From positions 38,023 through 102,022 of the forward strand of contig JBDTWD010000003.1 of NCBI GenBank assembly GCA_040006915.1: DNA of 64,000 nucleotides, in the 5' to 3' direction. The notes below the pieces were generated by a model. It did no database searches and had not been told where the DNA came from. It was given only the letters and a program-made list of their open reading frames with translations. The position numbers were made by a program, and so were the translations under genes. The DNA comes from Candidatus Woesebacteria bacterium (GTDB taxonomy: Bacteria > Patescibacteriota > Microgenomatia > UBA1400 > UBA12028). Below are positions 1 to 64,000 of the stretch, in pieces. Each line of letters opens with the position of its first letter. The first letter of the stretch is position 1.

Positions 1-305
1 CACCGTGTCTCAGTTACCTTGTGGCCGATCACGCTCTCACGTCGGCTACCCGTCGTCGCCTTGGTGGGCTTTTACCCCGCCAACTAGCTGATAGGGCGCA
101 GGCTCCTCTCATAGCGTCTTACGACTTTGATCTTGCGATCACATGCGGTATTAATTGGCCTTTCGGCCAGCTATTCCCCACTACGAGGTAGATTCCTACG
201 CGTTACTCACCCGTCTGCCGCTAAACTTATATTGCTATAAATTTCGCTCGACTTGCATGCTTAAGGCACACCGCCAGCGTTCATCCTGAACCAGGATCAA
301 ATTCT
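1..305 (-). rRNA. rrs: 16S rRNA, 5' ~305 nt (gene continues beyond window start)
   Basis: Reverse complement of 220-305 reads AGAATTTGATCCTGGTTCAGGATGAACGCTGGCGGTGTGCCTAAGCATGCAAGTCGAGCG, the canonical 16S 5' end. Window position 1 is the reverse complement of GGTAACTGAGACACGGTG (~E. coli position 320). Confidence 0.9.
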
Positions 306-607
306 TAGGAAAATTTTCAAAAAATTAACAAAATTAAAAGAATTGAACGGATTTTAACTTGTACACACGAAAAATTTTATTCTCTCGTGGTCAAGCAAAA
401 TCCGTCAAAAAAGACTGTTTTGGCTTACCACGATGAAAACGGTTGGTTTCGTGTTCATTCAAATATAAAGCATTCTTCAATTGTAAAAGAGCAAAAAGAA
501 TATGTTCTAAAGACGAAAAAACCCCAGGTTGCTGGAGTTTTAATTCATGCAAACCTTGAAGGTGATGTCTAGAACATATGGGTATAATACCAACTCCCCA
601 GAGAAAA

Positions 608-982
608 TCAAGCACCAGATGTGGAATAGACAATATAACTCACGACTGCACACAGCAGTGTTCCCCACGCCCAATCGATCAACGTCATTTGAAGTGAATA
701 CTTTGTAAGTACCGCATAGTTGGTAAGGTCGTAGACTCCATAGGTAATCGCTCCCAAAATTCCCCCAAGCAGCGCGGCATGAGTAGCACTTCCCTTAGCC
801 TGAGGTAACACAAAGATTGTTATCCCCACTGCAAGTAAGAGGTAGGTTCCGAGTGCGGGAGCTAGACGGATGGTCCGTGCAAATGGAGACAACCACGTAT
901 CATAGAAGCGTTTCCCGATAAATCCAATCCAAGGAAGATCAATGATAAGAAAGGAAATGAAAGCGACGAGGAAAGTTCTCAT
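608..982 (-). CDS. hypothetical small integral membrane protein (4 predicted TM)
   Basis: 124-aa ORF, hydrophobic throughout, no recognisable catalytic motif. Confidence 0.4.
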   Translation of the reverse strand: MRTFLVAFISFLIIDLPWIGFIGKRFYDTWLSPFARTIRLAPALGTYLLLAVGITIFVLPQAKGSATHAALLGGILGAITYGVYDLTNYAVLTKYSLQMTLIDWAWGTLLCAVVSYIVYSTSGA

Positions 983-997
983 ATCCCCATTGTGTCG

Positions 998-1858
998 TTA
1001 CTTTTCAAAAATTTCCAGTGCCTCACGTTCTTCACGGCTAATTTTTTCTGGCATCGAGATGACAAGTCGCACGTATTCGTCCCCTTTTCCTCGTCCTGAG
1101 ACATGTGGAATACCATATTCACGAAGCCTCACCATGGTATTGGGTTGGGTACCCGGACGGACTTTTAGCTTCAAATTATCTTCTAAAGTCGGCACAGTAA
1201 TATCACCACCGAGGATAGCACGATAGAATGGGACTTCGACATCGATATAGACATCATCTCCTTCACGTTTAAAGGTACTGTCTGGTTCTACTGCGATCAC
1301 GATATCAAAGTCTTGGTACCGAATTCGAGTGCCTGTATCCGCACCGGGCGGAATCTTAATCGTTTTTTTCTTGCCATCAATTTGAACTTCTTTGTTCACC
1401 CCTTTGACGGCTTCCATGAATTTGATATCCAACTGATAGACCTGTTTCTTCGGACCTCGACGCATGCCACCGCCAAAGAATGATTCAAAGATATCAAAAG
1501 GATCAGAGAATCCTTGTCCACCAAAATCAAAGCCTTCAAATGGATTTCCTTGTCCTCCACCACGATTTGTATACGTATAGGAGAATGGTCCACCACCGGG
1601 ATTTCCACCTTGGGCGCTGCCCATATTGCCTTGTTGGAAAGCGCTGTGACCATACTGATCGTAGGTCGTCTTCTTTTGGGTATCAGAGAGTACTTCGTAG
1701 GCTTCATTAATTTCTTTAAACTTGGCCTCTGCTCCCGCTTCTTTATTTCGGTCAGGATGATACTGCATCGCTGACTTACGGTACGCAGACTTAATGTCTG
1801 CCGCCGATGCAGATTTTGAGACACCGAGGATATCGTAATAGTCACGTGAGGTTGCCAT
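998..1858 (-). CDS. dnaJ: DnaJ-family co-chaperone (J domain + G/F-rich region + C-terminal domains, no CxxCxGxG zinc finger; CbpA/type II-like)
   Basis: N-terminus DYYDILGV...YHPDRN is an HPD J-domain. Gly/Phe-rich linker follows. Zero cysteines in 286 aa. Confidence 0.8.
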
Positions 1859-1878
1859 AAAGAGAGCCTGTTTAGAAA

Positions 1879-2292
1879 TTAGTTTGCCACTTTCTTACCG
1901 CCCTCATCTTTCACTTGGATAACATCCAAAGCATACGACACGATCTCGGATTTTCCTTCGACGAAGACAAATTTGTACGTACCCACTTCATTAAATGGGA
2001 AACCTTCAAAATTTGAAACAAAATTAAATTTCCCGTTCTCACCAAAATTAAGCTTCACATCGGCCGCAAAATCTTCTTTTCCTGATGGAGCTACAATCTT
2101 TAATTTTACTTCTTCTTCTGTATTTGCGGGTCCGATAAAGGTCACAACAAATGACATACGAGCATGGCTTCCTGGAAGTTGACGCACGAACAGTTTGTCA
2201 AAGATTCCAATGACCGACAATTTCTTGTCTTCCCCTGTCATAGCGTAATCTGCCAAAGCGACGAGCTCTGCAGTGATTGTTGTTTTTGCCAT
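1879..2292 (-). CDS. hypothetical protein (137 aa) located between dnaK and dnaJ
   Basis: Clean ORF, no recognised motif. Position inside the heat-shock operon. Confidence 0.5.
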
Positions 2293-2307
2293 AGTTTCCT
2301 TTCAATA

Positions 2308-2490
2308 TTATTTACGAACTTTCGCTTTCAACAATCGAAAAACAATTGCAGAAATAAAAACGACTGTCACTATTGCTGATGAAAAAATCGCGTTATCTTT
2401 TACCCTTGAAGAAGAATCTGTGATCAAAACAAATACAGAAATTCCCATCAAAACCAGATATAGTACAAAGATCTTTTTCGACTTCGTCAT
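2308..2490 (-). CDS. small 2-TM membrane protein (60 aa), hypothetical
   Basis: Two hydrophobic helices and a basic C-terminus. Tightly packed between dnaK and the 137-aa ORF. Confidence 0.3.
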   Translation of the reverse strand: MTKSKKIFVLYLVLMGISVFVLITDSSSRVKDNAIFSSAIVTVVFISAIVFRLLKAKVRK

Positions 2491-2546
2491 AGTTGAATAT
2501 GGACACAGAGATCCAGTTTCTTAAGACTGAACCCCAATTTATTATC

Positions 2547-4448
2547 TTATTCTTTAACCACTTCACCTTCCTCAGCATCTTTCTTTGCGTCGTCAGTTGT
2601 CGCATCGGCAGCTGCAGGCTCTGCTCCATCAGTTGGAACTTTGGCTGCTTGCGCTTTGGACATGGCTTCCCCAATCTTTTGAGCAGATTGCAATGTTGCT
2701 TCCATCGCGGTTTTGAGTTCCTCTTCAGTCGCATCTTCTTTTTTGGCGAGGACTTCTAACTCATTGACGTTCTTTTCGATGGCTTCTTTGTCCGCAGCTT
2801 CCAAGTGTTCACCATATTCTTTCAGTTGCTTGCGCAGTTCAAAGACTGTGTGCTCCGCTTGGTTGCGAGATTCGATGAGTTTCTTTTTGGCCTCATCTTC
2901 CTCACGATGCTTTTCTGCCTCATTGACCATCTTCTCAACTTCCTCTTTTGAGAGATTGGTGGAATTTTGGATAGTAATCTTTTGCTCTTTGCCACTGGTC
3001 TTGTCCTGGGCTTTGACGTGCAAGATACCATTGGTATCGATATCAAAGGTGACTTCGACTTGTGGGACTCCACGTGGAGCCGGTGGGATACCATCGAGAA
3101 TAAAGCGACCTAAAGACTTGTTGTCAGTTGCCATCTCACGTTCACCTTGCAAGACGTTAATCTCTACTTGTGTCTGACTGTCAGCTGCGGTACTAAAGAC
3201 CTGTGCCTTACTGGTCGGTACGGTAGTGTTGCGTGGAATGAGTGGCGTTCGTACACCTCCAAGAGTTTCAAGACCCAAGGTCAGTGGTGTAACGTCCAGC
3301 AAGACCACATCTTTGACATCTCCAGTAATAACACCGGCTTGTACTGCCGCTCCGACAGCGACTACTTCATCAGGGTTGACACCCAAATGTGGTTCTTTAC
3401 CAAAGAATTTCTTCACTTCTTCTTGTACCTTTGGCATACGAGTCATACCACCGACCATCACCACTTCATTGATTTCAGACTTACTATGTCCAGCATCTTT
3501 GAGGGCTTGTTCGACTGGTTTGAATGATCCGCTGATTAGGTCATCGACGAGCTCTTCCATCTTTGCTCTCGTTAAATTCATGGTCAGATGCAAAGGTCCA
3601 TCTGAACCTTGGGTGATAAATGGCAAGTTGATTTCAGTCGTGGTTGCTGAAGATAATTCAATCTTCGCTTTCTCCGCAGCATCTTTGATACGCTGTAGTG
3701 CCTGTTTGTCTTTTTTCAAATCAACAGAATTTTCTTTTTTGAATTCTCCGATGATCCAGTCGATAATGCGGCCATCAAAGTCATCGCCTCCAAGAAAGGT
3801 GTTTCCGTTGGTTGATTTCACTTCAAAGACACCATCACCAATTTCCAAAATGGAAATATCAAAGGTTCCACCACCAAGGTCATAAACTGCAATCACTTCA
3901 TTTTTCTTTTGATCCAAACCGTAGGCCAATGCTGCGGCAGTTGGCTCATTCAAAATGCGTTCCACAGTCAAACCGGCAATTTCCCCAGCTTGTTTAGTTG
4001 CTTGACGCTGCGCATCATCAAAATATGCGGGAACGGTGATAACTGCTTGAGTGACTTTTTCTCCTAAGAAGGCTTCGGCGTCTGCCTTGGCTTTCGAGAG
4101 AGTCATCGCAGAAATTTCTTGTGGTGTATAGACTTTCCCTTCCACTTCCACACACGCCATACCATCTTTCCCTTTTACGATCTTGTAGGCTACATGCTCC
4201 ATGGTCTTTTTCACTTCAGGGTCGGTAAACTTTCGTCCCATCAAACGTTTTACTGAGTTGATAATCTTGTCAGACTTTAATACCATCTGGCGCTTAGCGG
4301 TTGCACCGACGGTACGGGTGGTTGGATCTACGATACTGGGATAGGTGTTTGTTCCTTCTGCAGTTGGGATCACTTTTGGTTTTCCACCCATCATCACAGC
4401 GATTGCACTGTTGGTCGTACCGAGATCAATTCCAATTACTTTTGCCAT
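2547..4448 (-). CDS. dnaK: chaperone DnaK (Hsp70). Likely start is [14 protein letters not shown] at 4448; the ORF track extends to 4463.
   Basis: [18 protein letters not shown] and full-length Hsp70 architecture. Confidence 0.97.
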
Positions 4449-4475
4449 ATATGTTTCCTCCATTTAAATAACTAT

Positions 4476-4955
4476 TTAATTACTTTTTGTACCAACAATT
4501 ACTTTTGCGGGTTTAATAACAATTCCATTAAGCGCATATCCAACACTCACTACTTCTACTACTTTATCTTCCTCTCCTTCTTTCGTATCAATCGCTTCCA
4601 TCGTTTGTGGGTCAAATGGTAAACCGACTGGATTAATTTCTTGCAATCCTTGTGATTCAAACACGTGTTTAAATTGAGTAATCACCATGTCTAACCCCTT
4701 GTCTTTGACATGTTTAGCGGCTAACAGCAAATGGTCATACGGTTCTACTAGTTGTTCAACAAAATCTTTGGTTGCCAGCTTCGCAAAGCGCATACTGCTT
4801 TCAGCCGTCTGACGTTCAAGATTTTGGTAATCAGCTAAAGCTCTTTTATACTTCCCTTCAGTCTCTGCCAGTTTCATTTCGCACTCTGTATGGTCTGCGA
4901 CCACTTCTTCTACTTCTTCTGCTTGGAGACTATCTGCCATAGGTTTTTTGCTCAT
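4476..4955 (-). CDS. grpE: nucleotide exchange factor GrpE. Likely start is MSKKPMADSL; the track ORF extends to 4988.
   Basis: Coiled-coil N-terminus and GrpE C-terminal beta domain. Position between hrcA and dnaK. Confidence 0.85.
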   Translation of the reverse strand: MSKKPMADSLQAEEVEEVVADHTECEMKLAETEGKYKRALADYQNLERQTAESSMRFAKLATKDFVEQLVEPYDHLLLAAKHVKDKGLDMVITQFKHVFESQGLQEINPVGLPFDPQTMEAIDTKEGEEDKVVEVVSVGYALNGIVIKPAKVIVGTKSN

Positions 4956-4960
4956 AGATT

Positions 4961-5701
4961 TTATTTTCCTACTACATCTACTATACAATTACGAAAGTAT
5001 CGCATCATCGGAATCACGTATGGATAGTCAAAGCGACTACTTCCTACCACACCCAACCAACTTCGATGCCCACCGGCGGTGAATTTGGTAAAGATAAAGC
5101 CGACAGAATCTAAAGACGTATTCCCTAATTCTTCACCAAAAACGATTTGAACTGGTTGTTCTCCTTCAAATTTCTCAAAAATCTCCATCATTAAACTGGT
5201 TTCATCAATCAGGTTTAACACCGCTCGCATTGCATCAATATCAAAGAATTCAGGCATGGAGAGGAGTTGGGCTGACCCTGAGATAAACAACTGTCCATCA
5301 TCGGTCATAGCAAAGCCGACTGAGTGCGCACGTTGTGCCAAGATTTTAGTTGATTCTTGTAACAAAAGGTTTAAATGGGTGCGTCGTTGCCAAATGCGTT
5401 CTTTGAAAGAGACTTCTTCAGCAACTGAGAGATCTTTCTCTCGCATTAAGTCACGAACATACACTTTCATCGCCAAAGACGTGGGACTGCGCCCGGCTGA
5501 GGTGTGTGGCTGCTTTAAGTACCCATGTTTGGTCAAGTAGACCATTTCATTGCGAATAGTTGCCGGAGAAACACCAAGACTATATTTGCGATCAATAGTG
5601 TCAGAACCGACAGCCTCGGCAGTATTAATATACTCCTCGACTACGGCTCGTAAAATTTGGACTTGTCTTGAGGTAAGGTCAATCATAGCTAACTGCGTCA
5701 A
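4961..5701 (-). CDS. hrcA: heat-inducible transcription repressor HrcA
   Basis: N-terminal wHTH (LTSRQVQILRAVVEEY...), HrcA-length protein, first gene of the dnaK operon, CIRCE immediately upstream. Confidence 0.85.
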   Translation of the reverse strand: MTQLAMIDLTSRQVQILRAVVEEYINTAEAVGSDTIDRKYSLGVSPATIRNEMVYLTKHGYLKQPHTSAGRSPTSLAMKVYVRDLMREKDLSVAEEVSFKERIWQRRTHLNLLLQESTKILAQRAHSVGFAMTDDGQLFISGSAQLLSMPEFFDIDAMRAVLNLIDETSLMMEIFEKFEGEQPVQIVFGEELGNTSLDSVGFIFTKFTAGGHRSWLGVVGSSRFDYPYVIPMMRYFRNCIVDVVGK

Positions 5702-5708
5702 AGACGAG

Positions 5709-5735
5709 TTAGCAGTAATAATAAACGAGTGCTAA
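5709..5735 (-). promoter_or_regulatory. CIRCE operator (HrcA binding site)
   Basis: TTAGCAGTA-N9-GAGTGCTAA inverted repeat, one mismatch from the consensus TTAGCACTC-N9-GAGTGCTAA, 8 bp upstream of the hrcA start. Confidence 0.8.
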
Positions 5736-5746
5736 GAGTCTGTCAA
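5718..5746 (-). promoter_or_regulatory. sigma70-type promoter of the hrcA operon (-35 TTGACA, 17-nt spacer, -10 TATTAT inside the CIRCE loop)
   Basis: Minus-strand reading: TTGACA (5741-5746) + 17 nt + TATTAT (5718-5723). Classic CIRCE-overlapping arrangement. Confidence 0.55.
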
Positions 5747-6210
5747 GTGGAGGAAGATTGGCGTCGTTTCACGAGTTCCCTTGGGGAAAGTTTGCGTGTA
5801 GCGAATACTTTTTCATTGATTCCCAACACCGAACCGACGCCGAATAAGGCAATTGCTCCTCCGGCGACGAGCCAGGTTTCAAACCCGGTCTTCGGGGAGT
5901 GCTTTAGCTTCGCAGAAAGTGAAGCAATTGGTGTGGGGCTTGGGCTTACCTTAGGTGAAGGCGAAACTGTGGGTTTTGGCGTAGTCGTTGGACGAATAGT
6001 CGAGGCTGGGGTAGGTGATGTGGTCCCTGCTGCACATGAACAGGTCGAGGATGAGGGACAACTATTTAAACGACAAACACCAACATAACAGCGATATCCA
6101 GAGCTACAATCTCCATCAACCTCACATTTTTGGTTACACATATTAGTCTGTGCGTAGACAGGGGCAACCGAAAACAAAAGGAAAAGTAGTGTTGTTGCAA
6201 TTTTTTTCAT
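5743..6210 (-). CDS. secreted Cys-rich surface protein: signal peptide, one 8-Cys module, Pro/Thr/Ser linker, SPKTG-like sorting motif + TM + basic tail
   Basis: MKKIATTLLFLLFSVAPVYAQ signal peptide. CNQKCEVDGDCSSGYRCYVGVCRLNSCPSSSTCSC has the same 8-Cys spacing as the repeats at 40.2 kb and 51.7 kb. ...HSPKTG-FETWLVAGGAIALFGVGSVLG-INEK...RKLSPRELVKRRQ. Confidence 0.6.
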   Translation of the reverse strand: MKKIATTLLFLLFSVAPVYAQTNMCNQKCEVDGDCSSGYRCYVGVCRLNSCPSSSTCSCAAGTTSPTPASTIRPTTTPKPTVSPSPKVSPSPTPIASLSAKLKHSPKTGFETWLVAGGAIALFGVGSVLGINEKVFATRKLSPRELVKRRQSSST

Positions 6211-6265
6211 ATTCGGGCGTAGTATACCCGAATAGAAGGCGGTTTACAACTGAAAAAGGGAGGGT

Positions 6266-6559
6266 TTAGTCGATACGCCTACGCTTCTTTCTCACCTCCA
6301 GCCTATTGTCTGCAGGTATAAACATCACCGAATACTCTGATGGCAAGAGGATCGGTTCACGCCCCTTAAGCTGATTTCTCTCCACCACCACAAGGGTACC
6401 AGCTATTCGTATAACAAAATATTCCGTTCCCAATTTGTCTTTTCCTTTAACCACAACACATTCAAACATGTGTACATATTCACCCTTACCATTCACATCT
6501 ATCAGTTGAGAAATTGGTTTTAGTTCGATCAGTTGTTTTTCTTTTGTCTTTAATTCCAT
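6266..6559 (-). CDS. hypothetical protein (97 aa), possibly small beta-barrel
   Basis: Clean ORF, basic C-terminus, no recognised motif. Confidence 0.4.
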   Translation of the reverse strand: MELKTKEKQLIELKPISQLIDVNGKGEYVHMFECVVVKGKDKLGTEYFVIRIAGTLVVVERNQLKGREPILLPSEYSVMFIPADNRLEVRKKRRRID

Positions 6560-6577
6560 ATTCTTTCTAGAAGAGAG

Positions 6578-7639
6578 TTAAATAATAATCCCACCACCAT
6601 AACACGTGTCTTGATGATAGAAAACAGCACTTTGGCCAGATGCCACTCCCTGCTGTGCTTCGCACAGATTGATTTTATTTCCCTTCAGCGTACAGGGAAT
6701 CAATTGCCCTGTATGCCGGATTCTGACCATTAACTTTTGGTCGTCTTCGCCTGATGATGAGCGAATCCAGTGAATGTCTTCAATTTCAAACGTATCTTTA
6801 TATGTCTCTGCACCAAAGCCAACAACCAGTTGGTTTTTCTCCCCATCTTTATGGATGACATAAAATGGCGGAATTGCATGCTTATCGATTCCTTCAATGG
6901 TTTTGACCACAAACGCATCATCAAACCCATGTCTCTGCCCGATGGTATAAAACCATAAGCCTTTGTGTCGTCCAATAACTCTTCCTTTGGTATCAACCAC
7001 ATCACCAGGATTCTCACCTAAACGATCTTTTAAGAAGTTGTGGACGTTGATCTCACCAATAAAACAAATCCCCTGACTATCAGGCTTGGTGGCCGTCAGT
7101 AATTCATATTCTTTCGCCAATTTTCTAACTTCTGGTTTGGTCAAATGCCCGATGGGAAAGAGAACATGTGAGAGTTGCTCTTCACGTAACCGATATAAGA
7201 AATAGGTTTGATCTTTGTGTTCATCAACGCTGCGAACCAGCGCATTATCTATAATCTGTGCATAATGACCGGTTGCCACGGCATCAAACCCTTGCTCCAT
7301 CGCCCAGTCATAAAAAAGCCCAAATTTAATTTCTTTGTTACAAAGCACATCTGGATTTGGAGTCTTTCCAGCTTTATACGTCTCAAAGAAATATTCAACT
7401 ACTTTTTGTCGGTACGCTTCTTTGAAATCCAGTACTTGAAATGGAATACCCAATTTTAAAGCTATCGCCAATGCATCTTTCCGATCTTCTTCCGCTCGGC
7501 AGCCTGGAGCTCGCCAGCATTCCAAAAATACTCCGGTCACGTCGTAACCAGCTTTCTGCAGAAGAACCGCTGAGACTGAGGAGTCTACTCCTCCTGACAT
7601 TCCCAGAGCGATTTTTTTTCTTGTATTATCTTGCGCCAT
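6578..7639 (-). CDS. mnmA: tRNA-specific 2-thiouridylase MnmA. Start at MAQDNTRKKIALGMSGGVDSS; the track ORF extends to 7762.
   Basis: PP-loop SGGVDSS and MnmA-length body with conserved Cys residues. Confidence 0.9.
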   Translation of the reverse strand: MAQDNTRKKIALGMSGGVDSSVSAVLLQKAGYDVTGVFLECWRAPGCRAEEDRKDALAIALKLGIPFQVLDFKEAYRQKVVEYFFETYKAGKTPNPDVLCNKEIKFGLFYDWAMEQGFDAVATGHYAQIIDNALVRSVDEHKDQTYFLYRLREEQLSHVLFPIGHLTKPEVRKLAKEYELLTATKPDSQGICFIGEINVHNFLKDRLGENPGDVVDTKGRVIGRHKGLWFYTIGQRHGFDDAFVVKTIEGIDKHAIPPFYVIHKDGEKNQLVVGFGAETYKDTFEIEDIHWIRSSSGEDDQKLMVRIRHTGQLIPCTLKGNKINLCEAQQGVASGQSAVFYHQDTCYGGGIII

Positions 7640-7696
7640 GAGGCAATTATACCAAGAGAGCGTTTTTTCTCTAAAATCGTGTAAAATAGCTAGAGT

Positions 7697-8740
7697 ATGT
7701 TCACTGTAAAACCACTTTTCTTCTCTCGTACTACCCCCACCGGCCCACAGCCATATCAACATTTAGATGCTGCGATGCAGATGGTGATTGATGAGGCGGA
7801 AAAACATGGAATGCACTGGGAATTATTGACAGATAGTGATGTGGTTGCAGTGACGTATAAAGGAAAAACCAATTATTTTCGTAACCGTGCTCCCTCTACA
7901 ACTCACGTTCCCGCCACTAAAATTTGTCAGAATAAAGCCGCAACTAGCGCCTTCTTGCGCAAAGCCGGTGTATGTGTTGTTAAAAGTTTGACTGTGTATT
8001 CTTCCGATTCAAAAGAGTATCTCCAGGCCGTGTGGGATACCCTTGCCAAACCGTTGGTGATTAAACCAGCACAAGGAATGCATGGAGATGCTGTCCATGT
8101 CGGAATTGCTGATCAAGCAGAATATTTTTCACTGATTCAAAGTTATTTTGTTCAACCTCTCTATGGTGGTGGCCTTGTCATCGAAGAAATGTTTTCCGGA
8201 AAAGAATATCGCATTATGGTTACCCAGGAAAAAGTTCTCGCCGTCATTGAGCGAATCCCGGCGTTTGTGACTGGAGACGGAGAACACACTATTCGAGAAT
8301 TAATCAAATTAAAGAATCAATTGCCCATTCGTAATGTCTCCCAAGATATTTATCCTCACATTAAAATTGATGATGACTTACTTGCCACTCTTAAACGACA
8401 AGAAAAAGACATTGAATCTGTTCCTACAAAAGATGAAACAATTCATTTACGTCGGGTTTCAAATGTAATGGCGGGTGGAGAAACGGTGGACCGAACCGAT
8501 GAGATTCATCCTTCGGTTGCTAAAATTGCAATGCAAACCATTCAAGCTATTCCAGGATTAAGTTGGGCGGGGATTGATTTCATGACTACAGATCTTTTCA
8601 GCGAACAAAATGAAAATTCCTACCGAATTATCGAAGTAAACGCAGCTCCAGAGTTTGATATGCATGAGTTGCCAATGCAAGGAAAAGCACGCCCGGTCTC
8701 TTTCGAATTTTTGAAACTTATGTTTCCCGATCTTTCGTAG
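7697..8740 (+). CDS. ATP-grasp domain protein resembling the N-terminal ATP-grasp domain of cyanophycin synthetase (stand-alone, no Mur-ligase domain)
   Basis: KPAQGMHGDAVHV..., EYRIMV..., RIIEVNAAPEFDMHELPMQGKARPV resembles the CphA EVNAAPG..MH motif region as I recall it. Confidence 0.55.
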   Translation: MFTVKPLFFSRTTPTGPQPYQHLDAAMQMVIDEAEKHGMHWELLTDSDVVAVTYKGKTNYFRNRAPSTTHVPATKICQNKAATSAFLRKAGVCVVKSLTVYSSDSKEYLQAVWDTLAKPLVIKPAQGMHGDAVHVGIADQAEYFSLIQSYFVQPLYGGGLVIEEMFSGKEYRIMVTQEKVLAVIERIPAFVTGDGEHTIRELIKLKNQLPIRNVSQDIYPHIKIDDDLLATLKRQEKDIESVPTKDETIHLRRVSNVMAGGETVDRTDEIHPSVAKIAMQTIQAIPGLSWAGIDFMTTDLFSEQNENSYRIIEVNAAPEFDMHELPMQGKARPVSFEFLKLMFPDLS

Positions 8741-9716
8741 CATCTGATATTTTGTCAAAGAAGTTCATTTTCCCAATTTCTAACAAACTCTTTTTGTACC
8801 CTGCCATATTTTCAGTGATAAAAGTGGGAAGGAGTAACGGTTGAACAGTCGACAACGGCTTTAGCATATCAACATCTTCTTGGGCAATTTTACCAATGTA
8901 TAAATCAGTAGGATCAAAATCGCGTTTTCGTAACCACTTCCAAACTTCAATCGCACCGCTAAAATAAATTTGATCTTTCGGAAACGCCCCTGGTTTAGAG
9001 GTATCGACGATTCCACGCTTCACTCGAACGCTAATATCAAAACGTCTCTCCCGATCGGAGATATGATCTTTCAACATCGCATACACTTCACTGAATGAAT
9101 GTGCCTGTGCGTAAAAGACTGCAAGATAGTTAATCGCTTGAAAAACCAATAATTTATTCTCTTTGGGAATTTGAGAATGAAGAACTGCCAATCCTTCTTC
9201 CGTTACAAAATGTGGATGGAGTTTTAATTCCTTGGCTTTTGATCTCCATAACTGTTGACGATCGTTCATCGAACGAATTTGGTGAGTTCCGATTTCGTGA
9301 TACAGCATCCCAAGCAACCCTGACTGGGTATACTCAACGGGCAAACGAATAATTAACGTATTCTTGTACATAGAAGTACGCGCTACAGTGCTGCGAGTAA
9401 ATTGAAGAGTAATGATTCGCGACAAATTTTCATGTTCCAAAAAAGCTACTACAATTTTTTCAACATCTTCTTTCGATAAAAGCGGTTCTTTTTGATCTGT
9501 TTTTTCAAACGCAGGAGACAGTGCATTTTTTTCTGCATAATCTAGAACTTTTTCAGCTAACGATACATATTCAGAGGAAACTCCTCCATATCGTTGCAGC
9601 TCTTCAGGACTCACAGGATCGGTATACGAAAATTGTGGATTGTATAAGGGATCAAAGAAAAACTTTTTCTTCTCCTCTTCCAAATTCGCTGGTAATATCC
9701 GTTGAATAAACGTCAT
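8718..9716 (-). CDS. DUF1704-like protein (QEGLA-motif family) with HExxH, putative Zn-dependent peptidase/amidase
   Basis: HEIGTHQ (HExxH) and FVTEEGLAVLHSQ (QEGLA-like motif). 332 aa. Confidence 0.55.
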   Translation of the reverse strand: MTFIQRILPANLEEEKKKFFFDPLYNPQFSYTDPVSPEELQRYGGVSSEYVSLAEKVLDYAEKNALSPAFEKTDQKEPLLSKEDVEKIVVAFLEHENLSRIITLQFTRSTVARTSMYKNTLIIRLPVEYTQSGLLGMLYHEIGTHQIRSMNDRQQLWRSKAKELKLHPHFVTEEGLAVLHSQIPKENKLLVFQAINYLAVFYAQAHSFSEVYAMLKDHISDRERRFDISVRVKRGIVDTSKPGAFPKDQIYFSGAIEVWKWLRKRDFDPTDLYIGKIAQEDVDMLKPLSTVQPLLLPTFITENMAGYKKSLLEIGKMNFFDKISDATKDRET

Positions 9717-9717
9717 A

Positions 9718-11040
9718 TCATTCTCCGATCAAAAAGCCGCCCATATCTTTTCGTCCAATTTCTACATTATGTTTTAATGCAGTTAGTTTTTTGGTGATCA
9801 CCATTTGAGTAGTAATTACTCGATGCTTTAATTTAAATTTCACTTCTACCACTGGAACTTTCCCTTCCCCTTCTTCTTCTTGCTTCCATAACAAATCAGA
9901 TTCATCAGTCAAGCCTAGTTCTTTGGCTTTTGAAATAGCAATTGCACTGCGGAATCTTCCAGTATTCATCAGCGCTTCTACTTCGTGTGGTTTGTCATTC
10001 TCATCAAAAATCGTAATTACTTCTTTTGGAGCCACGATCGTTCGCTCTCCCTCCAAATCCACTAAAGTGACTGTCTCCGTAAAAAGTGACTGTGCGATCT
10101 TTACTGCATGGGACACGGATCTAGCTTCAATTTCCTCAATTCGCTCAAGTCTGCGCCGTAAGCCCGAACGATTTGCCAATTGAATCGAAAGACCAGGAGC
10201 GCGATTGAGCTCGGCAATCATCGGTCCTTTTTCAGGATGCACAAAAACATCCGCTCCCATATACACAAAACCTGTCGCATTCGCACTACGAACTGCAGTT
10301 TTTAAAACATCTACCCAATACGGGATTTTGATCCCTGCGGTTTTAATGTTCGTATGAGGAAACAGATCAAAAATCTGATTACCGCCACTTACTCCATGTG
10401 TCGTCTCGCCAGTTCCTAAATCAATCCCAAGTGCCACGGCTCCCTGATGCAAATTGGCTCTACCTCCTGACGCTTTGGTCGGAATACGAATCATCGCCAT
10501 CACCGGAATTTTGTTAAACACAATCACGCGAACATCTGGAGTTCCCATTTCAACATACTGTTCAAGGTCAGGATGCACTGGTACTCGTTCCTCAATCAAA
10601 ATAATGGGAAGACTCCCCCAGGTACTATATTCTCCCTCCAAGATATTTCGACCATGTAAGATTAAATCTTCACGAGTAAACGGTTTCTCTTCTAGGTCAA
10701 TCCAAATTGCTTCCCCTTTTTTCTTGCGCTTGATGACCATCACACCCTTTCCTGCACTGCCATTCGCTGGCTTAATCACAAATGATGGGCCGCAAATATT
10801 CCAATCGAATTCTTGGAGTTCTTCCAATGAAGAAATTTTGGCAAACAATTTGGCAACTGTTATTCCATGTTTAGCCAAAAAGTTCTTTGCTCGCAACTTA
10901 CTGGTACCAAATTTCGTTGCATCATGAGAGTTTAATGGCTCATAAAGCATGTTGCGCGCATTCAAACCCAAGATATCAGAGAGTTTTACCATAGAGTATG
11001 TTATTCCTGCTCTTCGGATAGACGACGGAATCGAATCCAT
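9718..11040 (-). CDS. RimK-like ATP-grasp amidoligase (alpha-L-glutamate-ligase-like) with N-terminal extension
   Basis: ATP-grasp body: FVIKPANGSAGKGV, ...ILIEERV..., ...MIAELNRAPGLSIQ. An additional ~100-aa N-terminal domain is present. Confidence 0.7.
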   Translation of the reverse strand: MDSIPSSIRRAGITYSMVKLSDILGLNARNMLYEPLNSHDATKFGTSKLRAKNFLAKHGITVAKLFAKISSLEELQEFDWNICGPSFVIKPANGSAGKGVMVIKRKKKGEAIWIDLEEKPFTREDLILHGRNILEGEYSTWGSLPIILIEERVPVHPDLEQYVEMGTPDVRVIVFNKIPVMAMIRIPTKASGGRANLHQGAVALGIDLGTGETTHGVSGGNQIFDLFPHTNIKTAGIKIPYWVDVLKTAVRSANATGFVYMGADVFVHPEKGPMIAELNRAPGLSIQLANRSGLRRRLERIEEIEARSVSHAVKIAQSLFTETVTLVDLEGERTIVAPKEVITIFDENDKPHEVEALMNTGRFRSAIAISKAKELGLTDESDLLWKQEEEGEGKVPVVEVKFKLKHRVITTQMVITKKLTALKHNVEIGRKDMGGFLIGE

Positions 11041-11924
11041 TCAGTGAATCGCAGGCCAAGATAGCGACCGATGACAAAGTTTAAAAGTCCGATCAATAAG
11101 AACGTCAGTTCAGGATATAAAAGCACAAATGATTGGATTAACTGTGAACGAAGTACTAAGGTACACAGTACCCCTAAAATAAATGTTTCAAACACACGTT
11201 GAAGCGCGACAGTCGAAGAACTCGCGCTAGAGATCTCCAAGAAGTTCTCAGAAAGTAAAATCAGAATTAACAGTGCAAATACGTTTAACACTGAGAGTGA
11301 AAGTAACTGAACATAGGTAGAAAGAACTAAGAGCCCGAACACTCCAAAAGAAACCAACCACAGAATCATAGCTGTACGTGGAAGATAAGGTAATTTAAAT
11401 CCCTGCAATAAACGTCTTCCTATTGTCGCAAACAGTAGAATGGAAAAAAACAAAAAGCTGCCTCTAAACATTCCCATTGATAACAAGGCAACAGCTAGAG
11501 CCGCTGGCGCATACATGGACAGGCCTGACAATCCAATGATGTGACGCGCAAAGGCAATCAAACTTGCAACCAACGGGAAGATCAAGATAAAGGCAACAGT
11601 CGTCGCGCTCACCCCATTATCCACAGCGCGTCGCACTGCGTATTGGAGAAAGTTTGTTGGACCAAAATTTCCCAGTTTTTCTGTCTGTAAAATACTTTCC
11701 AAGCGATCGGCAGTTTGCCCACTCGCCTGTGTAATATTCCCTTCGTTGACTAACGGTCGTGATTCTTTAAAAATGACACCGCTTTCTGAGGCACTACTAC
11801 TCGCTTCCGATGATTCAGTTGCGACAGCGTCAGTTGGAAAAAATCGAGTATCTTGGGCAAAGACAGTTGATCGTGAAACTGAAAGGAAGAAAACGAATAC
11901 ACTGAGGGCAAAGATTTTTTTCAT
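11001..11924 (-). CDS. signal peptide + ~90-aa periplasmic region + 7-TM membrane protein (7TM-transglutaminase-associated type). Likely start MKKIFALSV at 11924.
   Basis: Seven hydrophobic helices counted in the C-terminal 230 aa. N-terminal cleavable signal (VFAQD). Confidence 0.55.
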   Translation of the reverse strand: MKKIFALSVFVFFLSVSRSTVFAQDTRFFPTDAVATESSEASSSASESGVIFKESRPLVNEGNITQASGQTADRLESILQTEKLGNFGPTNFLQYAVRRAVDNGVSATTVAFILIFPLVASLIAFARHIIGLSGLSMYAPAALAVALLSMGMFRGSFLFFSILLFATIGRRLLQGFKLPYLPRTAMILWLVSFGVFGLLVLSTYVQLLSLSVLNVFALLILILLSENFLEISSASSSTVALQRVFETFILGVLCTLVLRSQLIQSFVLLYPELTFLLIGLLNFVIGRYLGLRFTEWIRFRRLSEEQE

Positions 11925-12006
11925 GTCTATAGTATAGTACATCCGGCAACGAAAAGCCCCCCGATGTATCACCGAGGGGCTTCCATTTTTCAAAAACTAT
12001 TTTCCC

Positions 12007-12756
12007 TTATTTCAAGGCTTCGTCTAAGGCCTTTTGGAATTCACTGTATGGTTGCGCTCCCACGAGGAGTTTTCCATTGATAATGAACGTTGGGGTTCCA
12101 CTAGCGCCTACTTTTGCTGCCAAAGCATTATCATCGTCAATCTTTTGTTTAAACTTGCCATCGGCAATACACTTCTTGAATTGATCGACATTAATACCGA
12201 CATCTTTGGCATAGCCTTCAAACTTGGCTTTAGGATCAGCTTCATTTACCCAAGCATCTTGGTTGCCAAACAACTTGTCATGCATTTCAAAATACTTCTT
12301 TTGGTCTCCTGCACATTCAGCAGCTTCTGCACCAATGTGAGCGTTCGGGTGGAATGGAAGAGGAAGATTTTGTACAGCATAACTAATCTTATTGGTATCA
12401 ATATAATCCTTCTTCAGCTGACCATATGTTTGGGTAAAGTACTGTCCACAGAATGGACATTGAAAGTCAGTAAATTCAACGACTGCAACTTTCGCACTTT
12501 TGTTCCCTTCAATATGGACTGAATTTCCAGTCACTTCTTTCCACTGATCATCAGTTAATTGAGTTACAGGTTCAGCAGGAGCTGCGGCAGGAGCGGCTGC
12601 TGTTGGTGCCGTGGCTGCACTTCCACCTAATGACATTCCTCCAGCTTTCCACATCATGACAAACACCAGTGCGATCGCAGCTAGTGATACCGCAGAGACG
12701 GCACGAGTGACAACTTCAACTACTGTTGCCCACTCTTCAAATAATCGCTTATCCAT
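12007..12756 (-). CDS. membrane-anchored DsbA-like thiol:disulfide oxidoreductase
   Basis: N-terminal TM, Ala/Pro linker, thioredoxin fold with CPFC active site (FTDFQCPFCGQYF). Confidence 0.75.
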   Translation of the reverse strand: MDKRLFEEWATVVEVVTRAVSAVSLAAIALVFVMMWKAGGMSLGGSAATAPTAAAPAAAPAEPVTQLTDDQWKEVTGNSVHIEGNKSAKVAVVEFTDFQCPFCGQYFTQTYGQLKKDYIDTNKISYAVQNLPLPFHPNAHIGAEAAECAGDQKKYFEMHDKLFGNQDAWVNEADPKAKFEGYAKDVGINVDQFKKCIADGKFKQKIDDDNALAAKVGASGTPTFIINGKLLVGAQPYSEFQKALDEALK

Positions 12757-12825
12757 ATGGAAACTCCTACTATATTTATATATACGTACTCAAGATCCTT
12801 ACCGTACCAAAGTAAAAGGGACGCG

Positions 12826-13758
12826 TCAAGACTCAAGCCACCATTGTGCATCAAGCGCTGCCATACATCCAAGTCCCGCCGCTGTTATCGCTTGCTTATA
12901 GCGATAATCTACACAGTCTCCGGCAGCAAACACCCCTTCTACCGAAGTCATGGTTGGATAGTTAGTCAGACCCTGACGCACTGTAATAAATTTTTTCTCA
13001 TCCAGCTGAATTTGAGCTGAGAAAATTTCTGTTGAAGGCTTATGTCCAATCGCAACAAATACTCCATCGGCTGGCAATTCTTTTATTTCGTGCGTGTTCA
13101 CATCTTCAATTACCAGAGTTTCAACTTTCGCTTCGCCTTTAATTTCTTTGGGAACTGCATTCCAAATCACTGAGACTTTCGGATTTGCTAATACTCTATC
13201 CTGCATGATTTTACTGGCTTTAAAGCTATCTCTTCGATGAACAAGCGTGACAGATTTTGCAAATTTGGTTAGTGCTAACGTATCTTCCATTGCTGCATCT
13301 CCTCCACCAATCACGTAGGTATTTTTTTCTTTAAAGAATGCGGCATCACAGACGGCACAACTACTCACTCCCCGCCCAACCAGTTTCATTTCACCAGGGA
13401 TACCAAGCCACACATTTTCAGCTCCGGTTGAGATGAGTATCGCTTTAGCTTGAAACTCTTCTTCTCCACTCCATACTTTAAATGGACGGGCTGAAAAATC
13501 GACTTTAGTGATATTTTTATCAATGATCTGCGTTCCAAAATTCTTAGCTTGATCCCGCATATTCTGCATAAGGAGAGGACCATCCACTCCTTGTGGAAAT
13601 CCTGGATAGTTTTCAATCACTGTGGTAAGCATTAATTGTCCACCAGCTTTTTCTCCAGCAAAAAGCAGAGGAGCTAAATTTGCCCGTGCTAAATATGTAG
13701 CCGCAGTCCAACCACTTGGTCCTGAGCCAATGATAATAACGTTATGGATTTCATTCAT
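12826..13758 (-). CDS. trxB: thioredoxin reductase
   Basis: IIGSGPSGWTAA (FAD), CAVCD redox-active disulfide, GGGDAAME (NADPH), 310 aa. Confidence 0.9.
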   Translation of the reverse strand: MNEIHNVIIIGSGPSGWTAATYLARANLAPLLFAGEKAGGQLMLTTVIENYPGFPQGVDGPLLMQNMRDQAKNFGTQIIDKNITKVDFSARPFKVWSGEEEFQAKAILISTGAENVWLGIPGEMKLVGRGVSSCAVCDAAFFKEKNTYVIGGGDAAMEDTLALTKFAKSVTLVHRRDSFKASKIMQDRVLANPKVSVIWNAVPKEIKGEAKVETLVIEDVNTHEIKELPADGVFVAIGHKPSTEIFSAQIQLDEKKFITVRQGLTNYPTMTSVEGVFAAGDCVDYRYKQAITAAGLGCMAALDAQWWLES

Positions 13759-14327
13759 ATGTTTTTTGTCTCCTCTATCATCTGATCTATTTTCCCGGAT
13801 TCTAAAAGTGTTTGAATCAATGGTAATAATCTGACCGCATTGGGTGGCATTAAGATCGAGCCGTTTTCTACGCTGGTGATCAAATCAACAATATCAAAGA
13901 ATCTCACTTCTTGTGCTTCAACAGTATTGAATCCAGGAAAAGGCCCTTCGTGCAGACCATAGAACATTGCCCAAAACTCGGACTCATGCACTCCTGGTTG
14001 GAATATTTTCATCCAGTGGGTAAGAGGGACATTCACTCCTAATTCTTCACTGAGTTCACGAACCGCAGTTTTCTCATACGAATCGCCGCTGTTAACATGA
14101 CCTCCCACAGAAAATACCCAGTACCCAGGAAACATATCTTTTGTCATGCTCCGCTTTTGCATCAAAAGATGTTTTTTTTTGTTAAAGATATAGACACCGG
14201 CAGCACGATGAATGAGTTTGGGATCGCTATGTACTTGTTTGCGAGTGGCTGTTCCAAGGACTTCGTCCTCCTCGTTCACAACATCATAGACTTCTTCCTG
14301 ATTATCAGTGGTATTGGGATTGTACAT
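13755..14327 (-). CDS. NUDIX hydrolase
   Basis: Nudix box GGHVNSGDSYEKTAVRELSEELGV. Confidence 0.75.
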   Translation of the reverse strand: MYNPNTTDNQEEVYDVVNEEDEVLGTATRKQVHSDPKLIHRAAGVYIFNKKKHLLMQKRSMTKDMFPGYWVFSVGGHVNSGDSYEKTAVRELSEELGVNVPLTHWMKIFQPGVHESEFWAMFYGLHEGPFPGFNTVEAQEVRFFDIVDLITSVENGSILMPPNAVRLLPLIQTLLESGKIDQMIEETKNI

Positions 14328-14334
14328 ACGACAA

Positions 14335-14673
14335 TTATGCCGCCATTACTTTAGTGATCATTTCACGATATTTCTCTTCTCCACCAAATCCAATTTGACG
14401 ATCTGCTTCGACCATTTCACCTTTCTCATTTTTCTTGAAAGCAACCACAGTCGGAATACTCATAATTCCATAGTTACCGGCAATGTTTGTGGCATCCGTA
14501 TCAACTTTAACGATTTTCACCTTCCCAGCAAATTCGTCTGACAATTTATCGATAATTGGAGCAGCCATCTTGCATGGTCCACACCATTCGGCGTAGAAGT
14601 CCACAATCACTGGAGTCTCTGATTTTAAAACCTGATCTGTAAATTGATCATCGGTTAAGTGTGCTGCTGCCAT
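14335..14673 (-). CDS. trxA: thioredoxin
   Basis: WCGPCK active site, 112 aa. Confidence 0.9.
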   Translation of the reverse strand: MAAAHLTDDQFTDQVLKSETPVIVDFYAEWCGPCKMAAPIIDKLSDEFAGKVKIVKVDTDATNIAGNYGIMSIPTVVAFKKNEKGEMVEADRQIGFGGEEKYREMITKVMAA

Positions 14674-14682
14674 ACGGTCCTT

Positions 14683-14934
14683 TCAAGTCATTTCGACTAA
14701 TGTTTTTAATATACGATCAAAATCCTCAGGGGTTCTACATCTCGCACAACGGCTGGCTTCATCGGCGAGTAAATCCTTGGCTACACCAGAGAGTGCGCTA
14801 CGGGATGCCGCCACTTGCTGCACAATATCCAAACAAGAACGCTCTTCTTCATACATAGCAAGGACTCCATTAAGTTGTCCAATAATCTTCTTTAATTTAA
14901 GCGCTACCGCGTCTTTTCCAAGGTCAACAGCCAT
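14683..14934 (-). CDS. CsoR/RcnR/FrmR-family (DUF156) metal/thiol-sensing transcriptional repressor
   Basis: 83-aa all-helical protein with Cys at ~33 (RSCLD) and a C-A-R-C pair at ~63-66 in the W-X-Y-Z sensing positions (Cys where CsoR has His). Confidence 0.6.
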   Translation of the reverse strand: MAVDLGKDAVALKLKKIIGQLNGVLAMYEEERSCLDIVQQVAASRSALSGVAKDLLADEASRCARCRTPEDFDRILKTLVEMT

Positions 14935-14969
14935 ACTCTATGTATACTCCCCCACAGTATCGGTGTCAA

Positions 14970-15446
14970 CTACAGTTGTACCGAATCTCCAATTTTAATT
15001 CCCCTCTTTTGTACTTCCCCAGCATTCATCTCCAGCACATGAGTCACTGGTGTGATTGGTGAATAGAAACGTAAAGCTGAATCTGGCTCTCCTTTCTGGG
15101 CTGAGACTTTTTCGGTCAAATCAACGACCTTGTTTGAATCAATCCAGACGAAATCCAAGTCAAAACGCATATCTTTCATCCAAAATGTAGGAATATCACG
15201 AGCTGGCATCACAAACAGCATGCCATCACTTCCTAGTGTATCTCTTTTTCCTAATCCCAAGGTGATTTCTGGTATGGTTTTGGCACGCTCAATAGCAAGT
15301 TTCTGAGAACCAACAGTAATCGTGTCTTGGCTTTCATTTTGCGTCACTGGCGATTTCTTGAGAATGAAAGAGCCTAAAAGAAAAATCGCCACGATTGTTA
15401 TCAGTAGTAAAATGATTTTCTTCATAAGAAAGTCTTCAACTCCCAT
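14970..15446 (-). CDS. DUF192 family protein with N-terminal TM
   Basis: N-terminal TM then a DUF192-like body (LFVMP...DMRFDLDFVWID...). Confidence 0.55.
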   Translation of the reverse strand: MGVEDFLMKKIILLLITIVAIFLLGSFILKKSPVTQNESQDTITVGSQKLAIERAKTIPEITLGLGKRDTLGSDGMLFVMPARDIPTFWMKDMRFDLDFVWIDSNKVVDLTEKVSAQKGEPDSALRFYSPITPVTHVLEMNAGEVQKRGIKIGDSVQL

Positions 15447-16258
15447 TGTATGCCTCGATCACTATGACGGCGTAACCAAAAAACAATAATTGATGCAAGT
15501 GTAATCCCAATCGCCACCCATTGTGCTATAGAAAAGATCCCTAGTGCTCCACTCCACCTAGCAGTATCAATCCGTAAAAATTCTAACCAAAAACGAATCA
15601 GTCCATAACATGCTAAATAGATACAAGCGTATTGACCTTTCCCGATGTGTAACTTTTTCTTCAATCCCAGCCAATTAATAAAAATGAAGACGCACAGATT
15701 GGCAATCGCTTCATAGGCAAAGAGCGGATGATAGCGCTGTCCGTTAACCAGGATTCCCCACGGTAGATCGGTTGTCACTCCATAAAGCTCTCGGTTGAAA
15801 TAATTACCAAATCTCCCAATTGCTTGCGCAAGTGGCGCCCCTAAAGATAGAAGATCGACCAGCAAAAAGAACTTTTCAGTCGGATTCTTCTTTCCTTTTG
15901 TGTAGGCAAAAGCTATCAATCCAAGCAATCCTCCGATAAGTGCTCCAAAATATCCCAATCCTCCATTCCAGACTTTTAAGGTATCGATCAAAGGTCCATA
16001 CGCATATAATTGCCAATCTGTGATCACATGATACAAACGCGCACCAACAATTGCCGGAATAACAATCCAAAGGAGAGACTCATCAATCAGTTTTGAATTA
16101 ACTTTGAAATGCTTCGCTTGAAGAGTTGCAACAGCAATGCCGGCAACAACCCCAAGGCCAATTAGTAGGCCATACAAATGAAACATACATTTAAACGATT
16201 GCCGAAAGTACAGTAAGGATCCCAAATACTCCGATCGCTCCGTACACAAAATAATCAA
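15422..16258 (-). CDS. lgt: prolipoprotein diacylglyceryl transferase
   Basis: Polytopic membrane protein with the GGLGYFGALIGG Lgt signature region and YHP motif. Confidence 0.85.
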   Translation of the reverse strand: MIILCTERSEYLGSLLYFRQSFKCMFHLYGLLIGLGVVAGIAVATLQAKHFKVNSKLIDESLLWIVIPAIVGARLYHVITDWQLYAYGPLIDTLKVWNGGLGYFGALIGGLLGLIAFAYTKGKKNPTEKFFLLVDLLSLGAPLAQAIGRFGNYFNRELYGVTTDLPWGILVNGQRYHPLFAYEAIANLCVFIFINWLGLKKKLHIGKGQYACIYLACYGLIRFWLEFLRIDTARWSGALGIFSIAQWVAIGITLASIIVFWLRRHSDRGIQWELKTFL

Positions 16259-16739
16259 ATTCTGGCTCAGTCAAATTGGCGTGGAAGACAGAGAACCAAC
16301 GTTCCTTGAGTAATTCAAGAGGGTGTCGGTATAAGAAGAGATCCATCATCAGTGATAAACCAAGTCCCATGACAAACCCTCTGCCAAAAAAGTTGTTAGT
16401 TGAAGTGATTACAAAGAAAGCAGTTAAGAAATATCCTGCGAGTAGCGGATACGAACGCAACGGAGTTTGGGGAGCATTGGTCGGAACTAGATTTCCTTGT
16501 CGTACTTGTGAAGCCCCCTGTTGCAGTACGTCTTTTGCAGTACTGGTATTAATTTTGACATCCCCCGCCATGATTTTCGGCAAAAGGACATCTAAGAACA
16601 CTGGCAGCACAAATCCTACAAAACTCCCTAAGGCTGCGATACCGACAGTCAAAGGAACCCCTAAACGGAAATACCAAATCAGAGAAAGGACGAGAGTGTA
16701 GAGGATCCAACCCAAAAAAAGAACAACATTCTTTTGCAT
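16191..16739 (-). CDS. hypothetical integral membrane protein
   Basis: 182 aa, ~5 TM, no motif. Confidence 0.4.
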   Translation of the reverse strand: MQKNVVLFLGWILYTLVLSLIWYFRLGVPLTVGIAALGSFVGFVLPVFLDVLLPKIMAGDVKINTSTAKDVLQQGASQVRQGNLVPTNAPQTPLRSYPLLAGYFLTAFFVITSTNNFFGRGFVMGLGLSLMMDLFLYRHPLELLKERWFSVFHANLTEPEFDYFVYGAIGVFGILTVLSAIV

Positions 16740-16761
16740 ACATTTATCCTACCATATGATC

Positions 16762-17145
16762 TCATTTCTTTTCTTTTGCGAGTTTTGCTTTCTTAAGTTC
16801 TTTTACTTTCCACATAAATAACCTGCCCTTGGAATTGGCATTGGCATCCAATACAAAGGTTCGTGCGGACTCTAGAATTTTTCGGTCAACCGTTTTGGCC
16901 ATCTTTATGTACAGTGACTTGTGTGCCATGTCATCAAGCTCACTTGCCAATCGATAGCCGTAATCTTGAAATTCTTTGGTTATGTATCCACCGGCATCTT
17001 CCATAGCCCGACTTTTAATCAGATCGGCAATTGACGAAAATGAAGAAGGTTTTTTACGATCGCTCATATCGAGCAGTATATAACAGTGTTGACACCAAAA
17101 TACCACCGGCAGCAAAGATAAAGATCCAATTCCAAATCGCTCCAT
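16762..17145 (-). CDS. hypothetical protein (start uncertain; overlaps next gene)
   Basis: Basic/charged small protein. N-terminus of the track ORF is probably over-extended. Confidence 0.3.
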   Translation of the reverse strand: MERFGIGSLSLLPVVFWCQHCYILLDMSDRKKPSSFSSIADLIKSRAMEDAGGYITKEFQDYGYRLASELDDMAHKSLYIKMAKTVDRKILESARTFVLDANANSKGRLFMWKVKELKKAKLAKEKK

Positions 17146-18277
17146 ACAGAATGAACAATATTCCCAACACCGACCAAAAAATCAGAGAAACTATACAAGT
17201 GAGTACTTCTTTATACACATGGAAAACAAACGTATCTAGACGTTTGGAGATCCGATAAACTAAAGCATCAAATGACGGATAGAAAAAGCTCTCAACCAAT
17301 TTCTGGGCAATCTCAATCGCAATGATCATTGTAATCAGGGTCATATTGATTCGTAAGATCCAAAAGAGCGATAGAAGCAGCCCCCCCACAATAAACAACA
17401 TGTTTCTCTTACTATGGTCAATATACCAACCGGTAAAGTACACCAGAATCAAAGAGATAAAGAAAGAAAGCGACATTAAAAATCCTAAACGTTCAACTTT
17501 ACCAAAAACCAAAATCAAATAAATTGGCCATAATTCAAATCCGACGTCATTCACGTATCGACCGACTAAAGCCGCATGGACGCGAAAGTCAGCACTTCTT
17601 TTACACCAACTTAAGAAATGAGAGAGATTTGGAGAGGTCAACGTTTCCTTCCAATGCATTGGAAATAATGGCACGTTTGACAGCAAGAAGAAGATCATCG
17701 CTCCAAAGAAGGCGGCACCAAATCCAAATGTCACGATCAGGCCTCCTGCCAATGCAGGCAACAAGGAATACGAGAGTTTTAAAATAAACGTAAATGCTCC
17801 AACATCACGACCCACCTTGCTGTTACTCGCGCGCTTGGCAAACATCGTGTCATAAGCTGGACTAAAAACTGAGAGTTCAATACCTTGAATGATAGCTGCA
17901 GTAAAAATAAGCAACGGATATTTGGCCGATAGTGCTAGTAAGCCATAACGTAGTGCCATTAAAAAATTTCCAACGATTGCTGCTTTTGGTAATCCCAACT
18001 TTGAGGCCCACTGAGCCATTGGGAAAATCACTAATAGTTCAATAAACCGCAAGATCAAAACATCGGCGACAACTGTCAGGATTCCCTGCTGAAAATTGGA
18101 GAGTTGAAACCATGAGAAAAAATTGTTGGCAATTCCCAGACGATAAAAATAGACAAAAGTAAAAATGTCGACTAACGAAAAACCACTTTGGCGCAAGAAC
18201 GACGACCAAAATAAATTTCGCAGAGATTTTTGAAAAAAGAATAAAACGTGCTGATGACTATGATGAGAGGTCGACAT
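17054..18277 (-). CDS. MFS-type transporter-like membrane protein (~12 TM)
   Basis: 407 aa, repeated hydrophobic helices, two-halves architecture. Confidence 0.5.
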   Translation of the reverse strand: MSTSHHSHQHVLFFFQKSLRNLFWSSFLRQSGFSLVDIFTFVYFYRLGIANNFFSWFQLSNFQQGILTVVADVLILRFIELLVIFPMAQWASKLGLPKAAIVGNFLMALRYGLLALSAKYPLLIFTAAIIQGIELSVFSPAYDTMFAKRASNSKVGRDVGAFTFILKLSYSLLPALAGGLIVTFGFGAAFFGAMIFFLLSNVPLFPMHWKETLTSPNLSHFLSWCKRSADFRVHAALVGRYVNDVGFELWPIYLILVFGKVERLGFLMSLSFFISLILVYFTGWYIDHSKRNMLFIVGGLLLSLFWILRINMTLITMIIAIEIAQKLVESFFYPSFDALVYRISKRLDTFVFHVYKEVLTCIVSLIFWSVLGILFILYGAIWNWIFIFAAGGILVSTLLYTARYERS

Positions 18278-18828
18278 TACCTTTCATTGTCTATTTTCTG
18301 GGAGAGAAGATCAACAACAGACTCGGTTATTTTTCCTATCAAATACTGTTCATCAGAAGAAAAACCGCCAAGTACATAGTCTTGCGGATCCATAGATCGA
18401 TCCCCTTTTCTGCCATCCACTCCGACACGAACATGCCAGAACTGATCGGTTCCTAAGCTATCTTTAATATGGTTGACACCATTGTGGACTTTTGGTCCTG
18501 AGCCAAAAACTAGCTTATATTTCCCCACCTCAACATCTAAATCATCATAAATCACAAACAGGTTATGGAAATCTTTTTTCCCTAACGAATCGTAGTCGTA
18601 TTTCTTGAGCACGGCTTTCACTGCACTTCCAGAAAGGTTCATGAAGGTTTGCGGTTTTGCCAACACACAGTTTCCTACTCGCAGTGTTTCTGCCTCCAAC
18701 GATTTTTCCACTTTCCAGTCAGAGACCCCAGCTTTTTGAGCAATAGCCTCAACTATTCTCCAGCCAGTGTTATGACGTGAGTGTGTATATTTTTCACCGG
18801 GGTTACCAAGACCAACAATAATAGTCAT
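18277..18828 (-). CDS. pth: peptidyl-tRNA hydrolase
   Basis: IVGLGNPGEKYTHSRHNTGW N-terminal signature. Confidence 0.9.
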   Translation of the reverse strand: MTIIVGLGNPGEKYTHSRHNTGWRIVEAIAQKAGVSDWKVEKSLEAETLRVGNCVLAKPQTFMNLSGSAVKAVLKKYDYDSLGKKDFHNLFVIYDDLDVEVGKYKLVFGSGPKVHNGVNHIKDSLGTDQFWHVRVGVDGRKGDRSMDPQDYVLGGFSSDEQYLIGKITESVVDLLSQKIDNER

Positions 18829-19673
18829 AAATGCCTTTCTTCCTCGTCAGCAACTGAAAGTAGTGTTTGAGCTAACAGCTCTGGATGATTTAAAGGAATC
18901 AAATGATTTGCACCGGGGAAAACGATCATTCGTTTAGCCTGTACTTTCTTTTGAAAACGTGTCATTTCGGTGAGAGAGAAATAAAGATCATTATCACCTG
19001 TAACAATGATCGTATCTATTGGTAAGGAATCTTGAGTTGTTTCCACAGATTGGCCTGACACAAGACTTTGAAGAACCAAATAGCATCGCAGCCCTACAGA
19101 ACGCATATCAGACCATAAACGTTTGGGATAAAAATCCGCACTCCCTCTAAAAACCTCATGGTCTTTACGATTCCGCATGACTGGCATCGTTGTTGGAAAA
19201 TACCGAAGTGTTCTTGTAATCCAAGAAGGCATTTTCCACCCCATTGATTTTGAGGGTGCCGACACCAATACGATTTTTTTCACTTGAGAATGGAGAAACA
19301 AACGGGCATATTGCTGCACCACGAATGAGCCTAAGCTATGGCCAACAACAATGACGTTCTTATAGCTATGCTCTCTGAGCATAGCTTCAATAACAGCAGA
19401 GAGATCTCTTGCTTGAGTTACGAAGATGGACTCTCCCATAGGGATTTTCCGTGTAGATTGTCCATGACCACGTAAATCAAATGTATAAATTGATATCGTT
19501 TTGCTCTGAGGAAGATCAAACAACTTCTCGATAGTGAAATCCCAAGCAATCTGATCACCTCCTAAGCCATGCACAAAGAGTATTGCGGTAGTATCTTCAA
19601 AGTCTCCAGAGATCTTGCGCATGGCAATATTTTCTTTATCGAAACTCTTCACTGTATACTGGTGCGTATGCAT
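18825..19673 (-). CDS. alpha/beta-fold hydrolase
   Basis: HGLGGD oxyanion region and GHSLG nucleophile elbow. Confidence 0.7.
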   Translation of the reverse strand: MHTHQYTVKSFDKENIAMRKISGDFEDTTAILFVHGLGGDQIAWDFTIEKLFDLPQSKTISIYTFDLRGHGQSTRKIPMGESIFVTQARDLSAVIEAMLREHSYKNVIVVGHSLGSFVVQQYARLFLHSQVKKIVLVSAPSKSMGWKMPSWITRTLRYFPTTMPVMRNRKDHEVFRGSADFYPKRLWSDMRSVGLRCYLVLQSLVSGQSVETTQDSLPIDTIIVTGDNDLYFSLTEMTRFQKKVQAKRMIVFPGANHLIPLNHPELLAQTLLSVADEEERHL

Positions 19674-19693
19674 ATCTCATCTATTCTACAACC

Positions 19694-20785
19694 ATGAAGA
19701 AGATTTTGATTATTACTTCCACAAACGGACACAAAAGTATTGCCATCGCTATTCGCGAACAGCTCGAACAAGAATACACAGTAAATATTGAGACCTATAT
19801 AAGTAATGAACTCCAAAAAAGCTATCTTCCTTTTTACTTATTTTTCCCTGGACTATTTCGTGTCTTTTTTTATCTAGGACAAATTCCTTTCTTTTCTCGG
19901 TTTTTTAAATACCGATGGAGAATATTATTTACTCCTCATATAACATCATATATACGAGAGCATGATCCAGATCTTGTGATCAATACATTTGGTTTCTTTT
20001 CAGACTCTTGTGGAATTGTTTGCGAAAAACAAAATATCCCCTACATAAATGTCATTGCTGACCCTTTTACGTTTTATCCTTCGTTTATATCCCAAAAAGC
20101 AGTTTCTAATCTTTTTTTTGATGCCTCAACTTTTGCGACAGCACAGAAAAAAGGAATTCAAGCTTCTCAAATATATGCTTCGGGATGGTTTACGCAAAAA
20201 AAATACTTCTCTAAATTTTCAGTTGACGAAATCCGAGAAAAGCTCCAACTACCCACAAAAACACTTACGCTACTCCTCTGCGGAGGAAGTGAAGGAACAT
20301 TCCATATCTTAAAAGTTCTCTTCGCTTTGCTTGGGGCTAAAGGAACATGCACCATTATTGTGGCATGCGGGAAAAACGCTCTACTATACATGCTCGTCCA
20401 GAAAATTCAGTTAAACTTTTTTTCGTCCAAAATGATTAGACTTTATCCCATTCACTTCACTGCAGAACTTGATCAGTACATAAAAGCATCCGATATTGTT
20501 GTTGGAAAGGCTGGTCCCAACCTGCTCTTTGAAGCTGTTGCCGCAAGAAAACCGTTTTTGGCTGTCACTCATATTAGTGGACAAGAAGATGGAAATCTTT
20601 CGTTTATTCTCGACAAGAAAATTGGTTTTGTTGAAGAAAACCCAATCCGACTGCGAGCTGTTTTACAACGTATCTTTGAAAATCCAGAAATCCTCGAGGA
20701 GTTTCGAACTCCTTTAGAGGATATTGCCTCATACAACTATGATAGTGGACAAAGATTACGAGAGCACTTAAAAAAGATTTTATAA
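19694..20785 (+). CDS. GT28-family glycosyltransferase (MGDG-synthase/MurG-like)
   Basis: N-terminal MGDG_synth-like region. C-terminal GKAGPNLLFEA...ISGQEDGN resembles the GT28 C-terminal domain. Confidence 0.6.
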   Translation: MKKILIITSTNGHKSIAIAIREQLEQEYTVNIETYISNELQKSYLPFYLFFPGLFRVFFYLGQIPFFSRFFKYRWRILFTPHITSYIREHDPDLVINTFGFFSDSCGIVCEKQNIPYINVIADPFTFYPSFISQKAVSNLFFDASTFATAQKKGIQASQIYASGWFTQKKYFSKFSVDEIREKLQLPTKTLTLLLCGGSEGTFHILKVLFALLGAKGTCTIIVACGKNALLYMLVQKIQLNFFSSKMIRLYPIHFTAELDQYIKASDIVVGKAGPNLLFEAVAARKPFLAVTHISGQEDGNLSFILDKKIGFVEENPIRLRAVLQRIFENPEILEEFRTPLEDIASYNYDSGQRLREHLKKIL

Positions 20786-20804
20786 TATCGAGTATAATAG
20801 CAGC

Positions 20805-21638
20805 ATGAGTGACACCTTTTTTTCCATCGTCATCCCAGTTCTAAATGAGAAGTATGTTTTACCGCACCTCTTAAAAAATTTGACTGAACAAAGTTTTACT
20901 GATTTTGAAGTATTCGTTGTGGATAGCAAATCGACAGACGGGACTCAAAAGATAGTTCGAGATATTTCAAAAAAAGATAAGCGTTTTCATCTCCTCACGA
21001 GTTTGAAGAGGAATGTTGGCTCTCAGAGAAATATTGGTGGGAGGAAAAGCTCCGGCGAATTTATTATCTTCTTCGATGCAGATACCGAAATCCCAGATTT
21101 TTTTCTGGCGGGTATTCATTATCAGTGTTCTAAGGATAATTTAGAGTCTTTTACAACCTTTGCAGTCCCTGACAGTGAAAACACAAAAGATCGTTTATTC
21201 ATGCATGCCACAAATATTATTTTCGATACTGCAGCCAAATTAAAAGCTCCACTATGCTTAGGTTCCTGTATAGGAGTTAGTCGAAGAGTTTTTGAGAGCA
21301 CAGATGGTTTCGATGAATCTATCCACTTTATGGAAGATACCGAGTTCGTTAAACGAGTCGTCAAACATGGATTTAAATTTGTAGTATTAAAAGAACCAAC
21401 ATATACATATTCCCTTCGCAGGATGAGGAAAGAAGGAAATTTGATCATGTATCGAAATATTATTCCTACAGCTAAAGCGTTACTGTTAGACCAAAAAATT
21501 ACAAAGCCTCTTCCTGGATACCCAATGCTAGGCGGAACGTATTTTGAGAACATTAGTACGAAGAAGAAAAACACTCAATCATATATTCGTTTAAAGAATA
21601 TTGTCGACTCAGTACGTGATTTGATTTCTGAAGAATAA
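20805..21638 (+). CDS. GT2-family glycosyltransferase
   Basis: FSIVIPVLNE...FEVFVVDSKSTDGT...DADTE (DxD). Confidence 0.8.
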   Translation: MSDTFFSIVIPVLNEKYVLPHLLKNLTEQSFTDFEVFVVDSKSTDGTQKIVRDISKKDKRFHLLTSLKRNVGSQRNIGGRKSSGEFIIFFDADTEIPDFFLAGIHYQCSKDNLESFTTFAVPDSENTKDRLFMHATNIIFDTAAKLKAPLCLGSCIGVSRRVFESTDGFDESIHFMEDTEFVKRVVKHGFKFVVLKEPTYTYSLRRMRKEGNLIMYRNIIPTAKALLLDQKITKPLPGYPMLGGTYFENISTKKKNTQSYIRLKNIVDSVRDLISEE

Positions 21639-21648
21639 AGATCTTGAA

Positions 21649-23349
21649 TTATGCAATCGACGCAAGCTCTTTTACCGTGGTAATTTGTTCTACTTTTTTA
21701 TCGTCCCTGAATCGCTCAAGCCTTGGGAAACGTAAAGCAAGACCCGCGGAATGGTTCGGAGATTTGGTCAGTTCGTCCCCTGCTACTTCTACCACAATCT
21801 GTGGATCCACCCATACATCGGGAATAAGAAGTTTGTCGACTACGTACTGCTTTGGTTTTTCTGCTGTGACGACCGATTCACATCGAGTTTTAAACTCACG
21901 CCATTGATCATCGGATAATCCGGTGCCAACTTTGGAGAGTGTCACAATCTGTTCGCCATTAGCTACTCCGATTAAGAAAGCGCCAACCCCAAACTTATTA
22001 CGTTTGCCTTTGCCATACCAATATCCCATGACTACCGCATCGATCGTATCAGAGAGCTTGGCTGCTGTCCCTTCTGCTTCTTTAAACTTCACCCAACTCC
22101 ATCCACGTCTACCAGGCTGATAGACGCTGTCGTACTGTTTGATGACTGCCCCTTCCAAGCCTTTAGCTAATTGCTCCGTATGAAAAGCTCGTAGTTCATC
22201 AGCAGACTCGGTCACGATGAATGGAGAAACAATAAACATCTCATCGGCTTTTTGTAAAAGCTTGGCTAGTATTTCTTTGCGTTCAAAAAGTGGTAAACGA
22301 AGAAGACTCTCTCCATCTTGGTATAAAACATCAAACACGAAAAACTTAAGAGGAATATTTTTTGCAAACTCAGCGACATCATGTTTGCGTTTACGTTGAA
22401 TGGTTTCCTGAAACGGAAGCAACTTTCCCGTTTTAGGATCAAAGCCAACCGCTTCACAATCTAAAATCAAAGAATGAGAAAATCCTTTGATTGCCGCGAG
22501 GAGTTCCGGAAACTGGGCACTCGATTCTTCCATTGATCGCGTGAAAGTGCGGACCGTCCAGTCTTTTCCTTTTCCATTAATATGAATTTGAACTCGGGTA
22601 CCATCATATTTTGGCTCTGCAAATACCTTGGTCATTTTTTCAATCATTTCGGCGGCAGTTTTAAGTCGTTGACACAGTGCTGGTTGTAAAGGAATACCAA
22701 GTTCAATATCGAAATGTTCTAGTCCTTTTTCTCCATGTAAGAGATATGCTTTTGCCAATTTTCCAATATCGTTTTTGAGTTGATACGTGTCTTCAAGCAA
22801 TTTTCGTTGACTTTTGTCTCCCATCTTTGCCCAGGACAATGCATCAAGGATCGTCATGTCTGAAAACCCAAGTCGCAACTTGGTTAAGATAATGCGAACT
22901 ACATACTTTACTGAAACCGAGTCTAATTCTTTTAACAAATCGACAACTCTAATTACTTTCCGTTCTTGGCTCCCCTCGCCATTTTCATGTGCCAGGGCTG
23001 TCAGTTCACTATAAATTTCTTGAATACTCTTTTTTGATTCGTGCGTTTTCTCACCGGAGGAGTGTTGCACGACAGCTGCCAAGTCTCCGATTTTTTTGTA
23101 TTCAGCCTGCACGCTCTCAAGCTCTTCCTCGTAGGCAAGTGCGGTTGCCCGCATCATCATTTTGTCCGCGAATTGGAACTCTAAACCTTCATATGGAGGA
23201 AGAATGCGACCAAGAAGAAGCCAACAGGTTGCTTCAATTTCATTCGCTTCAAGCTTGTTTAACAGCTCAGCCAAAATCACCGTAATTTCATTACGGGAAC
23301 TGGTTTCTTCAATACGGGAAAGATAGGAAGCAAAAGCATGAAAGGTCAT
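21649..23349 (-). CDS. ATP-dependent DNA ligase
   Basis: Motif I EPKYDGTRVQ (KxDG) and 566-aa adenylation + OB-fold architecture. Confidence 0.85.
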   Translation of the reverse strand: MTFHAFASYLSRIEETSSRNEITVILAELLNKLEANEIEATCWLLLGRILPPYEGLEFQFADKMMMRATALAYEEELESVQAEYKKIGDLAAVVQHSSGEKTHESKKSIQEIYSELTALAHENGEGSQERKVIRVVDLLKELDSVSVKYVVRIILTKLRLGFSDMTILDALSWAKMGDKSQRKLLEDTYQLKNDIGKLAKAYLLHGEKGLEHFDIELGIPLQPALCQRLKTAAEMIEKMTKVFAEPKYDGTRVQIHINGKGKDWTVRTFTRSMEESSAQFPELLAAIKGFSHSLILDCEAVGFDPKTGKLLPFQETIQRKRKHDVAEFAKNIPLKFFVFDVLYQDGESLLRLPLFERKEILAKLLQKADEMFIVSPFIVTESADELRAFHTEQLAKGLEGAVIKQYDSVYQPGRRGWSWVKFKEAEGTAAKLSDTIDAVVMGYWYGKGKRNKFGVGAFLIGVANGEQIVTLSKVGTGLSDDQWREFKTRCESVVTAEKPKQYVVDKLLIPDVWVDPQIVVEVAGDELTKSPNHSAGLALRFPRLERFRDDKKVEQITTVKELASIA

Positions 23350-23363
23350 ATACTCAAAGTATA

Positions 23364-24464
23364 TTAACGTTCTTTGAGGTAATACACCACTCCTTTTGTC
23401 ACGCCCTCTTTTTTAAGCAGCCCTTTATTCATCATGTCTTTTAAATCACGAAGAATTGTGTCTGCGGAGATCAGGGGAAGAATTTTTTGCACATCTCCTG
23501 TCGTCGCACTCTTCTTTTGTTGCAGCATTTCAAGGATAGAAATCTGTCGTTCAGATAAAGCGATCTGGATTCCCCCCAGACGATCTTTCAACTTTGCATC
23601 TTGAGAAAGTTTCTGCACTTGTTGCTTCACTCGATCAAGTTCCACTGCCAAACCAAAACAGAAATATTCCAGCCAATATGTCATATCTTGATTCGTTGAT
23701 TGCTGCACTGATTGGATGGCCCGATAATATCCATCAATATCTTTGTCGAAATACTCTTCAATACTAAATAATTTCTTCACATCATACCCTTCTGCATACA
23801 AGATAAGGAGTGAAAACGCTCGAGCTGTTCGGCCATTGCCTTCGATGAATGGATGAATGCGTACCAATTCGTAATGAGCAATCCCTGCCCGGATGACCGG
23901 ATGAATATCTTTATTGCTTGGACTATTCAGCCAATTCATGACATCTTTGACGAGCTCAGGAATTTGTAAAAACATCGGAGGACGAAACACCACACTGCCA
24001 TCAATTGCGGACCGGATGACCACCTGGGCGGTACGAAATTGCCCAACTTGATCTCCCGGAAGAATATTACGAACTGTCAGAGTATGCAGTGTTTGCAAAA
24101 TGCGTTCCGTGTAATCAATCGTTCGCGTAGTGTAGTTGCCCCAATCGTCGATCCATTTGAGAACTTCTCGGTAATTTAAAACCTCTTGAATATCACGTGG
24201 CCGGGCGATTACCCCCACTTCTTCGGCAACAGACTCAGGAGAACCAGTTCCTTGTGATTGCATCAGTGCTGCTGCCTGCTCTTTCGTGAGTTCATTTCCC
24301 TCTACCCGAGTTCCAAAATGAACGGTGCGAATACGAGCATCATCACGAAACTTTGCTTCCCAAGCAGGAACGAGTGGTGCATTCGTCACTACTTCCTTAC
24401 AAGCTTCAATGCGCCCGATATACTTTAAAAGATTGTTGGAGATTTTATAATTGGGTTGGAACAT
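23364..24464 (-). CDS. Fic/DOC family protein with C-terminal wHTH
   Basis: Fic motif HPFIEGNGRTAR. Confidence 0.85.
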   Translation of the reverse strand: MFQPNYKISNNLLKYIGRIEACKEVVTNAPLVPAWEAKFRDDARIRTVHFGTRVEGNELTKEQAAALMQSQGTGSPESVAEEVGVIARPRDIQEVLNYREVLKWIDDWGNYTTRTIDYTERILQTLHTLTVRNILPGDQVGQFRTAQVVIRSAIDGSVVFRPPMFLQIPELVKDVMNWLNSPSNKDIHPVIRAGIAHYELVRIHPFIEGNGRTARAFSLLILYAEGYDVKKLFSIEEYFDKDIDGYYRAIQSVQQSTNQDMTYWLEYFCFGLAVELDRVKQQVQKLSQDAKLKDRLGGIQIALSERQISILEMLQQKKSATTGDVQKILPLISADTILRDLKDMMNKGLLKKEGVTKGVVYYLKER

Positions 24465-24520
24465 GAGTAGCGATATTCTTGCACGATTTGCGGGAAAATC
24501 AATGGTAGAATAGACACCCT

Positions 24521-24808
24521 ATGGCAAAGTCACCCAAAGAATTACCAATCACAATCTTAAAACAGATGGCAACACTCACAATGAGCGGATTCTCATTGGT
24601 CACAGCACTGGCATGGAACGATTTAATCAAGCAGTTTATCGAAGAATACGTGAAACCCTATACTCGAACTGGATCAGGGATCGTGGCCCAACTCATTTAC
24701 GCCATTGCGATCACAGTATTGGTAGTTCTCATCACCTATCAACTGGCTTGGATTCAAGAGAAATTTGAGAGAAAAGAAGAACGTCAGCAAGAAAAACTCT
24801 CTCACTAA
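24521..24808 (+). CDS. small membrane protein, hypothetical
   Basis: 95 aa, two hydrophobic helices, charged C-terminus. Confidence 0.35.
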   Translation: MAKSPKELPITILKQMATLTMSGFSLVTALAWNDLIKQFIEEYVKPYTRTGSGIVAQLIYAIAITVLVVLITYQLAWIQEKFERKEERQQEKLSH

Positions 24809-25377
24809 ACTGAAAGAGTCATCTGTACTCCGTCGATATACTCACTTTTATACAGTAGTTCACCAGGAATTCGTCCAACCTCCCTAAAGCCGAGTTTTTC
24901 ATATAAAGCAAGGGCGTTTGTATTACTGGCAAAACAATGTAGCCAAATGATTTTCAATCCAGGAATCATTTGCTTCGCTTCTGAAAAGACTGTTTGTGCC
25001 AAGATCTTCCCTACTCCATCTCCCCGAAAGTCCTTGGCTACCGTAATTCCAAAAATGACCACATGTTTTGCTCGTTCTCTTTTGCTCACGTCCCGACGAA
25101 CATCCGATATGCCTACGATCTTGTTCTCTACCTCGCAGAACAGTTTTACAACATCTCCCAGTTCCATAGAGGCAAACATCGAACCCAAATATTCGGCTTC
25201 TTCTTTTAAGCTAAGTTCCTCTCCAGAAAAAGACACAAACGTATTTTCGGTCGATAACGTATTCATGTATGCAGTCATTGCTTCAATATCTTCCCATTTT
25301 GGATATCTGATTATCGCTTGCTTTCCACTTTTGGTGGTAAATTCTTTGACAATTTTTCCGGGAATAAAATGTGACAT
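24805..25377 (-). CDS. GNAT-family N-acetyltransferase
   Basis: GNAT core (…HVVIFGITVAKDFRGDGVGKIL…). Confidence 0.6.
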   Translation of the reverse strand: MSHFIPGKIVKEFTTKSGKQAIIRYPKWEDIEAMTAYMNTLSTENTFVSFSGEELSLKEEAEYLGSMFASMELGDVVKLFCEVENKIVGISDVRRDVSKRERAKHVVIFGITVAKDFRGDGVGKILAQTVFSEAKQMIPGLKIIWLHCFASNTNALALYEKLGFREVGRIPGELLYKSEYIDGVQMTLSV

Positions 25378-25378
25378 A

Positions 25379-26161
25379 TTAATATCCTAATACATCTTTT
25401 AAGGTTTTAGGAATTTGTTCCACTAACTGGTTAGTCGTAAAGAAAGGCCCAACAGATTTGTACAATTCATCTCCCGCTTTCTTATTCACATAACTTCCTA
25501 CAACCGCCGCAACAAATGGATCTTCAGTCAGGGTATAAAGACCCGCAACAAGACCAGCCAAGGCATCACCGGTTCCACCTTTGGTCATCCCTGGGTTACC
25601 TCCAGTAATGACTTCTTTGGAATCTTTAGTAAACACTTGATCTTCTTGCCCTTTTAAAAGAATGGTCACCCCAGTTTCAAGAACATCCTCACCTTTTGCA
25701 TTCCCGATTAGCCGCTCATACTCGCTGGCATGTGGAGTGATGATCATATGCTCATTCAATTTAGCTGGTTCCATCATTTGCAAAGCCCCTGCATCCACTA
25801 CCCATTTTTTGGTTGGGTACGCTGAGAGCAGGTCATCAGTAATTCTTTTCGTATCTTCCTCACGTGTCATTCCGGGACCAATTAAAATTACATTGGCTTC
25901 ATCGATATAGTTTTTGACTTCTCCACGCGGCACAACTACTCCACTCCAAAAATTCTTTTTAGCTTCGGCGATCAGTTTGTTATTTTCAGGAACGGAAGAG
26001 TAGAAAACCATGTCCACCATGGCAGAAACCACTTCTAACGCCCATGCACTAGCAGCATGAAATAGCTCACTTCCGCCAATTACCATGACTTTACCGTTTT
26101 GACCTTTATGGGATCCCTTATCCATTCGATGAATTTTTGCAGTGTAGTGAGAAATATCCAT
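25379..26161 (-). CDS. ADP-dependent NAD(P)H-hydrate dehydratase (YjeF C-terminal/carbohydrate-kinase-like)
   Basis: ILIGPGMTRE and GGTGDALAG motifs. Confidence 0.75.
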   Translation of the reverse strand: MDISHYTAKIHRMDKGSHKGQNGKVMVIGGSELFHAASAWALEVVSAMVDMVFYSSVPENNKLIAEAKKNFWSGVVVPRGEVKNYIDEANVILIGPGMTREEDTKRITDDLLSAYPTKKWVVDAGALQMMEPAKLNEHMIITPHASEYERLIGNAKGEDVLETGVTILLKGQEDQVFTKDSKEVITGGNPGMTKGGTGDALAGLVAGLYTLTEDPFVAAVVGSYVNKKAGDELYKSVGPFFTTNQLVEQIPKTLKDVLGY

Positions 26162-26173
26162 ACAGAGATTTTA

Positions 26174-27241
26174 CTATAGATTAAGAATTTCTCCGTGGGT
26201 ACATTCTTTCGGAAGCATAGAAAGTTCTTCCGCACTGGTCATAATCACTTGTCGGTTTTCAAATAGGCCAAAAACCAACTCACGGTTTCCTTCATCAAGT
26301 TCTGAAAACATATCATCTAAAAGAAGCAGTGGGGTGTTTTTAGTTTCTTTTTCAATAAACTGTAAGGCTGCAACTTTAAGCCACAATACTGCCATGCGTT
26401 GCTGACCTCGCGATCCAAAGCGAGCTACATCGCTCATTTTTCCCTCGGATAGTTCAAGCTGAATAAGAAAGTTATCGCGATGTGGACCTACAAGAGTCTT
26501 TCCTGCTGCCACTTCTTCAAAAGCATACTGATGCAGTCGCTCCTCACTCATGAGTGATTCATCATAGGTCACTTCCCCTTTAATCGGAAATTCTACGTGA
26601 TTCGTAATGAAGAATAAAAACTTTTTCCGTTCACGAGTGATTACATCACCGTGTTTAATAAGGATGGTATCCCAAAAGATAAATTCCTTCCGAGTTACCA
26701 AACCCTCACGAAGCTGCAAAATTAATTTATTGCGATGCTTTAAGGCTTTCTCGTATTCTCGCAAAGATTTGGCATACTCTAGGCTTACCTGAATTAAGAC
26801 ATCATCCAAAAAATTGCGTTTATAACTTGGTCCGTCGGTGATTAGCTCCATGTCTTCTGGACGAAACAACACTGTTTTTACCACTCCGATTACATCGCTG
26901 CGACGTTTTTTCACTCCATTGCGTAAGAAGCGGGTAGAAGCTCGTTTAGAGTATTCACTGCTTTTAGAAACGATACTGGCACTCAACGTTACTTCCTCAT
27001 CATCCACAACTGCTTTGGCTCCCAGATGTGCAACTTCAGCTCCTTCTCGCACACAGTCAGAAAGGAGTTTGGCTCGAAAACTTCGACCAGTGGAGAGAAA
27101 TGCAATTGCCTCCAAAACATTAGTTTTCCCTTGACCATTGTTTCCTAAGATCAATGTTTGATCCGAGTCAAAAACAATTTCTTTGGTGGTAAAATTACGA
27201 AAATCCTGAAGGACTACTGATGAGACGACTGTCTTTTCCAT
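26174..27241 (-). CDS. recF: DNA replication and repair protein RecF
   Basis: Walker A GNNGQGKTN, SMC-like architecture, 355 aa. Confidence 0.9.
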   Translation of the reverse strand: MEKTVVSSVVLQDFRNFTTKEIVFDSDQTLILGNNGQGKTNVLEAIAFLSTGRSFRAKLLSDCVREGAEVAHLGAKAVVDDEEVTLSASIVSKSSEYSKRASTRFLRNGVKKRRSDVIGVVKTVLFRPEDMELITDGPSYKRNFLDDVLIQVSLEYAKSLREYEKALKHRNKLILQLREGLVTRKEFIFWDTILIKHGDVITRERKKFLFFITNHVEFPIKGEVTYDESLMSEERLHQYAFEEVAAGKTLVGPHRDNFLIQLELSEGKMSDVARFGSRGQQRMAVLWLKVAALQFIEKETKNTPLLLLDDMFSELDEGNRELVFGLFENRQVIMTSAEELSMLPKECTHGEILNL

Positions 27242-27261
27242 GCCGGTAGTATCTCACACGT

Positions 27262-27771
27262 TTACAGGAGTTCTGGATAAAAATGCCGTATCACGTAATG
27301 GAAGGCATCGCCAAATTTTTTTGGGGTATCTTTTAATTCTTGTTTGATTTGAGGCAACGTGAATTTCTCCACTCCGACAGACTCATGATTTAACGTCGGT
27401 TGCTCATCTGTATATATCTCATACAAAGAAAACAAATGATTTTCTTTACGTCCAATTACTTCACGATTAAAGACCGCTCGACCGAGTCGTTTAAAATTGA
27501 CCGCGGTAATCCCTAACTCCTCCATTGCTTCACGTTTCAACGCTTCATCGTCAGATTCTCCAGCTCCTACATGCCCTCCAACAGGAGATACAAATTGGCC
27601 TGCATCTTGTCTATCATCTGCCTGCTTGACCAAAATCCAATTTCCCTCTGAATCAATGACATGCGATACCACACAGCGATGTAAAGCTCCCAATCTATGG
27701 GCCTCAGTTTTCATCATCTGGCCAGTGACTTGATTTCGGTCATCAACAATATCAACTAGTTCATCTGCCAT
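27262..27771 (-). CDS. NUDIX hydrolase (second copy). Start MADELVDIV; the track ORF extends to 27858.
   Basis: Nudix box GGHVGAGESDDEALKREAMEELGI. Confidence 0.75.
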   Translation of the reverse strand: MADELVDIVDDRNQVTGQMMKTEAHRLGALHRCVVSHVIDSEGNWILVKQADDRQDAGQFVSPVGGHVGAGESDDEALKREAMEELGITAVNFKRLGRAVFNREVIGRKENHLFSLYEIYTDEQPTLNHESVGVEKFTLPQIKQELKDTPKKFGDAFHYVIRHFYPELL

Positions 27772-27785
27772 ACAGGTATCCTTTC

Positions 27786-28598
27786 TTATTTCTGACACTC
27801 TGGACAAAAGAACGTGCCGCGACCGCCAAGGGTTATTCGTTTGACCAGCGTACCACATCGTCTACATGGTTTCCCCGCTCGCATATACACTTTGAAAAAA
27901 TCTTGATATTTTCCTTTTCCTCCCATCAAGTTCCGATACGTATTGTCACTGGCTCCTCCTCGTTTAATACCTTCTTTGAGCACATCTTCTATCGCTATAA
28001 AGAGTTTTTTTGCTTGCTCTGGACTTAGACTGATTGCTGACACTTGTGGTGGAATTTTTGCCATCCAGAGACTCTCACAAGCATAGATATTTCCAATCCC
28101 TGCGATTTTCCGTTGATCAAGTAAAAGTGTTTTAATCGGACGTCTAGTTTTTTTTAAAAGCACCTTAAAGTCAGCAAGCGTCAAATCTTTTAAAGGCTCT
28201 TTTCCGAGTGTTTGGAGGAAACGAAGACTAGAAACTTGTACGGTCGGAAGAATCTCGACATATCCAAATCGGCGCATATCAGAAAACGTCAATTGTCTGC
28301 CATCTGCAAGTGTAAAAACCACATGTGTATGTGCACCTATTTCTTCAGTTCGTTGAAACAGCATTAATCGTCCAGTCATCTTTAAATGAATTGCGAGAGA
28401 GTAACTGTCTGAAAGATCAATGATCAATAGCTTTCCAAATCGTCGAACACCGGTAATCTTTTGCCCTTCCACTTGTTCCAAATTGCCGTGTAAAACTTTG
28501 GATGAGCGATCCGGGAACTTCACTTCAGTAATTTGCACTCCAAGTAAATGCTTTTCTATTTGCGAGCGGATAGTTTCGACTTCAGGGAGTTCAGGCAT
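27786..28598 (-). CDS. mutM: formamidopyrimidine-DNA glycosylase
   Basis: MPELPEVE N-terminus and C-terminal zinc finger CRRCGTLVKRITLGGRGTFFCPECQ. Confidence 0.9.
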   Translation of the reverse strand: MPELPEVETIRSQIEKHLLGVQITEVKFPDRSSKVLHGNLEQVEGQKITGVRRFGKLLIIDLSDSYSLAIHLKMTGRLMLFQRTEEIGAHTHVVFTLADGRQLTFSDMRRFGYVEILPTVQVSSLRFLQTLGKEPLKDLTLADFKVLLKKTRRPIKTLLLDQRKIAGIGNIYACESLWMAKIPPQVSAISLSPEQAKKLFIAIEDVLKEGIKRGGASDNTYRNLMGGKGKYQDFFKVYMRAGKPCRRCGTLVKRITLGGRGTFFCPECQK

Positions 28599-28602
28599 GC
28601 GG

Positions 28603-29016
28603 TTATTTCCCTAAGTTTTTTGGTCCAAATGCATTTGGAAGTAATTTAGCTACCGTAGTGAGAATGATTGCATCTGGATTATTGCAAGTACATACAACCT
28701 CAGCATCTGGTCCGAATTCATTCATCACTTGCCGACAGACGCCACAGGGAGAAGAAGCCGTTTCGGTCGGAGTGAATACACACATTTTTATAAGACGAAG
28801 ATACCCTTCTGCTACAGCCGAAAAAACAGCGGTTCGTTCTCCACAGTTAGTCGGACCATACGCAGCGTTTTCAATATTACAGCCAGTGAAAATTTTCTGG
28901 TTACCTGCAGGATTCTCAAATAGGCCTGCCGCTCCAACTTTAAAACGGCTATAAGGTGAATACGAAAAACCAGCAGCTACTTCAGAGAGTCTGACTAAAT
29001 CTTCATGCATTCCCAT
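28603..29016 (-). CDS. cdd: cytidine deaminase
   Basis: CGERTAVF (C/H-A-E) and PCGVCRQ zinc-binding motifs. Confidence 0.85.
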   Translation of the reverse strand: MGMHEDLVRLSEVAAGFSYSPYSRFKVGAAGLFENPAGNQKIFTGCNIENAAYGPTNCGERTAVFSAVAEGYLRLIKMCVFTPTETASSPCGVCRQVMNEFGPDAEVVCTCNNPDAIILTTVAKLLPNAFGPKNLGK

Positions 29017-29073
29017 AATAGTCTCCTTTAATTATTGGATGAGTATACACTGGGATTTTCGCTTTGAAATTAC

Positions 29074-30471
29074 TTGTCATCCTCTACCTCTTACAGTAGA
29101 CTCAACCTATTATCAGTAATCATAAAATGTATGCCGGAAAAATCATCAGAAAACAACGGGGGGAAATCCTCGAAAAATTCAAATCTTTTTTCAAGATTCA
29201 TTAGCAACTTCAGAAGAGAAACTGAGGACAACATAGATATTGATGATGACCTCTCTCCTATTCCGGAAACCTCTCGTACTCCAATTTCTATAGCAGATGT
29301 TTTAGAAAAAATATCTGTACATATGGATGAGATAGCAAACACATCAGAGACGCCAACTCGTAATGTGCTGATGTACGTCGTGATTGATTTAGATACAGCT
29401 GATATTGTTGACATACAGTGGAAAAGGTCACATGCTCCTTCAAATAAGTTCGTTCCACTCCCGCTTTTTTTGAAACTAAAAGATGGAAAGCCACAACGAC
29501 TTTTTGCTTCTGATGATATTGAGGCCTATTATCAGCAAAATGAGAGACAGAGTGTTAATTTAGAAAGTGCTACAGATTCTCTGATGCTCACAGTGAATAA
29601 AGAACTAGGCGGCGCAGAAAACTATGAGCCTTTGAGTCATAGAGATCTCGTCAAAGAAATTCACGATCACGTCAAAAAACTGGAAAAGAAAGATCGAGCT
29701 CTTCCCCTGCATGTGAGAATGCGACCAGATACTGGAGAAATTACCCAACTTATATGGAAAAATGAGACCAACACTTTTGACTCAGAAGGTATCTTTATTT
29801 CTTTGCAGATTGAGCTGCGATCCTCCCGAGTCTATGCAGTTACTCTTTCGGGAGAACAAGACCCCTTACTTTTGAACAATCAAGATTTATTAAAGAGCCT
29901 TTCGATCAAGCTGCAACGAATTACCACGGATTTAAGTAGTCCAGATCTTCTTTTTGAGAACAGGTCACCTGCTCCGTTACGCCACATCGACGCTAGGGGA
30001 AATAACCCATATGAAGAAGCTTTTGAAGCGGATCTCAAGGCAGCTTTCAAGGAAGCTGTCCAGAAAAAAAGAATAACTGCAGAAGTAATGCGTATTGTTC
30101 CTAAAGAATCAAAAGGAAACGAACCCTTGACCGATGAAGAAACCATCGAAGCGACATACGCTCTTATACAAGGCAATACAGTCCCCTCGTTTAAAAAAGG
30201 AATTTCCTCGTTTTATTTTATCTGGTCAGTGGATCCAGAGAATGGTCGAATAGTGGCTGTGGATTATCAAAGCGGGAGTGCAAGCTCTGATACTATTCCT
30301 ATCCAGATAAAGTGCCTTATGGACGTGGATGTATTCAGAAAACCTGCATTTAAAGTTCAAGTTTTTCAAATTGAGAATACTTCAAATGCAGAACGATTAG
30401 AACCTCGAGCACTTGTGGAATTCAGGAAACATTTTGAAGATATAAATGGGATTGCACGATCATCGTTCTAG
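29074..30471 (+). CDS. hypothetical protein (465 aa, acidic, no TM, no recognisable domain)
   Basis: Long clean ORF with no motif I can assign. The N-terminus may start at a later Met. Confidence 0.5.
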   Translation: MSSSTSYSRLNLLSVIIKCMPEKSSENNGGKSSKNSNLFSRFISNFRRETEDNIDIDDDLSPIPETSRTPISIADVLEKISVHMDEIANTSETPTRNVLMYVVIDLDTADIVDIQWKRSHAPSNKFVPLPLFLKLKDGKPQRLFASDDIEAYYQQNERQSVNLESATDSLMLTVNKELGGAENYEPLSHRDLVKEIHDHVKKLEKKDRALPLHVRMRPDTGEITQLIWKNETNTFDSEGIFISLQIELRSSRVYAVTLSGEQDPLLLNNQDLLKSLSIKLQRITTDLSSPDLLFENRSPAPLRHIDARGNNPYEEAFEADLKAAFKEAVQKKRITAEVMRIVPKESKGNEPLTDEETIEATYALIQGNTVPSFKKGISSFYFIWSVDPENGRIVAVDYQSGSASSDTIPIQIKCLMDVDVFRKPAFKVQVFQIENTSNAERLEPRALVEFRKHFEDINGIARSSF

Positions 30472-32229
30472 TACAGCCAGAAACGCTTCTTGAGGTAAAC
30501 TGACTTTTCCAAATTCCCTCATGCGCTTCTTGCCTTTTACTTGTTTCTTTAAGAGTTTTTGACGACGAGTAATATCTCCACCATACATTCCTTCTGTCAC
30601 GTCTTTTCGATATCCACTAATATCTTCACGAGCGACGACTTTACCACCAATGCTCGCTTGAATCGAAATTTGAAAGTTTTGCTTAGGAATGACTTCTTTG
30701 AGTTTTTTGACAATCTTTCGGCCAATATATTCAGCTTTAGCCCGAATAACAATTTGACTCAATGCATCAATTTTTTCAAAGTGCACCACGATATCTAACT
30801 TCACAGCATCTACTGGTTGGTAATCAAAAATTTCGTATTCAAGACTGGCAAATCCGGACGATACAGATTTGAGTTCATCATGGAAATTCACAATTAACTC
30901 CGAGAGAGGAAGTAAATACGTTACCTTCACTCGGTTTCCATGCTCCTCGAGTCCTTCTAAAGTTGCGCGGTGATCTTCACACAACCGCATCACTGCTCCT
31001 AAATATTCTTTGGGAGTAAAAATGGTTGACATGGTGACTGGCTCAGCAATCGAGGCTATGATGGCCGGATCTGGGTATTCAGTGGGAGTATGCATTTCAA
31101 ATGTCTCACCAGTACGGGTAGTAATTTTATAGAGGACTGAAGGCGAGGTGGCGATCAAATCCATGTTGTATTCATTTTCAAGTCGCTCTTGAACAATTGT
31201 GGCATGCAAGATTCCTAAGAATCCCACTCGTAAACCATTTCCTAAAGCTGGAGAATGGGTGGATTGATACTGCAAAGCAGCATCATGAAGAGCAAGTTTC
31301 CCCATCGCGTCCAAAAGCAGCGCATAGTCATCCCCTTCTGTTGGGTAAAACTCCATGTACACCATTGGTTGCGGTTCTTTGTATCCAGGTAGCGCTTGTG
31401 TCGCTCGCAGGGTCATAGAGGTCACCGTATCGCCAACCCGTAACAACCGTACGTCTTTTAGTCCCGAGGCAATATAGCCGACTTCTCCCGCGTGCAAGAC
31501 ATCTGTCTGTTTCATTTCCGGACCAAAGTATCCCAGTTCTACTGGAACAAATTCTTCACCAGTTCCCATGGCGAGCAATTTTTCTTTTCTGAGAGTGCCG
31601 TTTACCACCCGTACATAGGCAATCACTCCTTTATGAGGGTGATATAAAGAGGTAAAGACTAGAACCCGTAAATCTTGATCATCAGTCCCTTGTGGGGGCG
31701 GAACAAATTCAACTATTGCTTCGAGCAATCCTTCGATATTAATTCCAGTTTTGGCACTGACTTTGATAATTCGGTTTTCATCAATTCCAAAAGTCTCAAT
31801 TAAGTCCAGTGCTACCTGATCTGGATCAGCTGCTGGTAAATCAATTTTATTAATCACTGGAATAATTGTTAAGCCAATAGCCTTGGCCTTTTCATAGTTA
31901 GAAAGAGTTTGCGCTTGAATTCCTTGTGTCGCATCCACAACTAACAGTGCTCCTTCGCAAGCAGCCAGTGAACGGCTAACTTCGTAGCCAAAGTCCACGT
32001 GTCCGGGAGTATCGATCAAATTCAGTTCGTAATCTTTATAGGTCAAACGTACTGGAGCTAACTTAATGGTAATACCCCGCTCTTTTTCAATCGGATTACT
32101 ATCCATCATCCGCTCTTCCATCAAACGCTCAGAAACCGTATTAGTTTTGCGTAAGAGTTGATCGGTTAAAGTCGTCTTCCCATGATCAATATGGGCGATA
32201 ATAGAAAAATTACGAATATGGTTTGCCAT
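30460..32229 (-). CDS. lepA: elongation factor 4 (LepA)
   Basis: NFSIIAHIDHGKTTL, DTPGHVDF, 589 aa. Confidence 0.95.
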   Translation of the reverse strand: MANHIRNFSIIAHIDHGKTTLTDQLLRKTNTVSERLMEERMMDSNPIEKERGITIKLAPVRLTYKDYELNLIDTPGHVDFGYEVSRSLAACEGALLVVDATQGIQAQTLSNYEKAKAIGLTIIPVINKIDLPAADPDQVALDLIETFGIDENRIIKVSAKTGINIEGLLEAIVEFVPPPQGTDDQDLRVLVFTSLYHPHKGVIAYVRVVNGTLRKEKLLAMGTGEEFVPVELGYFGPEMKQTDVLHAGEVGYIASGLKDVRLLRVGDTVTSMTLRATQALPGYKEPQPMVYMEFYPTEGDDYALLLDAMGKLALHDAALQYQSTHSPALGNGLRVGFLGILHATIVQERLENEYNMDLIATSPSVLYKITTRTGETFEMHTPTEYPDPAIIASIAEPVTMSTIFTPKEYLGAVMRLCEDHRATLEGLEEHGNRVKVTYLLPLSELIVNFHDELKSVSSGFASLEYEIFDYQPVDAVKLDIVVHFEKIDALSQIVIRAKAEYIGRKIVKKLKEVIPKQNFQISIQASIGGKVVAREDISGYRKDVTEGMYGGDITRRQKLLKKQVKGKKRMREFGKVSLPQEAFLAVLER

Positions 32230-32263
32230 GAAGCGTTATTCTACCAGAGGTGAAGTAGAGAAG

Positions 32264-32545
32264 CTATGGTAGTTTCACCGTATCGACAAACAAGGTTGTT
32301 CCACTGAATTGACCGGTAACCGTCACATTTTTTCCCACATAGTCATCGAGTTTTACCGTGTAGGAATCTAAATCTCTGGTGACACTACCTGGACTTGCGA
32401 TATAGAATTTCCCTGCGGTTTTAGCGATGGTTCCAGAAACCGTGGTAGTCACCGCTGCCTGGCTGGTCGGCGTCGGTGCTACTGGCTGTTTGCTACAGCC
32501 CACACACAGGCCTGCAATTAAACAGAATAGGAATAGTTTTTTCAT
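32264..32545 (-). CDS. small lipoprotein, hypothetical
   Basis: Lipobox LCVGCS after signal peptide. Consistent with lgt in the window. Confidence 0.45.
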   Translation of the reverse strand: MKKLFLFCLIAGLCVGCSKQPVAPTPTSQAAVTTTVSGTIAKTAGKFYIASPGSVTRDLDSYTVKLDDYVGKNVTVTGQFSGTTLFVDTVKLP

Positions 32546-34203
32546 AGTTGTACCTCCTCTTGTGGTCCAATAACTTCTTCACTGCGAGCCAGTTTGTTTC
32601 TCCAATCTTTCACTCTCCCTTGAATTGAAACCAAAATCGAAAGCTGTTCAACGGAGAACATTGCACACAAGAAAGTATAGACGATTGCTCCTGCCAGCGC
32701 TGCAGCTCCAGTCAGCGCAAATAATCCTAAAACTCGAGTTGTATCAAATACCAGTTGATCGAGGAGTTTCATGACCACGTATAGCGTACCTCCCATCAAA
32801 ATTGCAGAAAGAGCCAGTTTCCCTTGTGGGATAAAGAACTCTTTCCAATAGAAGGTTCGTAACCGATGAAAAAGCGTCACCAGTAACAGTAATACTTCAG
32901 TAAAAGCTGCAATCGTAAATCCAAGTGGAATCGCATGAACTCCCCATCCCAAAACTGCAGTCCCAAGCCACATGACAAAAATATTTATTCCCATGGCGAC
33001 AAGCGCAATAAAGAAAGGAACCTTGGTTTCTTTGAGTGCATAAAATGCTCGTAAAAGAACATGGATCATTGCTACCGCTCCGACTGCAATCGCATAAATC
33101 GCAACCAACTGACCAAGCAATACTGTATCTGTCCAAGGAAACTCTTTGGCGCCATATGCAAGTCGAACAATGGGAATACGTAAAACCAGTAAAAGGGCTC
33201 CGGCAGGATACATGAAAAATGCGATTTGATGTAAGGTTTTAATTAGAAGTTTCACAAAACCAACGATGTCGTGATCTTTGGCTTCGGAAGAGAGAAAAGG
33301 TAAAGCGGCTTGAGCAATTGAAACACCAAAAAAGCGAATCGGAGCTGCGATCAAACTTTGGGCAAAAGTCACGCTGGTAAGCAGTGTGCTTCCAAGTGAA
33401 GTTGCGATATACACCCCCACAAAATCTTCTACCGCATTGGTGGTTTGCGTTGCTCCTCTTGGGAGCATGAGTTTAAATACTTCACGGACGTTACTGTTCT
33501 GAAAATTCCAGCGCAAACGGAATACAAACCCGTACCGAATGGCGAGTGGCAACTGGATAGCGAAATGAACTACAGCTCCGAGGAGTACGCCAATCGTCGG
33601 TCCATAAATTCCCACGATAGGAGAGAAGATCAAGGTGCCGACGATAATTCCCAGGTTGTACAGGATTGGAGAAAGTGCGGGTAAGAGAAAACTTCTATTC
33701 GATTGTAAAATCCCTGACAAAAAATTACTCAGGAGGAAGAAAAACTGGGCTCCCAACATTACCCGCATCAGTTGAGCAGCCAACATCACTTGCTCCACAC
33801 TAAATTCTTTTCCGGTAAAGCTGCGAATTAACGGGACGGCAAATATCCCAGCTATAGTCGCAACAATGATGTAGGCAATTCCTAAAATGGTCATCAAGGT
33901 TTGAACAAATTGATGTTTCTCTTCATCTTGATGCAGAAGACGACTGTAGACAGGGATAAAGGTTGCAGATAAGACGCCTACAACCAGTAATTGAAACAAA
34001 AAGTCAGGAATCCGAAACGCAGCAAAGAATGCGTCCAGTAATGGACGACTTTCTCCGACAAAAACCGAGACCAACAAGCGTTTATAGAGTATCCCCAAAA
34101 CCGCCGAGCACACCGAGAGTGAGCCAATCAACGTCGCTGCCGATAGAATAGAGGTCTGCTCTGAAAACAGAAATGACGCGCTTTTTTTAAGGAGAGAAAC
34201 CAT
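32542..34203 (-). CDS. murJ: lipid II flippase MurJ. Likely start MVSLLKK at 34203; the track ORF extends to 34272.
   Basis: ~14 TM. N-terminal ...SRPLLDAFFAAFRIPDF...SATFIPVYS matches the MurJ/MviN conserved region. Confidence 0.85.
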   Translation of the reverse strand: MVSLLKKSASFLFSEQTSILSAATLIGSLSVCSAVLGILYKRLLVSVFVGESRPLLDAFFAAFRIPDFLFQLLVVGVLSATFIPVYSRLLHQDEEKHQFVQTLMTILGIAYIIVATIAGIFAVPLIRSFTGKEFSVEQVMLAAQLMRVMLGAQFFFLLSNFLSGILQSNRSFLLPALSPILYNLGIIVGTLIFSPIVGIYGPTIGVLLGAVVHFAIQLPLAIRYGFVFRLRWNFQNSNVREVFKLMLPRGATQTTNAVEDFVGVYIATSLGSTLLTSVTFAQSLIAAPIRFFGVSIAQAALPFLSSEAKDHDIVGFVKLLIKTLHQIAFFMYPAGALLLVLRIPIVRLAYGAKEFPWTDTVLLGQLVAIYAIAVGAVAMIHVLLRAFYALKETKVPFFIALVAMGINIFVMWLGTAVLGWGVHAIPLGFTIAAFTEVLLLLVTLFHRLRTFYWKEFFIPQGKLALSAILMGGTLYVVMKLLDQLVFDTTRVLGLFALTGAAALAGAIVYTFLCAMFSVEQLSILVSIQGRVKDWRNKLARSEEVIGPQEEVQL

Positions 34204-34342
34204 GATCAGTATAGGATACTCAATAAACTCCAAATACCAAATACCAAATTTAAAGAGCCTTCTCCTCCTCAAGTGCTTTCCAAAACTCAGGGGGAATGCT
34301 ATACTACTTGTTCAGTAAAACCTAGAAATACACGAAATCCGT

Positions 34343-34579
34343 ATGCCTATCACCAAATCAGCACTCAAAGCTTTACGTCAAGACCGTCGTCGCGCAGAGA
34401 CGAACAGACCTATTCGCTCTCGAGTAAAGACTACTTTAGATGAATTAAAAACTGCTCAGTCACAAACTGCTCTTTCCAGTGCTTTTTCTGCTATTGATCG
34501 AGCTTTAAAAAAGAATCTGATTCATCGAAATAAGGCTGCTCGTCTCAAGAGCAAGGCCTCTAAACTGATCTCAAAGTAA
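34343..34579 (+). CDS. rpsT: 30S ribosomal protein S20
   Basis: MPITKSALKALRQDRRRAETNRP... Confidence 0.9.
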   Translation: MPITKSALKALRQDRRRAETNRPIRSRVKTTLDELKTAQSQTALSSAFSAIDRALKKNLIHRNKAARLKSKASKLISK

Positions 34580-34582
34580 GTT

Positions 34583-34612
34583 CCTCACTTGTGCCAGTGC
34601 CCCTTTTTTTGC
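34583..34612 (+). terminator. possible weak intrinsic terminator after rpsT
   Basis: Short hairpin (CACT-TGTGCC-AGTG) followed by CCCC + a 7-T run. The stem is only 4 bp. Confidence 0.3.
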
Positions 34613-35260
34613 TACGCTGTTACCATGGCGTACAAACCGCAAACTCTTGTTATTCCAAAAATTAACCTTATTCCCCGGGATCCGTTCTATGAAACGACGA
34701 TTGGGAAGATTATGGTCTGGGCGATCCAAGTGGGTCGATACATCATCATTTTTACCGAAATTATTGTTATCATGAGCTTTGCTTCCCGCTTTAAGCTCGA
34801 TCGCGATCTGACAGATCTTACGGCCAAAGTCACACAGAAAAAAGCGATTGTCGAGTCATTTGGTGATATTGAAGCTCGTACTCGTACCATCCAAGATAAA
34901 ATTGCGACAACTCAAAAACTCCTTGCCGACGGAACAGCTATGTTTTATCTGGACAAAGTCACAGCCAGAATCCCGTCTGGAATCGAATTAACTCAACTTA
35001 CTCTTGATCCTGGTACCCTTACTTTTTCAGGAAAAGCTGTAAATTCGAACGTTCTGGCTGCCATGATCGTGGCGTTGCAGCAAGAGCCAGCCTTCACCAG
35101 TGTCTCTGTCGACAAGATCTCTTCAGGACAAGCAAATGATCCAAACGTTTCATTCGCAATTAAACTCACTATTCCACAGAAAGCAGTGGAAGCGAAAGTT
35201 GAAGATGGCAGTACACCAACAACTCCGCCCACATCACCTGATACACCAGTAACACCATAG
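34589..35260 (+). CDS. pilN: type IV pilus assembly protein PilN
   Basis: N-terminal INLIPRD (the PilM-binding INLLP motif), single TM, coiled-coil plus ferredoxin-like periplasmic domain, Pro/Thr C-terminal tail. Confidence 0.7.
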   Translation: MCQCPFFCYAVTMAYKPQTLVIPKINLIPRDPFYETTIGKIMVWAIQVGRYIIIFTEIIVIMSFASRFKLDRDLTDLTAKVTQKKAIVESFGDIEARTRTIQDKIATTQKLLADGTAMFYLDKVTARIPSGIELTQLTLDPGTLTFSGKAVNSNVLAAMIVALQQEPAFTSVSVDKISSGQANDPNVSFAIKLTIPQKAVEAKVEDGSTPTTPPTSPDTPVTP

Positions 35261-35264
35261 ATCT

Positions 35265-35924
35265 ATGCCAATCCAAAGACCATCACTACAACGAACTATT
35301 ATCCAGATGGATTTAAACCGCTTTTATGACAAGCCAGTCACCCGAGTATCTGTGGCATTAGTGCTTTCTCTACTCGCTATTGCTTTTTTCGCACTGGCTG
35401 CGATACGCCCGACTCTACAAACTATGGCAGAGTTATTAAAAGAAATTGATCAGAAAAAAACCTTAGATGAGAAATTGACGCAAAAAATTACGGCACTTAC
35501 TAGTGCTCAACGTCAACTCTCAGAAAAGGAAGCACTATTCCCTGTACTCTCGATCGCAATCCCCTCTAATCCAAACTTTGCTCAGCTCATGACAGTGATC
35601 GAAAAATTAGCAACGGAACGCCAAGTTGAATTTTCTTCGGCACAAATCCAAAAAGTTCCGCTTGAAGGCAAACCACCAAGCGCAACGGCAAAGTATCAAC
35701 TAGTTAGTTATCCTATGACACTTGCCTTCTCGGGATCATATGAGAATTTGATTCTACTCATGCGTGATCTTCAGTCCATTAAACGAATCATTGCAATTGA
35801 TCGATTTGATATTTCTCCTGCGGTACAAAGTGCCCCTACGGAGTTAACCCTTACCCTCGCAATTCGCGCATTCTCGTTTAATCAATTACAAGGAGCTGCT
35901 CCGGCACCGGTGCCTGTTCCGTAA
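35265..35924 (+). CDS. pilO: type IV pilus assembly protein PilO-like
   Basis: Single TM, coiled-coil (KKTLDEKLTQKITALTSAQRQLSEKE), periplasmic domain, Ala/Pro C-terminus, immediately after pilN. Confidence 0.6.
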   Translation: MPIQRPSLQRTIIQMDLNRFYDKPVTRVSVALVLSLLAIAFFALAAIRPTLQTMAELLKEIDQKKTLDEKLTQKITALTSAQRQLSEKEALFPVLSIAIPSNPNFAQLMTVIEKLATERQVEFSSAQIQKVPLEGKPPSATAKYQLVSYPMTLAFSGSYENLILLMRDLQSIKRIIAIDRFDISPAVQSAPTELTLTLAIRAFSFNQLQGAAPAPVPVP

Positions 35925-35931
35925 AATCAGT

Positions 35932-36318
35932 ATGAAAAAAAGATTAACATTTAAACAACTCCTCTTTGAACAACAGATACTGGGAATTTTGCTCTTTTCT
36001 GTATTAGTTGTGTTTTTGTGGGTAGTATCGACTATTTATTTTTCCTACACCAAATCTACACTTACCAGTGAAGATGAAACGGTTGTTATCCCTCTGAGTC
36101 CTATTATTGATGATCGCCCACTACAAGTTTTAAGTAGCCGACGCTGGTGGAGTGACAGTGATCTACAAAGCTTTGCAGTCAGTGTCGTGATACGTGACAG
36201 TAACGGAAAAACGACGACTTCTCAAACCCAAACAGGAGCAGCTTCACCATCTGCTACCCTTGCGCCCACTCCTGTCCCCACACCACTTCCAGCCTCTGGT
36301 TCTGCCCAAACGCAGTAA
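35932..36318 (+). CDS. membrane-anchored protein with Thr/Pro-rich C-terminus (PilP-position, hypothetical)
   Basis: N-terminal TM, small domain, PT-rich tail. 8-nt gap after pilO. Confidence 0.4.
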   Translation: MKKRLTFKQLLFEQQILGILLFSVLVVFLWVVSTIYFSYTKSTLTSEDETVVIPLSPIIDDRPLQVLSSRRWWSDSDLQSFAVSVVIRDSNGKTTTSQTQTGAASPSATLAPTPVPTPLPASGSAQTQ

Positions 36319-36365
36319 GTGTATGGTACTTGTAGTGCAATTAGTGAGCATGATAGCGTAGTACT

Positions 36366-37682
36366 ATGGCCCAATCGTTTCTTTCGACCAAAAGAATTCC
36401 CACCATTGTTGGTATTGTGATTTTGAGTGCTGGCTTGATCGGAGGAATCTTCTTAGCTAACTCTGTTACTACGGGCTTTCTTCCGAGAGCTTCCCCCGAG
36501 TCAACTCCAAAGAACTTAAAAATCACCAATGTCACCGATACCAGTTTTACTGTTTCTTGGGTAACCGATAGCAAGACAACCGGCTACGTAAAGTATGGCC
36601 CCAGCAGTAGTTCAATTAGCAGTGTTACTACTGATGATCGAGATCAAATTGGTGGTAGTGTTGGCCAATTTAAAACACATCATGTTACCCTTCGGGGATT
36701 AACTGCATCCACAACCTATTTCTATAAAATCGGTACTGGTACCAGCGAACTATACGACGATAGTGGCAAACCTTATCAAACAAAAACCACCGTTCCAATC
36801 ACCTCACCTGCAAAAACCTTGTACGGAGAAGTTCTTTCCAGTGATACAACCGGAGCCACTGGCGCCTTAATTTATATTAGTGGAGATTCAATTGCCCCAC
36901 TCTCTACCATTACGCAAAGTGGTGGAAGTTTTGCCTTATCACTAGCGATCGCCCGAGCGAAAGACGGTGTTAGCAGTGCCACTTTTACGGATGACACCAA
37001 GATTTCATTGCTCGTCATTAGTCCGATAGATGATACGACTAGTGTAATCGATGCAACGATTTCTCAAGGTCAGCCCTTCCCTGATATTGTATTAGGTAAG
37101 AATCAAAATCTCACAAGTCCCACACAAACACCCCAACCAGAAGCAGAAAATACTTCCGCTCCAACGCAAAGCAAGTTTACCAGTCAATTACTCTCAGCTC
37201 CGGTCGAGATTCCCGCGTCAGTCAGTGCCAACTTTCTTTCAATAAGTGCACCAACTGATCAATTTGTTTCAACTGTTGCTCGTCCAGTCTTAAGTGGTAC
37301 AGCTTCAAAAAGCGCAACCGTTTCGTTAGCTCTTAAAGGACCATCTACGTTAACAACGAGCACGAAAGCGACTGCAACGGGTGCATGGACATACACACCA
37401 GTAACGAGCTTGAAAAATGGCGCCTATACTCTTACAGCTAGTACCACAATCAGTGGAAAGAAAGAAACACAAAACGTTTCTTTCTCCATTTTGGTCCCCA
37501 CGCCTACGCCCAAAACCAGCACTGCTTCTGCAGTTTTAGGACTGCCATCCACTGAATCAGCAGATTTGGTATCCGGATCCACTGAAATCACCATTTCTTT
37601 TGCTCTCGCTGGTTTGTTATTTATCGGTTCTGGAGCTTTTTTCGCCACAATTCAGTCAAGTGATCACAAAAAAAGAAAATAG
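36366..37682 (+). CDS. surface protein with fibronectin type III-like domain, Ser/Thr-rich regions and C-terminal TM + basic tail
   Basis: NLKITNVTDTSFTVSWVTDS...YVKYG...TTYFYKIG is an FN3/PAP-N-like motif pattern. C-terminal ...TEITISFALAGLLFIGSGAFFATIQSSDHKKRK. Confidence 0.55.
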   Translation: MAQSFLSTKRIPTIVGIVILSAGLIGGIFLANSVTTGFLPRASPESTPKNLKITNVTDTSFTVSWVTDSKTTGYVKYGPSSSSISSVTTDDRDQIGGSVGQFKTHHVTLRGLTASTTYFYKIGTGTSELYDDSGKPYQTKTTVPITSPAKTLYGEVLSSDTTGATGALIYISGDSIAPLSTITQSGGSFALSLAIARAKDGVSSATFTDDTKISLLVISPIDDTTSVIDATISQGQPFPDIVLGKNQNLTSPTQTPQPEAENTSAPTQSKFTSQLLSAPVEIPASVSANFLSISAPTDQFVSTVARPVLSGTASKSATVSLALKGPSTLTTSTKATATGAWTYTPVTSLKNGAYTLTASTTISGKKETQNVSFSILVPTPTPKTSTASAVLGLPSTESADLVSGSTEITISFALAGLLFIGSGAFFATIQSSDHKKRK

Positions 37683-37727
37683 CATCTTGAGATTAGTTGA
37701 AAAGTTAGTTACTGTAGATATTGCATC

Positions 37728-39923
37728 ATGTCAGACGATCAAAAAACACCACCACCATCGCCACTCTCATCCACACAAGGAACTGCAAATTTGGATGATG
37801 TGCTGTCATCGTTGGAAAAACAGTTACCACAAGATTCAGCTACACCAGCGCCTGTTGACCCAGTCTCACCACCTAGTCCAACCCCACCTGTTACCCCTCC
37901 CGAGCCAATGCCTCCACTTACACCTGTAGAAGAAAAACCTGTTGAGCCAGTACCTCCGGTAATTCCACCTGCTCCAGAGCCAATGGCTTCAGCAGCCTCT
38001 ACCCCGACTCCACCGCCAGTTCCAACTTCTTCATCATTTGGTATTGAAGAAAACCACATTGAACCAGTAGCCACACCGGTTCCGGTAGCTACTCCTGAAC
38101 AAAGTCCCGTACTAACTGAAACGCTCAGAGAGCACCCTATGGTTGCGACGCAAACAACAACGACAACTGCTCCTCCTCCAAGAAAAAAAGGATTATTTGG
38201 AATTGATCCTAAGCTTATTGTGGGTGCTGCCGTTGTTTTCATTTTGGCAATTGGATCTGTTGCTGCATATTTGACAATTGGAGCACCAGCAGGTTCTTTG
38301 GATACGAGAAATCAAGCTTCCGGATGTAGTATTGTCTACAATCAAAACACTTTTACACTTACAAATTGTGTGGGATCTGGAACTATCACAAGGTTTAATG
38401 GACCGTCATGTCCAACAACACAGAATAAAGTAAGTGAGGTTCCTGCAACCGATGGTACTATTTCGCCTCAGCCGCCAGCAGGTCAATGTCAACAGGTCGA
38501 TCATAATTTTGGCGGAAATGGACCAGACGGGCTTCCAATTGGGGCTGGTGGAGTCTGTTCCTGTAATAGCGCTCCTTCCCCTACTCCTCAACCACGTGCT
38601 TGTGGTGAAGCATGTACCACAACAGCAAACTGCCGTAACCCAAGTACTGGAGGCTTTCCAGTTGAATGTCGCAACGGCAAATGTCAACTTCCCTTGACTG
38701 GTCCATACGCTTGTCCGGAAGGACAGTCTTCAGGTTCAATTTGTACCTGTGCAGCCAAAGTTCAATGTGGACAGCAATGTGGCCCTGCAGCTGGAGGGAA
38801 GTTGTGTAACCCTGGCAGTGTCTGCGGATTCTTGACTCCTTCAAACGCGTGCAAAGTGAACGGCGTTGATCAAAGTACAAAACAATACTGTATCCCTGTC
38901 AATCCAAATGGTGGATATAGCTCCAAGCGCTGTGACACCACTCCGGCAATCAACTATATTGCTGCTGACTCTTTGGTAAAACCAGACGGAACACAAACAA
39001 ACTTAACCGCTGCGGATGCAGTAGTTGCATGTACCCCAGTCTGTGGAGATAAGATTGTAGCTGGAAATGAAGAGTGTGATGCTGGAAGTGAAAATGGAAA
39101 GCCAGGATCAACTTGTGATGCAACGTGCAAAATGCGCAACGTCTGTGGCGACACTTGCTCTGCCGCTAGTGAATGCAATAAGCATTACGTTACCTTGCGA
39201 TGTAGTGTAGGCGCAACTGGAACAACCGAACGATACTGTGGATTAGATGCAATCGTTGAAAACGGAGTCACCATTGAAGAGAATAGTACCCGCTTCATCA
39301 AACCAGGAATGTGGAGAATCTCAAGTACTGCAGCTTTGAGTGGTGGATCTGAAATATACGACCACGAACAAGGTGCCACAATCTCCTTCTGGACCTCAGC
39401 AACAAATGTAACTCTCGTCTATACCAAAGCTTCAAATCGTGGAACCTTTAATATCCTTGTCGACGGAAAGCAGCAATCGGCAACTATCAATCAAAATGGG
39501 ACAACCACACAATACAAGCAAAATGCACTTATTACGGTTCGAGATGCCAGTATTCCTGAATATGTCTGCACCTCAAATACTTGCCGCCTGTCAACCAGCC
39601 CTGAGAGTCCGACCTGTGATGGGAATATTCCTTCTCCATCACCAACTCCATCGGCTCCACCACTCGCCTGTCTCCGTATTTCCTCTGATAATCCAACTCC
39701 AGTATTGGGAAGCCAAGTGCGATTCACTTGTGGCCTCGTCACTGGTGTTGATCGCTATGAATTCCGCTACAAGATGACATTCAATGGAGTTGATGGAGCT
39801 GGTGGAACACTCGCTGCAACTAATAATTTGTCTGCTCCTCTTACTGTTGATCAACCTGGAGATTATAAAGCACAGTGTCGGCCATGTGTTGGTCAGGCAT
39901 GTGCACCTTGGCAGAATTGGTAA
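37728..39923 (+). CDS. large bitopic Cys-rich protein: Pro-rich N-terminal ~165 aa, one TM, ~540-aa Cys-rich ectodomain including a myxo-type CGD..EECD repeat
   Basis: PPPSP/PVTPPEPMPPLTP N-terminus. TM LIVGAAVVFILAIGSVAAYLTIG. More than 50 Cys. CGDKIVAGNEECDAGSENG matches the myxococcal cysteine-rich repeat pattern. ACGEACTTTANC...C resembles the 8-Cys module. Confidence 0.55.
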   Translation: MSDDQKTPPPSPLSSTQGTANLDDVLSSLEKQLPQDSATPAPVDPVSPPSPTPPVTPPEPMPPLTPVEEKPVEPVPPVIPPAPEPMASAASTPTPPPVPTSSSFGIEENHIEPVATPVPVATPEQSPVLTETLREHPMVATQTTTTTAPPPRKKGLFGIDPKLIVGAAVVFILAIGSVAAYLTIGAPAGSLDTRNQASGCSIVYNQNTFTLTNCVGSGTITRFNGPSCPTTQNKVSEVPATDGTISPQPPAGQCQQVDHNFGGNGPDGLPIGAGGVCSCNSAPSPTPQPRACGEACTTTANCRNPSTGGFPVECRNGKCQLPLTGPYACPEGQSSGSICTCAAKVQCGQQCGPAAGGKLCNPGSVCGFLTPSNACKVNGVDQSTKQYCIPVNPNGGYSSKRCDTTPAINYIAADSLVKPDGTQTNLTAADAVVACTPVCGDKIVAGNEECDAGSENGKPGSTCDATCKMRNVCGDTCSAASECNKHYVTLRCSVGATGTTERYCGLDAIVENGVTIEENSTRFIKPGMWRISSTAALSGGSEIYDHEQGATISFWTSATNVTLVYTKASNRGTFNILVDGKQQSATINQNGTTTQYKQNALITVRDASIPEYVCTSNTCRLSTSPESPTCDGNIPSPSPTPSAPPLACLRISSDNPTPVLGSQVRFTCGLVTGVDRYEFRYKMTFNGVDGAGGTLAATNNLSAPLTVDQPGDYKAQCRPCVGQACAPWQNW

Positions 39924-39925
39924 CT

Positions 39926-40735
39926 ATGAAAAATCGAAAGTCTATCATCGCTGGTTTCATACTTTTTGTCCTAGTAGTGGCTGCTATTGGAGTGGTGATT
40001 ATCACTCGCCGAACTTCAGGAACACAATCTGTTGCTCCAACAGCTCCACAATCACAGCCAGCAGCAACATCTTGTACCCTTTCCTTTACGGTCGAAGGGA
40101 CACCTGGCCCTTCTGAAAGTCCAACCCCAACCCCTTCTGCATCACCGACAGCAAGCCCAAGTCCAACTCCAACCGCTACTCCTGTTGCTCAATGTAACAG
40201 TACTTGTGCGTCCGATAGTGACTGTCCTGCATCTATGACTTGTTCTAGTGGAACGTGTCGTAATCCAGCGTGTACAGACTCAGACAGCTGTGTATGTGCG
40301 ACTGCAACACCTGCTCCTACACCAACACCGACCCCAGGACCATCGTGTAACAGTGAATGCACCACCAATGATCAATGTCCGTCAAACTTAATCTGTGCTT
40401 CAGGTCGCTGCAGAATGCCAGGCTGCACTGCTCTGGATAGCTGTACTTGTGGACCAACCTGTAACTCAACCTGTACAACCAACTCTGACTGTCCAAGTGA
40501 TCTGATCTGTGCCTCGAATCAATGTCGCCGACCTGGATGTACAGCTCTGGATACGTGTTCATGTGGTACACCTGGACCAACAGCTACCCCTACAACTCCA
40601 CCAGTTGTGGTCCAAAGCACGCCTGTACCACAGGAAGTCCTTCCAGTCGCAGGTTCTTCCCTCCCAACAGCAGGGTTAGTAGGAACTGGGATCATCACTA
40701 TCATCATCGGAATCCTAGGGCTACTAGCACTCTAA
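39926..40735 (+). CDS. Cys-rich repeat surface protein with C-terminal LPTAG + TM sorting signal (start MKNRKS at 39926, 2 nt after the upstream gene)
   Basis: N-terminal TM/signal, PT-rich linker, three tandem 8-Cys modules, ...EVLPVAGSSLPTAG-LVGTGIITIIIGILGLLAL. Confidence 0.6.
   Translation: MKNRKSIIAGFILFVLVVAAIGVVIITRRTSGTQSVAPTAPQSQPAATSCTLSFTVEGTPGPSESPTPTPSASPTASPSPTPTATPVAQCNSTCASDSDCPASMTCSSGTCRNPACTDSDSCVCATATPAPTPTPTPGPSCNSECTTNDQCPSNLICASGRCRMPGCTALDSCTCGPTCNSTCTTNSDCPSDLICASNQCRRPGCTALDTCSCGTPGPTATPTTPPVVVQSTPVPQEVLPVAGSSLPTAGLVGTGIITIIIGILGLLAL
40193..40564 (+). repeat. three tandem copies of a ~35-aa 8-Cys module (CNSxCxxxxDCPSxLICASxxCRxPxCTALDSCxCG) encoded in-frame
   Basis: R1 AQCNSTCASDSDCPASMTCSSGTCRNPACTDSDSCVC. 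R2 PSCNSECTTNDQCPSNLICASGRCRMPGCTALDSCTCG. R3 PTCNSTCTTNSDCPSDLICASNQCRRPGCTALDTCSCG. Confidence 0.7.
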
Positions 40736-40832
40736 CTTCTCTTCGAAAAAGAACGCCATTTCATTGCTGACGTCCCTAAAAGAATGAGCATCACAAATAC
40801 ATGCTAGAAGAAAGTGCTTTCAGAGAGTTTCT

Positions 40833-41036
40833 TTAAGAAGCTTTTGATGGGACAGTTTTTTTGAAGCGGATAAAGGGAATGTTTACCTGCTTATCGCCTG
40901 AGTTTAAGGTGATCGCAAATCCCCCTTCGTTTAATTCGTTATGCTCTGCTAAAGAATCGAGTTGATCAATACGATCCCAAAACTCGTCATCAGTCAGCTG
41001 AATCAATTCCAATGGAAGTTGAAAAAAAGTTTGCAT
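40833..41036 (-). CDS. small hypothetical protein (67 aa)
   Basis: ORF only. Confidence 0.25.
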   Translation of the reverse strand: MQTFFQLPLELIQLTDDEFWDRIDQLDSLAEHNELNEGGFAITLNSGDKQVNIPFIRFKKTVPSKAS

Positions 41037-41115
41037 GAGACCTCTATCCTACCACTCTGTTCCATTTTTTCAAGAAAAGACACTTTGGATGTTATAATTT
41101 CCAGAGAGAAATAAG

Positions 41116-41189
41116 GGGCGTGTGGCGCAATCGGTTAGCGCAGGAAGCTTATACCTTCAAGGTTCCTGGTTCGAGTCCAGGCACGCCCA
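41116..41189 (+). tRNA. tRNA, anticodon loop CUUAUAC -> anticodon UAU (Ile, AUA-reading) by hand folding
   Basis: Acceptor GGGCGTG/CACGCCC, D-arm GCGC-AATCGGTTA-GCGC, anticodon arm GGAAG-CTTATAC-CTTCA (27-43 mismatch), variable AGGTT, T-arm CCTGG-TTCGAGT-CCAGG, discriminator A. CCA not encoded. Confidence 0.75.
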
Positions 41190-41395
41190 CAATCGTTGAA
41201 TAGGTTCATAAATTATGTGTGCTATGCCAGTTCTATCGAATGCGTGATACCATTTATGTAGTAGAAAAATGCATATATATGATTTCTTCTGTTCTCTGCC
41301 TACTTCTCATCAAACTTTAAGGCTTTTATGATATATATGTCTCGCGGTGATTCGACGTATAAACTGGGTGTACAATACACAAGTGAAAAGCAAAT

Positions 41396-41644
41396 ATGAT
41401 AAATATAAAGTTCGGCTCCAATAAAGAATCCAAATCATTCGTACTAAGCCTCTTCGACAAGACCATTGATAATGAAGGATATATCATTGAACAAAAATCA
41501 AAGAAGAGAGTGCTTAGTGCTGACGGACAGGAGATTACCCTCGAAGAATTTGGCGTGATTAAAAACGGTTCTGAAATCTTTGCAAAAGATGATATCGCCG
41601 CACTTGTTCGCTTTTACGAAAGGTACCTTAGCGATGCTAAGTAG
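41396..41644 (+). CDS. hypothetical protein (82 aa)
   Basis: ORF downstream of the tRNA, no motif. Confidence 0.35.
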   Translation: MINIKFGSNKESKSFVLSLFDKTIDNEGYIIEQKSKKRVLSADGQEITLEEFGVIKNGSEIFAKDDIAALVRFYERYLSDAK

Positions 41645-41653
41645 GTCTACTTT

Positions 41654-42466
41654 ATGTTGGATCTACTCCCTGGCTTAAAGACTATAATTGAGAAAGTTGG
41701 ACTGTCTGATTCGCTCAACCTCTTCTCCAACAACACGCAGAAAAACAACATCCTTAACGTAAATATAAACATCCAACCTGGAACTGATCCAAAAGCGCTC
41801 GCAGAAGTCGCTGTGGAGATGAAGAAACTCATACGAGGCAGTGAAGATGGTTTTTTGGGTGTAACGGACAAATCAGAAACAACGCTAGAGTTGATTGATG
41901 GATATGAAAAGAGTGATGTGGATGTGGAGCAAAGGAAGTTCGTGATGAGCTGTATTCCACAAAGAGATCGATCACTTTGGATGTCTGCACTAATACTTCG
42001 GAGACAATTCAAACTCATGGGCAATAAAGAAGAAGTTTGGCGAATTAAGGGGGATATGTCCAGATCGAGTTCTAGAGGGAAAAATATTGCCAATCTCTGT
42101 ACTGCAGGCTACTTGGAATCACATATAATTCCGCTGTATGAACACGTGGTTAATGAAAAACATGACGAGCAACAATTCATTGATATTTACTCAATGATCG
42201 TATCGGACTTCCCTTTTGCTGTTTTTGTGTCTCAGCTTCGATCAGATACGGAAATAAATGCAGAGATCGTTGAAAAAATCGAGACAGTTGGACAGTACGG
42301 ATGGAAGATGGTCAAGGTTCACGGGATCGGAGAGGAAAATGTAAAAAAAATTCAACGTGTAGTGCTGCAAGTACAAGATGAGAAAAAAGCTGAAATAATC
42401 AGCACTGATGTAGATTCCCACCGATCAGGCGGACAAATAATCGCTGTTACTTTCAATCTTAAATAG
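41654..42466 (+). CDS. hypothetical protein (270 aa)
   Basis: Clean ORF. Weak resemblance of C-terminal VKVHGIGEENVKKIQRVV to an Smr-type HGxG motif only. Confidence 0.45.
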   Translation: MLDLLPGLKTIIEKVGLSDSLNLFSNNTQKNNILNVNINIQPGTDPKALAEVAVEMKKLIRGSEDGFLGVTDKSETTLELIDGYEKSDVDVEQRKFVMSCIPQRDRSLWMSALILRRQFKLMGNKEEVWRIKGDMSRSSSRGKNIANLCTAGYLESHIIPLYEHVVNEKHDEQQFIDIYSMIVSDFPFAVFVSQLRSDTEINAEIVEKIETVGQYGWKMVKVHGIGEENVKKIQRVVLQVQDEKKAEIISTDVDSHRSGGQIIAVTFNLK

Positions 42467-43233
42467 AACAAAATTTTTCTACACTTTCATTAACACTCGT
42501 TTCCATTGAACTGCTAGAAAGTTCCACATACACTGAATGTGATACAATTCCGTTCTTAATAAATTGTTCTTGAGGTAGTCTCGACTAATTTAAATAAACA
42601 TTACCGAATACCTTTACCTTGTTTTGTGTTTCGTCTCATCGACAAGGTAATACGTCATATTGGGTCGGGGTGTGGGTGGCGTTGGCTCGCCTCTCACACC
42701 CGTAACCTCTCGATCGTATACTCCACCTCGAGGACCTCGAAGTCCCAACTGTCCGGAATCTTCCAATATCTCACCTGGTTTGTAAGTTCTTTTTGTGTTT
42801 GCCATAGCGATCACACTTTCTGCGAGGTACCTCAAGAACAATTCATCAAGCATAAAAAAAGCCACCCTCGGTTTGGTGGCGTGTCTCCTATTCTCCTGTT
42901 ACAGCACAAATTTAGTCACGGCACATATCGATGTTTGGGGTCTTATATTATTAAATCGTTAAAGAACGAAAAACCCCTTAGTACGTTGGCAAGGCTCCAG
43001 GTTATGGAACTTTGGCAAGTATTACCTTGCCGCCGTACTAAAGGGTCTTTCCTGGTTTATACTCCGCTTGCCATCAGAGTTTTTCTCGTAGTACTACTTT
43101 TACCAAAAGAGATAAATGAAATCAAGATTCAAATTCAACACAAGAAGTAATCTAATTGGTGGAAACCGTGTACGCAGTGGTGTTTATAGATAAATAGGTT
43201 CGCACATCGTCCACGAGTGCCCACTAACAGATT

Positions 43234-43824
43234 CTAGTCTCTTTTGTAGTGTGGTTGTCCATCTACATAGACTAACGATGATCCAGGAGGAATTGCGTAA
43301 ATATCTGGTAACTCTCTGCCTTTGCCTCCAGCATCTAATCCCCATCCGACCAGCCAATCAGATTGATCGTACTCTATAGCCATCCGTAGCTTAGGTAATC
43401 GCTCCTTTGTGCTTGTTCGAGCTATTAGAGTTACCATTGCTACCGAAGCACATTTATACGCCTTATAAACTCTTTCAAGAAAATGGGTAGTGGTCCCCGT
43501 ATCCACAATTTCATCGACCAAAAGAACATGATCTCCCGTGGGAATTTCCGTTGGGCCACTCACGAGCCTGGGAAATTGGACTTTCTGTTGATCTTGATAC
43601 GTACTGACATGCACAAAATCAAACTCTGTTGATAATCCTAACCTTGAGAGTTCCTGCATCAGCGTTATGGCGACGGGAGCACCACCCTTCATGACCGCAG
43701 TCACAACAAGACTTGTGTCACTTTTTTCATAATCAGGGGCAATGAGGTAAGCAAGCGAAGATAAACGTTCCCGTATTTCTGACTCTGGGTAAAGTAATCG
43801 CGCTGGTAAGATTTTTTCCGCCAT
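43234..43824 (-). CDS. hpt: hypoxanthine-guanine phosphoribosyltransferase
   Basis: PRPP-binding VLLVDEIVDTGTT, 196 aa. Confidence 0.8.
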   Translation of the reverse strand: MAEKILPARLLYPESEIRERLSSLAYLIAPDYEKSDTSLVVTAVMKGGAPVAITLMQELSRLGLSTEFDFVHVSTYQDQQKVQFPRLVSGPTEIPTGDHVLLVDEIVDTGTTTHFLERVYKAYKCASVAMVTLIARTSTKERLPKLRMAIEYDQSDWLVGWGLDAGGKGRELPDIYAIPPGSSLVYVDGQPHYKRD

Positions 43825-43829
43825 GTTTT

Positions 43830-46163
43830 TTAAAGCTTCGCTCGAACGGCTGTTTCTTGTTCCACAATATCTCGTGGACGACCGTATTTAATCCTTGAGA
43901 GCTCACGAATGAGTTCAGCGCGTTTGGGATCCATCAGTTTCTTCTCCCCTTCAATATCGCGCGTTAAGTCCATGCTAAATGGAGGAACAGGCTCGTTGTT
44001 CACAATGGTTTTGATGTAGACGTGATATTTTTCAATATTGGTTAAATCTGTTTCAGAAAATGTTGGCGCAAATTCATGTTGCAGAAAATTTGCATCCGGA
44101 ACACCAACACGGAAAGTTACCATCGAGCCAACGTTGCCAAAGACCGCGTTCTTTACGTCTTCTTCGATCTGAGCCACAAACTGGTTGGCAACAATCAAAT
44201 TTAGTCGGTACTTACGAGCTTCAGAAAGAATGGTAGCGAAATCTTCAGTTGCATAGTTTTGGAACTCATCGACGTAGAGATAGAAATCTCGACGCTGCTC
44301 CATCGGCATATCTTGACGACTCATGGCAGCCGTTAAAATCTTTGGCACCAAAATCAAACCTAAGAACTTGGCATCCTCTTCTCCCAATTTTCCTTTGGAT
44401 AAATTGACCAAGAGAATCTTTCCTTCATCCATAACCTGGCGGAAATTAAAAGCGCTTTGACTTTGGCCAATAATGTTTCGCATTACCTTATTGGTAATGA
44501 ATTTGCCAAATTTCGAAACGATGTAGTCTAGAACTTCAGACTTATGGAAATCACTCGTCTGGGCAATCTGGTCCGTCCAGTAGCGACGCACAACCGGATC
44601 TTTCACTTTCGGAAGCAGTTCCTGCACATACTTTTGATCAGTCAAACAGCGCACGAGTTCAATAAAAGTAGCCCCTGGTTCAGCCATAATAGTTAACATG
44701 GCGTTACGAATGGCATGCTCAAATCGTGGACCGATGATACCGGTTTTGTGTGGATCGTAGAGCTTGTACATTAACGCGATAATTGATCCCACCACAAAAT
44801 GCATCTGTTCTTCGGTCTGCGCTTCCATAATATTTAAACCCATCGGTCGTTCAGTATCAGATGGATTAAAGTAAATAACTTCTTCAGCTCGTTCTGGAGG
44901 GATAAGCTGCATGATATCTTCGACCAACTCTCCATGTGGATCCAAAACTGCCATCCCTTTTCCAGCTCTGATATCCTGCAAAATCATATCTTTTAAGAAT
45001 TCTGATTTTCCGGTACCAGTCTTTCCGACAATATACATGTGACGTTGACGATCTTTTTCCTCAATAAAGATCTCTTTCTTTGTCCCTCGATAATTACTTG
45101 AACCTAAGCGCATTCCAGAAGTTGCGATACTGGCCGGAGCCGGAGCCGACTTAGCTTTAAGCCAATTAATGTGGTGGGTTTCAACCGTTTTATTAGGGAA
45201 ATGCAGAATTGTAGACATCTCTTCAGAATTTAAAACAAATGCCCCGCGATCAAATAACGGCATGTAGCGATAAATGAAATCGACCATGAATAATTGCTTG
45301 AACAAAATTCTCGATCGCTTAAAGCTATTCGTTGGACTACTAAACTGAGCAAAAGCACCAAGAATGTTAGTTAAGTGAGAATTAGCCCTCCTGGCATCAA
45401 TTGATGAGACCACAACACGCAGAGCTACTTTAAATCCTGGTTTGGAAGCTTTGGTCTCAATGGCATCCAGTTTTTTAGGGTCATGATTATAGGAAGCTTT
45501 TTGTGGATCAGATTCTTTTTTCTTCGTATCGGCAACATACTTGCTTCCAGCTCGCTGCCATCCGGGACCAGCGGGCTCTAACACAAATTGCACAATTGCC
45601 CCCTCACCTTCATCCATTTTCGAAAGCGCTGAACTTAAGAGTGATAGTCCATCAGTGGGAAGATCTTTATATACTTTAATTGGTAGATACGTTTGACTGG
45701 CTAGAGTCAAAGCTGCAAACGCAACTTTGCCACCTTCTGAGAAAATATTGTATTCTTCCGCCTCTTCAATCTCTGCAGATGGATAGGCTCCATAAATTTG
45801 TTTTTCAATCAAATCAGTTAACTCCGCTGGAACCGTAACGTAAAAGGCAATGCTTTCGTGTAACGCCACAATTTCAAACGTAAAGTGATCTTCAGGTTTA
45901 AGAATTGATCCCACTCCTTCATTTTTTAAACTGTATAAACCGGCAAACATCTGTTCAGCTGCATCAATTTTTATTTCGTTCTCTTTAGGTAACAATACTT
46001 TGAGAACCTTAAAGCCAAGTGAGTATTTTTCTCTCCCACGGAATCGAAACCATTGGACAACCATATAGACGAGCCCTGCTCCGAAGATCAACGGGATCGC
46101 AAACAAGGCCAGGCTTGTGAGAATTTGGGTAACGACAATTGCAATATCAGTGGTTGGATCCAT
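43830..46163 (-). CDS. VirD4/TraG/TraD-family type IV coupling protein-like membrane ATPase
   Basis: Two N-terminal TM helices, Walker A YIVGKTGTGKSEF, Walker B FYLYVDEFQNY, C-terminal ...SEARKYRLNLIVANQFVAQIEE (TraG-D_C-like). Confidence 0.65.
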   Translation of the reverse strand: MDPTTDIAIVVTQILTSLALFAIPLIFGAGLVYMVVQWFRFRGREKYSLGFKVLKVLLPKENEIKIDAAEQMFAGLYSLKNEGVGSILKPEDHFTFEIVALHESIAFYVTVPAELTDLIEKQIYGAYPSAEIEEAEEYNIFSEGGKVAFAALTLASQTYLPIKVYKDLPTDGLSLLSSALSKMDEGEGAIVQFVLEPAGPGWQRAGSKYVADTKKKESDPQKASYNHDPKKLDAIETKASKPGFKVALRVVVSSIDARRANSHLTNILGAFAQFSSPTNSFKRSRILFKQLFMVDFIYRYMPLFDRGAFVLNSEEMSTILHFPNKTVETHHINWLKAKSAPAPASIATSGMRLGSSNYRGTKKEIFIEEKDRQRHMYIVGKTGTGKSEFLKDMILQDIRAGKGMAVLDPHGELVEDIMQLIPPERAEEVIYFNPSDTERPMGLNIMEAQTEEQMHFVVGSIIALMYKLYDPHKTGIIGPRFEHAIRNAMLTIMAEPGATFIELVRCLTDQKYVQELLPKVKDPVVRRYWTDQIAQTSDFHKSEVLDYIVSKFGKFITNKVMRNIIGQSQSAFNFRQVMDEGKILLVNLSKGKLGEEDAKFLGLILVPKILTAAMSRQDMPMEQRRDFYLYVDEFQNYATEDFATILSEARKYRLNLIVANQFVAQIEEDVKNAVFGNVGSMVTFRVGVPDANFLQHEFAPTFSETDLTNIEKYHVYIKTIVNNEPVPPFSMDLTRDIEGEKKLMDPKRAELIRELSRIKYGRPRDIVEQETAVRAKL

Positions 46164-46644
46164 ATGTTACTTCTGAACCTAATTTTTTTACCAGGCGCTG
46201 ACACCACTGTGCTAACCACCTGACACTCTCGTTAACGTTTGTATGTAGTCCTTGTTTATACTCAACTTCCCCTAGAGGAAGAACAAAAACGGGCTGAGCA
46301 CTATAATGATTGGTTGCCGATTGAGCCGTCTTGTCTGCAACCACAATTTCTGGTGGTTTTTCTCCACTATTATCTCGATTCACTTTTTCCATCCAGCTGG
46401 AAACTTCAGGAGGTAATGGTTCTTTTTCAATTGCGTCGGTACCAACGACTTCAATAGTCGGGGTGGTTTCAGCCGAAATCGGACCTGCCTCTTTGGCTTT
46501 TCCACTCACTTGTGTATCAACCACAGGCTGGGCGCTACTCACTGCATTTACGACTGGTTGCACCATGGCTGGTGCCTGCATAACTGGCTGATCAGTTGGT
46601 GGAACTACTGGTGTTGGTACTTGAGGAATAGCATTCGAATCCAT
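46147..46644 (-). CDS. hypothetical Pro/Val/Gln-rich protein co-transcribed with the coupling-protein-like ATPase
   Basis: 165 aa, 17-nt overlap with the downstream ATPase gene. Confidence 0.45.
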   Translation of the reverse strand: MDSNAIPQVPTPVVPPTDQPVMQAPAMVQPVVNAVSSAQPVVDTQVSGKAKEAGPISAETTPTIEVVGTDAIEKEPLPPEVSSWMEKVNRDNSGEKPPEIVVADKTAQSATNHYSAQPVFVLPLGEVEYKQGLHTNVNESVRWLAQWCQRLVKKLGSEVTYGSNH

Positions 46645-46696
46645 ACCTATTCATCATAGCATGGGAACCAAGGTACAGAGAACTACCGATGCAAAT

Positions 46697-47323
46697 TTAT
46701 TGGTGGGTAAAGTGTTCCTCTACAATAGCTTTCACATCAACATCAACTGGAATATTAAATTGTTCTAAAAGACCGGCCGCTTCCTCTATTGGTAATCCTA
46801 CTACATTGGACAAACTTCCCTCCAGTAACTTCACCAATCCTTTCGCTCCTAACTGAATTGCGTAGGCACCTGCTTTTCCTAATGATTCACTGGTATCTAT
46901 ATAGTTTTCTAGTTGTTCATCCGAAAATGGCAGAAACGTTACGAAGCTACTCACCGTTTGAATTTCTTGTTGTCTGGTTAATGTATCAATAAAAACCATC
47001 GCGGTTGTAACCTGATGTCGCTTCCCTCGAAGCATTTGCAGAATACGCCGAGCCTCATCTAAATCACTTGGCTTGTTGTATACATTCCCTTCCAAAAAAA
47101 CCGAAGTGTCAGCCGCAATAATCAATGCATCTTCAAAACGGGGTGCAATTGTGAGGGCTTTTCCCATGGCAATGGTACTGACGTAATCTGCTGGTTCATC
47201 AAAATCTTCCCACCTCACATTTTCTTCCGGGAAATCTGAGACCACGATCTCGAAAGGAACGCCTAAAAATTCCATGATATCTTTTCGTCGAGGTGAGCCT
47301 GAGGCTAAAATAATTTTTCGCAT
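46697..47323 (-). CDS. maf: Maf-family nucleoside triphosphate pyrophosphatase
   Basis: IILASGSPRRKDI N-terminus and Maf fold length. Confidence 0.85.
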   Translation of the reverse strand: MRKIILASGSPRRKDIMEFLGVPFEIVVSDFPEENVRWEDFDEPADYVSTIAMGKALTIAPRFEDALIIAADTSVFLEGNVYNKPSDLDEARRILQMLRGKRHQVTTAMVFIDTLTRQQEIQTVSSFVTFLPFSDEQLENYIDTSESLGKAGAYAIQLGAKGLVKLLEGSLSNVVGLPIEEAAGLLEQFNIPVDVDVKAIVEEHFTHQ

Positions 47324-47370
47324 ATGAATCTTGACTACTTTTCTTACTCCTCTTTTGTTACTATGGAAAG

Positions 47371-48768
47371 ATGAATTATAGCTTGAGTCGTCGACATATT
47401 ATATTCCAATTGCTTCCTCTGCTTTTTATCATGATCGCGATAGTCTTGGGTAGTTTAAATTTTAATAAAATTCGAGAATTCTTAATTGGAGCGTTAGGGC
47501 AAGAAGCGAACATCATTATTAATACTCAAGTTTCCCAAGGACCAATGGTCTATCCCTGGCACAATCTTGCCCAAGGTGGAGAAAATAAAGATTGGAGATT
47601 AGCTCCCCTCACCAACCAAGTCAAAGCGTTGCAACCACAATATATCCGTCTGGATCACCTCTATGACTTCTACGATATCGTTCATGGGTCTCCAGGACAA
47701 CTGACGATGGATTTCTCCAAACTCGATGTCATCATCCAAGACATTAGAGCTACGGGTGCCACTCCGTTTCTGTCTCTTTCCTATACACCTCCTGCTATTG
47801 CAGTCGGTGGCGACATCACCGCTCCACCCGCAAGGTGGACTGATTGGCAGTTCGTCGTCCAACGAACAATTGAACATGTAAGTGGAACACTTAATATTCC
47901 CAATGTGTATTACGAAGTATGGAATGAACCTGATTTGTTTGGTGGATACAAAACCTATGGAGACAAAAATTACCTGACGATGTACCAGTATGCCGCGCAA
48001 GGAGCCAAAAATGCCAGGGTCAGGCAACCATATAAAATTGGCGGTCCAGCAATTACAGCGTTGTATAAAAACTGGGTCGATAGCATGATTCAGATGTGCC
48101 TTGATCAAAATCTGCCATTAGACTTTTTCTCCTGGCATCGCTACAGCCGTGATGTTGATGTATTTCGTCAGGACATTTCCCAAGTCCGGCAATGGCTAGC
48201 AGCGTATCCACAAAAATCTAATATTGAGCTTGATATCACCGAATGGGGACATGATCCCCAAAACGATAGCGGCTATGATGGACAATTTGGGGCAATACAT
48301 ACAATTGCAGTCAGCACTGAACTGATTGGAAACATCGATAAAGCCTTTGTGTTTGAAATCCAAGATGGTAAGGATCCGGCCGGACAAACCCGCTGGGGCC
48401 GTTGGGGATTATTTGATAGTCAAAACCAAGCCAAACCTCGCTATTCTGCACTTCGTTTCTTGGACCGATTGACGGGTGAGAGAGTACAACTTCTCGGTCG
48501 AGGAACTTGGGTGAAAGGTGTATCAAGCAAGGCTGGACAGGATATTTTAACGATTCTGGCCAACTTTGATCCCGCAGGTCGACACATTGAAACAGTTCCT
48601 ATTACCTGGAAAGGAATAACTCCTGGAAACTTTGAGATTGAAACTCAGTTTTTTGCCGGAAGTTCGAACAAACAACGCGTGGCGACTACTGGAGCAGAAC
48701 TGCATATTGATGTTCCAATGCCAATCAACAGTGCGGTGTTTGTAAAACTCCACCCGGTTGGACCGTAA
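47371..48768 (+). CDS. membrane-anchored clan GH-A glycoside hydrolase (GH39/GH5-like TIM barrel)
   Basis: N-terminal TM. YYEVWNEPD (acid/base NEP) and ITEWG (nucleophile) motifs. Confidence 0.6.
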   Translation: MNYSLSRRHIIFQLLPLLFIMIAIVLGSLNFNKIREFLIGALGQEANIIINTQVSQGPMVYPWHNLAQGGENKDWRLAPLTNQVKALQPQYIRLDHLYDFYDIVHGSPGQLTMDFSKLDVIIQDIRATGATPFLSLSYTPPAIAVGGDITAPPARWTDWQFVVQRTIEHVSGTLNIPNVYYEVWNEPDLFGGYKTYGDKNYLTMYQYAAQGAKNARVRQPYKIGGPAITALYKNWVDSMIQMCLDQNLPLDFFSWHRYSRDVDVFRQDISQVRQWLAAYPQKSNIELDITEWGHDPQNDSGYDGQFGAIHTIAVSTELIGNIDKAFVFEIQDGKDPAGQTRWGRWGLFDSQNQAKPRYSALRFLDRLTGERVQLLGRGTWVKGVSSKAGQDILTILANFDPAGRHIETVPITWKGITPGNFEIETQFFAGSSNKQRVATTGAELHIDVPMPINSAVFVKLHPVGP

Positions 48769-48836
48769 GTTTCCTTGAAAAAGTAAAACAACCCGCCAAA
48801 ACAGCAGAACTTCCGATTCTATTTACAGAAGCATCT

Positions 48837-49346
48837 TCACAGATCAATAAACTTTGCCGAATTGGTAGCAGTGTCGTAAATTGCAAAACTGGCTCCCTTT
48901 GTTTCTTCATCAGTCATTGGCATCAGCGTTCCTGGATTAAGGGAAAGAGTTTTTCCTACCAGCTCATTTATCCGTTTGTGGGTATGACCGTGAAACACGG
49001 CATCATACTTACCACAGGTGACTAATGCATCGGTCACTTCCCCATAATCACCGTGATAGACAAATATCTTTCTATCTTCAATAACGAGGGATAACACTCG
49101 TTCCTCATATTCAACGTTTATTCCAAATGCCTGGGCACGGATGGGATGCAAAAACCGATCACCGTCATTATTTCCAAATACTCCTTTGATCGGAGCTTTC
49201 AAATTTTTGTAAAATGCCAAAGTAAACGGTGAGACCCAATCACCACAGTGAATCACCAGCCCCACTCCTTCTTGGTTTAAGAGTTCAACAGACTTGAGAA
49301 TGTTATCTACTTGATCATGAGTATCCGACAGTATGCCAATTTTCAT
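48837..49346 (-). CDS. metallophosphoesterase (YfcE/MJ0936-like)
   Basis: MKIGILSDTHD...GDW...GNND...GHTH motif series. Confidence 0.8.
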   Translation of the reverse strand: MKIGILSDTHDQVDNILKSVELLNQEGVGLVIHCGDWVSPFTLAFYKNLKAPIKGVFGNNDGDRFLHPIRAQAFGINVEYEERVLSLVIEDRKIFVYHGDYGEVTDALVTCGKYDAVFHGHTHKRINELVGKTLSLNPGTLMPMTDEETKGASFAIYDTATNSAKFIDL

Positions 49347-49347
49347 A

Positions 49348-49938
49348 TTATTGTTTTAAGCCTTTGTTGTGAATCATTGTATTACCGATGAATTCTCGAA
49401 CCAATGATTGATCTGCTTTGGCCAGCTGTTTTTCAATGTCCCTTTCCAATTGTTCTGGATCAATACGCTTTAACATCCACTCGAGTTCCGGATCAGGGTC
49501 CGGGCCGCTAATGCCTCGCTCTTTCTTTAGTTCCACTAAAATCTCTAAACATTTTGTAATTTCTTGCTCGGCAATTTGATTGATCTGCAAATGCAATTCT
49601 TCTCGCAAAGTTGCAATTTGCGCAGCGCGGTTTTGAGAGATCAACACAAATACAGAGAGAATAATAGCCTCAAGCGATACCACCATTGTTAAAAACCCAA
49701 AAGGATATGGATCAAAGGGAGCAAAACCAGGAACTAGCCCCAGATTTAACGTGATCCAAACGATAAAGATTCCGACATTAACGAACAGAAACAGCGGAGT
49801 ACTTGAATACGAGGTCAAGTGATCAGCAAACTTGGTTGACGATGACCGCTGACGAAGGGATGTTGCTTCAAGAACTTTGTAGATTTGTCTTCTAGTGTGA
49901 TAACTTCTGGCCATATCTTGTAGTGTATTCTTTTTCAA
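49348..49938 (-). CDS. DUF1003 family membrane protein
   Basis: Two TM followed by a coiled region. Architecture typical of DUF1003. Confidence 0.55.
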   Translation of the reverse strand: MKKNTLQDMARSYHTRRQIYKVLEATSLRQRSSSTKFADHLTSYSSTPLFLFVNVGIFIVWITLNLGLVPGFAPFDPYPFGFLTMVVSLEAIILSVFVLISQNRAAQIATLREELHLQINQIAEQEITKCLEILVELKKERGISGPDPDPELEWMLKRIDPEQLERDIEKQLAKADQSLVREFIGNTMIHNKGLKQ

Positions 49939-51067
49939 TCAATTTCTCTATCTCCTCTTGGAACCTGGCTTTTGAGAATTTTTGAGCATGGGTCTTTATT
50001 TTTTCAGGATCGAATTTCTGTGACTCAAATTGCTTGACTGCATCACATAAACCTTCAACACTTAATGAATTAAACAAAATTCCTGTTTTCCCGTCTATAA
50101 CAGTCTCCATCGGCCCTCCTGATTTGTGGGCGATGACTGGAACTCCATGCATCATAGCCTCGACTGGCACAATTCCAAAATCTTCATCTTCAACTGGATA
50201 CAGAAGAGCTTTCGCGTTTTGATACAGTTTGGCCAAAGATATATCATCGATAGCTCCCATAAGTTCGACAGTCTTGCCTGCTATTTTTTCTAACTCCTCG
50301 GCCATAGCTCCTTTGCCTACTACTTTGAGTGCAATTCCTAATTGGGTTGCAGCTCTCACTGCAATCTCGGGGTGCTTGGCAAATGCTAATCGATTTACAT
50401 ACAAATAATATTCTCCGTTCCCTTTTGTTTTGTCATCTTTAACTTCGACGGGAGGATAAATGACCACAGAATCTCTTCCGTAAAATTTCTGGATTCGTGC
50501 TTTCACCTCCTTCGAGTTTGCTACCAATACGTCGGGCCGTTGTGCGGTTACATAATCAATTTGACGCAGACGAAAGTTAATCAACTCACCGACGATACGA
50601 GTAATCGGATTTTTTTTCCAGTTACTGGCTGTGGTGTACCCATATAGTGACCTTGGAGGTGTATGAATATAACTGATGTGAAGCGTATGCGGATTGGTAA
50701 GAACGGCCTTAGCCATATACATATTCGTACTAGAAATGACCACATCGTAGTCGGAAAAATCAAATCCCTCAAAAAAATAAGCTGCAAGAAGTCGTAATGG
50801 AGAATAGAGTTTTTTTATTCCTGGGATTCGAGCGGCACTGCTCTCTTTAATATTCCAATTCTTAAATCGTTGCCAATGAATTCCTAAAGCTTCTGGGTCA
50901 ACAAAAGATGTATACAGTGGCGCATCAGGGAACATTTCATGTAATGCCTCAACCACGCGCTCTGCTCCTCCATATTCACGTAAATAATCATGGACTAATG
51001 CAATTTTCAGTGACTTCATGAGGTAAGTATAGCATTTGAAACTGTTACATTTGCGCAACACAATCAA
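49892..51067 (-). CDS. GT4-family glycosyltransferase
   Basis: C-terminal E...FGIVPVEAMMHGVPVIAHKSGGPMETV motif (EX7E-like). Confidence 0.8.
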   Translation of the reverse strand: MIVLRKCNSFKCYTYLMKSLKIALVHDYLREYGGAERVVEALHEMFPDAPLYTSFVDPEALGIHWQRFKNWNIKESSAARIPGIKKLYSPLRLLAAYFFEGFDFSDYDVVISSTNMYMAKAVLTNPHTLHISYIHTPPRSLYGYTTASNWKKNPITRIVGELINFRLRQIDYVTAQRPDVLVANSKEVKARIQKFYGRDSVVIYPPVEVKDDKTKGNGEYYLYVNRLAFAKHPEIAVRAATQLGIALKVVGKGAMAEELEKIAGKTVELMGAIDDISLAKLYQNAKALLYPVEDEDFGIVPVEAMMHGVPVIAHKSGGPMETVIDGKTGILFNSLSVEGLCDAVKQFESQKFDPEKIKTHAQKFSKARFQEEIEKLIEKEYTTRYGQKLSH

Positions 51068-51090
51068 TCCAAGTACAGTTATAGAGCCCT

Positions 51091-51903
51091 ATGAATAAAA
51101 GAGTTCTCATCGGTTTGATTCTCATCATCACAGTTATAGTGGGAATTGGACTCGCTGTCAGTTTATACCTCTCAAGTCAGACGCAAGAGAATCGAAATCA
51201 AGCCTGGACCACAACGCAATCAGCCAACAGTACCTGTGGCGTTGATGGAAAAGCGGTCATCGTCGTCACGTTTTCAAATACAGAACCTGCGAATACTCCT
51301 GCAGACGACATGACTGTCTCTGCTACAGATACCCAGAGCAATCAAAGTGTCAGTATTGGATTAGTCAAAGGTGGGGAAACACTTTCAGCCTCAATTTTGA
51401 CAGGATTTGCTTCGCTAGCGGCTGGAAACGTCCAGCTCCGTCTGACTTGGGCAAATGGAAGAGCAGGAACGGATACTCGAACTGCAAGTTACGGTGCGGT
51501 CTCAACTTGTCTAGTTGCTACCCCCTCCCCAACCCCTGAGATAACCCCTGTTCCCTCACCCACTCCCGAGGTAACACCTAGTCCTACACCAATAACGACA
51601 TCAACTCCTCAGCCAACCAGTACACCGACTAATACTCCTCCCCCCACCTCAGGACCAAGTTGTAACTCACAATGCACCGTCAACACCGATTGTCCCTCAG
51701 ACTTAATCTGTGCATCAAACCAATGTCGCAGACCTGGATGTACTGCCCTTGACTCCTGCAACTGTGGAACACCGGCACCGGCGACACCCACCTCAACTCC
51801 ACAGATATTACCAGTCGCAGGTGGAAGTGGACCGACACTATTTATTCTCACAGCTGGGATGTTTATTCTCATTCTTGGAGTCCTGGGTTTTACGAGACTG
51901 TGA
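51091..51903 (+). CDS. Cys-rich module surface protein with PT-rich linker and C-terminal LPVAGG + TM sorting signal
   Basis: N-terminal TM. TPSPTPEITPVPSPTPEVTPSPTP linker. One 8-Cys module PSCNSQCTVNTDCPSDLICASNQCRRPGCTALDSCNCG (module at 51661-51765). ...QILPVAGGSGPTLFILTAGMFILILGVLGFTRL. Confidence 0.6.
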   Translation: MNKRVLIGLILIITVIVGIGLAVSLYLSSQTQENRNQAWTTTQSANSTCGVDGKAVIVVTFSNTEPANTPADDMTVSATDTQSNQSVSIGLVKGGETLSASILTGFASLAAGNVQLRLTWANGRAGTDTRTASYGAVSTCLVATPSPTPEITPVPSPTPEVTPSPTPITTSTPQPTSTPTNTPPPTSGPSCNSQCTVNTDCPSDLICASNQCRRPGCTALDSCNCGTPAPATPTSTPQILPVAGGSGPTLFILTAGMFILILGVLGFTRL

Positions 51904-53017
51904 GGATGAGGTCTTCCCATTTCTTACACATCTGGGATGCCAGAAACTTACTTTGTACCATCTTCTTTCCCCGTGCACCCATTACGCCACGCTGCGAAGA
52001 ACGAAGCGCTTTTCCCATGACTACTGCTAAATCATCGTCATCATGAGCCGTAAAATACCATCCAGTTTTCCCGTTCTCAACAATCTCGATTTGGGGACCA
52101 AAGCCCGTGGTAATAACTGGTATTCCTGCAGCCATCGCCTCAATCGCAGTCATTCCAAAACCTTCAAGTTTCCACGCTGAAGGAAAGATAAAGAGATCTG
52201 ATTCAGATAGAAGTCGTTTTTTTTTGCCATCTGAAACAAACCCTAAGAATTTGACTGAATCTGAAATTTTCAAATCTTTGCTTAATTCTTCTAAATATTT
52301 TCTCTCTGGACCGTCACCAATAATTTGAAGTTTTTTGTTCGTCCGATCCATTTTTGCCCACGCTTTCAACAGAACATCTATTTCTTTCTCAGTAGCCAAC
52401 CGTGCAACAGTTGAGATAATCACCTGTTTTTTTCTCTGGTTTTTGGGTTTTAGGAAAGGGATCTCAACACCTGGGTAAATGATTTCAATTTCACTCTCTG
52501 GAATCTTCCCCATTTGCACTAAAGATCTCTTTGTCCATTCCGAAATAGTAACGATCTTATCTGGAAACGGACGTCCAAATGCATACAGAAGTTTGGGAAA
52601 ACCATGATTGCGGGCAAAAGTCGGCTCCAAAGGACCGTACTCAAGCCAAATAAGCGTCCCCCCCCACCGTTTTACGAATGGAGAAAAGGAAAGCCTATCC
52701 GAAAATCCCGGAAACAAACACACCACTTTCGCGTTAGTAGCTCGAAGTTTTTGTAGTGTTATTCGTAGCCAAAACAATGCACCAGGAAGAGCGAGAAAAT
52801 ATTTAAGAAGTCCCTTCCAATTTCCAATCGCATCTAGTCTGTATGGAAGATCAATAACTTCTATCTTCCCGATACAAGCCTTTTTGACTGAGGCGTTATT
52901 CGTTGCCAAAACGACGTGATATTTTTTTGTTGCCAAATGAAACAAAACGGAGCATAGATATTCTTCTGCTCCCCCATATGCTGGGGTATCAAGCAGCGAA
53001 AAAATCGTGGGAGGCAT
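51890..53017 (-). CDS. GT4-family glycosyltransferase
   Basis: EGFGMTAIEAMAAGIPVITTGFGPQIEIVENGKTG. Confidence 0.8.
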   Translation of the reverse strand: MPPTIFSLLDTPAYGGAEEYLCSVLFHLATKKYHVVLATNNASVKKACIGKIEVIDLPYRLDAIGNWKGLLKYFLALPGALFWLRITLQKLRATNAKVVCLFPGFSDRLSFSPFVKRWGGTLIWLEYGPLEPTFARNHGFPKLLYAFGRPFPDKIVTISEWTKRSLVQMGKIPESEIEIIYPGVEIPFLKPKNQRKKQVIISTVARLATEKEIDVLLKAWAKMDRTNKKLQIIGDGPERKYLEELSKDLKISDSVKFLGFVSDGKKKRLLSESDLFIFPSAWKLEGFGMTAIEAMAAGIPVITTGFGPQIEIVENGKTGWYFTAHDDDDLAVVMGKALRSSQRGVMGARGKKMVQSKFLASQMCKKWEDLILTVS

Positions 53018-53027
53018 ACGAAACTGT

Positions 53028-53660
53028 CTATTTTGCTAATAGCGCATCTACAGTGGATTTCAAATCATTTACGTCGGTTGCGACGTTATTTACGTAAAAG
53101 GTTGGAGTCGCATTGACTCCAAGAGTATTGGCATCGGTTTGATCAGCTGTGATCCTCGCTTCTACTTCTGGACTCACGCGATCTTTCTTAAATTTCTCTA
53201 CATCAAGTTTTAAATCTTTTGCGTACCCATCAAACTTAGAAGTTGGGTCAGCATCCTCTTCCCACTCTGATTGGGTTTCAAACAATTTGTCATGCATCTC
53301 CCAAAATTTTCCTTGATTAGCAGCTGCTTCAGCAACTTTGGACGCCGCATACGCATTTTTATGAACAGTAGTGAGTGGATAGTGACGATACACCAATCGC
53401 ACGCTCTCTGTAGCTGTCTGAGTAATCAAATCAACTAACGGTTGTGCAGCTTTACAGGCCGGACACTGGAGATCGGAAAATTCAACGATCGTGACTTTGG
53501 CATCCTCTTTCCCTTTGCTGTTTTTGGTTTGTCCTAACACTACTTTCGAATCAACTGGAGCAACCGGAGCATTCGCTTTTTTGGTAAACAAAAATGCAAC
53601 CGCAACTACGGCAATACATGTAACAGCGAGTGAACCTAAAAGGAGCCAAAGATTTTTCAT
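53028..53660 (-). CDS. DsbA-like thiol:disulfide oxidoreductase (second paralog)
   Basis: N-terminal TM/signal. CPAC active site (FSDLQCPACKAAQPL). Confidence 0.75.
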   Translation of the reverse strand: MKNLWLLLGSLAVTCIAVVAVAFLFTKKANAPVAPVDSKVVLGQTKNSKGKEDAKVTIVEFSDLQCPACKAAQPLVDLITQTATESVRLVYRHYPLTTVHKNAYAASKVAEAAANQGKFWEMHDKLFETQSEWEEDADPTSKFDGYAKDLKLDVEKFKKDRVSPEVEARITADQTDANTLGVNATPTFYVNNVATDVNDLKSTVDALLAK

Positions 53661-53705
53661 ATAGATGTAGTATACAAGACAAAAACTGATTTGAAACTGA
53701 AATCA

Positions 53706-55010
53706 TTAATACCGATAATGATCCGGCTTGTATGGCCCTTTGTCCTCAACGCCTAAATACTTCGCCTGGTCTTTGGAGAGTTTGGTTAAATGAACGCCAA
53801 CGTGTTCCAAATGCAGCGCCGCAACTTTTTCATCTAATTCCTTGGGCAATCGATACACTCCCACCTCATATTTCTTCGTCCACAATTCAATTTGCGCCAA
53901 CACTTGATTACTAAAGGAATTACTCATCACAAACGATGGATGTCCCATTGCACACCCTAGGTTTACCAATCTTCCTTCAGCCAATATGATGATACGGTGC
54001 CCGTCTGGAAAAGTGTGAATATCAACTTGTGGTTTTAATGTCGATTTCTTGACTCCCTTCGCTTTATTGAGTCTCGCCATTTGAATCTCAACGTCAAAGT
54101 GTCCGATATTACAGACAATCGCAGTATCTTTCATTTTTTCCATGTGCTCTAGAGTAATGACATCACTACATCCAGTAGCAGTCACAAAGATATCGCATTC
54201 CTTAATCACTTCTTCAACGCGTTTTACTTCATACCCTTCCATTGCCGCTTGCAGCGCACAAATGGGATCAACTTCAGAAACGATCACTCGACAACCATTA
54301 TTACGTAAGCTTTGCGCACATCCCTTACCGACGTCACCATACCCAGCTACAAATGCCACTTTCCCTGCCATCATAATGTCAGTAGCTCTTCGAATCGCAT
54401 CGACGAGCGATTCTCGACACCCATAAATGTTATCAAATTTTGACTTGGTCACCGAATCATTGACATTAATTGCGGGAATTTTTAATTTCCCATCCGCCAT
54501 TAACTTGTAGAGATGATGAACCCCAGTTGTTGTTTCTTCCGAAACCCCTTTTACCTGCGGCAAGAATTCACTGCGTTTGTTATGCAGCCACCCAGTTGCA
54601 TCTCCTCCATCATCCAAAACCATATTTGGTCCAATGATTTTTCCTTTTGCGTCTTTAAAATTAAAGATCTGATCAGTTGACCACCAGTATTCCTCTTCTG
54701 TTTCCCCTTTCCAAGCGAACACAGGAACACCCGATTTTGCAATTGCTGCCGCTGCATGATCTTGAGTAGAGAAAATATTACATGATGCCCATCTAACCTC
54801 TGCACCTAATTCCACCAAAGTTTCAATCAGCACGGCAGTTTGAATTGTCATGTGAAGCGATCCAGCAATTCGCGCTCCTTTGAGTGGTTTTTTCTTGGCA
54901 AACTCTTTACGAATACTCATAAGGCCTGGCATCTCATTCTCTGCCAAGTCCATCTCTTTTCTGCCCCAATCTGCTAAAGAAATGTCCTTTACTTTATAGT
55001 CTTGTTTCAT
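53706..55010 (-). CDS. ahcY: adenosylhomocysteinase
   Basis: Full-length SAHH with NAD-binding [10 protein letters not shown] and conserved catalytic regions. Confidence 0.95.
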
Positions 55011-55016
55011 ATGTTC

Positions 55017-55955
55017 CTATTCTAGGATCGAAAGTGATCCAAATTGTTTTTGGTATCGGGTACGAAATTGTGTCTTGGTAAAATGGTGTGCTTGTGTTCC
55101 TTGCACTTCGACTGCAAAAGCTGCTGCTGTTGCTCCCAGCTTAGCACAGATAACAGGATCAACATCTTGAATATATCCATACAGGAATCCTGATCGAAAG
55201 GCATCCCCTGCACCTGTGGGATCAACAACTTTTTTCACTTTAAGAGCCGAAACTGAGTGCCGTCTCCCTTCACTCCAAACGAGTGAGCCTTTTTCACCCA
55301 AAGTCACTACCACGGTTTTCACCATTGCGACAATTTTCTCTTGGCTCCAGCCAGTTTTTTCGGTTAAGACTCCCATTTCATAATCATTGACAATCAAGAG
55401 CTCACAAGCTTCAATTCCTGCTTGAATATCTTTCCCCGAAACATTGGAAGCTTGTTGTCCAATGTCATAGCACATGCGTTTTTTCAGTTTTTTGCATTCT
55501 TTTACTTGGAAAGCCATTTGCGCTGGATCATGAGGGGAGATGACCACAAACACAGTATCATTTTTAAATGGTTCGATCCGTAAGCTTTTAGCATCACTCA
55601 TCGCTCCGGGATAGAAACCTCCGACCTGACAATTCGCTTTATCAGTAATCACGTTAAAAGCGGCGGTAGGAAGGATGGAAAAATGAACCTTTGATGTATC
55701 AATCCCCATATCCTTGAGAGAGTCCATGTACTCAAGCCCATTTTGGCCTACAGATCCATACAAAAGAGGTTTCTCTCCTAACAAAGCGAGGGTATACGCG
55801 ATATTTGCAGCCACTCCCCCTCTGGTCTCGCGCATCTGAGAAAGTAGAACGGACAGGGACAAAACATGTAATTTATCTGGCTGAATTACATCTGCATACC
55901 GCCCATCATATGACATGATGCGATCGATCGCGATGGAACCCGTGAGAATGAGTTT
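55017..55955 (-). CDS. PfkB-family carbohydrate/nucleoside kinase (probable adenosine kinase)
   Basis: DPTGAGDAF motif and ribokinase fold. Directly downstream of ahcY. Confidence 0.65.
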   Translation of the reverse strand, partial: KLILTGSIAIDRIMSYDGRYADVIQPDKLHVLSLSVLLSQMRETRGGVAANIAYTLALLGEKPLLYGSVGQNGLEYMDSLKDMGIDTSKVHFSILPTAAFNVITDKANCQVGGFYPGAMSDAKSLRIEPFKNDTVFVVISPHDPAQMAFQVKECKKLKKRMCYDIGQQASNVSGKDIQAGIEACELLIVNDYEMGVLTEKTGWSQEKIVAMVKTVVVTLGEKGSLVWSEGRRHSVSALKVKKVVDPTGAGDAFRSGFLYGYIQDVDPVICAKLGATAAAFAVEVQGTQAHHFTKTQFRTRYQKQFGSLSILE

Positions 55956-56251
55956 CATACAGGCCACACCTGTTTACCAGTGGCAATCTCTTCTACCACA
56001 ATTGCTGCAGTAGGACAACTTTGCGCTGCTAGTAACTTGATATCATCAAGCTCATCTTCCGAAATAACGTGAGCCAAATTTTTATCATCTAACGCAAACA
56101 CTTTTGGAGCAATGGCAACACAAGAAGCAGCTCCAATACATTTGGATCTGACTACTTTAACGCGATATTTCCCTGGGCTTGTCGCTTTGTCTGCGGGAGC
56201 GACAGAGATATCTCCTGTAACTGGGGGTACTGGCTGTGCGGTATCAGACAT
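55955..56251 (-). CDS. small ferredoxin (3-Cys, [3Fe-4S]/[4Fe-4S] single-cluster type)
   Basis: CIGAASCVAIAP...SCPTAAI. Confidence 0.65.
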   Translation of the reverse strand: MSDTAQPVPPVTGDISVAPADKATSPGKYRVKVVRSKCIGAASCVAIAPKVFALDDKNLAHVISEDELDDIKLLAAQSCPTAAIVVEEIATGKQVWPV

Positions 56252-56280
56252 ATATCTTGCCTTCCTACTGTATCGATTAA

Positions 56281-57030
56281 TTACGAAAATTTCTCATGAT
56301 GCACCTTGTTTGGATCTATTCCCCGGACGGCAAGTGTTTTCATGACATCTTCAATCATGTGTGGATTTCCACAAATGTAGTAATGTGCATTCTCCGGCAT
56401 GGTATGAACGGAAAGACAATCAGTTACTCGTCCACGACACATAGTCCATTCATCGGGAGCCTGTGACAGGACTAAGTGATACATAAAATTTGGGAAATTG
56501 TCATGTAATTCCTCTAGTTCTTGTAGCCAAAATAATTCATCCGCATGCCGCATTCCCCAGTAAAGCCAAATGGGCCGCTTGGTTTCTTTAGTACGTAATT
56601 GATCAAGCGCCATACTGCGTAGGGGAGCAACTCCTGATCCGGTTCCAATTAAAACCAGAGGATCCTGACTACTTTCGACTTCTGGTTTGATGGTAAATTC
56701 CCCTGCTGGTGCGTAAAAATCCACTTCGGTTCCGGGATTAATACTATTTAAATATCCAGAAGCCACTCCATTGGGAATTATTTCAACCAATAATTCTATA
56801 GCGTGATCTAGTCTCGGAGCTGAGACAATAGAATACTGACGTTTTTGTGGGGTACTTGGAGTGTTTAAAAGGATGTATTGCCCTGCTTCAAAGACTATTT
56901 TGTTTGGTTCAAACAACTCAAGTTTTATGAACATGAATTTTCCACCAACGATTGTTTTTTCTGAGAGTTTGGCTTTATGAAGTTGGACAGGCATGAGCCA
57001 TAGTATACGGCAGAGATATTGAGTTGTCAC
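56281..57030 (-). CDS. ferredoxin-NADP+ reductase-like FAD/NAD(P) oxidoreductase
   Basis: RQYSIVS (RxYS FAD motif) and GTGSGVAP (NAD(P) motif). Confidence 0.7.
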   Translation of the reverse strand: MTTQYLCRILWLMPVQLHKAKLSEKTIVGGKFMFIKLELFEPNKIVFEAGQYILLNTPSTPQKRQYSIVSAPRLDHAIELLVEIIPNGVASGYLNSINPGTEVDFYAPAGEFTIKPEVESSQDPLVLIGTGSGVAPLRSMALDQLRTKETKRPIWLYWGMRHADELFWLQELEELHDNFPNFMYHLVLSQAPDEWTMCRGRVTDCLSVHTMPENAHYYICGNPHMIEDVMKTLAVRGIDPNKVHHEKFS

Positions 57031-57096
57031 TGAAAAAACTGATATATACTACAAAAGAGCAAATTGCAGAAGGAGAAAAAGACAAAGTGAGATTTT

Positions 57097-57645
57097 TTAT
57101 AAATTGTCTCGCCAGTTCCGGCCAAACCACAGGCCGATCGTCAGTCTAGCAATCGAAGCATATTCTTCAGTGCGATTAAAAAAATTCTCTGTCACAATCC
57201 CGATCATTCCACCTTTCTTTTTCGTATCAGTTTCATTCACTAAACTATCCATCACTGGACCCATTTCTTCACCCGCTAGAATACGAGAGGCAATCTCATC
57301 ATCAAGAATGAAACGAGCTCCAGAGGAAGAATAAAAAACTCCATTTTTGTCGACCACGCTACACCAGACTACGTTCATCAATCCATCTTCTGTTTCATCA
57401 ACTCCACCTTCAAGTCCAACTCCTAAAATTTCCGCATCATTGCCGATTTTTTCCTGCATCGCCAGTAGTGCTGAGTAAGCTCTATTGCGGGAACCCACGT
57501 ACGTCTCGTGGTCACTACGAGGCTGTACTCCAACCCCACTATCAGTCTCAAAACCCTCAACGACTGCATCTGGCCAAGTTTCTTCGACTCCAGATTGCAC
57601 AGCATTTACTTTGACGACATTGGTGGAACCGACAGCAAGATACAT
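57097..57645 (-). CDS. non-canonical purine NTP phosphatase (YjjX family ITPase/XTPase). Start MYLAVGSTNVVK; the track ORF extends to 57741.
   Basis: VGSTNVVKVNAV, ...SGVGVQP...ETYVGSRNRA..., ...GEEMGPVMD...GGMIGIVT... align with YjjX as recalled. Confidence 0.6.
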   Translation of the reverse strand: MYLAVGSTNVVKVNAVQSGVEETWPDAVVEGFETDSGVGVQPRSDHETYVGSRNRAYSALLAMQEKIGNDAEILGVGLEGGVDETEDGLMNVVWCSVVDKNGVFYSSSGARFILDDEIASRILAGEEMGPVMDSLVNETDTKKKGGMIGIVTENFFNRTEEYASIARLTIGLWFGRNWRDNL

Positions 57646-57858
57646 AAGACAGGTAGTATATCGCAAAGCAAGGGTTGACGCACCTCCCATCCAGAGGGAA
57701 AATAGAGATAGGCAATTTCGCTCCGGCGAAGCTACCGCCACCGTCCAATTCCTATTTATTGGATAGTCGTATTTATTTTATTTGGAGCGTTTTCTTTACA
57801 TCAAAGCCTCTTCACCTTTATACAGTGGGGTGTTTTTTGTGTGGGGAAATGAAAGAAC

Positions 57859-58074
57859 ATGACTGAATCTTGCAGATATTTCATTGATTTATCAAAACTA
57901 AATGGGGAAAAAGAAAAAGTACAAGACTGTGTGATTGCTGCTGTTTCTCAACCAAATCAAGAGGTCAGAGATAACAAAATCTTTTTTTCCTGTAAAGAAG
58001 GATCACTTGCCTACTTACAGTTTATGCTTTCAGAGATATGGGCAAATATAGACATTTCTCCCGTGCAGGAGTAA
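57859..58074 (+). CDS. small hypothetical protein (71 aa)
   Basis: ORF only. Overlaps the sufU 3' end in antisense. Confidence 0.2.
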   Translation: MTESCRYFIDLSKLNGEKEKVQDCVIAAVSQPNQEVRDNKIFFSCKEGSLAYLQFMLSEIWANIDISPVQE

Positions 58075-58387
58075 TTGACTCTATCCCAGTTAATTCCTGA
58101 ATTTGCTTTTGATCAAATCCATGGAGCTGTTCTGTTGTCTTTCCAATCGCCCATTCACAAAACAGGTCGGTGGATGCTGTACTAATTGCACACCCTTCCC
58201 CTCTCCATTTAGCGTCAACAACAATGTTGTCTTTGCGAAGCAACGTCACTTCAAACTTATCACCACAACTGACATTGTGTGCTTGTTTGATATCAAGGCT
58301 ATAGTTTTCAGGCACCACTTCAATCCATCCCGAAAAAAGTGGGTGTTTGTAACGATCCAGAATTGAGTCCAAATAGAGATCATCCAT
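58022..58387 (-). CDS. sufU: SufU/IscU-like Fe-S cluster scaffold
   Basis: HNVSCGDKF...GEGCAISTAS...C three-Cys NifU-N pattern. Confidence 0.8.
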   Translation of the reverse strand: MDDLYLDSILDRYKHPLFSGWIEVVPENYSLDIKQAHNVSCGDKFEVTLLRKDNIVVDAKWRGEGCAISTASTDLFCEWAIGKTTEQLHGFDQKQIQELTGIESITPAREKCLYLPISLKA

Positions 58388-59606
58388 GGAAGACCTTTTT
58401 TACTTTTTCTAGAGCCACTACCAACGTATCAATATCTGCTTTAGTGGTATAAACATTAAAACTCACTCTCGTCGTGGCGACCCAATGCATTGCGTGATGC
58501 AATGGCATTGTGCAGTGATGACCTGACCTGACCGCAATTCCTTCACTATCTAGAATTTGAGCCACATCATGAGAATGAATACCTTTGTACAGGAAACTCA
58601 CAGAGCCGGAACGGTTTTTCATTGGCCCGACAACCGTAATTTCTGGAATCGCCGTTAATTTATCAAGCGTATAGCGTATGAGTTCCTCATCATGAGTAAA
58701 GACATCATTCATATGGAGTGCTGAAAGGTACTGACAGGCAGCTGCCCATCCAACCGCTCCCGCAACATCTGGAGTTCCTGCCGTAAACTTATCTTCCAAA
58801 TCTTCTGAAAATGTTGCACTTCCTTCTTCAACTTCATCAATCATTCCCCCACCAAATAACCACGGTTTCATGGTTTTTAAAATTTCTTTCTTTACAAATA
58901 AACCACCGACTCCCATGGGACCAAGCATTTTATGGGCAGAGACCGCGTAAAAATCAACTCCAAGAGCATGGAAATTGACAGACATATGTGGAGCAGCTTG
59001 CGCTCCGTCAACAACAATAAACGGAAGCTTTTTAAAGAGATTTTTTATCTTTGAAATTGGATTTACAGTACCCAAGGTATTTGAGACATGGGCCAGGGCC
59101 AAAATTTTTATGTTGTCCCCTTCCCTTCTTATCTTTTCTTCGAGCCAATCAAGATCCAACATTCCTTCTTCGGTCACCGGTATCAACCCTAACGTCGCTT
59201 TTGTCCGCTTAGCTAACTCCTGCCAAGGAACCAAATTGCTATGATGCTCCATCTGGGTCGCCAAAATCAGATCCCCCTGCCCTATTTTCTCTTCGAGATT
59301 GTAGGCTACAAGATTTAACGCTTCAGTGGTATTTCTCACCATGATCAGTTCTTCAGGCTCAGCACCAAAGAAAGTGGCAATCGTGCTTCTTGAGTCATGC
59401 CAAGCTCGAGTGGATTTATCTCCCAAGTAATGAATGCCGCGATGGACATTGGCATTACTGGTCTTGTAGTAATTGGAAATGGCGTCGATGACAACTTCAG
59501 GCTTTTGACTAGTCGCGGCACTATCCAAATACACCAAAGGTTTCCCTGACGAATGGGAGATAGAAAGAATTGGAAAGCCCTTACGGACTTCTTGAGGGTC
59601 AAACAT
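58380..59606 (-). CDS. sufS: cysteine desulfurase SufS (class V aminotransferase)
   Basis: PLP region SAHKMLGPMGVGGLFV and catalytic Cys loop (…GHHCTMP…). Confidence 0.9.
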   Translation of the reverse strand: MFDPQEVRKGFPILSISHSSGKPLVYLDSAATSQKPEVVIDAISNYYKTSNANVHRGIHYLGDKSTRAWHDSRSTIATFFGAEPEELIMVRNTTEALNLVAYNLEEKIGQGDLILATQMEHHSNLVPWQELAKRTKATLGLIPVTEEGMLDLDWLEEKIRREGDNIKILALAHVSNTLGTVNPISKIKNLFKKLPFIVVDGAQAAPHMSVNFHALGVDFYAVSAHKMLGPMGVGGLFVKKEILKTMKPWLFGGGMIDEVEEGSATFSEDLEDKFTAGTPDVAGAVGWAAACQYLSALHMNDVFTHDEELIRYTLDKLTAIPEITVVGPMKNRSGSVSFLYKGIHSHDVAQILDSEGIAVRSGHHCTMPLHHAMHWVATTRVSFNVYTTKADIDTLVVALEKVKKVFHG

Positions 59607-59707
59607 TATGTATATTGTACCAGGACTAGAAACTACAATAGTTATGGGATATAATATCCTCTTCGTTCGAGGCCATATGACAATGCGTCAGACTGGCTAC
59701 GAAAGGA

Positions 59708-60016
59708 TTGGTAATGAACGATCAGAAAATGCTCCAACTCGTTCAGCAGGCCCGTCCCGGTATCTACGGAAAAATTTTTGCTTTACAGCAGAAATTCCCG
59801 CAGATTAATCCCGATCTAAAAGCAGTCGCCGTGAAAGCAATCCAACTGGACTATCTTTTCGCGGTTGCGGAAGAAATCGGGTTAGATGGACTTGTAATCG
59901 AGAATCTCTTGATAGATGGTTCAAAGACTCGCTGGAAATACGATGTTGAGCAGAATGTTTTCTTACGTCAAGGAAGAGCATGCGATCCAGTATGCTTTGT
60001 CCCTAAGAACCAATAA
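59708..60016 (+). CDS. hypothetical protein (102 aa)
   Basis: ORF followed by a strong intrinsic terminator. Confidence 0.35.
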   Translation: MVMNDQKMLQLVQQARPGIYGKIFALQQKFPQINPDLKAVAVKAIQLDYLFAVAEEIGLDGLVIENLLIDGSKTRWKYDVEQNVFLRQGRACDPVCFVPKNQ

Positions 60017-60021
60017 ACAAT

Positions 60022-60054
60022 GGGGAGTGCCGTGCAGCACTCCCCTTTTTCTTT
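60022..60054 (+). terminator. Rho-independent terminator
   Basis: Perfect 9-bp stem GGGGAGTGC-CGTGCA-GCACTCCCC followed by TTTTTCTTTT. Confidence 0.75.
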
Positions 60055-60116
60055 TATAAGAATAATTCCTCATTTCCTAGCACTGCTCAAGAAATGACTT
60101 ATAATACAAAAACTCT

Positions 60117-60626
60117 ATGGAGCACATTAGATTTAAAACCGAGGCAGCTAAAATTTTCGCGCAGGCTGGTGGTAAATATGCCACATCTGTTACTGCACAA
60201 GCAGCATTCATTGCACTAAGTTTCGAATCTAATAAAAGAAAAATCCAAAAGGCCAAGAAAGAGATTCTGTCATGTACAGAAGACATTGAATCAGTTCTTG
60301 TACTCGCTAATCTTAGACATCAATCTCTACCTCCTGAGAGAAGACCAACAATCAGTACAAAAAGAGTAAGAGATGTTGCCGCAGACACTTTTTCTTTTGC
60401 TAAACAAGTCGCTATTCTTTTAGAGTCTGATCTTAAAAATATTCTCCAGGAAGGATTCCCTGCACAGATAGAAAAGAATAGATTTAATTCTTCTTTTCTG
60501 AGTTTGGGAGAAATAGACTTTCGTCACAAAGTTACTCGTATGATTCATCGACGACAAACAGAGTTATTTTTGTGGGGAGTACCATGGCAGATACATCTTC
60601 TTCTTGAGAAAAAGAATCGCGAATAG
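60117..60626 (+). CDS. hypothetical protein (169 aa)
   Basis: ORF only. Lies between suf genes on the opposite strand. Confidence 0.4.
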   Translation: MEHIRFKTEAAKIFAQAGGKYATSVTAQAAFIALSFESNKRKIQKAKKEILSCTEDIESVLVLANLRHQSLPPERRPTISTKRVRDVAADTFSFAKQVAILLESDLKNILQEGFPAQIEKNRFNSSFLSLGEIDFRHKVTRMIHRRQTELFLWGVPWQIHLLLEKKNRE

Positions 60627-60630
60627 CATT

Positions 60631-61116
60631 CTATTCTAGAAACCCTTCCACAATCATATCTTCAGCAAGTTTCTGTGGGATTCCCCGGCTTTCTAGATAA
60701 AACAAATGTTCTTCAGGAATCCTTGAGATACTCGCAGCGTGAGAACATTTCACATCATCAGTCTTGATTTCGAGTTCGGGAATGGCTTCAGCTTTGGCCT
60801 TGTCAGACAGTAATAAAATTCGTTCCTCTAAAAATGACTGGGTGTCTCCACAGTCTTCCTCGATAATGATCCGACCAAAAAACCGAATATGGCTCTTGTC
60901 TTCTGCTACTCCCTTGAGTATCGTTTTGGCTCGCGTGTGAGGAGCTTTATGCACAATCGTTAAGTTAATGTTTATGTCATCATCATTTTTTCCGTGAAAC
61001 ATTCCTACGATTGATATTTCATCTCCAGGATTAAGAATTTCGACTCGATAGTCACCTGATTTGGTCAAGGTAATGTTTTTCATATTAGCCAACTGACCCT
61101 TCCATCTCATGATCAA
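60631..61116 (-). CDS. sufD: SufD-like protein, short form (161 aa, C-terminal SufBD domain only). TTG/alternative start likely.
   Basis: ...ILLLSDKAKAEAIPELEIKTDDVKCSHAASISRIPEEHLFYLESRGIP matches the SufB/SufD C-terminal signature (LEI..DDVKCSHGAT). Confidence 0.7.
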   Translation of the reverse strand: MIMRWKGQLANMKNITLTKSGDYRVEILNPGDEISIVGMFHGKNDDDININLTIVHKAPHTRAKTILKGVAEDKSHIRFFGRIIIEEDCGDTQSFLEERILLLSDKAKAEAIPELEIKTDDVKCSHAASISRIPEEHLFYLESRGIPQKLAEDMIVEGFLE

Positions 61117-63697
61117 TCAATCGATTCATTTCAATTGCATACTCAAGTGGGAGCTTTTTCACAAGATCATTGACGAATCCATTCACAATCATTTTACGAC
61201 TATCTTCTTCCGTTACACCACGACTCATCAAATAAAATAGTTGCTCATCACCAATGCGACTCACTGTAGCTTCATGTTGGATCTCGACCTGATCATTCAT
61301 AATCCGATCAGTGGGATACGTGTCGGAACGTGATTTTCCATCCAAAAGCATGGCATCACACACCACCGTATTTTTACTATGATGCGCCTGGGGTGACACC
61401 ATCACCATTCCCCGGTAACTAGTACGTCCGCCATCTTTACTAATGGATTTAGAAATAATAGTTGAGCTCGTATATGGAGCTAAATGCATTGCTTTGCTTC
61501 CAGTATCTTGATGTTGCCCGGCTCCTGCTAAGGCCATTGATAATGTTTCTCCCTTGGCACCCTTTCCTACTAACAAGAAAGATGGATATTTCATGGTGAG
61601 TTTGGAACCCATGTTAAAGTCTGTCCATACCATTGTTGCTTCTTCCTCAACACGAGCACGTTTAGTGACCAAGTTATAGACATTTTTGTACCAATTCTGG
61701 ATAGTTGTGTACTGACATCTAGCTCCTTTTTTCACGAAAATCTCAACCACTGCAGAATGCAGTGATCCGGAGGAAAATGCCGGAGCGGTACAATTATGAA
61801 CGGCAACTCCCCCTGCTACATAGCTTTCGTCATCTCGAACACTAAAGTTATAGACTGGCAAATTTTTTACAGTTTTTCTTTCAATTGAACGAATAGGAAC
61901 GTACATATACTTTTCATCGATATGATAAAAAGTAGCTCGTTTTTTATTATGTAATCGGTCTTCTACTTTCTCTTCTGCAATTTTTGCAAAATCTGATAGG
62001 TACTGTCCGCCGATCACACACACATACATTGTCTTTCTCCCTTCATACGATCTGCTTTGCCAATTTAAGCTCGATGCGATGTTGAGACGCAAAAGTATTT
62101 GTCGTGCTTGTGAAGCAAGTGTTTTTGAGGTCGTACACAGACGAAATACTTCTTTTAATCCATGTTTATGAGTTTTTTTGTAATAGTTCCCATCACCTCT
62201 ATACCACCCTAACAGCAACTGCTTCTGTTTTTCTAAAGACTCTTTCATCATCCAAAGTGGAATTTTTTTTTCGTCACACTTTGTTCCGAACTGTTTAAAT
62301 AATCGACACAATCTTGTAGAAGAAACTACGACAGAAGTTCCGTGGTTCGTTTTATGTGTTTGCTCACTAATTCTGTTCTCGTCAAAAACAATCCTAATAA
62401 GCTTTTTTACATCATCAATATATTCTCTCTCATTACTGTTAAATGAAAAATTCAGATAATGTCCACTACTAATACTCCCCTCTGCCAGATAATATCCAAC
62501 TAACCGAAAGAAATCCTCTGTAGAAGGGATTGACACTTCTTCAAGAAAGGGGCCATGTCTTCCGGCACCACGTAATACTGGAAAACGAACAGTTTTGTTT
62601 TTGAAAATCTCTCTATCTATAGGAATACAAGCATAGTCGTATTTGGAAATATTTTTTGTTTCTGTCCATGAAGGAATCCATTTACTGTTTCTTTCATTTT
62701 TTCTCTGTCTCTTCACTATAAGAAAAGGATGCTCTTGTGTTGTCTCTATTTTCTCTTTTGGAGAACCAACAAGTTCTATCGTATAGAGGTCTCCAGAATA
62801 CGGCCGTACCTGCGTGTAATACACCTCTTTGTAACGTCCTTCATGTGTTAGAACTAAATCTCCCTTCTCAATTGACTCAATTGCCGCTTCACCCATATCG
62901 GTTTGAATGCGTGTCCCCGCAGTGAAACAGCCCTCCACGTAGTGAACACTCGCTCCTTCATCCACTATGATCAACGTGCGTTCAAATTGACCTGCATTTG
63001 GAGAATTAATACGAAAATACGCTTGGAGAGGCATCTTCACATCCAACCCCTTGGGTACATACACAAACGATCCCCCCGACCAAACAGCAGTATTGAGGGC
63101 CGCAAATTTATTATCTCCGGACGGAATATTTTTGCCAAAGTATTCTTTGATGAGATCAGGATATTGTTTTAGGCCCTCATCCATTGACAAAAAGATTACT
63201 CCTTGTTCCTCCCAGATGTTTTGCAGAGATCCATAGACCACTTCACTATCGTATTGGGCTTTCACACCAGCCAGAACATCTCGTTCTGCCTGAGGAATTC
63301 CCAACTTATCAAAAGTTGCTTTCACGTCAGCCGGAACATCATTCCAAGACTCAACAGACTTATCTGTCGGTTTTAAGTAGTAATGAATTTTATCGTAATC
63401 GATTTCCGACAATACTCCTCCCCAGGTTGGGGTTTGCATGCCTTCAAATATCTCCAAGGCTTTGAGACGGATCTCTAGCATCCACTCTGGTTCCTCTTTA
63501 ATGTGTGAGAGTTCTTCTACTACTCGTTTGGACAATCCAGGTTTAGAAATAAAACTATATTTGTCAGTTGGATACGAAAACCCTGCCGTATATGTCGAGT
63601 CGACTACGGAGTCATCAAACTGCGTCGTATGTTTGTTTGCAAATCTGGACATAATTATAAAACTGAAAGCAGTGTTTTCACTCTCGTTTCTTAGCAC
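61085..63697 (-). CDS. sufB: Fe-S cluster assembly protein SufB interrupted by an in-frame intein (870-aa precursor; ~491-aa mature SufB)
   Basis: N-extein ...LIIVDEGASVHYVEG | C-extein CTAPAFSSGSLHSAVVEI...VVCDAMLLDG...FYLMSRG. Host sequence is SufB-like at both ends. Confidence 0.9.
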   Translation of the reverse strand: MLRNESENTAFSFIIMSRFANKHTTQFDDSVVDSTYTAGFSYPTDKYSFISKPGLSKRVVEELSHIKEEPEWMLEIRLKALEIFEGMQTPTWGGVLSEIDYDKIHYYLKPTDKSVESWNDVPADVKATFDKLGIPQAERDVLAGVKAQYDSEVVYGSLQNIWEEQGVIFLSMDEGLKQYPDLIKEYFGKNIPSGDNKFAALNTAVWSGGSFVYVPKGLDVKMPLQAYFRINSPNAGQFERTLIIVDEGASVHYVEGCFTAGTRIQTDMGEAAIESIEKGDLVLTHEGRYKEVYYTQVRPYSGDLYTIELVGSPKEKIETTQEHPFLIVKRQRKNERNSKWIPSWTETKNISKYDYACIPIDREIFKNKTVRFPVLRGAGRHGPFLEEVSIPSTEDFFRLVGYYLAEGSISSGHYLNFSFNSNEREYIDDVKKLIRIVFDENRISEQTHKTNHGTSVVVSSTRLCRLFKQFGTKCDEKKIPLWMMKESLEKQKQLLLGWYRGDGNYYKKTHKHGLKEVFRLCTTSKTLASQARQILLRLNIASSLNWQSRSYEGRKTMYVCVIGGQYLSDFAKIAEEKVEDRLHNKKRATFYHIDEKYMYVPIRSIERKTVKNLPVYNFSVRDDESYVAGGVAVHNCTAPAFSSGSLHSAVVEIFVKKGARCQYTTIQNWYKNVYNLVTKRARVEEEATMVWTDFNMGSKLTMKYPSFLLVGKGAKGETLSMALAGAGQHQDTGSKAMHLAPYTSSTIISKSISKDGGRTSYRGMVMVSPQAHHSKNTVVCDAMLLDGKSRSDTYPTDRIMNDQVEIQHEATVSRIGDEQLFYLMSRGVTEEDSRKMIVNGFVNDLVKKLPLEYAIEMNRLIDHEMEGSVG
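61793..62929 (-). mobile_element. intein (~379 aa) with LAGLIDADG-type homing endonuclease domain inside sufB
   Basis: Begins CFTAGTRI (Cys1) after host ...YVEG. Ends ...GGVAVHN followed by +1 Cys of host CTAP. Internal LVGYYLAEGS and LLGWYRGDGN are LAGLIDADG-like blocks. Confidence 0.8.
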
Positions 63698-64000
63698 TTC
63701 TTAAGTCTGCAATAAGTTTATTCACTGATTGCTCATCTACTGCGTGCTGGCGGATCTTCTCTTCACTAATTCCTTCAAGTTCATTTATCCAACCTCTTAG
63801 TTCTTTTTCAAATAGATCAATTTGATTGGATGTAACACGTAAATTTCCAGCAGATAATAAACTACGAACCCATCCAATGTGATTCACAATCTGTTGCAAA
63901 GCGGCAAAACTCTTTGTTTCTCCTCGTTTATGAAGTTCCTTATGCCCTTCATTGAGTACTCTATTTTTGAGACTATCCGTAATCTCTAAAAATCTCTCCT
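63678..64000 (-). CDS. hypothetical protein, 3' part (ORF runs off the right window edge; upstream of sufB)
   Basis: Minus-strand frame stays open from 64000 to the stop at 63678: ...HKELHKRGETKSFAALQQIVNHIGWV.... No confident family. Confidence 0.3.
   Translation of the reverse strand, partial: ERFLEITDSLKNRVLNEGHKELHKRGETKSFAALQQIVNHIGWVRSLLSAGNLRVTSNQIDLFEKELRGWINELEGISEEKIRQHAVDEQSVNKLIADLRSAKKRE

Follow-up and report, generated by a model that had tools for sequence, protein, structure and literature searches.

A conserved gene module of Patescibacteria encoding a 7TM membrane protein, a RimK-like ligase, and a MATCAP-type peptidase, with a proposed role in C-terminal tail editing

Genes and features of the locus

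The DNA analysed here, referred to as the window, is a 64,000-nucleotide stretch of a contig from a Candidatus Woesebacteria bacterium. Four open reading frames, A to D, had been described by the first-pass annotation, and all four are present and tightly packed. The supposed origin from a CPR bacterium is borne out by a MAG of Candidatus Woesebacteria, which encodes a protein 100% identical to D. The features of the locus are:

7697-8740, plus strand: gene A, stand-alone ATP-grasp of 347 aa, of the CphA1 G-domain / GshAB C-terminal type, subfamily A2
8633-8650, plus strand: EVNAAP motif, read in gene A
8718-9716, minus strand: gene B, MATCAP-family zinc carboxypeptidase (by homology) of 332 aa
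9186-9200, minus strand: EEGLA motif of B, aa 173-177
9282-9299, minus strand: HEIGTH motif of B, aa 140-145
9718-10992, minus strand: gene C, whole, RimK-like ligase of 424 aa counted from the Met common to homologues
9721-10044, minus strand: pseudo-retropepsin domain of C, aa 317-424, followed by the stop codon at 9718-9720
9955-9966, minus strand: NTGR motif of C, in place of the catalytic DTGA (Asp to Asn)
10078-10992, minus strand: ATP-grasp ligase domain of C, aa 1-305, RloC-type "alpha-L-glutamate ligase-like"
11001-11924, minus strand: gene D, RloB-like 7TM membrane protein of 307 aa
11004-11075, minus strand: juxtamembrane helix and acidic C-terminal tail of D, VIGRYLGLRFTEWIRFRRLSEEQE; the last five codons, SEEQE, are at 11004-11018
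11925-12006, minus strand: intergenic region between dsbA and D, in which a T run follows a GC-rich hairpin, GCCCCTCGGTGATACATCGGGGGGCTTTTCG

The stop codon of D is separated from the start codon of C by 8 nt, and that of C from the start codon of B by 1 nt. An alternative longer ORF of C extends to position 11040, and the ATP-grasp domain begins at approximately residue 15-30 of this longer frame. Gene A was initially considered to be divergently oriented; it is in fact convergent (tail-to-tail) with B, with a 23-nt overlap of the 3' ends, and divergent only from mnmA. The hairpin 5' of D was read directly from the sequence and is not among the sites that the scanner listed. Together with the T run, it tentatively suggests that D, C, and B have their own promoter.

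Protein D begins with a Sec-type signal peptide (aa 1-24), after which come a short ectodomain, seven transmembrane helices, and a C-terminal helix with a tail. The profile of 7TM_transglut (PF14402) matches D with an E-value of 9.5e-16, and the match to NF052267 is restricted to its 7TM half (positions 296-505 of 508), in agreement with the original description of a signal-peptide 7TM protein that lacks a transglutaminase ectodomain. The N-terminal 134 residues have no Pfam match and contain no transglutaminase domain, and they are mostly disordered in the predicted model. The signal peptide, the seven helices counted in the AF2 model, and the charge distribution indicate that D is probably oriented N-out/C-in, with the tail in the cytoplasm.

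The ligase domain of C is matched by the ATPgrasp_ST profile (3e-53, 181 bits, cut-off 31) and by TIGR02291 (2.2e-66, 224 bits, under the NCBI equivalog cut-off of 314). The score of 52 bits against RimK (TIGR00768, cut-off 143) makes C related to RimK but places it outside the family threshold. The ATP-grasp residues K74, E134/E135, D248, E261, and N263 are invariant among 24 homologues, and the catalytic motif of this domain is intact. The RimK-like ATP-grasp had been recognized correctly, but the extra domain that accompanies it is C-terminal (aa 317-424), not N-terminal, and has the retropepsin fold of the RimB/RloA type (Pfam PF05618 family). An RLAN-type N-terminal domain is not present: a Pfam search for RLAN (PF14401) in C gave no match at E <= 0.1. 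RLAN-RimK-like ligases are said to have been linked to transglutaminase-7TM proteins by Iyer and Aravind. The aspartate position of the catalytic D-T/S-G-A motif is occupied by N or S in 74 of the 80 genome loci; six loci contain DTKR and none DTGA. Judged by the replacement of the catalytic Asp by Asn, the fused domain of C is catalytically dead.

Protein B matches Pfam MATCAP (PF08014, formerly DUF1704) with an E-value of 1.5e-22 and a score of 80.6 bits, above the gathering cut-off of 27, as expected from its assignment as a DUF1704-like peptidase, and the QEGLA profile TIGR02421 with 2e-21. Structures of human MATCAP (7z5g/7z6s) match residues 6-322 with an E-value of 6e-43, and the identity to the human protein is 32% over 322 aa. 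The HEIGTH and TEEGLA sequences are the same in both proteins, and HExxxH-type and EEG(L/I)A motifs occur in nearly all of 77 orthologues of B. On the basis of its sequence, B is a true MATCAP with intact metal and catalytic motifs.

The product of gene A is similar to cyanophycin synthetase (TIGR02068; 1.8e-70, 238 bits, cut-off 850; profile positions 159-473 of 862) and to the C-terminal region of GshAB (2.3e-57, 195 bits, cut-off 425). CphA1 consists of the domains N, G (ATP-grasp), and M (Mur-ligase-like). The match of A to CphA1 structures (E 5.5e-48) covers the G domain completely (CphA1 residues 165-481), as anticipated from the cyanophycin-synthetase-like EVNAAP region. Unlike CphA1 and GshAB, A is the ATP-grasp module alone, without the N, M, or GshA domain. 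The characterised members of this family, the CphA1 G domain and GshB-type enzymes, extend the C-terminal carboxylate of a peptide by one residue.

Conservation of the module and of the membrane protein tail

Genes D, C, and B adjoin on one strand in 75 of the 78 genome loci in which all three slots are readable, and their order persists while the identity of C decreases to 46%. The conserved unit is therefore three genes, for the 7TM protein, the ligase, and the MATCAP-type peptidase. The predicted ATP-grasp, DUF1704/MATCAP, and 7TM_transglut families were all matched in profile searches, and the co-conservation of D-C-B rules out their chance juxtaposition. In the three loci without MATCAP (L031, L068, and L069), an active stand-alone DTGA retropepsin occupies the slot of B, which points to a RimB-like role of B.

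The cluster had been regarded as one of four genes, but A is an accessory, optional extra ligase. A-like ligases are present in just 23 of the 80 loci, and their copy number and orientation vary. D-C-B is kept without an A-like gene in the other 57. A2-type genes are close to the D-C-B core in 14 of the 80 loci, and in 15 loci A-like ligases adjoin the core and share its strand. Where present, A-like genes are often co-directional with B and 0-42 nt from it, which by a rough estimate is far above the few percent expected for a randomly placed single-copy gene. These data bear on the explanation that A belongs to a cyanophycin- or glutathione-like pathway for a small molecule or storage polymer, with D-C-B as unrelated chance neighbours. 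It would account for the strong matches of A to the G domain of CphA1 and the C-terminal region of GshAB, and for the position of A on the strand opposite to D-C-B. However, A lacks the N and M domains of CphA1, and its 238 and 195 bits are below the cut-offs of 850 and 425. The explanation is highly improbable, and the chance juxtaposition that it implies is largely refuted by the neighbourhood data.

Among 78 orthologues of D, 70 have a C-terminal Glu and 61 end in EE to EEEE, whereas only 4 of the 739 other ORFs of these loci have an EE end. The tail of D from the window itself ends in EEQE, with one terminal Glu only. The terminal Glu run is maintained while the preceding linker varies, and it is still present in loci L071-L080, in which the tail of D contains a 15-aa insertion. 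The same pattern of Glu termini was found in an independent protein set. The GLR..E..RF motif in the juxtamembrane region of D is invariant. The acidic tail of D, which the first-pass annotation does not mention, is proposed to be the best substrate candidate, either as a substrate or as a docking element.

It is also conceivable, but improbable, that C and B act on a protein encoded elsewhere, such as S6 or another Glu-terminated protein, with D as a membrane-bound regulator or sensor of the two enzymes. RpsF, the substrate of RimK, is not encoded beside rimK, and the GLR..E..RF motif, which is common to D and RloB, could simply recruit the ligase. However, D is the only conserved Glu-terminated protein in the loci, as the counts above (61/78 and 4/739) demonstrate. 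Neither the window nor any of the loci yielded an rpsF gene.

Acidic termini are absent from the RloB proteins of Legionella and Aeromonas and from relatives with DTGA in the fused retropepsin; among 80 such metagenomic relatives, none of the approximately 75 readable D tails has an EE end. The tail of D is thus not a universal substrate of RloC-type ligases, and the EE tail could alternatively be just a docking motif. The NTGR and DTGA groups are separated by what is essentially a single phylogenetic split, and the non-EE tails that accompany A1 ligases come essentially from one clade, so the Fisher p-value of 2e-7 overstates the independence of the observations.

Relation to RloABC, RimK, and tubulin tail editing

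The rloABC genes of P. aeruginosa were studied genetically and biochemically by Lormand et al. in 2025; RloA is a secreted retropepsin, RloB an inactive-transglutaminase 7TM protein, and RloC an ATP-grasp (PMC12239564). Experimental work on a related system therefore exists, although the initial view, that no system of this kind has a known product, still holds for the in vivo product. Several features are common to rloABC and the module: an RloC-type ligase (C; TIGR02291, 2e-66), a membrane protein with the 7TM module of RloB and the cytoplasmic GxRxxExxRF motif (D), a domain of the RimB/RloA fold, and adjacent genes for the membrane protein and the ligase. In contrast to RloB, D has no periplasmic inactive transglutaminase ectodomain, and unlike RloB of Legionella and Aeromonas it ends in Glu residues. 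RloA is separate, secreted, and active, whereas the retropepsin of the module is fused to the cytoplasmic ligase and has lost the catalytic Asp. Furthermore, a MATCAP-type metallocarboxypeptidase is added, and D-C-B is found in Patescibacteria, not in Gammaproteobacteria.

RimK extends the EE end of S6 with Glu and also produces free poly-alpha-Glu (PMC12239564). The module resembles RimK-RimB-RpsF in combining an ATP-grasp alpha-L-glutamate-ligase-like enzyme with a RimB-fold partner, in the predicted cytoplasmic location of all the parts, and in a candidate substrate that, like S6, ends in ...(D/S)EE. It differs in that C is below the RimK equivalog cut-off (TIGR00768), the RimB-like domain is covalently fused and apparently dead, removal is putatively assigned to the zinc carboxypeptidase B, and the candidate substrate is an operon-encoded membrane protein.

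In the editing of eukaryotic tubulin tails, TTL/TTLL ATP-grasp ligases are opposed by MATCAP/TMCP and CCP carboxypeptidases, and MATCAP/TMCP enzymes remove Tyr, Glu, and polyGlu. The trimming of C-terminal Glu and polyGlu by MATCAP/TMCP enzymes has been described (PMC10499314). Over its full length, B is homologous to the MATCAP catalytic domain, and both systems pair ATP-grasp ligases with a MATCAP-type enzyme and have a Glu-rich extreme C-terminus as the (here putative) target. However, the bacterial module includes no tubulin, B lacks a microtubule-binding extension and the N-terminal extension of the eukaryotic proteins, the ligases are RimK/RloC-like and CphA-G-like and outside the TTL family, and a 7TM protein takes the place of tubulin as the candidate substrate.

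The family PF08014 also includes the proteobacterial "QEGLA motif" proteins (TIGR02421), whose genes are linked to ATP-grasp or amidohydrolase genes; that of Aminobacter adjoins a glutathione-synthetase-type ATP-grasp gene. These proteins are approximately 620-660 aa long with a long N-terminal extension, compared with 332 aa for B, and share 24-28% identity with it (58-66 bits). The similarity of B to the human MATCAP catalytic domain, which the first-pass annotation does not mention, is full-length and far above that. No 7TM or RloC neighbours of QEGLA genes were found in two proteobacterial loci inspected.

Proposed editing of the membrane protein tail

The favoured interpretation, with an estimated probability of about 50%, is that D-C-B acts as a cytoplasmic editing system for the C-terminal tail of D, with A as an optional extra ligase. 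The tail of D itself would be reversibly (poly)glutamylated at the C-terminus, and the module may be a variant of RloBC and RimK/RimB that works in the cytoplasm and parallels tubulin tail editing. D would be inserted in the membrane N-out, C-in, with the tail ...RFRRLSEEQE on the cytoplasmic side. C would act as RimK does on S6 (...DSEE): the ATP-grasp domain would activate the terminal carboxylate of the tail, to which L-glutamate residues would be added. The non-cutting NTGR domain may bind the acidic tail and thereby tether the ligase to D or gauge the length of the tail. B would strip C-terminal residues singly, like MATCAP/TMCP on tubulin tails, and so reverse the modification, and A may attach a different residue. 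The earlier idea that the genes tag and detag a protein matches this interpretation. Points in its favour are the conserved D-C-B order, the Glu termini of D, the RloC/RimK-like family of C, the lack of EE ends in the DTGA-type relatives, the MATCAP identity of B, the retropepsin that replaces B in three loci, and the A-like genes that adjoin the core. Points against it are the non-acidic termini of proteobacterial RloB and of the DTGA-type relatives, and the single terminal Glu of the tail in the window. The proposed cell-surface product is not favoured, because inspection of the sequences of B, C, and A by eye revealed no signal peptide or hydrophobic N-terminus, and the conserved acidic tail of D is predicted to face the cytoplasm.

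A different, rather unlikely explanation, of the kind proposed for RloBC, is that C, together with A where it occurs, polymerizes free glutamate or a short peptide in the cytoplasm, which D exports or anchors and B degrades or sizes; the EE tail of D would then be just a docking site or primer mimic for the dead retropepsin domain of C. RimK makes free poly-alpha-Glu, and the authors of the rloABC study considered free polyGlu a possible substrate of RloA (PMC12239564). Moreover, proteobacterial RloB and the DTGA-type relatives keep the D-C pairing without EE tails, which argues for a tail-independent function across the family.

If the tail of D is edited, its length or charge would tune the membrane function of D, which, by analogy with the rloBC phenotypes, may concern envelope or osmotic homeostasis. 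It is possible, although the odds are against it, that Patescibacteria use a "tail code", in which the Glu-terminated cytoplasmic tail of the 7TM protein would be reversibly polyglutamylated, with a RimK-like ligase bearing a dead-protease reader domain as the writer, a MATCAP orthologue as the eraser, and caps added by further ligases in some lineages, and that the module was the evolutionary source of the eukaryotic MATCAP/TMCP family of tubulin detyrosinases/deglutamylases.

Gene content and surroundings of the cluster

Four open reading frames occupy the places that the first-pass annotation had given them. The cluster and its upstream neighbours are organized as follows:

7697–8740, plus strand: A, stand-alone CphA-like ATP-grasp protein, 347 aa
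8718–9716, minus strand: B, MATCAP-family peptidase, 332 aa
9718–11040, minus strand: C, RloC/RimK-like ATP-grasp ligase with a fused pseudo-retropepsin domain; the start Met of homologues lies at 10992, giving 424 aa
11001–11993, minus strand: D, RloB-like 7TM membrane protein; the annotated start ATG at 11924 gives 307 aa
C-terminal peptide of D, ...LSEEQE: candidate ligase-substrate peptide, EWIRFRRLSEEQE
12007–14934, minus strand: CsoR-thioredoxin-NUDIX-TrxB-DsbA run, with dsbA at 12007–12756

The 307-residue product of D matches an NCBI protein from a Candidatus Woesebacteria MAG with 100% identity; an exact look-up of it in the contig index gave no match. Eight nucleotides separate the stop codon of D from the start of C, a single nucleotide separates C from B, and the 3′ ends of B and A share 23 nt in tail-to-tail orientation. 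A is convergent with B, and not divergent as had been proposed.

HMM scans bear out the ATP-grasp, DUF1704 and 7TM families that had been read from the sequence. Protein B matches Pfam MATCAP PF08014, formerly DUF1704 (1.5e-22), and TIGR02421 “QEGLA” (2e-21); C matches ATPgrasp_ST (3e-53) and TIGR02291 “alpha-L-glutamate ligase-like” (2e-66); and D matches 7TM_transglut (9.5e-16) together with the 7TM half of the NCBIfam RloB model. The additional domain of C, previously placed at the N-terminus, is C-terminal (residues 317–424), and no RLAN domain was detected. Protein A matches the cyanophycin-synthetase model TIGR02068 (1.8e-70) at profile positions 159–473 only, which correspond to the ATP-grasp G domain; a second match of A is to the ATP-grasp at the C-terminus of GshAB. 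The identification of A as a cyanophycin synthetase was rejected because A consists of a single G-type domain, and a cyanophycin-like pathway is essentially excluded.

The redox genes upstream of D, on the same strand, encode a CsoR-like repressor, thioredoxin, a NUDIX protein, TrxB and a membrane-anchored DsbA-like protein. The intergenic region between dsbA and D contains a hairpin and, after it, a T run, and mnmA is located downstream of A. Promoter and terminator scans of the window gave signals at or near background and were left out of the argument. A membrane-anchored DsbA/Thioredoxin_4 gene is directly upstream of the module in ten genome loci carrying C homologues (L001–L007, L014, L016 and L019), and occupies the same position in 21 loci of a second group (within L084 and L087–L125), the ligases of the two groups being only about 38% identical.

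Elsewhere in the window, a bacterial 16S rRNA gene is represented by its 5′ end, which runs off the start (1–312, minus strand; Rfam SSU_rRNA_bacteria, 266 bits). The only tRNA gene in the 64 kb encodes tRNA-Ile with anticodon TAT (UAU) at 41116–41190 on the plus strand; this is an uncommon bacterial route for AUA, for which lysidine-modified CAU is usual. A 155-aa open reading frame at 5743–6210 on the minus strand combines a signal peptide and a Cys-rich segment with a Pro/Thr/Ser-rich linker and a hydrophobic anchor at the C-terminus. No Pfam family matches it, and it may be a small surface protein.

The D-C-B module and its accessory ATP-grasp genes

A scan with a profile of C, using one genome per species, identified 80 loci in which C is 46%–79% identical to that of the window. 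The neighbours of C in these loci were scored by tblastn with the proteins of the window. D is directly upstream of C in all 78 loci whose contig reaches far enough, and B is directly downstream in 77 of 80. Only 23 of the 80 loci contain A-like ATP-grasp genes, which vary in copy number from one to three, lie on either strand and are 0–5 kb distant. Since D and B are near-constant beside C and A-like genes are not, D-C-B is a conserved module and A a recurrent accessory. The four-gene cluster proposed at first therefore holds as a unit for D, C and B, which are co-conserved across the genome loci, and not for A. Chance juxtaposition is essentially excluded, and even A-like genes are far more frequent near D-C-B than expected for a randomly placed gene. 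They form at least three subfamilies in a neighbour-joining tree: A1, which directly follows B; A2, the type of the window, present in 14 of the 80 loci; and the smaller group A3.

Labels of Patescibacteria or Microgenomates type, or MAG titles that are evidently wrong, accompany almost all 80 loci. Many of the records are titled “uncultured Pseudomonadales bacterium”, one TM6 and one Vitreimonas, despite a clearly Patescibacteria-type locus, and such titles are probably unreliable. An unannotated RloC-like ATP-grasp gene (32% identity, E 5e-35) is present at approximately 6001–6819 of the Halobacterium sp. DL1 plasmid CP007061.1, and the RloC-like family therefore extends to Archaea.

The module differs from the systems it resembles most. 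It is not a strict member of rloABC, the P. aeruginosa system of a secreted retropepsin (RloA), an inactive-transglutaminase 7TM protein (RloB) and an ATP-grasp (RloC), as it lacks both the transglutaminase domain and a secreted active RloA. Neither is it RimK/RimB, because C scores below the RimK threshold and its protease domain is dead.

The tail of the 7TM protein and the fused domain of the ligase

The model of D comprises a signal peptide, a short and largely disordered ectodomain, seven helices, and beyond these a final helix that continues into the tail. The signal peptide, the helix count and Arg/Lys-rich segments after TM1, TM3 and TM7 imply an N-out, C-in topology, which would place the tail in the cytoplasm. 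The most conserved motif of the family, GLR..E..RF, lies within the last approximately 20 residues of D and is common to RloB. D ends in Glu in 70 of 78 orthologues, and in EE, EEE or EEEE in 61 of the 78 (for example ...DSEE, ...DPEE, ...ETEE, ...IIEEEE and ...NSQEEEE); for the window and its closest relatives, the terminal residues of D are (S/T)(E/D)EQE. Of the 739 other open reading frames in these loci that encode 150 aa or more, only 4 have an EE end. The EE tails are found on both deep branches of the group in the tree of C. E. coli ribosomal protein S6, the substrate of RimK, ends in ...DSEE.

The additional domain of C contains the motif AL-NTGR-RS...ELGRKDL-GFLVG, which is conserved across homologues. 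It was compared with a profile of retropepsins with the catalytic motif DTGA, built from distant fused domains, three stand-alone proteins, and Legionella and Aeromonas RloA. The hhalign match covers 103 columns with a probability of 99.2% and an E-value of 1.2e-19, and aligns N343 with the catalytic Asp and R346 with the Ala of DTGA. Against single RloA sequences the match is weak (E 0.03), and it is decisive only with the profile that includes the DTGA-type fused domains. Of the 80 genome loci, 60 have NTGR at the motif, 13 have NTSR, NTAR or NTQR, one has STSR and six have DTKR; DTGA was found in none. The D48N variant of RloA is inactive, and in both RloA and RimB a basic groove binds polyGlu, which is cleaved there (PMC12239564). 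With the Asp replaced, the domain of C is most simply read, by analogy to these enzymes, as a protease fold that has come to bind acidic peptides without cutting them.

Two distant fused ligases served as seeds for a metagenome scan, which provided 80 further loci. DTGA is retained in every readable retropepsin domain of these loci (77 of 80), and none of approximately 75 D tails has an EE end; the terminal residues are DLEK, VVID, YGSE, KHGSK, RHAGK and similar sequences. A MATCAP-like gene, of a distant type, is present in only about 35 of the 80. The C-termini of these D proteins are clade-specific and conserved, for example ...(K/R)H(G/A)(S/G/N)K, ...VVID and ...YGSE, so the extreme C-terminus of the 7TM protein seems to matter in DTGA-type relatives too, differently.

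The only three genome loci without a MATCAP gene have non-EE D tails, and each encodes a stand-alone DTGA retropepsin of 125–143 aa between C and an A-like gene:

L068, 9287–9691: stand-alone DTGA retropepsin
L069, 9282–9659: stand-alone DTGA retropepsin
L031, 9286–9717: stand-alone DTGA retropepsin

The retropepsin gene takes the place after the ligase that the MATCAP gene has elsewhere, which looks like a non-homologous replacement of the peptidase. Loci in which A1 directly follows B also have mostly non-EE tails (TT, TN, ES, NK, KK, IE; Fisher p 2e-7), an association that perhaps reflects only one or two evolutionary events, because the A1 loci are essentially one clade.

The conservation of the tail and its co-variation with the other genes point to the tail of D as the candidate substrate. 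The main rival is that the ligase produces free polyGlu or another free peptide, as discussed for RloBC, and that the tail is a docking site only. It is favoured by proteobacterial RloB and the DTGA-type relatives, which have no acidic tails: Legionella RloB ends in ...LAKARS and Aeromonas RloB in ...GATPGKDK, and an acidic tail is thus not a general RloB trait. This alternative is rather unlikely, though it deserves serious weight. That C and B act on a distant protein is improbable. The rpsF gene, sought with an S6 substrate in mind, was found neither in the window nor in the loci.

MATCAP-family peptidase and the proposed editing of the tail

By its sequence and motifs, B is a bona fide member of the MATCAP family. 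Residues 6–322 match the catalytic domain structures of human MATCAP (KIAA0895L; 7z5g and 7z6s) with an E-value of 6e-43, and the HEIGTH and TEEGLA motifs are identical in the two proteins. In blastp comparisons, B is 32% identical to the human domain (159 bits) and only 24–28% identical to Vibrio and Aminobacter QEGLA proteins (58–66 bits); the MATCAP-like protein of DTGA-type loci scores 47 bits. On tubulin tails, MATCAP/TMCP enzymes take off C-terminal Tyr and Glu, and they also trim polyGlu chains (PMC10499314).

HMMER, run exhaustively against 1.84 billion representatives, identified 1,606 family members. Representatives of vertebrate MATCAP1 and MATCAP2 are within approximately the top 65 matches, with E-values near 1e-40, and long metagenome matches neighbour eukaryote-type genes, such as those of protein kinases and EF-hand proteins. 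Identity to vertebrate and protist MATCAP1/2 is about 32–36% for B and its CPR orthologues (P0190–P0339), which are closer to these than to proteobacterial QEGLA. A neighbour-joining tree, which carries no support values, positions the eukaryote-type clade beside or within the short CPR-type clade, with proteobacterial QEGLA outside. These sequence relationships hint at gene transfer between eukaryote and CPR lineages, in either direction. On an Aminobacter plasmid (L168, 3163–6907), a gene for a 622-aa QEGLA protein lies between those of N-formylglutamate amidohydrolase and a glutathione-synthetase-type ATP-grasp, which independently supports the view that MATCAP-family peptidases generally pair with ATP-grasp ligases.

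The best-supported reading of D-C-B, with a probability of roughly 0.5, is reversible editing of the cytoplasmic C-terminal tail of D. C would write and hold the tail, B would erase the modification, and a different residue may be added by A. For the chemistry of ligase and peptidase, the reading relies on the characterised relatives RimK, RloA/RimB, MATCAP/TMCP and the G domain of CphA1. A literature search, beyond whose reach the amidoligase paper of Iyer et al. 2009 lay, found no published description of the D-C-B variant, and nothing relevant on DUF1704, KIAA0895L in prokaryotes, or RimK with membrane-protein tails.

The tail of D provides one specific candidate for the in vivo substrate of an RloC-type ligase and an RloA/RimB-type protease, a question raised by the study of rloABC (PMC12239564). 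If confirmed, tail editing would extend bacterial reversible C-terminal polyglutamylation beyond ribosomal protein S6, and would be its first instance on a membrane protein. The natural Asp-to-Asn retropepsin on a ligase resembles a protease turned into a binding module, and is an example of a pseudo-enzyme. For the family of tubulin detyrosinases and deglutamylases, the module is a prokaryotic operon setting that includes a candidate Glu-tail substrate. B and its CPR orthologues, much nearer to eukaryotic MATCAP1/2 than are the QEGLA proteins of proteobacteria, bear on the origin of tubulin-code enzymes. Given its wide distribution among CPR genomes, which can spare few genes, the module probably has an important envelope or physiological function.

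Follow-up and report, generated by a model that had tools for sequence, protein, structure and literature searches.

A small regulator of the CsoR/RcnR superfamily, encoded directly in front of the thioredoxin genes in a 64-kb stretch of Candidatus Woesebacteria DNA (the whole stretch that was analysed, hereafter the window), is very probably a repressor that regulates its own expression and, by occluding the promoter of its gene, controls the thioredoxin system as well. This reading is drawn from the sequence of the protein, from a predicted operator that recurs in every related promoter we could inspect, and from the linkage of the genes. For the fuller reading our confidence is moderate, and we think it somewhat probable that the regulator is a dithiol switch, of the disulfide or persulfide kind, whose response relieves the repression of the thioredoxin system and which thioredoxin in turn probably resets. 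The regulator carries the residues x-C-E-C at its sensing site, and its connection to thioredoxin genes appears to be undescribed.

Results

The regulator belongs to the CsoR/RcnR superfamily

The regulator is an 83-aa protein encoded on the minus strand (14683..14934), a putative CsoR/RcnR-family repressor with the fingerprint x-C34-E59-C63 and a further, non-conserved Cys66. The open reading frame matched the Pfam family PF02583 (Trns_repr_metal; CsoR/RcnR, formerly DUF156) with E = 9e-18 and a score of 64.9 bits against a cut-off of 22.8, which bears out the DUF156 assignment given in a preliminary description of this DNA. At NCBI, an identical protein from a Candidatus Woesebacteria MAG is named 'metal-sensitive transcriptional regulator'. 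We obtained an AF2 model of the regulator, built on an alignment, with a pLDDT of 88. The model showed three helices, spanning residues 5-29, 34-66 and 69-82, and this all-alpha, three-helix protomer is the one that characterises the CsoR/RcnR superfamily. When the model was compared with the PDB using Foldseek, the best 18 matches were all CsoR-family structures (CsoR, InrS, CstR and FrmR), and the closest PDB match by sequence was a Cu(I)-CsoR (4M1P). By its HMM match, its fold and its operator (see below), the regulator is a member of the CsoR/RcnR superfamily. The window holds one copy of it, and likewise one trxA and one trxB.

The regulator was compared with its relatives at 23 clade loci, namely the window, the P0003 locus (genes only) and 21 further loci with DNA. 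The 22 loci with DNA were thus the window and 21 loci taken from genome, metagenome and assembly collections. A metagenome scan supplied two of the clade loci, and its other 21 matches were unrelated PF02583 genes, which were taken as negative controls.

A conserved x-C-E-C sensing site

The residues of the sensing site were mapped with HMMER, by aligning the protein and family profiles to solved structures: 4M1P (G. thermodenitrificans CsoR), 5FMN (InrS), 7MQ1 (S. pneumoniae CstR), 4ADZ (S. lividans CsoR), 2HH7 (M. tuberculosis CsoR) and FrmR. The register was identical throughout. The results showed that Cys34 lies at the X site of the family and Cys63 at the Z site, which is the C-terminal Cys of CsoR. 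Glu59 lies at the Y site, a position held by His in CsoR, InrS, RcnR and FrmR and by the 'wedge' residue Asn55 in SpCstR. Cys66, the second Cys of the C-A-R-C motif, falls at Z+3, three residues past Cys63. The numbering of the N-terminal Cys as Cys33 in the preliminary description is therefore off by one, and the statement made there that a Cys replaces the His of CsoR needs correction, as Glu59 stands at the His position, with Cys63 at Z and Cys66 at Z+3.

Cys34, Glu59 and Cys63 were invariant in 25 homologues of at least 58% identity; position 66 was C, T, A, S or E in these, with I also seen in the wider set of homologues, and Cys66 was confined to close relatives. Across 35 sequences, down to 34% identity, the three residues were invariant together with Gly19, Gln20, Met27, Gln40 and Ala43. 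Gln40 aligns with Gln81 of S. lividans CsoR, a conserved residue needed for operator recognition (PMC3902906). Both Cys residues (34 and 63) were invariant throughout the trx-linked clade sampled; the Y residue departs from Glu in L028, where it is Ala. Among all matches gathered, which include the best representatives from a profile search of 1.84 billion representative proteins, C-E-C was found in 182 of 276 aligned domains and C-H-C in 30, and C-E-C was the dominant fingerprint among the best profile-search matches. We considered the C-A-R-C motif as a sensing CxxC pair and rejected it, because Cys66 varies among homologues; the structural argument previously drawn from that pair thus falls away, and the conserved site is Cys34/Glu59/Cys63.

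In the AF2 model, Cys34 and Cys63 are about 29 residues apart at opposite ends of helix 2, so that pairing would be possible only between subunits, as in CsoR and CstR. By homology, we infer a Cys34-Cys63' pair across the subunit interface. The N-terminus of the homologues varies in length and sequence, with Ala or a variable residue, and not Pro, at position 2; on account of this variable length, the regulator has no W ligand. The residue before the first Cys is Ser33 here and is variable in the clade, often being Asp; the Tyr of CsoR is absent. As aligned, the fingerprint of the regulator is x-C-E-C, within the x-C-x-C class.

We then scored the regulator against the NCBIfam models of the characterised subgroups. 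The results showed 43.4 bits for RicR (cut-off 175), 31.2 bits for RcnR (cut-off 138) and 26 bits for FrmR (cut-off 133). The profile scores of the clade were 69 bits for CsoR, 63.5 for InrS and 62 for SpCstR, values so similar that they do not place it with CstR over CsoR or InrS. The assignment of the fingerprint, which the preliminary description had proposed as a check, thus ended with the CsoR, RcnR/InrS and FrmR patterns failing and the CstR-type x-C-x-C pattern present. That description had also named a match to a metal-specific subgroup as evidence that would speak against its reading, and no such match was found, since the regulator fails every metal- and formaldehyde-specific fingerprint. 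On these residues, it is not a CsoR, RcnR, InrS or FrmR.

Could the protein nevertheless be a metal sensor, with Cys34, Cys63 and perhaps Glu59 binding Cu(I) or another thiophilic metal, and with thioredoxin repairing metal-damaged thiols? Most characterised PF02583 proteins sense metals, the top PDB sequence match is a Cu(I)-CsoR, and Cu(I) binding in vitro is on record for CstR-type Cys pairs (PMC8643695). The Cu(I)-CsoR proteins of M. tuberculosis, B. subtilis, S. lividans and G. thermodenitrificans share with the clade both Cys positions and the conserved Gln, as well as a TAC-N9-GTA operator over the promoter of an autoregulated gene (autoregulation being predicted here). They differ in that the clade has Glu for the His ligand, lacks the second-shell Tyr before the first Cys, which is Ser33 or a variable residue, and scores far under the RicR cut-off; the RcnR and FrmR scores are equally far below theirs. 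A W ligand is also missing from the variable N-terminus, and with it the conserved N-terminal His of RcnR (H-C-H-H) and InrS (H-C-H-C), both of which have a Y site other than Glu. Neither copA, copZ nor another efflux gene was found in the regulated unit at any of the 23 clade loci, and no metal pump was found among the ten window ORFs screened, which included all those longer than 550 aa. The relative at L050/L058 does have a P-type ATPase gene (HMA domain) and a CopZ-like gene just upstream; at L058, however, an ArsR-type regulator belongs to this ATPase cluster itself, and the sole operator precedes the CsoR-like gene. We therefore consider metal sensing unlikely, and the copper role hinted at by L050 was rejected as a general explanation because the ATPase cluster is under its own ArsR-type regulator.

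The conservation of Glu59 leads to a second alternative, in which a site centred on this residue would sense non-thiol chemistry, or the protein would be a constitutive autoregulator with no function beyond setting the basal level of thioredoxin. Among related representatives, some have lost one Cys (C-E-L, A-E-C and others) but retain Glu59. This pattern is a hint that Glu59 does more than assist a dithiol, and a strict dithiol mechanism leaves it unexplained. However, both Cys residues are invariant throughout the sampled trx-linked clade, the small CsoR-type fold has no known ligand-binding pocket, and the regulated genes point to thiol redox. We regard this alternative, too, as improbable.

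The single-Cys variants would also suit a sensor of electrophiles or aldehydes, of the FrmR or quinone-sensor kind, in which Cys34 would be S-alkylated and thioredoxin would act in the electrophile response; in FrmR, a member of the same family, the equivalent residue Cys35 is used. FrmR, however, needs Pro2, the amine of which is cross-linked to Cys35, whereas residue 2 here is Ala and the N-terminus is variable across the clade; Glu also takes the place of His60 of FrmR at Y. No gene for aldehyde or quinone detoxification is linked to the regulator, and Cys63, invariant in the core clade, would be superfluous for a single-Cys mechanism. Such a sensor is very unlikely.

A predicted operator lies within the promoter of the regulator

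Only 35 nt separate the stop codon of the upstream DUF192 gene from the ATG of the regulator, and on the minus strand this gap reads TAG-TTGACA-ccg-ATACTGTGGGGGAGTAT-ACATAGAGT-ATG. We read from the sequence a -35 element, TTGACA (14964..14969, minus strand), immediately past the DUF192 stop codon, and a probable -10 element, TATACA (14941..14946, minus strand), 17 nt past the -35 and 6 nt before the ATG. The predicted operator, ATACTGTGGGGGAGTAT in minus-strand reading (14944..14960), is a TAC-N9-GTA pseudopalindrome with a G5 tract, of the type-1 CsoR/RcnR kind. It fills the promoter spacer and overlaps the -10. The search for an operator between 14935 and 14970 that the preliminary description had suggested thus succeeded. 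CsoR-family operators consist of TAC-X9-GTA with a G/C tract, and the type-1 site of RcnR is TACT-G6-N-AGTA (PMC3902906); the window operator matches the CsoR motif and is almost identical to the RcnR type-1 site. No Shine-Dalgarno sequence was found before the ATG of the regulator, and the same promoter geometry was seen in relatives. Because the -10 is only 6 nt from the ATG, the mRNA is probably leaderless or near-leaderless.

The exact pattern ATACT-N7-AGTAT occurred once in the 64-kb window by pattern search. The operator had been missed by a generic inverted-repeat finder with a seed of 6, its arms being only 5 nt, and was recovered by the pattern search. A consensus promoter scan likewise missed the promoter of the regulator, because the rule of the scan demands T as the final -10 base; the promoter was read by eye and is backed by its conservation. 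A second operator-like candidate, at 6209-6225, carries a mismatch within the GTA dyad, which is essential.

The same arrangement was found at the related loci. TTGAC(A/G/T) was present at the equivalent place in 21 of 22, and each of the 22 loci with DNA had one ATAC(T/C)-N7-(A/G)GTAT palindrome, usually with a G/C tract, overlapping the core promoter. Aligned by their G-rich strand, the sites give the consensus ATACT-NN-GGGGG-AGTAT. The half-sites co-vary between TACT..AGTA and TACC..GGTA, with ATACC...GGTAT in L006, L050 and L054 and also in L060; this switching of both half-sites together is as expected of a palindrome bound by a protein. Scanning 18 clade loci, 141 kb in all, with a relaxed core pattern gave 27 matches, one at each promoter and nine elsewhere, and the only good operator at each locus was the one at the promoter of the regulator.

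Two layouts were observed. In that of the window, 3-4 nt separate the -35 from the site, whose right arm runs into the -10. In the other (L009, L010, L056, L057 and L061), the left arm doubles as the -10 (TATACT, 17-18 nt past TTGACA), and the right arm shares bases with the start codon in L009, L056 and L061. With either layout, a protein bound at the site would keep RNA polymerase off the promoter. Several database ORFs of this family, namely those of L056, L060 and L061, start too far upstream and run through the promoter.

The clade consensus is essentially the type-1 site of E. coli RcnR. It differs from the RcnR and FrmR operators in being a single site where those are tandem, and some members are type-2-like (ATACCCC-N-GGGGTAT); the clade protein, moreover, has neither the H-C-H-H fingerprint of RcnR nor the P-C-H-x fingerprint of FrmR.

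Genes of the unit in the window

Downstream of the regulator on the same strand lie trxA, a NUDIX hydrolase gene and trxB, separated by gaps of 9, 7 and -4 nt, in agreement with the gene order first described. The trxA gene (14335..14673, minus strand) encodes a thioredoxin with the motif WCGPC that scored 106.9 bits with TIGR01068 (cut-off 96.8) and matched PF00085; it starts 9 nt past the stop codon of the repressor and has its own Shine-Dalgarno-like AAAGGA. After a gap of 7 nt comes the NUDIX hydrolase gene (13755..14327, minus strand), whose product is IDI/YfcD-like, matches PF00293, falls under all NCBIfam cut-offs and lacks the catalytic Cys of IDI. The trxB gene (12826..13758, minus strand), which overlaps the stop codon of the NUDIX gene by 4 nt, encodes a low-molecular-weight thioredoxin reductase with the motifs CAVC and HRRD (TIGR01292, 389.8 bits; cut-off 343.45).

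A membrane-anchored DsbA-like thiol-disulfide oxidoreductase with an N-terminal membrane segment (12007..12756, minus strand; PF13462 and PF01323) is encoded 69 nt past trxB. No terminator was found in the spacer between trxB and this gene, the folding of which was no better than that of shuffled sequence (z = 0.96), and the DsbA-like gene may share a transcript with the repressor, trxA and trxB. Inside the repressor-trxA-trxB unit, likewise, no terminators were found. Terminator-like matches in the NUDIX gene were considered as operon breaks and rejected: they are weak 5-6-bp stems, and their excess over shuffled sequence was seen only region-wide. The genes upstream of the regulator lie on the same strand, so that read-through transcription could bypass the operator.

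The regulator and trxA stay together across Patescibacteria

We compared the gene neighbourhoods of the clade loci. The results showed that trxA is the next gene after the regulator in 23 of 23 Patescibacteria loci, and that, of the 21 loci long enough to show it, 20 have trxB within one to three genes downstream. The locus in which trxB does not follow is L061, where a glutamate dehydrogenase (GDH) gene comes after trxA instead. Over these loci, the identity of the regulator to the window protein drops to about 35-45%. The upstream neighbours vary (DUF192/lgt, SfLAP, HGSNAT, AA_kinase, ApbE, DnaG, HTH_3 or a divergent two-component system), and in L057, L059, L060 and L061 the regulator-trxA pair is kept despite a complete change of both flanks, indicating that the pair survives the turnover of its flanks. 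The gap between regulator and trxA is 9-45 nt in most loci. In L009, L056 and L057 it is 140-300 nt, without a second operator, and co-transcription is accordingly less certain there. TrxA or TrxB homologues within 3.5-4 kb were found at none of the 37 PF02583 loci outside the clade, which are mostly proteobacterial. Three distant representatives from the search of 1.84 billion proteins, whose loci were examined, were again trx-linked.

Three of the loci have the NUDIX gene: the window, the P0003 locus and L002. L003, with its 82% identical regulator, lacks it, as do all more distant loci, where unrelated genes take its slot. Given this confinement to three loci, the NUDIX gene is a recent passenger outside the module, a lineage-specific insert between trxA and trxB as judged from the distribution of the gene, and its earlier inclusion in the controlled operon should be revised, as it is not a conserved member. 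The DsbA-like gene, by comparison, is syntenic in most loci.

Much of the neighbourhood (the pth, MFS, lgt, DUF192, DsbA-like, 7TM and ATP-grasp genes) is syntenic across Microgenomates, which together with the long regulator-trxA gaps at some loci could suggest that gene order alone was inherited, the repressor acting on itself or on distant genes while trxA and trxB are expressed independently, but this is extremely unlikely in view of the pair that persists with both flanks changed, the short gaps at most loci, the unit free of terminators and the sole good operator per locus at the promoter of the regulator. Control of the thioredoxin system by a CsoR-family regulator, as inferred in the preliminary description, is thus strongly supported by the operator (22 of 22 loci) and the adjacency (23 of 23), even though the structural argument offered for it does not stand.

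Discussion

Comparison with known regulators

Among characterised proteins, the regulator would work most like CstR, known from S. aureus, E. faecalis and S. pneumoniae (7MQ1). The two share the fold, the x-C-x-C pattern with Cys at X and Z, the absence of His at Y and a palindromic operator with a G/C tract, and the residue before the first Cys is often Asp in the clade, as in CstR. In CstR, a representative of the x-C-x-C persulfide sensors, an intersubunit Cys-Cys (poly)sulfide releases the DNA (PMC8643695), and by analogy we propose the same for the clade. The differences are equally clear. The Y site is an invariant Glu in the clade and the Asn 'wedge' (N55) in SpCstR; the clade regulator is found in Patescibacteria; and its similarity to CstR (62 bits) is no higher than that to CsoR or InrS. 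The linked genes differ as well, being trxA, trxB and often GDH in the clade, whereas those of CstR encode a rhodanese, a persulfide dioxygenase (PDO), SQR, a CoA-persulfide reductase (CoAPR) and TauE. Downstream of the regulator, the clade loci showed trxA, trxB, GDH and DsbA-like genes, and none of these sulfide and persulfide detoxification genes was found there. Because this detoxification regulon is absent, Y is Glu and the scores do not favour CstR, we do not class the regulator as a CstR.

Thioredoxin genes are placed under thiol switches in other bacteria by different means. Under disulfide stress, sigmaR-RsrA of Streptomyces and Spx of Bacillus switch on trxA and trxB, and thioredoxin acts back on the sensor; they work as an anti-sigma factor and an RNAP-binding activator, respectively, and not as a DNA-binding repressor. 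Neither is homologous to the clade regulator. A closer parallel in logic is RexT of Nostoc, a member of the ArsR-SmtB metal-sensor family that detects H2O2 through disulfide formation, regulates trxA2 and is returned to the reduced state by TrxA2 (PMC8960804). RexT is thus a metal-sensor-family protein re-purposed as a Cys-based oxidant sensor that represses a thioredoxin gene and is reset by its product, and we propose this logic for the clade regulator too; RexT differs in its unrelated winged-helix fold, its vicinal intramolecular disulfide and its phylum. Within the CsoR family, TTHA1953 of Thermus thermophilus binds DNA best when reduced and controls non-metal genes of the Sox pathway (PMC10318464), which indicates that the targets of the family are diverse. 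Its regulon is a different one, with no link to thioredoxin.

A proposed thiol switch for the thioredoxin system

In the dithiol switch that we favour, the reduced repressor, presumably as the dimer-of-dimers tetramer of this family, would bind the single ATACT-N7-AGTAT operator within the promoter (14941-14969). By occupying the spacer and the -10, it would block RNA polymerase, and the repressor, trxA, the NUDIX gene where present, trxB and possibly the DsbA-like gene would be held at a low level. Cys34, at the start of helix 2, would face Cys63 at the end of helix 2 in the neighbouring subunit, with the invariant Glu59 beside them. Oxidation or sulfuration of the Cys34/Cys63' pair, to a disulfide or, as in CstR, a di-, tri- or tetrasulfide, would lower the affinity for DNA and derepress the thioredoxin system. 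Thioredoxin and thioredoxin reductase may then re-reduce the repressor and so close a homeostatic loop.

The x-C-x-C pattern, the missing metal ligand set, the missing efflux genes and the functions of the regulated genes together point to oxidants or sulfane sulfur as the modifiers of Cys34/Cys63', as in CstR (PMC8643695). As for the inducer, the residues and the regulated genes are the two sources that point to a disulfide, a persulfide or another thiol modification.

Significance for Patescibacteria and the CsoR family

A full-text search of one literature library found no published description of a CsoR-family regulator wired to thioredoxin or present in CPR bacteria, in line with the remark in the preliminary description that this wiring was apparently new. 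A large SSN study of the CsoR family, in which the CstR persulfide sensors fall in clusters 3, 4 and 10, makes no mention of thioredoxin and leaves clusters 6-9 uncharacterised (PMC8643695). A survey of Patescibacteria MAGs reported no oxyR, soxR, soxS or rpoS (PMC8672522). For oxidative and thiol-stress sensing in Patescibacteria/CPR, the regulator described here is a concrete and plausible candidate for the missing redox regulator.

Tentatively, and with more doubt than confidence, we suggest that over a large part of Patescibacteria the response to thiol-redox stress is governed mainly, perhaps solely, by the x-C-E-C branch. If so, this branch would stand in for OxyR, Spx or sigmaR-RsrA; the switch would drive a compact module of trxA, trxB and an NADPH-producing enzyme (GDH or malic enzyme) and be reset by its own product, and the invariant Glu would be a catalytic or activating residue for the sensing Cys.

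The candidate system pairs a repressor of about 80 aa with a 17-bp operator, has the thioredoxin system as its defined regulon, and is kept across many lineages of the phylum. Since its parts are small, the protein, the operator and Trx/TrxB could be reconstituted in vitro without culturing the organism. The CsoR family is known for sensors of Cu, Ni/Co, formaldehyde and persulfide; the system would give it a fifth class of output, thioredoxin/redox homeostasis, together with a new fingerprint, x-C-E-C.

Apparent leaderless start of the regulator gene and a second operator-like site

We examined the promoter of the CsoR-like regulator gene in the window and in related loci that carry the regulator-trxA pair. 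In the window (14932-14946), the end of the probable regulator -10 element lies 6 nt 5' of the ATG, and no Shine-Dalgarno sequence precedes this ATG. This arrangement suggests a leaderless mRNA for the regulator. The regulator ATG overlaps an arm of the predicted operator in three relatives (L009, L056, and L061). For several ORFs of this family, the database annotation is over-long at the 5' end and extends through the promoter.

An operator-like sequence, ATACTacgcccgAATAT, was found at 6209-6225 of the window, with 1 mismatch that is located in the GTA dyad of the operator core. The site has a TATACT-N7-..ATG arrangement and overlaps the start of an ORF (5743-6210, minus strand) for a secreted, anchored protein that is Cys-rich and Pro/Thr-rich and had no Pfam match. 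The site could be a weak second target of the regulator, or simply a similar leaderless promoter.

Relatives that keep one of the two Cys residues, and the NUDIX protein

The Glu at position Y of the regulator was kept in relatives missing one of the two Cys residues at X and Z, with C-E-L, C-E-G, A-E-C, V-E-C, and other combinations at X, Y, and Z (representative proteins P0153, P0154, P0158, P0163, and others).

The NUDIX protein encoded at 13755-14327 (minus strand) resembles type-1 IPP isomerase (IDI) and YfcD, has Gly at the position of the IDI catalytic Cys (FSVGGH), and scores below every curated cut-off. The insertion of its gene between trxA and trxB was found in the closest relatives only.

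Gene content of the window and of related loci

Downstream of the trx and DsbA-like genes, the window carries a conserved trio (8718-11993, minus strand) encoding a 7TM transglutaminase-associated membrane protein, a "sugar-transfer associated" ATP-grasp enzyme, and a MATCAP-like peptidase, which is syntenic across most Microgenomates loci. Elsewhere, the minus strand carries a partial 16S rRNA gene (1-312, the 5' part) at the window edge and genes for an ATP-dependent DNA ligase (21649-23349), a TrwB/VirD4-like coupling ATPase (43830-46163), a second DsbA-like paralogue (53028-53660), and SufB, split by an intein that contains a LAGLIDADG homing-endonuclease domain (61085-63697). The sole tRNA in the window, a tRNA-Ile (41116-41190, plus strand), has the anticodon UAU, whereas the usual type is a lysidine-modified CAU.

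In one relative, L058, an ArsR-type regulator, a heavy-metal P-type ATPase, a DsbD_2-cupredoxin fusion, and a CopZ-like gene lie directly upstream of the CsoR-like gene (5062-9121 of that locus).

In most relatives (L051, L053, L054, L056, L057, L058, L059, L060, and L061), the gene immediately 3' of trxB or trxA encodes a glutamate dehydrogenase (GDH; ELFV_dehydrog), and L058 additionally has a malic enzyme gene downstream of its thioredoxin genes. The corresponding place in the window holds no GDH gene. The linkage to GDH or malic enzyme may represent a built-in NADPH source for thioredoxin reductase.

Follow-up and report, generated by a model that had tools for sequence, protein, structure and literature searches.

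The six-gene cluster at positions 34625-40735 (+ strand) of the 64-kb window, by which we mean the whole stretch of DNA analysed, opens with members of the PilN and PilO families (g1 and g2), is arranged like an operon, encodes a membrane anchor in each of its six products (g1 to g6), and has a first half, g1 to g4, that is deeply co-conserved in relatives. We see an even chance that this locus is a type IV pilus alignment module that has split off, with new wall-tethering partners and a variable adhesin cassette, and it seems to be a lineage-specific means by which a pilus machine, or else a new envelope complex, is attached to the cell wall. An earlier note on this DNA had suggested that the FN3 and Cys-rich proteins encoded after pilO may be adhesins associated with the pilus or an envelope complex built with PilN/PilO. 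Among 87 related loci, 67 of them informative (with enough downstream DNA), the idea of an envelope complex gains support for the membrane-anchored g3 and g4, which recur in 67/67 and 63/67 informative loci with overlapping or near-zero spacing from g1 to g3, and is weaker for g5 and g6, present in only about 13-14 of the 87.

Layout and transcription of the cluster

Successive genes are separated by gaps of 4, 7, 47, 45, and 2 nt (Table 1), in agreement with the same-strand run with short gaps previously described. The g1 reading frame opens at TTG 34589, but its real start is ATG 34625, since the NCBI protein P0001 (211 aa) is 100% identical and homologues begin there too; that of g6 opens at GTG 39875, with the real start at ATG 39926, 2 nt past the g5 stop. 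None of the promoter-like or terminator-like sites lies in a gap between g1 and g6; site counts equal the shuffled expectation, and the intergenic folds are no better than those of shuffles. The earlier note had asked whether such a signal separates pilO from the downstream genes and whether synteny holds in relatives: none is present, and gene order is conserved. Since only 45 nt separate rpsT from the g1 ATG on the same strand, rpsT is probably the first gene of the transcription unit in this clade, and a promoter-like site upstream of rpsT is a candidate operon promoter. A weak 4-bp stem with a T7 run occurs 3' of rpsT, and a tRNA gene marks the downstream limit of the cluster.

Table 1 Features of the cluster and its surroundings, with positions in the window
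Feature	Position	Strand	Basis or remark
DsbA/MdbA-like oxidoreductase	12007..12756		membrane-anchored, CPFC site
murJ (lipid II flippase)	32542..34272	-	homologues match Pfam MurJ in related loci
Promoter-like site, upstream of rpsT	34277..34305	+	TTTCCA-17-TATACT, extended TG, 9/12 matches; consensus match only
rpsT (ribosomal protein S20)	34343..34579	+	homologues match Ribosomal_S20p
g1, PilN-family bitopic membrane protein, 211 aa	34625..35260	+	Pfam PilN
g2, PilO-family bitopic membrane protein, 219 aa	35265..35924	+	Pfam PilO, T2SSM_b
g3, small orphan bitopic protein, 128 aa	35932..36318	+	conserved in relatives; orphan
g4, double-anchored surface protein, 438 aa	36366..37682	+	Pfam domains, AF2 model
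g5, bitopic mosaic protein with Cys-rich ectodomain, 731 aa	37728..39923	+	alignment, AF2 mean pLDDT 60
g6, surface protein, 269 aa	39926..40735	+	three 8-Cys modules, LPVAG signal
tRNA-Ile(TAT)	41116..41190	+	Rfam tRNA 65.7 bits; ARAGORN

Identity of the six products

By sequence, g1 and g2 are genuine PilN and PilO family members, and both identities given in the earlier note are upheld by Pfam scores above cut-off and by profile matches to solved proteins. The g1 product, with one transmembrane segment, matches Pfam PilN (5e-11, 42.9 bits, cut-off 22.8), and its family profile matches Myxococcus xanthus PilN (3jc8, 2.2e-5) in an alignment that pairs its N-terminal 'kinllP' with RINLLP. The INLIP motif reported earlier is found at g1 residues 13-17 and corresponds, across the closer part of the family, to [IV]N[LF][IL]P with an invariant Pro, replaced by I-E-[FL]-[LI]-P in the distant part. 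The family also has an invariant block, VGRY..FTE..V...F.SRFKLDRDLTDL, which holds a Glu inside a hydrophobic segment that we take to be the membrane span. For g2, matches include Pfam PilO (4e-12, 46.9 bits, cut-off 22), T2SSM_b (4.4e-6), and, under the cut-off of 60, GspM (36 bits), and the family profile matches PilO of M. xanthus (1.1e-10) and Pseudomonas aeruginosa (2rjz, 1e-6). Just past its hydrophobic segment, A46, P49, T50, T53, M54, and L57 are invariant or nearly so (consensus AIRPTLxTMSxL).

The g3 product is, as first described, a membrane protein with one transmembrane segment and a Pro/Thr-rich tail, which follows a conserved ectodomain of ~45 aa. It has no lipobox and no match in Pfam, NCBIfam, or the PDB, while a search of 1.84 billion representatives yielded 138 relatives, all stand-alone proteins of 77-182 aa except for one spurious match (P0317). 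The family shares an invariant W30 and a conserved motif, PLxPxI...EEL..FxIY. The description of g4 as an FN3-domain surface protein likewise stands, with Pfam matches to Pur_ac_phosph_N and fn3 and an additional Big_13 domain. An AF2 model (mean pLDDT 83.5) places three beta-sandwich domains between two transmembrane helices, in the order transmembrane helix (12-36), FN3 (49-140), beta-sandwich (151-250), linker, Ig-like Big_13 (290-375), Pro/Thr linker, and transmembrane helix (406-437). The folds are generic adhesin-like beta-sandwiches, and fold searches returned only generic FN3/Ig matches. The N-terminal helix conserves Pro, Thr, and Gly residues, with P12, G16, and G27 invariant, and these Pro and Gly set it apart from a generic signal peptide.

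The last two genes belong to a cysteine-rich surface-protein repertoire. As predicted for the 731-aa "giant", the g5 product is Pro-rich at its N-terminus, crosses the membrane once, and contains 39 Cys. It starts with a conserved cytoplasmic motif and a Pro-rich linker; the transmembrane segment (163-181) leads into a Cys-rich region, an inserted Cys/jelly-roll module (~435-640), and a C-terminal Ig-like domain (645-731). About 13 loci conserve this last domain, and residues ~290-630 are common to secreted paralogues encoded in other parts of the genome, including one elsewhere on the same contig. In g6, an N-terminal transmembrane segment and Pro/Thr linkers accompany three exact C-x3-C-x5-C-x5-C-x4-C-x4-C-x5-C-x-C modules (residues 90-124, 141-175, and 179-213), and Pfam Dumpy_DPY is matched three times (1.8e-9). 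Of the earlier label "triple 8-Cys LPTAG protein", the modules stand, but the conserved motif ahead of the C-terminal transmembrane segment is LPVAG, 8 residues before LPTAG. Since both genes occur in few loci, g5 is a mosaic with paralogue modules, and g5-g6 pairs are duplicated in some relatives, a variable adhesin cassette at the operon end fits them better than a fixed machine part. The DsbA/MdbA-like oxidoreductase encoded in the window can account for the folding of these 39-Cys and 25-Cys proteins.

Like sortase substrates, proteins of the g4 and g6 families carry LPx(S/T/A)G and a transmembrane segment at the C-terminus. The g4 version is [ILM]P[VKRT][SA]G with a transmembrane segment and charged tail, and that of g6 homologues in 14 loci is (E)LPx[TAS]G with a transmembrane segment. 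No known LPXTG family was matched above cut-off by g4 or g6, and 8 of 46 g4 homologues weakly match the LPXTG_anchor model. In the window's own g4 the signal is degenerate (DLVSG), and the C-terminus of g6 has no positively charged tail; both points count against the split-module reading. Sortase itself is near-ubiquitous in Microgenomates (PMC6744442).

Conservation and competing explanations

Chance does not explain the cluster, whose gene order is found again in dozens of species-level genomes. The informative loci span Woesebacteria, Pacebacteria, Cerribacteria, and other Microgenomates, and across them PilN-PilO-g3-g4 is nearly invariant, even where Pfam barely detects PilN (L005 and L088). 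Median spacing is 1 nt for g1-g2 and -4 nt (an overlap) for g2-g3, with a longer g3-g4 spacer of 82 nt. A single clade of four loci has g4 replaced by 6-7 VirB2/TrbC-like small membrane proteins directly after g3, a swap that the tether model leaves unexplained. Upstream of PilN, a murJ homologue is found in 81/87 loci, on the PilN strand in 64-65 of them (median gap 58 nt) and on the opposite strand in the window's clade; its adjacency is a point in favour of the split module. In 14-15 loci rpsT directly neighbours the module on the + strand, and elsewhere it lies on the other strand, beyond murJ. LepA and rpsT, unrelated housekeeping genes, are also conserved neighbours, and synteny by itself is therefore a weak guide to function in CPR.

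The absence of pilM, pilus ATPase, and pilin genes, noted earlier for the operon, extends to the whole 64-kb window, which has no pilus platform gene either, and no pilM, pilus ATPase, platform, or pilin gene lies within 10 kb of the module in any of the 87 loci, which counts against the split-module reading. A complete Microgenomates genome, however, has one pilus locus with pilins, PilD, PilB, PilT, PilC, and PilM but no PilN/PilO (PMC7143001), matching what a split arrangement predicts. Under this arrangement, the PilN/PilO part would have been separated in Microgenomates from the main pilus locus (pilM, pilB, pilT, pilC, pilD, and pilins) and joined to two lineage-specific envelope partners, g3 and g4. 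PilM, presumably encoded elsewhere, would be captured by the cytoplasmic INLIP motif of PilN, and PilN and PilO would pair via transmembrane, coiled-coil, and ferredoxin-like parts. The small bitopic g3 may join them in the membrane, and g4 may sit beside them via its conserved N-terminal helix, with its three domains directed outward. In most g4 family members, a sortase could link the C-terminal LPxSG-type signal to lipid II, the acceptor used by sortases, or peptidoglycan, and thereby anchor the machine to the wall in a cell that lacks outer membrane, secretin, and PilP. The g5 and g6 products, probably adhesins, would make up a surface cassette that is variable and rich in disulfides, and in this clade their genes would share the operon's transcript.

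The same murJ linkage and the lack of nearby pilus genes in all 87 loci could also point to an autonomous, murJ-linked machine, independent of any type IV pilus, into which the PilN/PilO-like pair would have been recruited together with g3 and g4 and which would organise the wall or membrane interface or the display of sortase-dependent surface proteins. The unusual invariant juxtamembrane block of this PilN subfamily (SRFKLDRDLTDL), the Glu in its hydrophobic segment, the invariant or near-invariant residues following the g2 hydrophobic segment, and the sortase-like signals of the g4 and g6 families are consistent with this explanation. Yet g1 keeps a PilM-binding-type N-terminal motif, the pilus locus with PilM but without PilN/PilO implies supply from elsewhere (PMC7143001), and the murJ linkage may be inherited gene order, as for LepA and rpsT, so that we consider full autonomy unlikely. 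It is distinctly unlikely that only g1 and g2, perhaps with g3, cooperate, and that the surface proteins g4, g5, and g6 are unrelated to them and share a transcript, or just a neighbourhood, as a result of the compact genomes and preserved gene order of CPR. The longer g3-g4 spacer, the patchy, mosaic, and duplicated g5 and g6, the generic folds of g4, and its replacement in one clade would all agree with this reading, but g4 follows g3 in nearly all informative loci down to about 30% identity, the invariant residues of its N-terminal helix are unlike a generic signal peptide, and the window's genes are not separated by any terminator or promoter signal.

In a last explanation, the locus would serve a different type IV filament-like system or a secretion system, in which g1 and g2 act like GspL (C-terminal part) and GspM; the candidates are a pseudopilus of the T2SS-like or competence type and a conjugative pilus of the VirB2 type. 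This would accommodate the T2SSM_b and sub-threshold GspM matches of g2, the VirB2/TrbC-like genes, and a TrwB/VirD4-like 777-aa ATPase whose gene lies 3-7 kb downstream, both in the window and in six close relatives. We regard it as very unlikely, since PilO outscores the GspM models for g2, the ATPase gene runs on the opposite strand and is linked in only 7/87 loci, and the VirB2-like arrays belong to one clade and probably reflect one evolutionary event. We also know of no type IV secretion system that uses PilN/PilO.

Comparison with known systems

The inner-membrane assembly platform of the T2SS, GspL-GspM-GspC, follows the same overall logic, in which bitopic proteins connect a cytoplasmic ATPase or actin-like protein with the part that spans the envelope, and g2 weakly matches the GspM and T2SSM_b models; here, however, the scores are under the family cut-off, and the module has neither a GspL cytoplasmic domain nor GspC, a secretin, or pseudopilins. 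Sortase-anchored surface proteins and adhesins of Gram-positive bacteria (LPXTG proteins that contain Ig/FN3-like domains) resemble the g4 and g6 families in ending with LPx(S/T/A)G and a hydrophobic helix, and g4 further resembles LPXTG adhesins as a beta-sandwich string with Pro/Thr-rich linkers. Unlike these proteins, the families show Ser or Ala in place of the canonical Thr, g4 retains a conserved N-terminal transmembrane helix instead of a plain signal peptide, g6 lacks the positively charged tail, and the window's g4 motif is degenerate.

In the type IVa pilus alignment subcomplex PilM-PilN-PilO-PilP(-PilQ) of M. xanthus and P. aeruginosa, PilN and PilO are sequence homologues of g1 and g2, with the same bitopic topology, INLLP-type N-terminal motif, and adjacent genes in tight spacing, and the module, too, has two more envelope genes after pilO, in the positions of pilP and pilQ. 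The module differs in lacking an upstream pilM, PilP, and secretin, in having as downstream partners an orphan bitopic g3 without lipobox or PDB match and a three-domain beta-sandwich g4 with two transmembrane helices, and in being linked to murJ instead of ATPases, platform, and pilins. Monoderm Gram-positive type IV pilus loci contain pilM-pilN-pilO inside complete loci. In Saccharibacteria TM7x, pilMNO lies inside both pilus loci, beside pilB and pilC (PMC12206443). The envelope without outer membrane or secretin and the presence of PilN/PilO are shared with these pili, but the pilN/pilO of the module are isolated from pilB/pilC in 87/87 loci and have conserved extra partners. Thermus thermophilus retains pilM and pilQ in its pilMNOWQ operon, where the lineage-specific membrane protein PilW, encoded directly after pilO, is needed for the envelope-spanning part, and a clade-specific addition after pilO such as that seen here has a precedent in PilW.

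Gene order at the pilN-pilO locus and its conservation

The six genes described in an earlier note, made from the sequence alone, as a pilN-pilO operon running into four surface/adhesin-like genes do lie consecutively on the + strand, as confirmed by ORF listing and start-codon inspection. They encode a PilN-family protein (g1), a PilO-family protein (g2), a small membrane protein (g3), an FN3/Ig surface protein (g4), a Cys-rich mosaic (g5), and a triple 8-Cys protein (g6), with intergenic gaps of 4, 7, 47, 45, and 2 nt. The operon start proposed in that note, 34589, holds as the TTG that opens the g1 ORF but not as the coding start, which both P0001 (the 211-aa NCBI protein matching g1) and all homologues place at the downstream ATG. 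None of the intergenic gaps contained a promoter- or terminator-like site in consensus scans, site counts being equal to the shuffled expectation, and intergenic regions folded no better than shuffles; neither approach yielded a promoter or terminator after pilO that would break up the proposed operon. The sole intergenic feature, located between rpsT and g1, was a weak 4-bp stem with a T7 run. Since rpsT lies 45 nt upstream of g1 on the same strand and behind a promoter-like site, the transcription unit probably starts at rpsT.

Features of the pilN-pilO locus and of other regions of the window
Feature	Position	Strand	Details
16S rRNA gene, 5' end	1-312	-	cut by window start
Gene cluster	7697-11993		two ATP-grasp enzymes (ATPgrasp_ST/RimK-like), MATCAP-like carboxypeptidase, 7TM_transglut membrane protein
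DsbA/MdbA-like oxidoreductase	12007-12756	-	membrane-anchored, CPFC site
Cluster with the DsbA/MdbA-like gene	12007-14673	-	thioredoxin reductase, NUDIX protein, thioredoxin adjoining
465-aa ORF	29074-30471	+	no Pfam match
Promoter-like site	34277-34305	+	upstream of rpsT
rpsT	34343-34579	+	
g1	34625-35260	+	ATG start
g2	35265-35924	+	ORF listing
g3	35932-36318	+	128 aa
g4	36366-37682	+	438 aa
g5	37728-39923	+	731 aa
g6	39926-40735	+	269 aa; ATG 2 nt past g5 stop; ORF opens at GTG 39875
tRNA-Ile(TAT)	41116-41190	+	downstream boundary of the cluster, just past g6
82-aa and 270-aa ORFs	41396-42466	+	adjoining; no Pfam match for the 270-aa ORF
TrwB/VirD4-like coupling-protein ATPase	43830-46163	-	777 aa; TrwB_AAD_bind, DUF87, TraG-D_C; homologues also DUF8128
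Pro-rich partner of the ATPase	46147-46644	-	165 aa; no known family
SufB gene	61085-63697	-	870-aa product; interrupted by intein (Hint_2, Intein_splicing, LAGLIDADG_3 homing endonuclease)

Synteny with relatives, on which the operon reading had been made to depend, proved to be conserved. A species-representative genome scan returned relatives in 175 stretches, and the survey set of 87 loci comprised the window, six contexts obtained through exact-protein look-ups, and 80 loci from that scan, with iterative HMMs applied to all ORFs. Across these 87 loci the order g1-g2-g3-g4 (hereafter the module) was invariant, with g3 found in all 67 and g4 in 63 of the 67 loci offering at least 3.5 kb of downstream sequence. 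Median gaps were 1 nt for g1-g2, -4 nt for g2-g3, and 82 nt for g3-g4. The arrangement was found in records titled Woesebacteria, Pacebacteria/Paceibacterota, Cerribacteria, and Microgenomates, and it persists at 35% PilN identity (locus L005) and beyond Pfam detection of PilN (locus L088). The four loci without g4 (L004, L033, L039, and L070) encode 6-7 tandem VirB2/TrbC-like two-helix proteins instead. This array, seen in one Microgenomates clade, follows g3 at 11753-14872 of L004 and matches PF18895 (T4SS_pilin); its paralogues share an unusual xLLAQ motif near the N-terminus and a GGD(K/P)KG loop, and a divergently oriented protein of ~1150-1350 aa comes after it. Homologues of g5/g6, for which a C-terminal YEFRY...QCRPC domain and an LPxxG tail served as markers, were present in only ~13-14 loci and sometimes duplicated, as in L076 (g5 g6 g5 g6 g5).

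Upstream of the module, murJ is a neighbour in 81 loci, on the same strand in 64-65, at a median distance of 58 nt. Because LepA is also conserved upstream (70 loci), inherited gene order alone does not constitute functional evidence. In most Microgenomates, rpsT is on the - strand and murJ on the + strand directly upstream of pilN; in the window's clade (window 32542-34579), murJ is divergent on the - strand and rpsT abuts g1 on the + strand, and the murJ-rpsT pair appears inverted there. Many of the MAG records behind loci L007-L086 are titled 'uncultured Pseudomonadales bacterium' despite a Microgenomates-type order (LepA, murJ, pilN...), a title that looks like a placeholder or a taxonomic mislabelling.

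Downstream of g6, the 270-aa ORF has a counterpart in no related locus, and the stretch separating g6 from the TrwB-like ATPase may therefore be a variable island. Only in the window and six close relatives is this ATPase, with its 165-aa partner, conserved 3-7 kb past the module; the pair is encoded on the opposite strand.

Family assignment and architecture of the encoded proteins

The g1 product scored 42.9 bits against the Pfam PilN model PF05137 (cut-off 22.8, E 5e-11), the match spanning residues 121-194 of the scanned 223-aa TTG-start ORF. The best PDB match to a profile of 24 homologues was M. xanthus PilN (3jc8, 2.2e-5), in which RINLLP aligns to the N-terminal 'kinllP' of the g1 family. 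The INLIP motif that had been read as a PilM-binding site occupies residues 13-17, and its proline is invariant in the 24 homologues; g1 combines a supra-threshold model score with a short cytoplasmic N-terminus that carries an INLLP-type PilM-binding motif and precedes one transmembrane helix. Within the family the motif varies from [IV]N[LF][IL]P in the closer half to I-E-[FL]-[LI]-P in the distant half, with the proline kept in both. The single hydrophobic segment (residues 31-58) and the residues right after it are covered by the invariant stretch VGRY..FTE..V...F.SRFKLDRDLTDL, which includes a Glu inside this segment, our presumed membrane span; the PilN subfamily of g1 is distinctive. 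For g2, the Pfam PilO model PF04350 gave 46.9 bits (cut-off 22), T2SSM_b also matched, and a profile of 41 homologues retrieved PilO of M. xanthus (1.1e-10) and P. aeruginosa (1e-6). The protein is bitopic, with one transmembrane segment (29-47), and its gene directly follows pilN; the T2SS GspM equivalog NF040576 reached 36.3 bits, below its cut-off of 60. As judged from these profiles, g1 belongs to the PilN family and g2 to the PilO family.

The third product, g3, combines a single transmembrane helix, in which one Trp is invariant, with an ordered ectodomain of only ~45 conserved residues (PLxPxI...EEL..FxIY) and a disordered tail that is Pro/Thr-rich or acidic. It had no match in Pfam, NCBIfam, or the PDB, even when a profile was run against the PDB and 40 members were scanned with Pfam. 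Exhaustively searching 1.84 billion representative proteins yielded 138 relatives, and since these are 77-182 aa long and matched at the N-terminus, g3 represents a stand-alone orphan family; the one exception in length, P0317 (441 aa), was a spurious match to an unrelated repeat protein and was discarded. We rejected g3 as a PilP, given an N-terminal region devoid of Cys, and hence of a lipobox, and the lack of the C-terminal beta-sandwich HR domain, and also as a pilin or prepilin, the G|F...E motif being absent.

An AF2 model of g4 built from 46 sequences (mean pLDDT 83.5) comprises a transmembrane helix (12-36), an FN3 domain (49-140), a second beta-sandwich (151-250), a disordered linker, an Ig-like Big_13 domain (290-375), a Pro/Thr linker, and a transmembrane helix (406-437), with all three beta-sandwiches at pLDDT > 90. 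Pfam matches to Pur_ac_phosph_N (50.6 bits), fn3 (29.9), and Big_13 (31.3) all exceeded their cut-offs and mark g4 as an FN3/bacterial Ig-like surface protein, and Foldseek searches of the PDB returned only generic FN3/Ig strings, with tandem FN3 proteins as best matches. Residues I11, P12, T13, G16, and G27 of the N-terminal helix are invariant or nearly so, a pattern that sets it apart from a generic signal peptide and suggests a conserved membrane anchor; on this ground, and with no pilin or E-box evidence seen, g4 was rejected as a sortase-assembled pilin. A distant homologue, P0165, proved to be a separate FN3 family member in a context without PilN/PilO and was uninformative. Aligned C-termini of the g4 family show [ILM]P[VKRT][SA]G-S-x-x-T-T with a helix and a tail of mixed charges after it; at this position the copy in the window reads DLVSG, and LPXTG_anchor (TIGR01167) weakly matched 8 of 46 homologues (best E 0.041).

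In g5, a cytoplasmic N-terminal motif, MSDDxK...LSxPQGTANLDDVL(S/A)SLEKQ (residues 1-35, window 37728-37830), is conserved within an otherwise hypervariable Pro-rich linker, as is a second short motif, FGIEEKHIE (window 38037-38060), both being kept in orthologues; the N-terminal motifs suggest a cytoplasmic binding partner. Beyond a transmembrane helix (163-181) lies a Cys-rich ectodomain with 39 Cys, ending in a conserved Ig-like domain (645-731, pLDDT 83-91). The overall model is of low confidence (mean pLDDT 60), and Foldseek searches of the PDB with it found only generic FN3/Ig strings. Residues ~435-640 form an insertion common only to secreted paralogues, one of which (P0185, locus tag ABI758_02640) is encoded on the same contig outside the window. 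The paralogues P0184, P0187, and P0189 are all on one 834,710-bp JGI contig. The Cys-rich and jelly-roll region behaves as a shuffled module, with several secreted paralogues per genome, and its recurrence points to a multi-copy surface-protein repertoire.

The g6 product does contain three exact 8-Cys modules, as had been noted, between an N-terminal transmembrane helix and a C-terminal hydrophobic helix, with Pro/Thr-rich linkers. Its LPTAG motif is likewise present, but the putative sorting signal conserved in the family is the LPVAG eight residues before it: aligned C-termini of the family show (E)LPx[TAS]G and a hydrophobic helix, with the basic tail absent. The window showed no sortase gene, although sortase is near-ubiquitous in Microgenomates (PMC6744442). 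All six products are membrane-anchored, since transmembrane segments were found in each. The DsbA/MdbA-like oxidoreductase fits disulfide-bonded g5 and g6 and is the likely disulfide source for these Cys-rich proteins. The cluster at 7697-11993 with two ATP-grasp enzymes may be a peptide-tailing or peptide-modification system.

Relationship to type IV pilus loci

The earlier note found no pilM, pilus ATPase, or pilin in the operon, and this extends to the whole window, where Pfam scans of the larger ORFs and motif scans detected no pilM, pilB/pilT, pilC, prepilin peptidase, or pilin. ORFs at 12.8-29 kb, guessed from their size to be pilB, pilT, pilC, or pilM, were rejected on Pfam matches to housekeeping families (ligase, Fic, RecF, MFS, glycosyltransferases, Pth, Lgt, Trx, and others). 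Regex scans recovered no PilB/PilT Walker A or prepilin motif in the window and the 87 loci, a pilM-type family was missing from the Pfam listings of the seven loci whose neighbours were looked up, and no PilM-like family recurred among neighbour clusters of the 87 loci. At the level of the locus, pilN is thus without an adjacent pilM and there is no complete type IV pilus cluster. Given, in addition, that g3 lacks the features of PilP, that no secretin occurs at the locus, and that the GspM model stays below its cut-off, this is not a canonical pilMNOP(Q) operon.

According to Méheust et al., many CPR genomes have PilB, PilT, PilC, PilM, PilN, and PilO co-localised, and TM7x has pilMNO within both of its pilus loci (PMC12206443). 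The closed Microgenomates genome Ch65 is described with a single pilus locus containing pilins, PilD, PilB, PilT, PilC, and PilM, a description that omits PilN and PilO (PMC7143001). This pattern is the one expected if Microgenomates keep pilN/pilO elsewhere, as at the present locus.

Proposed wall tether, alternatives, and known systems

With roughly even confidence, we read the locus as the PilN/PilO half of a pilus alignment subcomplex with envelope partners. The INLIP motif of PilN would clamp a PilM encoded in the main pilus locus, PilN and PilO would pair as in known systems, and g3 would join them in the membrane, its gene overlapping or abutting g2 in most loci. Beside these, g4 would be placed by its conserved N-terminal helix, its three beta-sandwich domains extending through the wall, and in most family members it would be fixed by sortase to lipid II or peptidoglycan, which would make functional sense of the murJ linkage. 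Wall anchoring of diderm pili is given by PilP, PilQ, and peptidoglycan-binding proteins, and the g4 tether would supply it here. The g5/g6 pair would be a clade-specific, fast-changing, disulfide-rich surface cassette from the same unit as the module, plausibly adhesins. The case is built on predicted structures and on a genomic context that is conserved: the analysis establishes family membership, topology, operon-like spacing, and co-conservation, and from these we infer the interactions, sortase processing, and adhesion.

A broader, speculative reading, to which we give a rather low probability, is that PilN/PilO, g3, and g4 form a new, Microgenomates-wide membrane-to-wall complex, genetically coupled to MurJ and docking clade-specific surface cassettes. 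Here the N-terminal helix would hold g4 in the membrane and sortase would attach it covalently to peptidoglycan, and the docked cassettes would be g5/g6 pairs in the window's clade and VirB2-like arrays in another. In monoderms, such a complex could stand in for the PilP/secretin/peptidoglycan-anchoring part of the pilus machine, or it could be a pilus-independent machine.

The complete absence of pilus genes nearby and the unusual invariant juxtamembrane motifs would also fit an autonomous, murJ-linked envelope complex unrelated to pili, which we consider unlikely in view of the retained PilM-type motif and the Ch65 pilus-locus description (PMC7143001). Conservation of g4 in 63 of 67 loci, along with that of its N-terminal helix, makes it quite improbable that g4-g6 are unrelated neighbours, as their generic folds and the longer g3-g4 spacer might suggest. 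There is a slight chance of a role for the module in a T2SS-like, competence, or VirB2-type system, in line with the weak GspM matches, the VirB2-like arrays of one clade, and the TrwB-like ATPase nearby; this ATPase, however, is linked in only 7 loci, all close relatives, and on the opposite strand, and was rejected as a part of the system.

In CPR/Patescibacteria, of which Microgenomates are one of the two largest superphyla, type IV pili are considered key to host attachment and feeding, and to our knowledge the Saccharibacteria pilus system is the only one in the CPR to have been studied genetically. If the PilN/PilO operon is indeed split off from the pilus locus, annotations seeking pilMNO inside pilus loci would miss part of the machine, and g3 and g4 would be concrete candidates for fixing a pilus machine in the wall without an outer membrane. 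The murJ link and sortase-type signals lead to a testable model of a wall tether built on lipid II. The g5/g6 cassette marks a surface repertoire that is disulfide-rich and changes fast, and host specificity may depend on it.

We found no description of the pilN-pilO-g3-g4 module in a literature survey covering PilM, PilN, PilO, type IV pili, and sortase in CPR/Patescibacteria, Woesebacteria, and Microgenomates. The closest analogies are twofold: the lineage-specific PilW of Thermus, which follows pilO and parallels a lineage-specific gene at that position, and the sortase-anchored Ig/FN3 surface proteins of Gram-positive bacteria.
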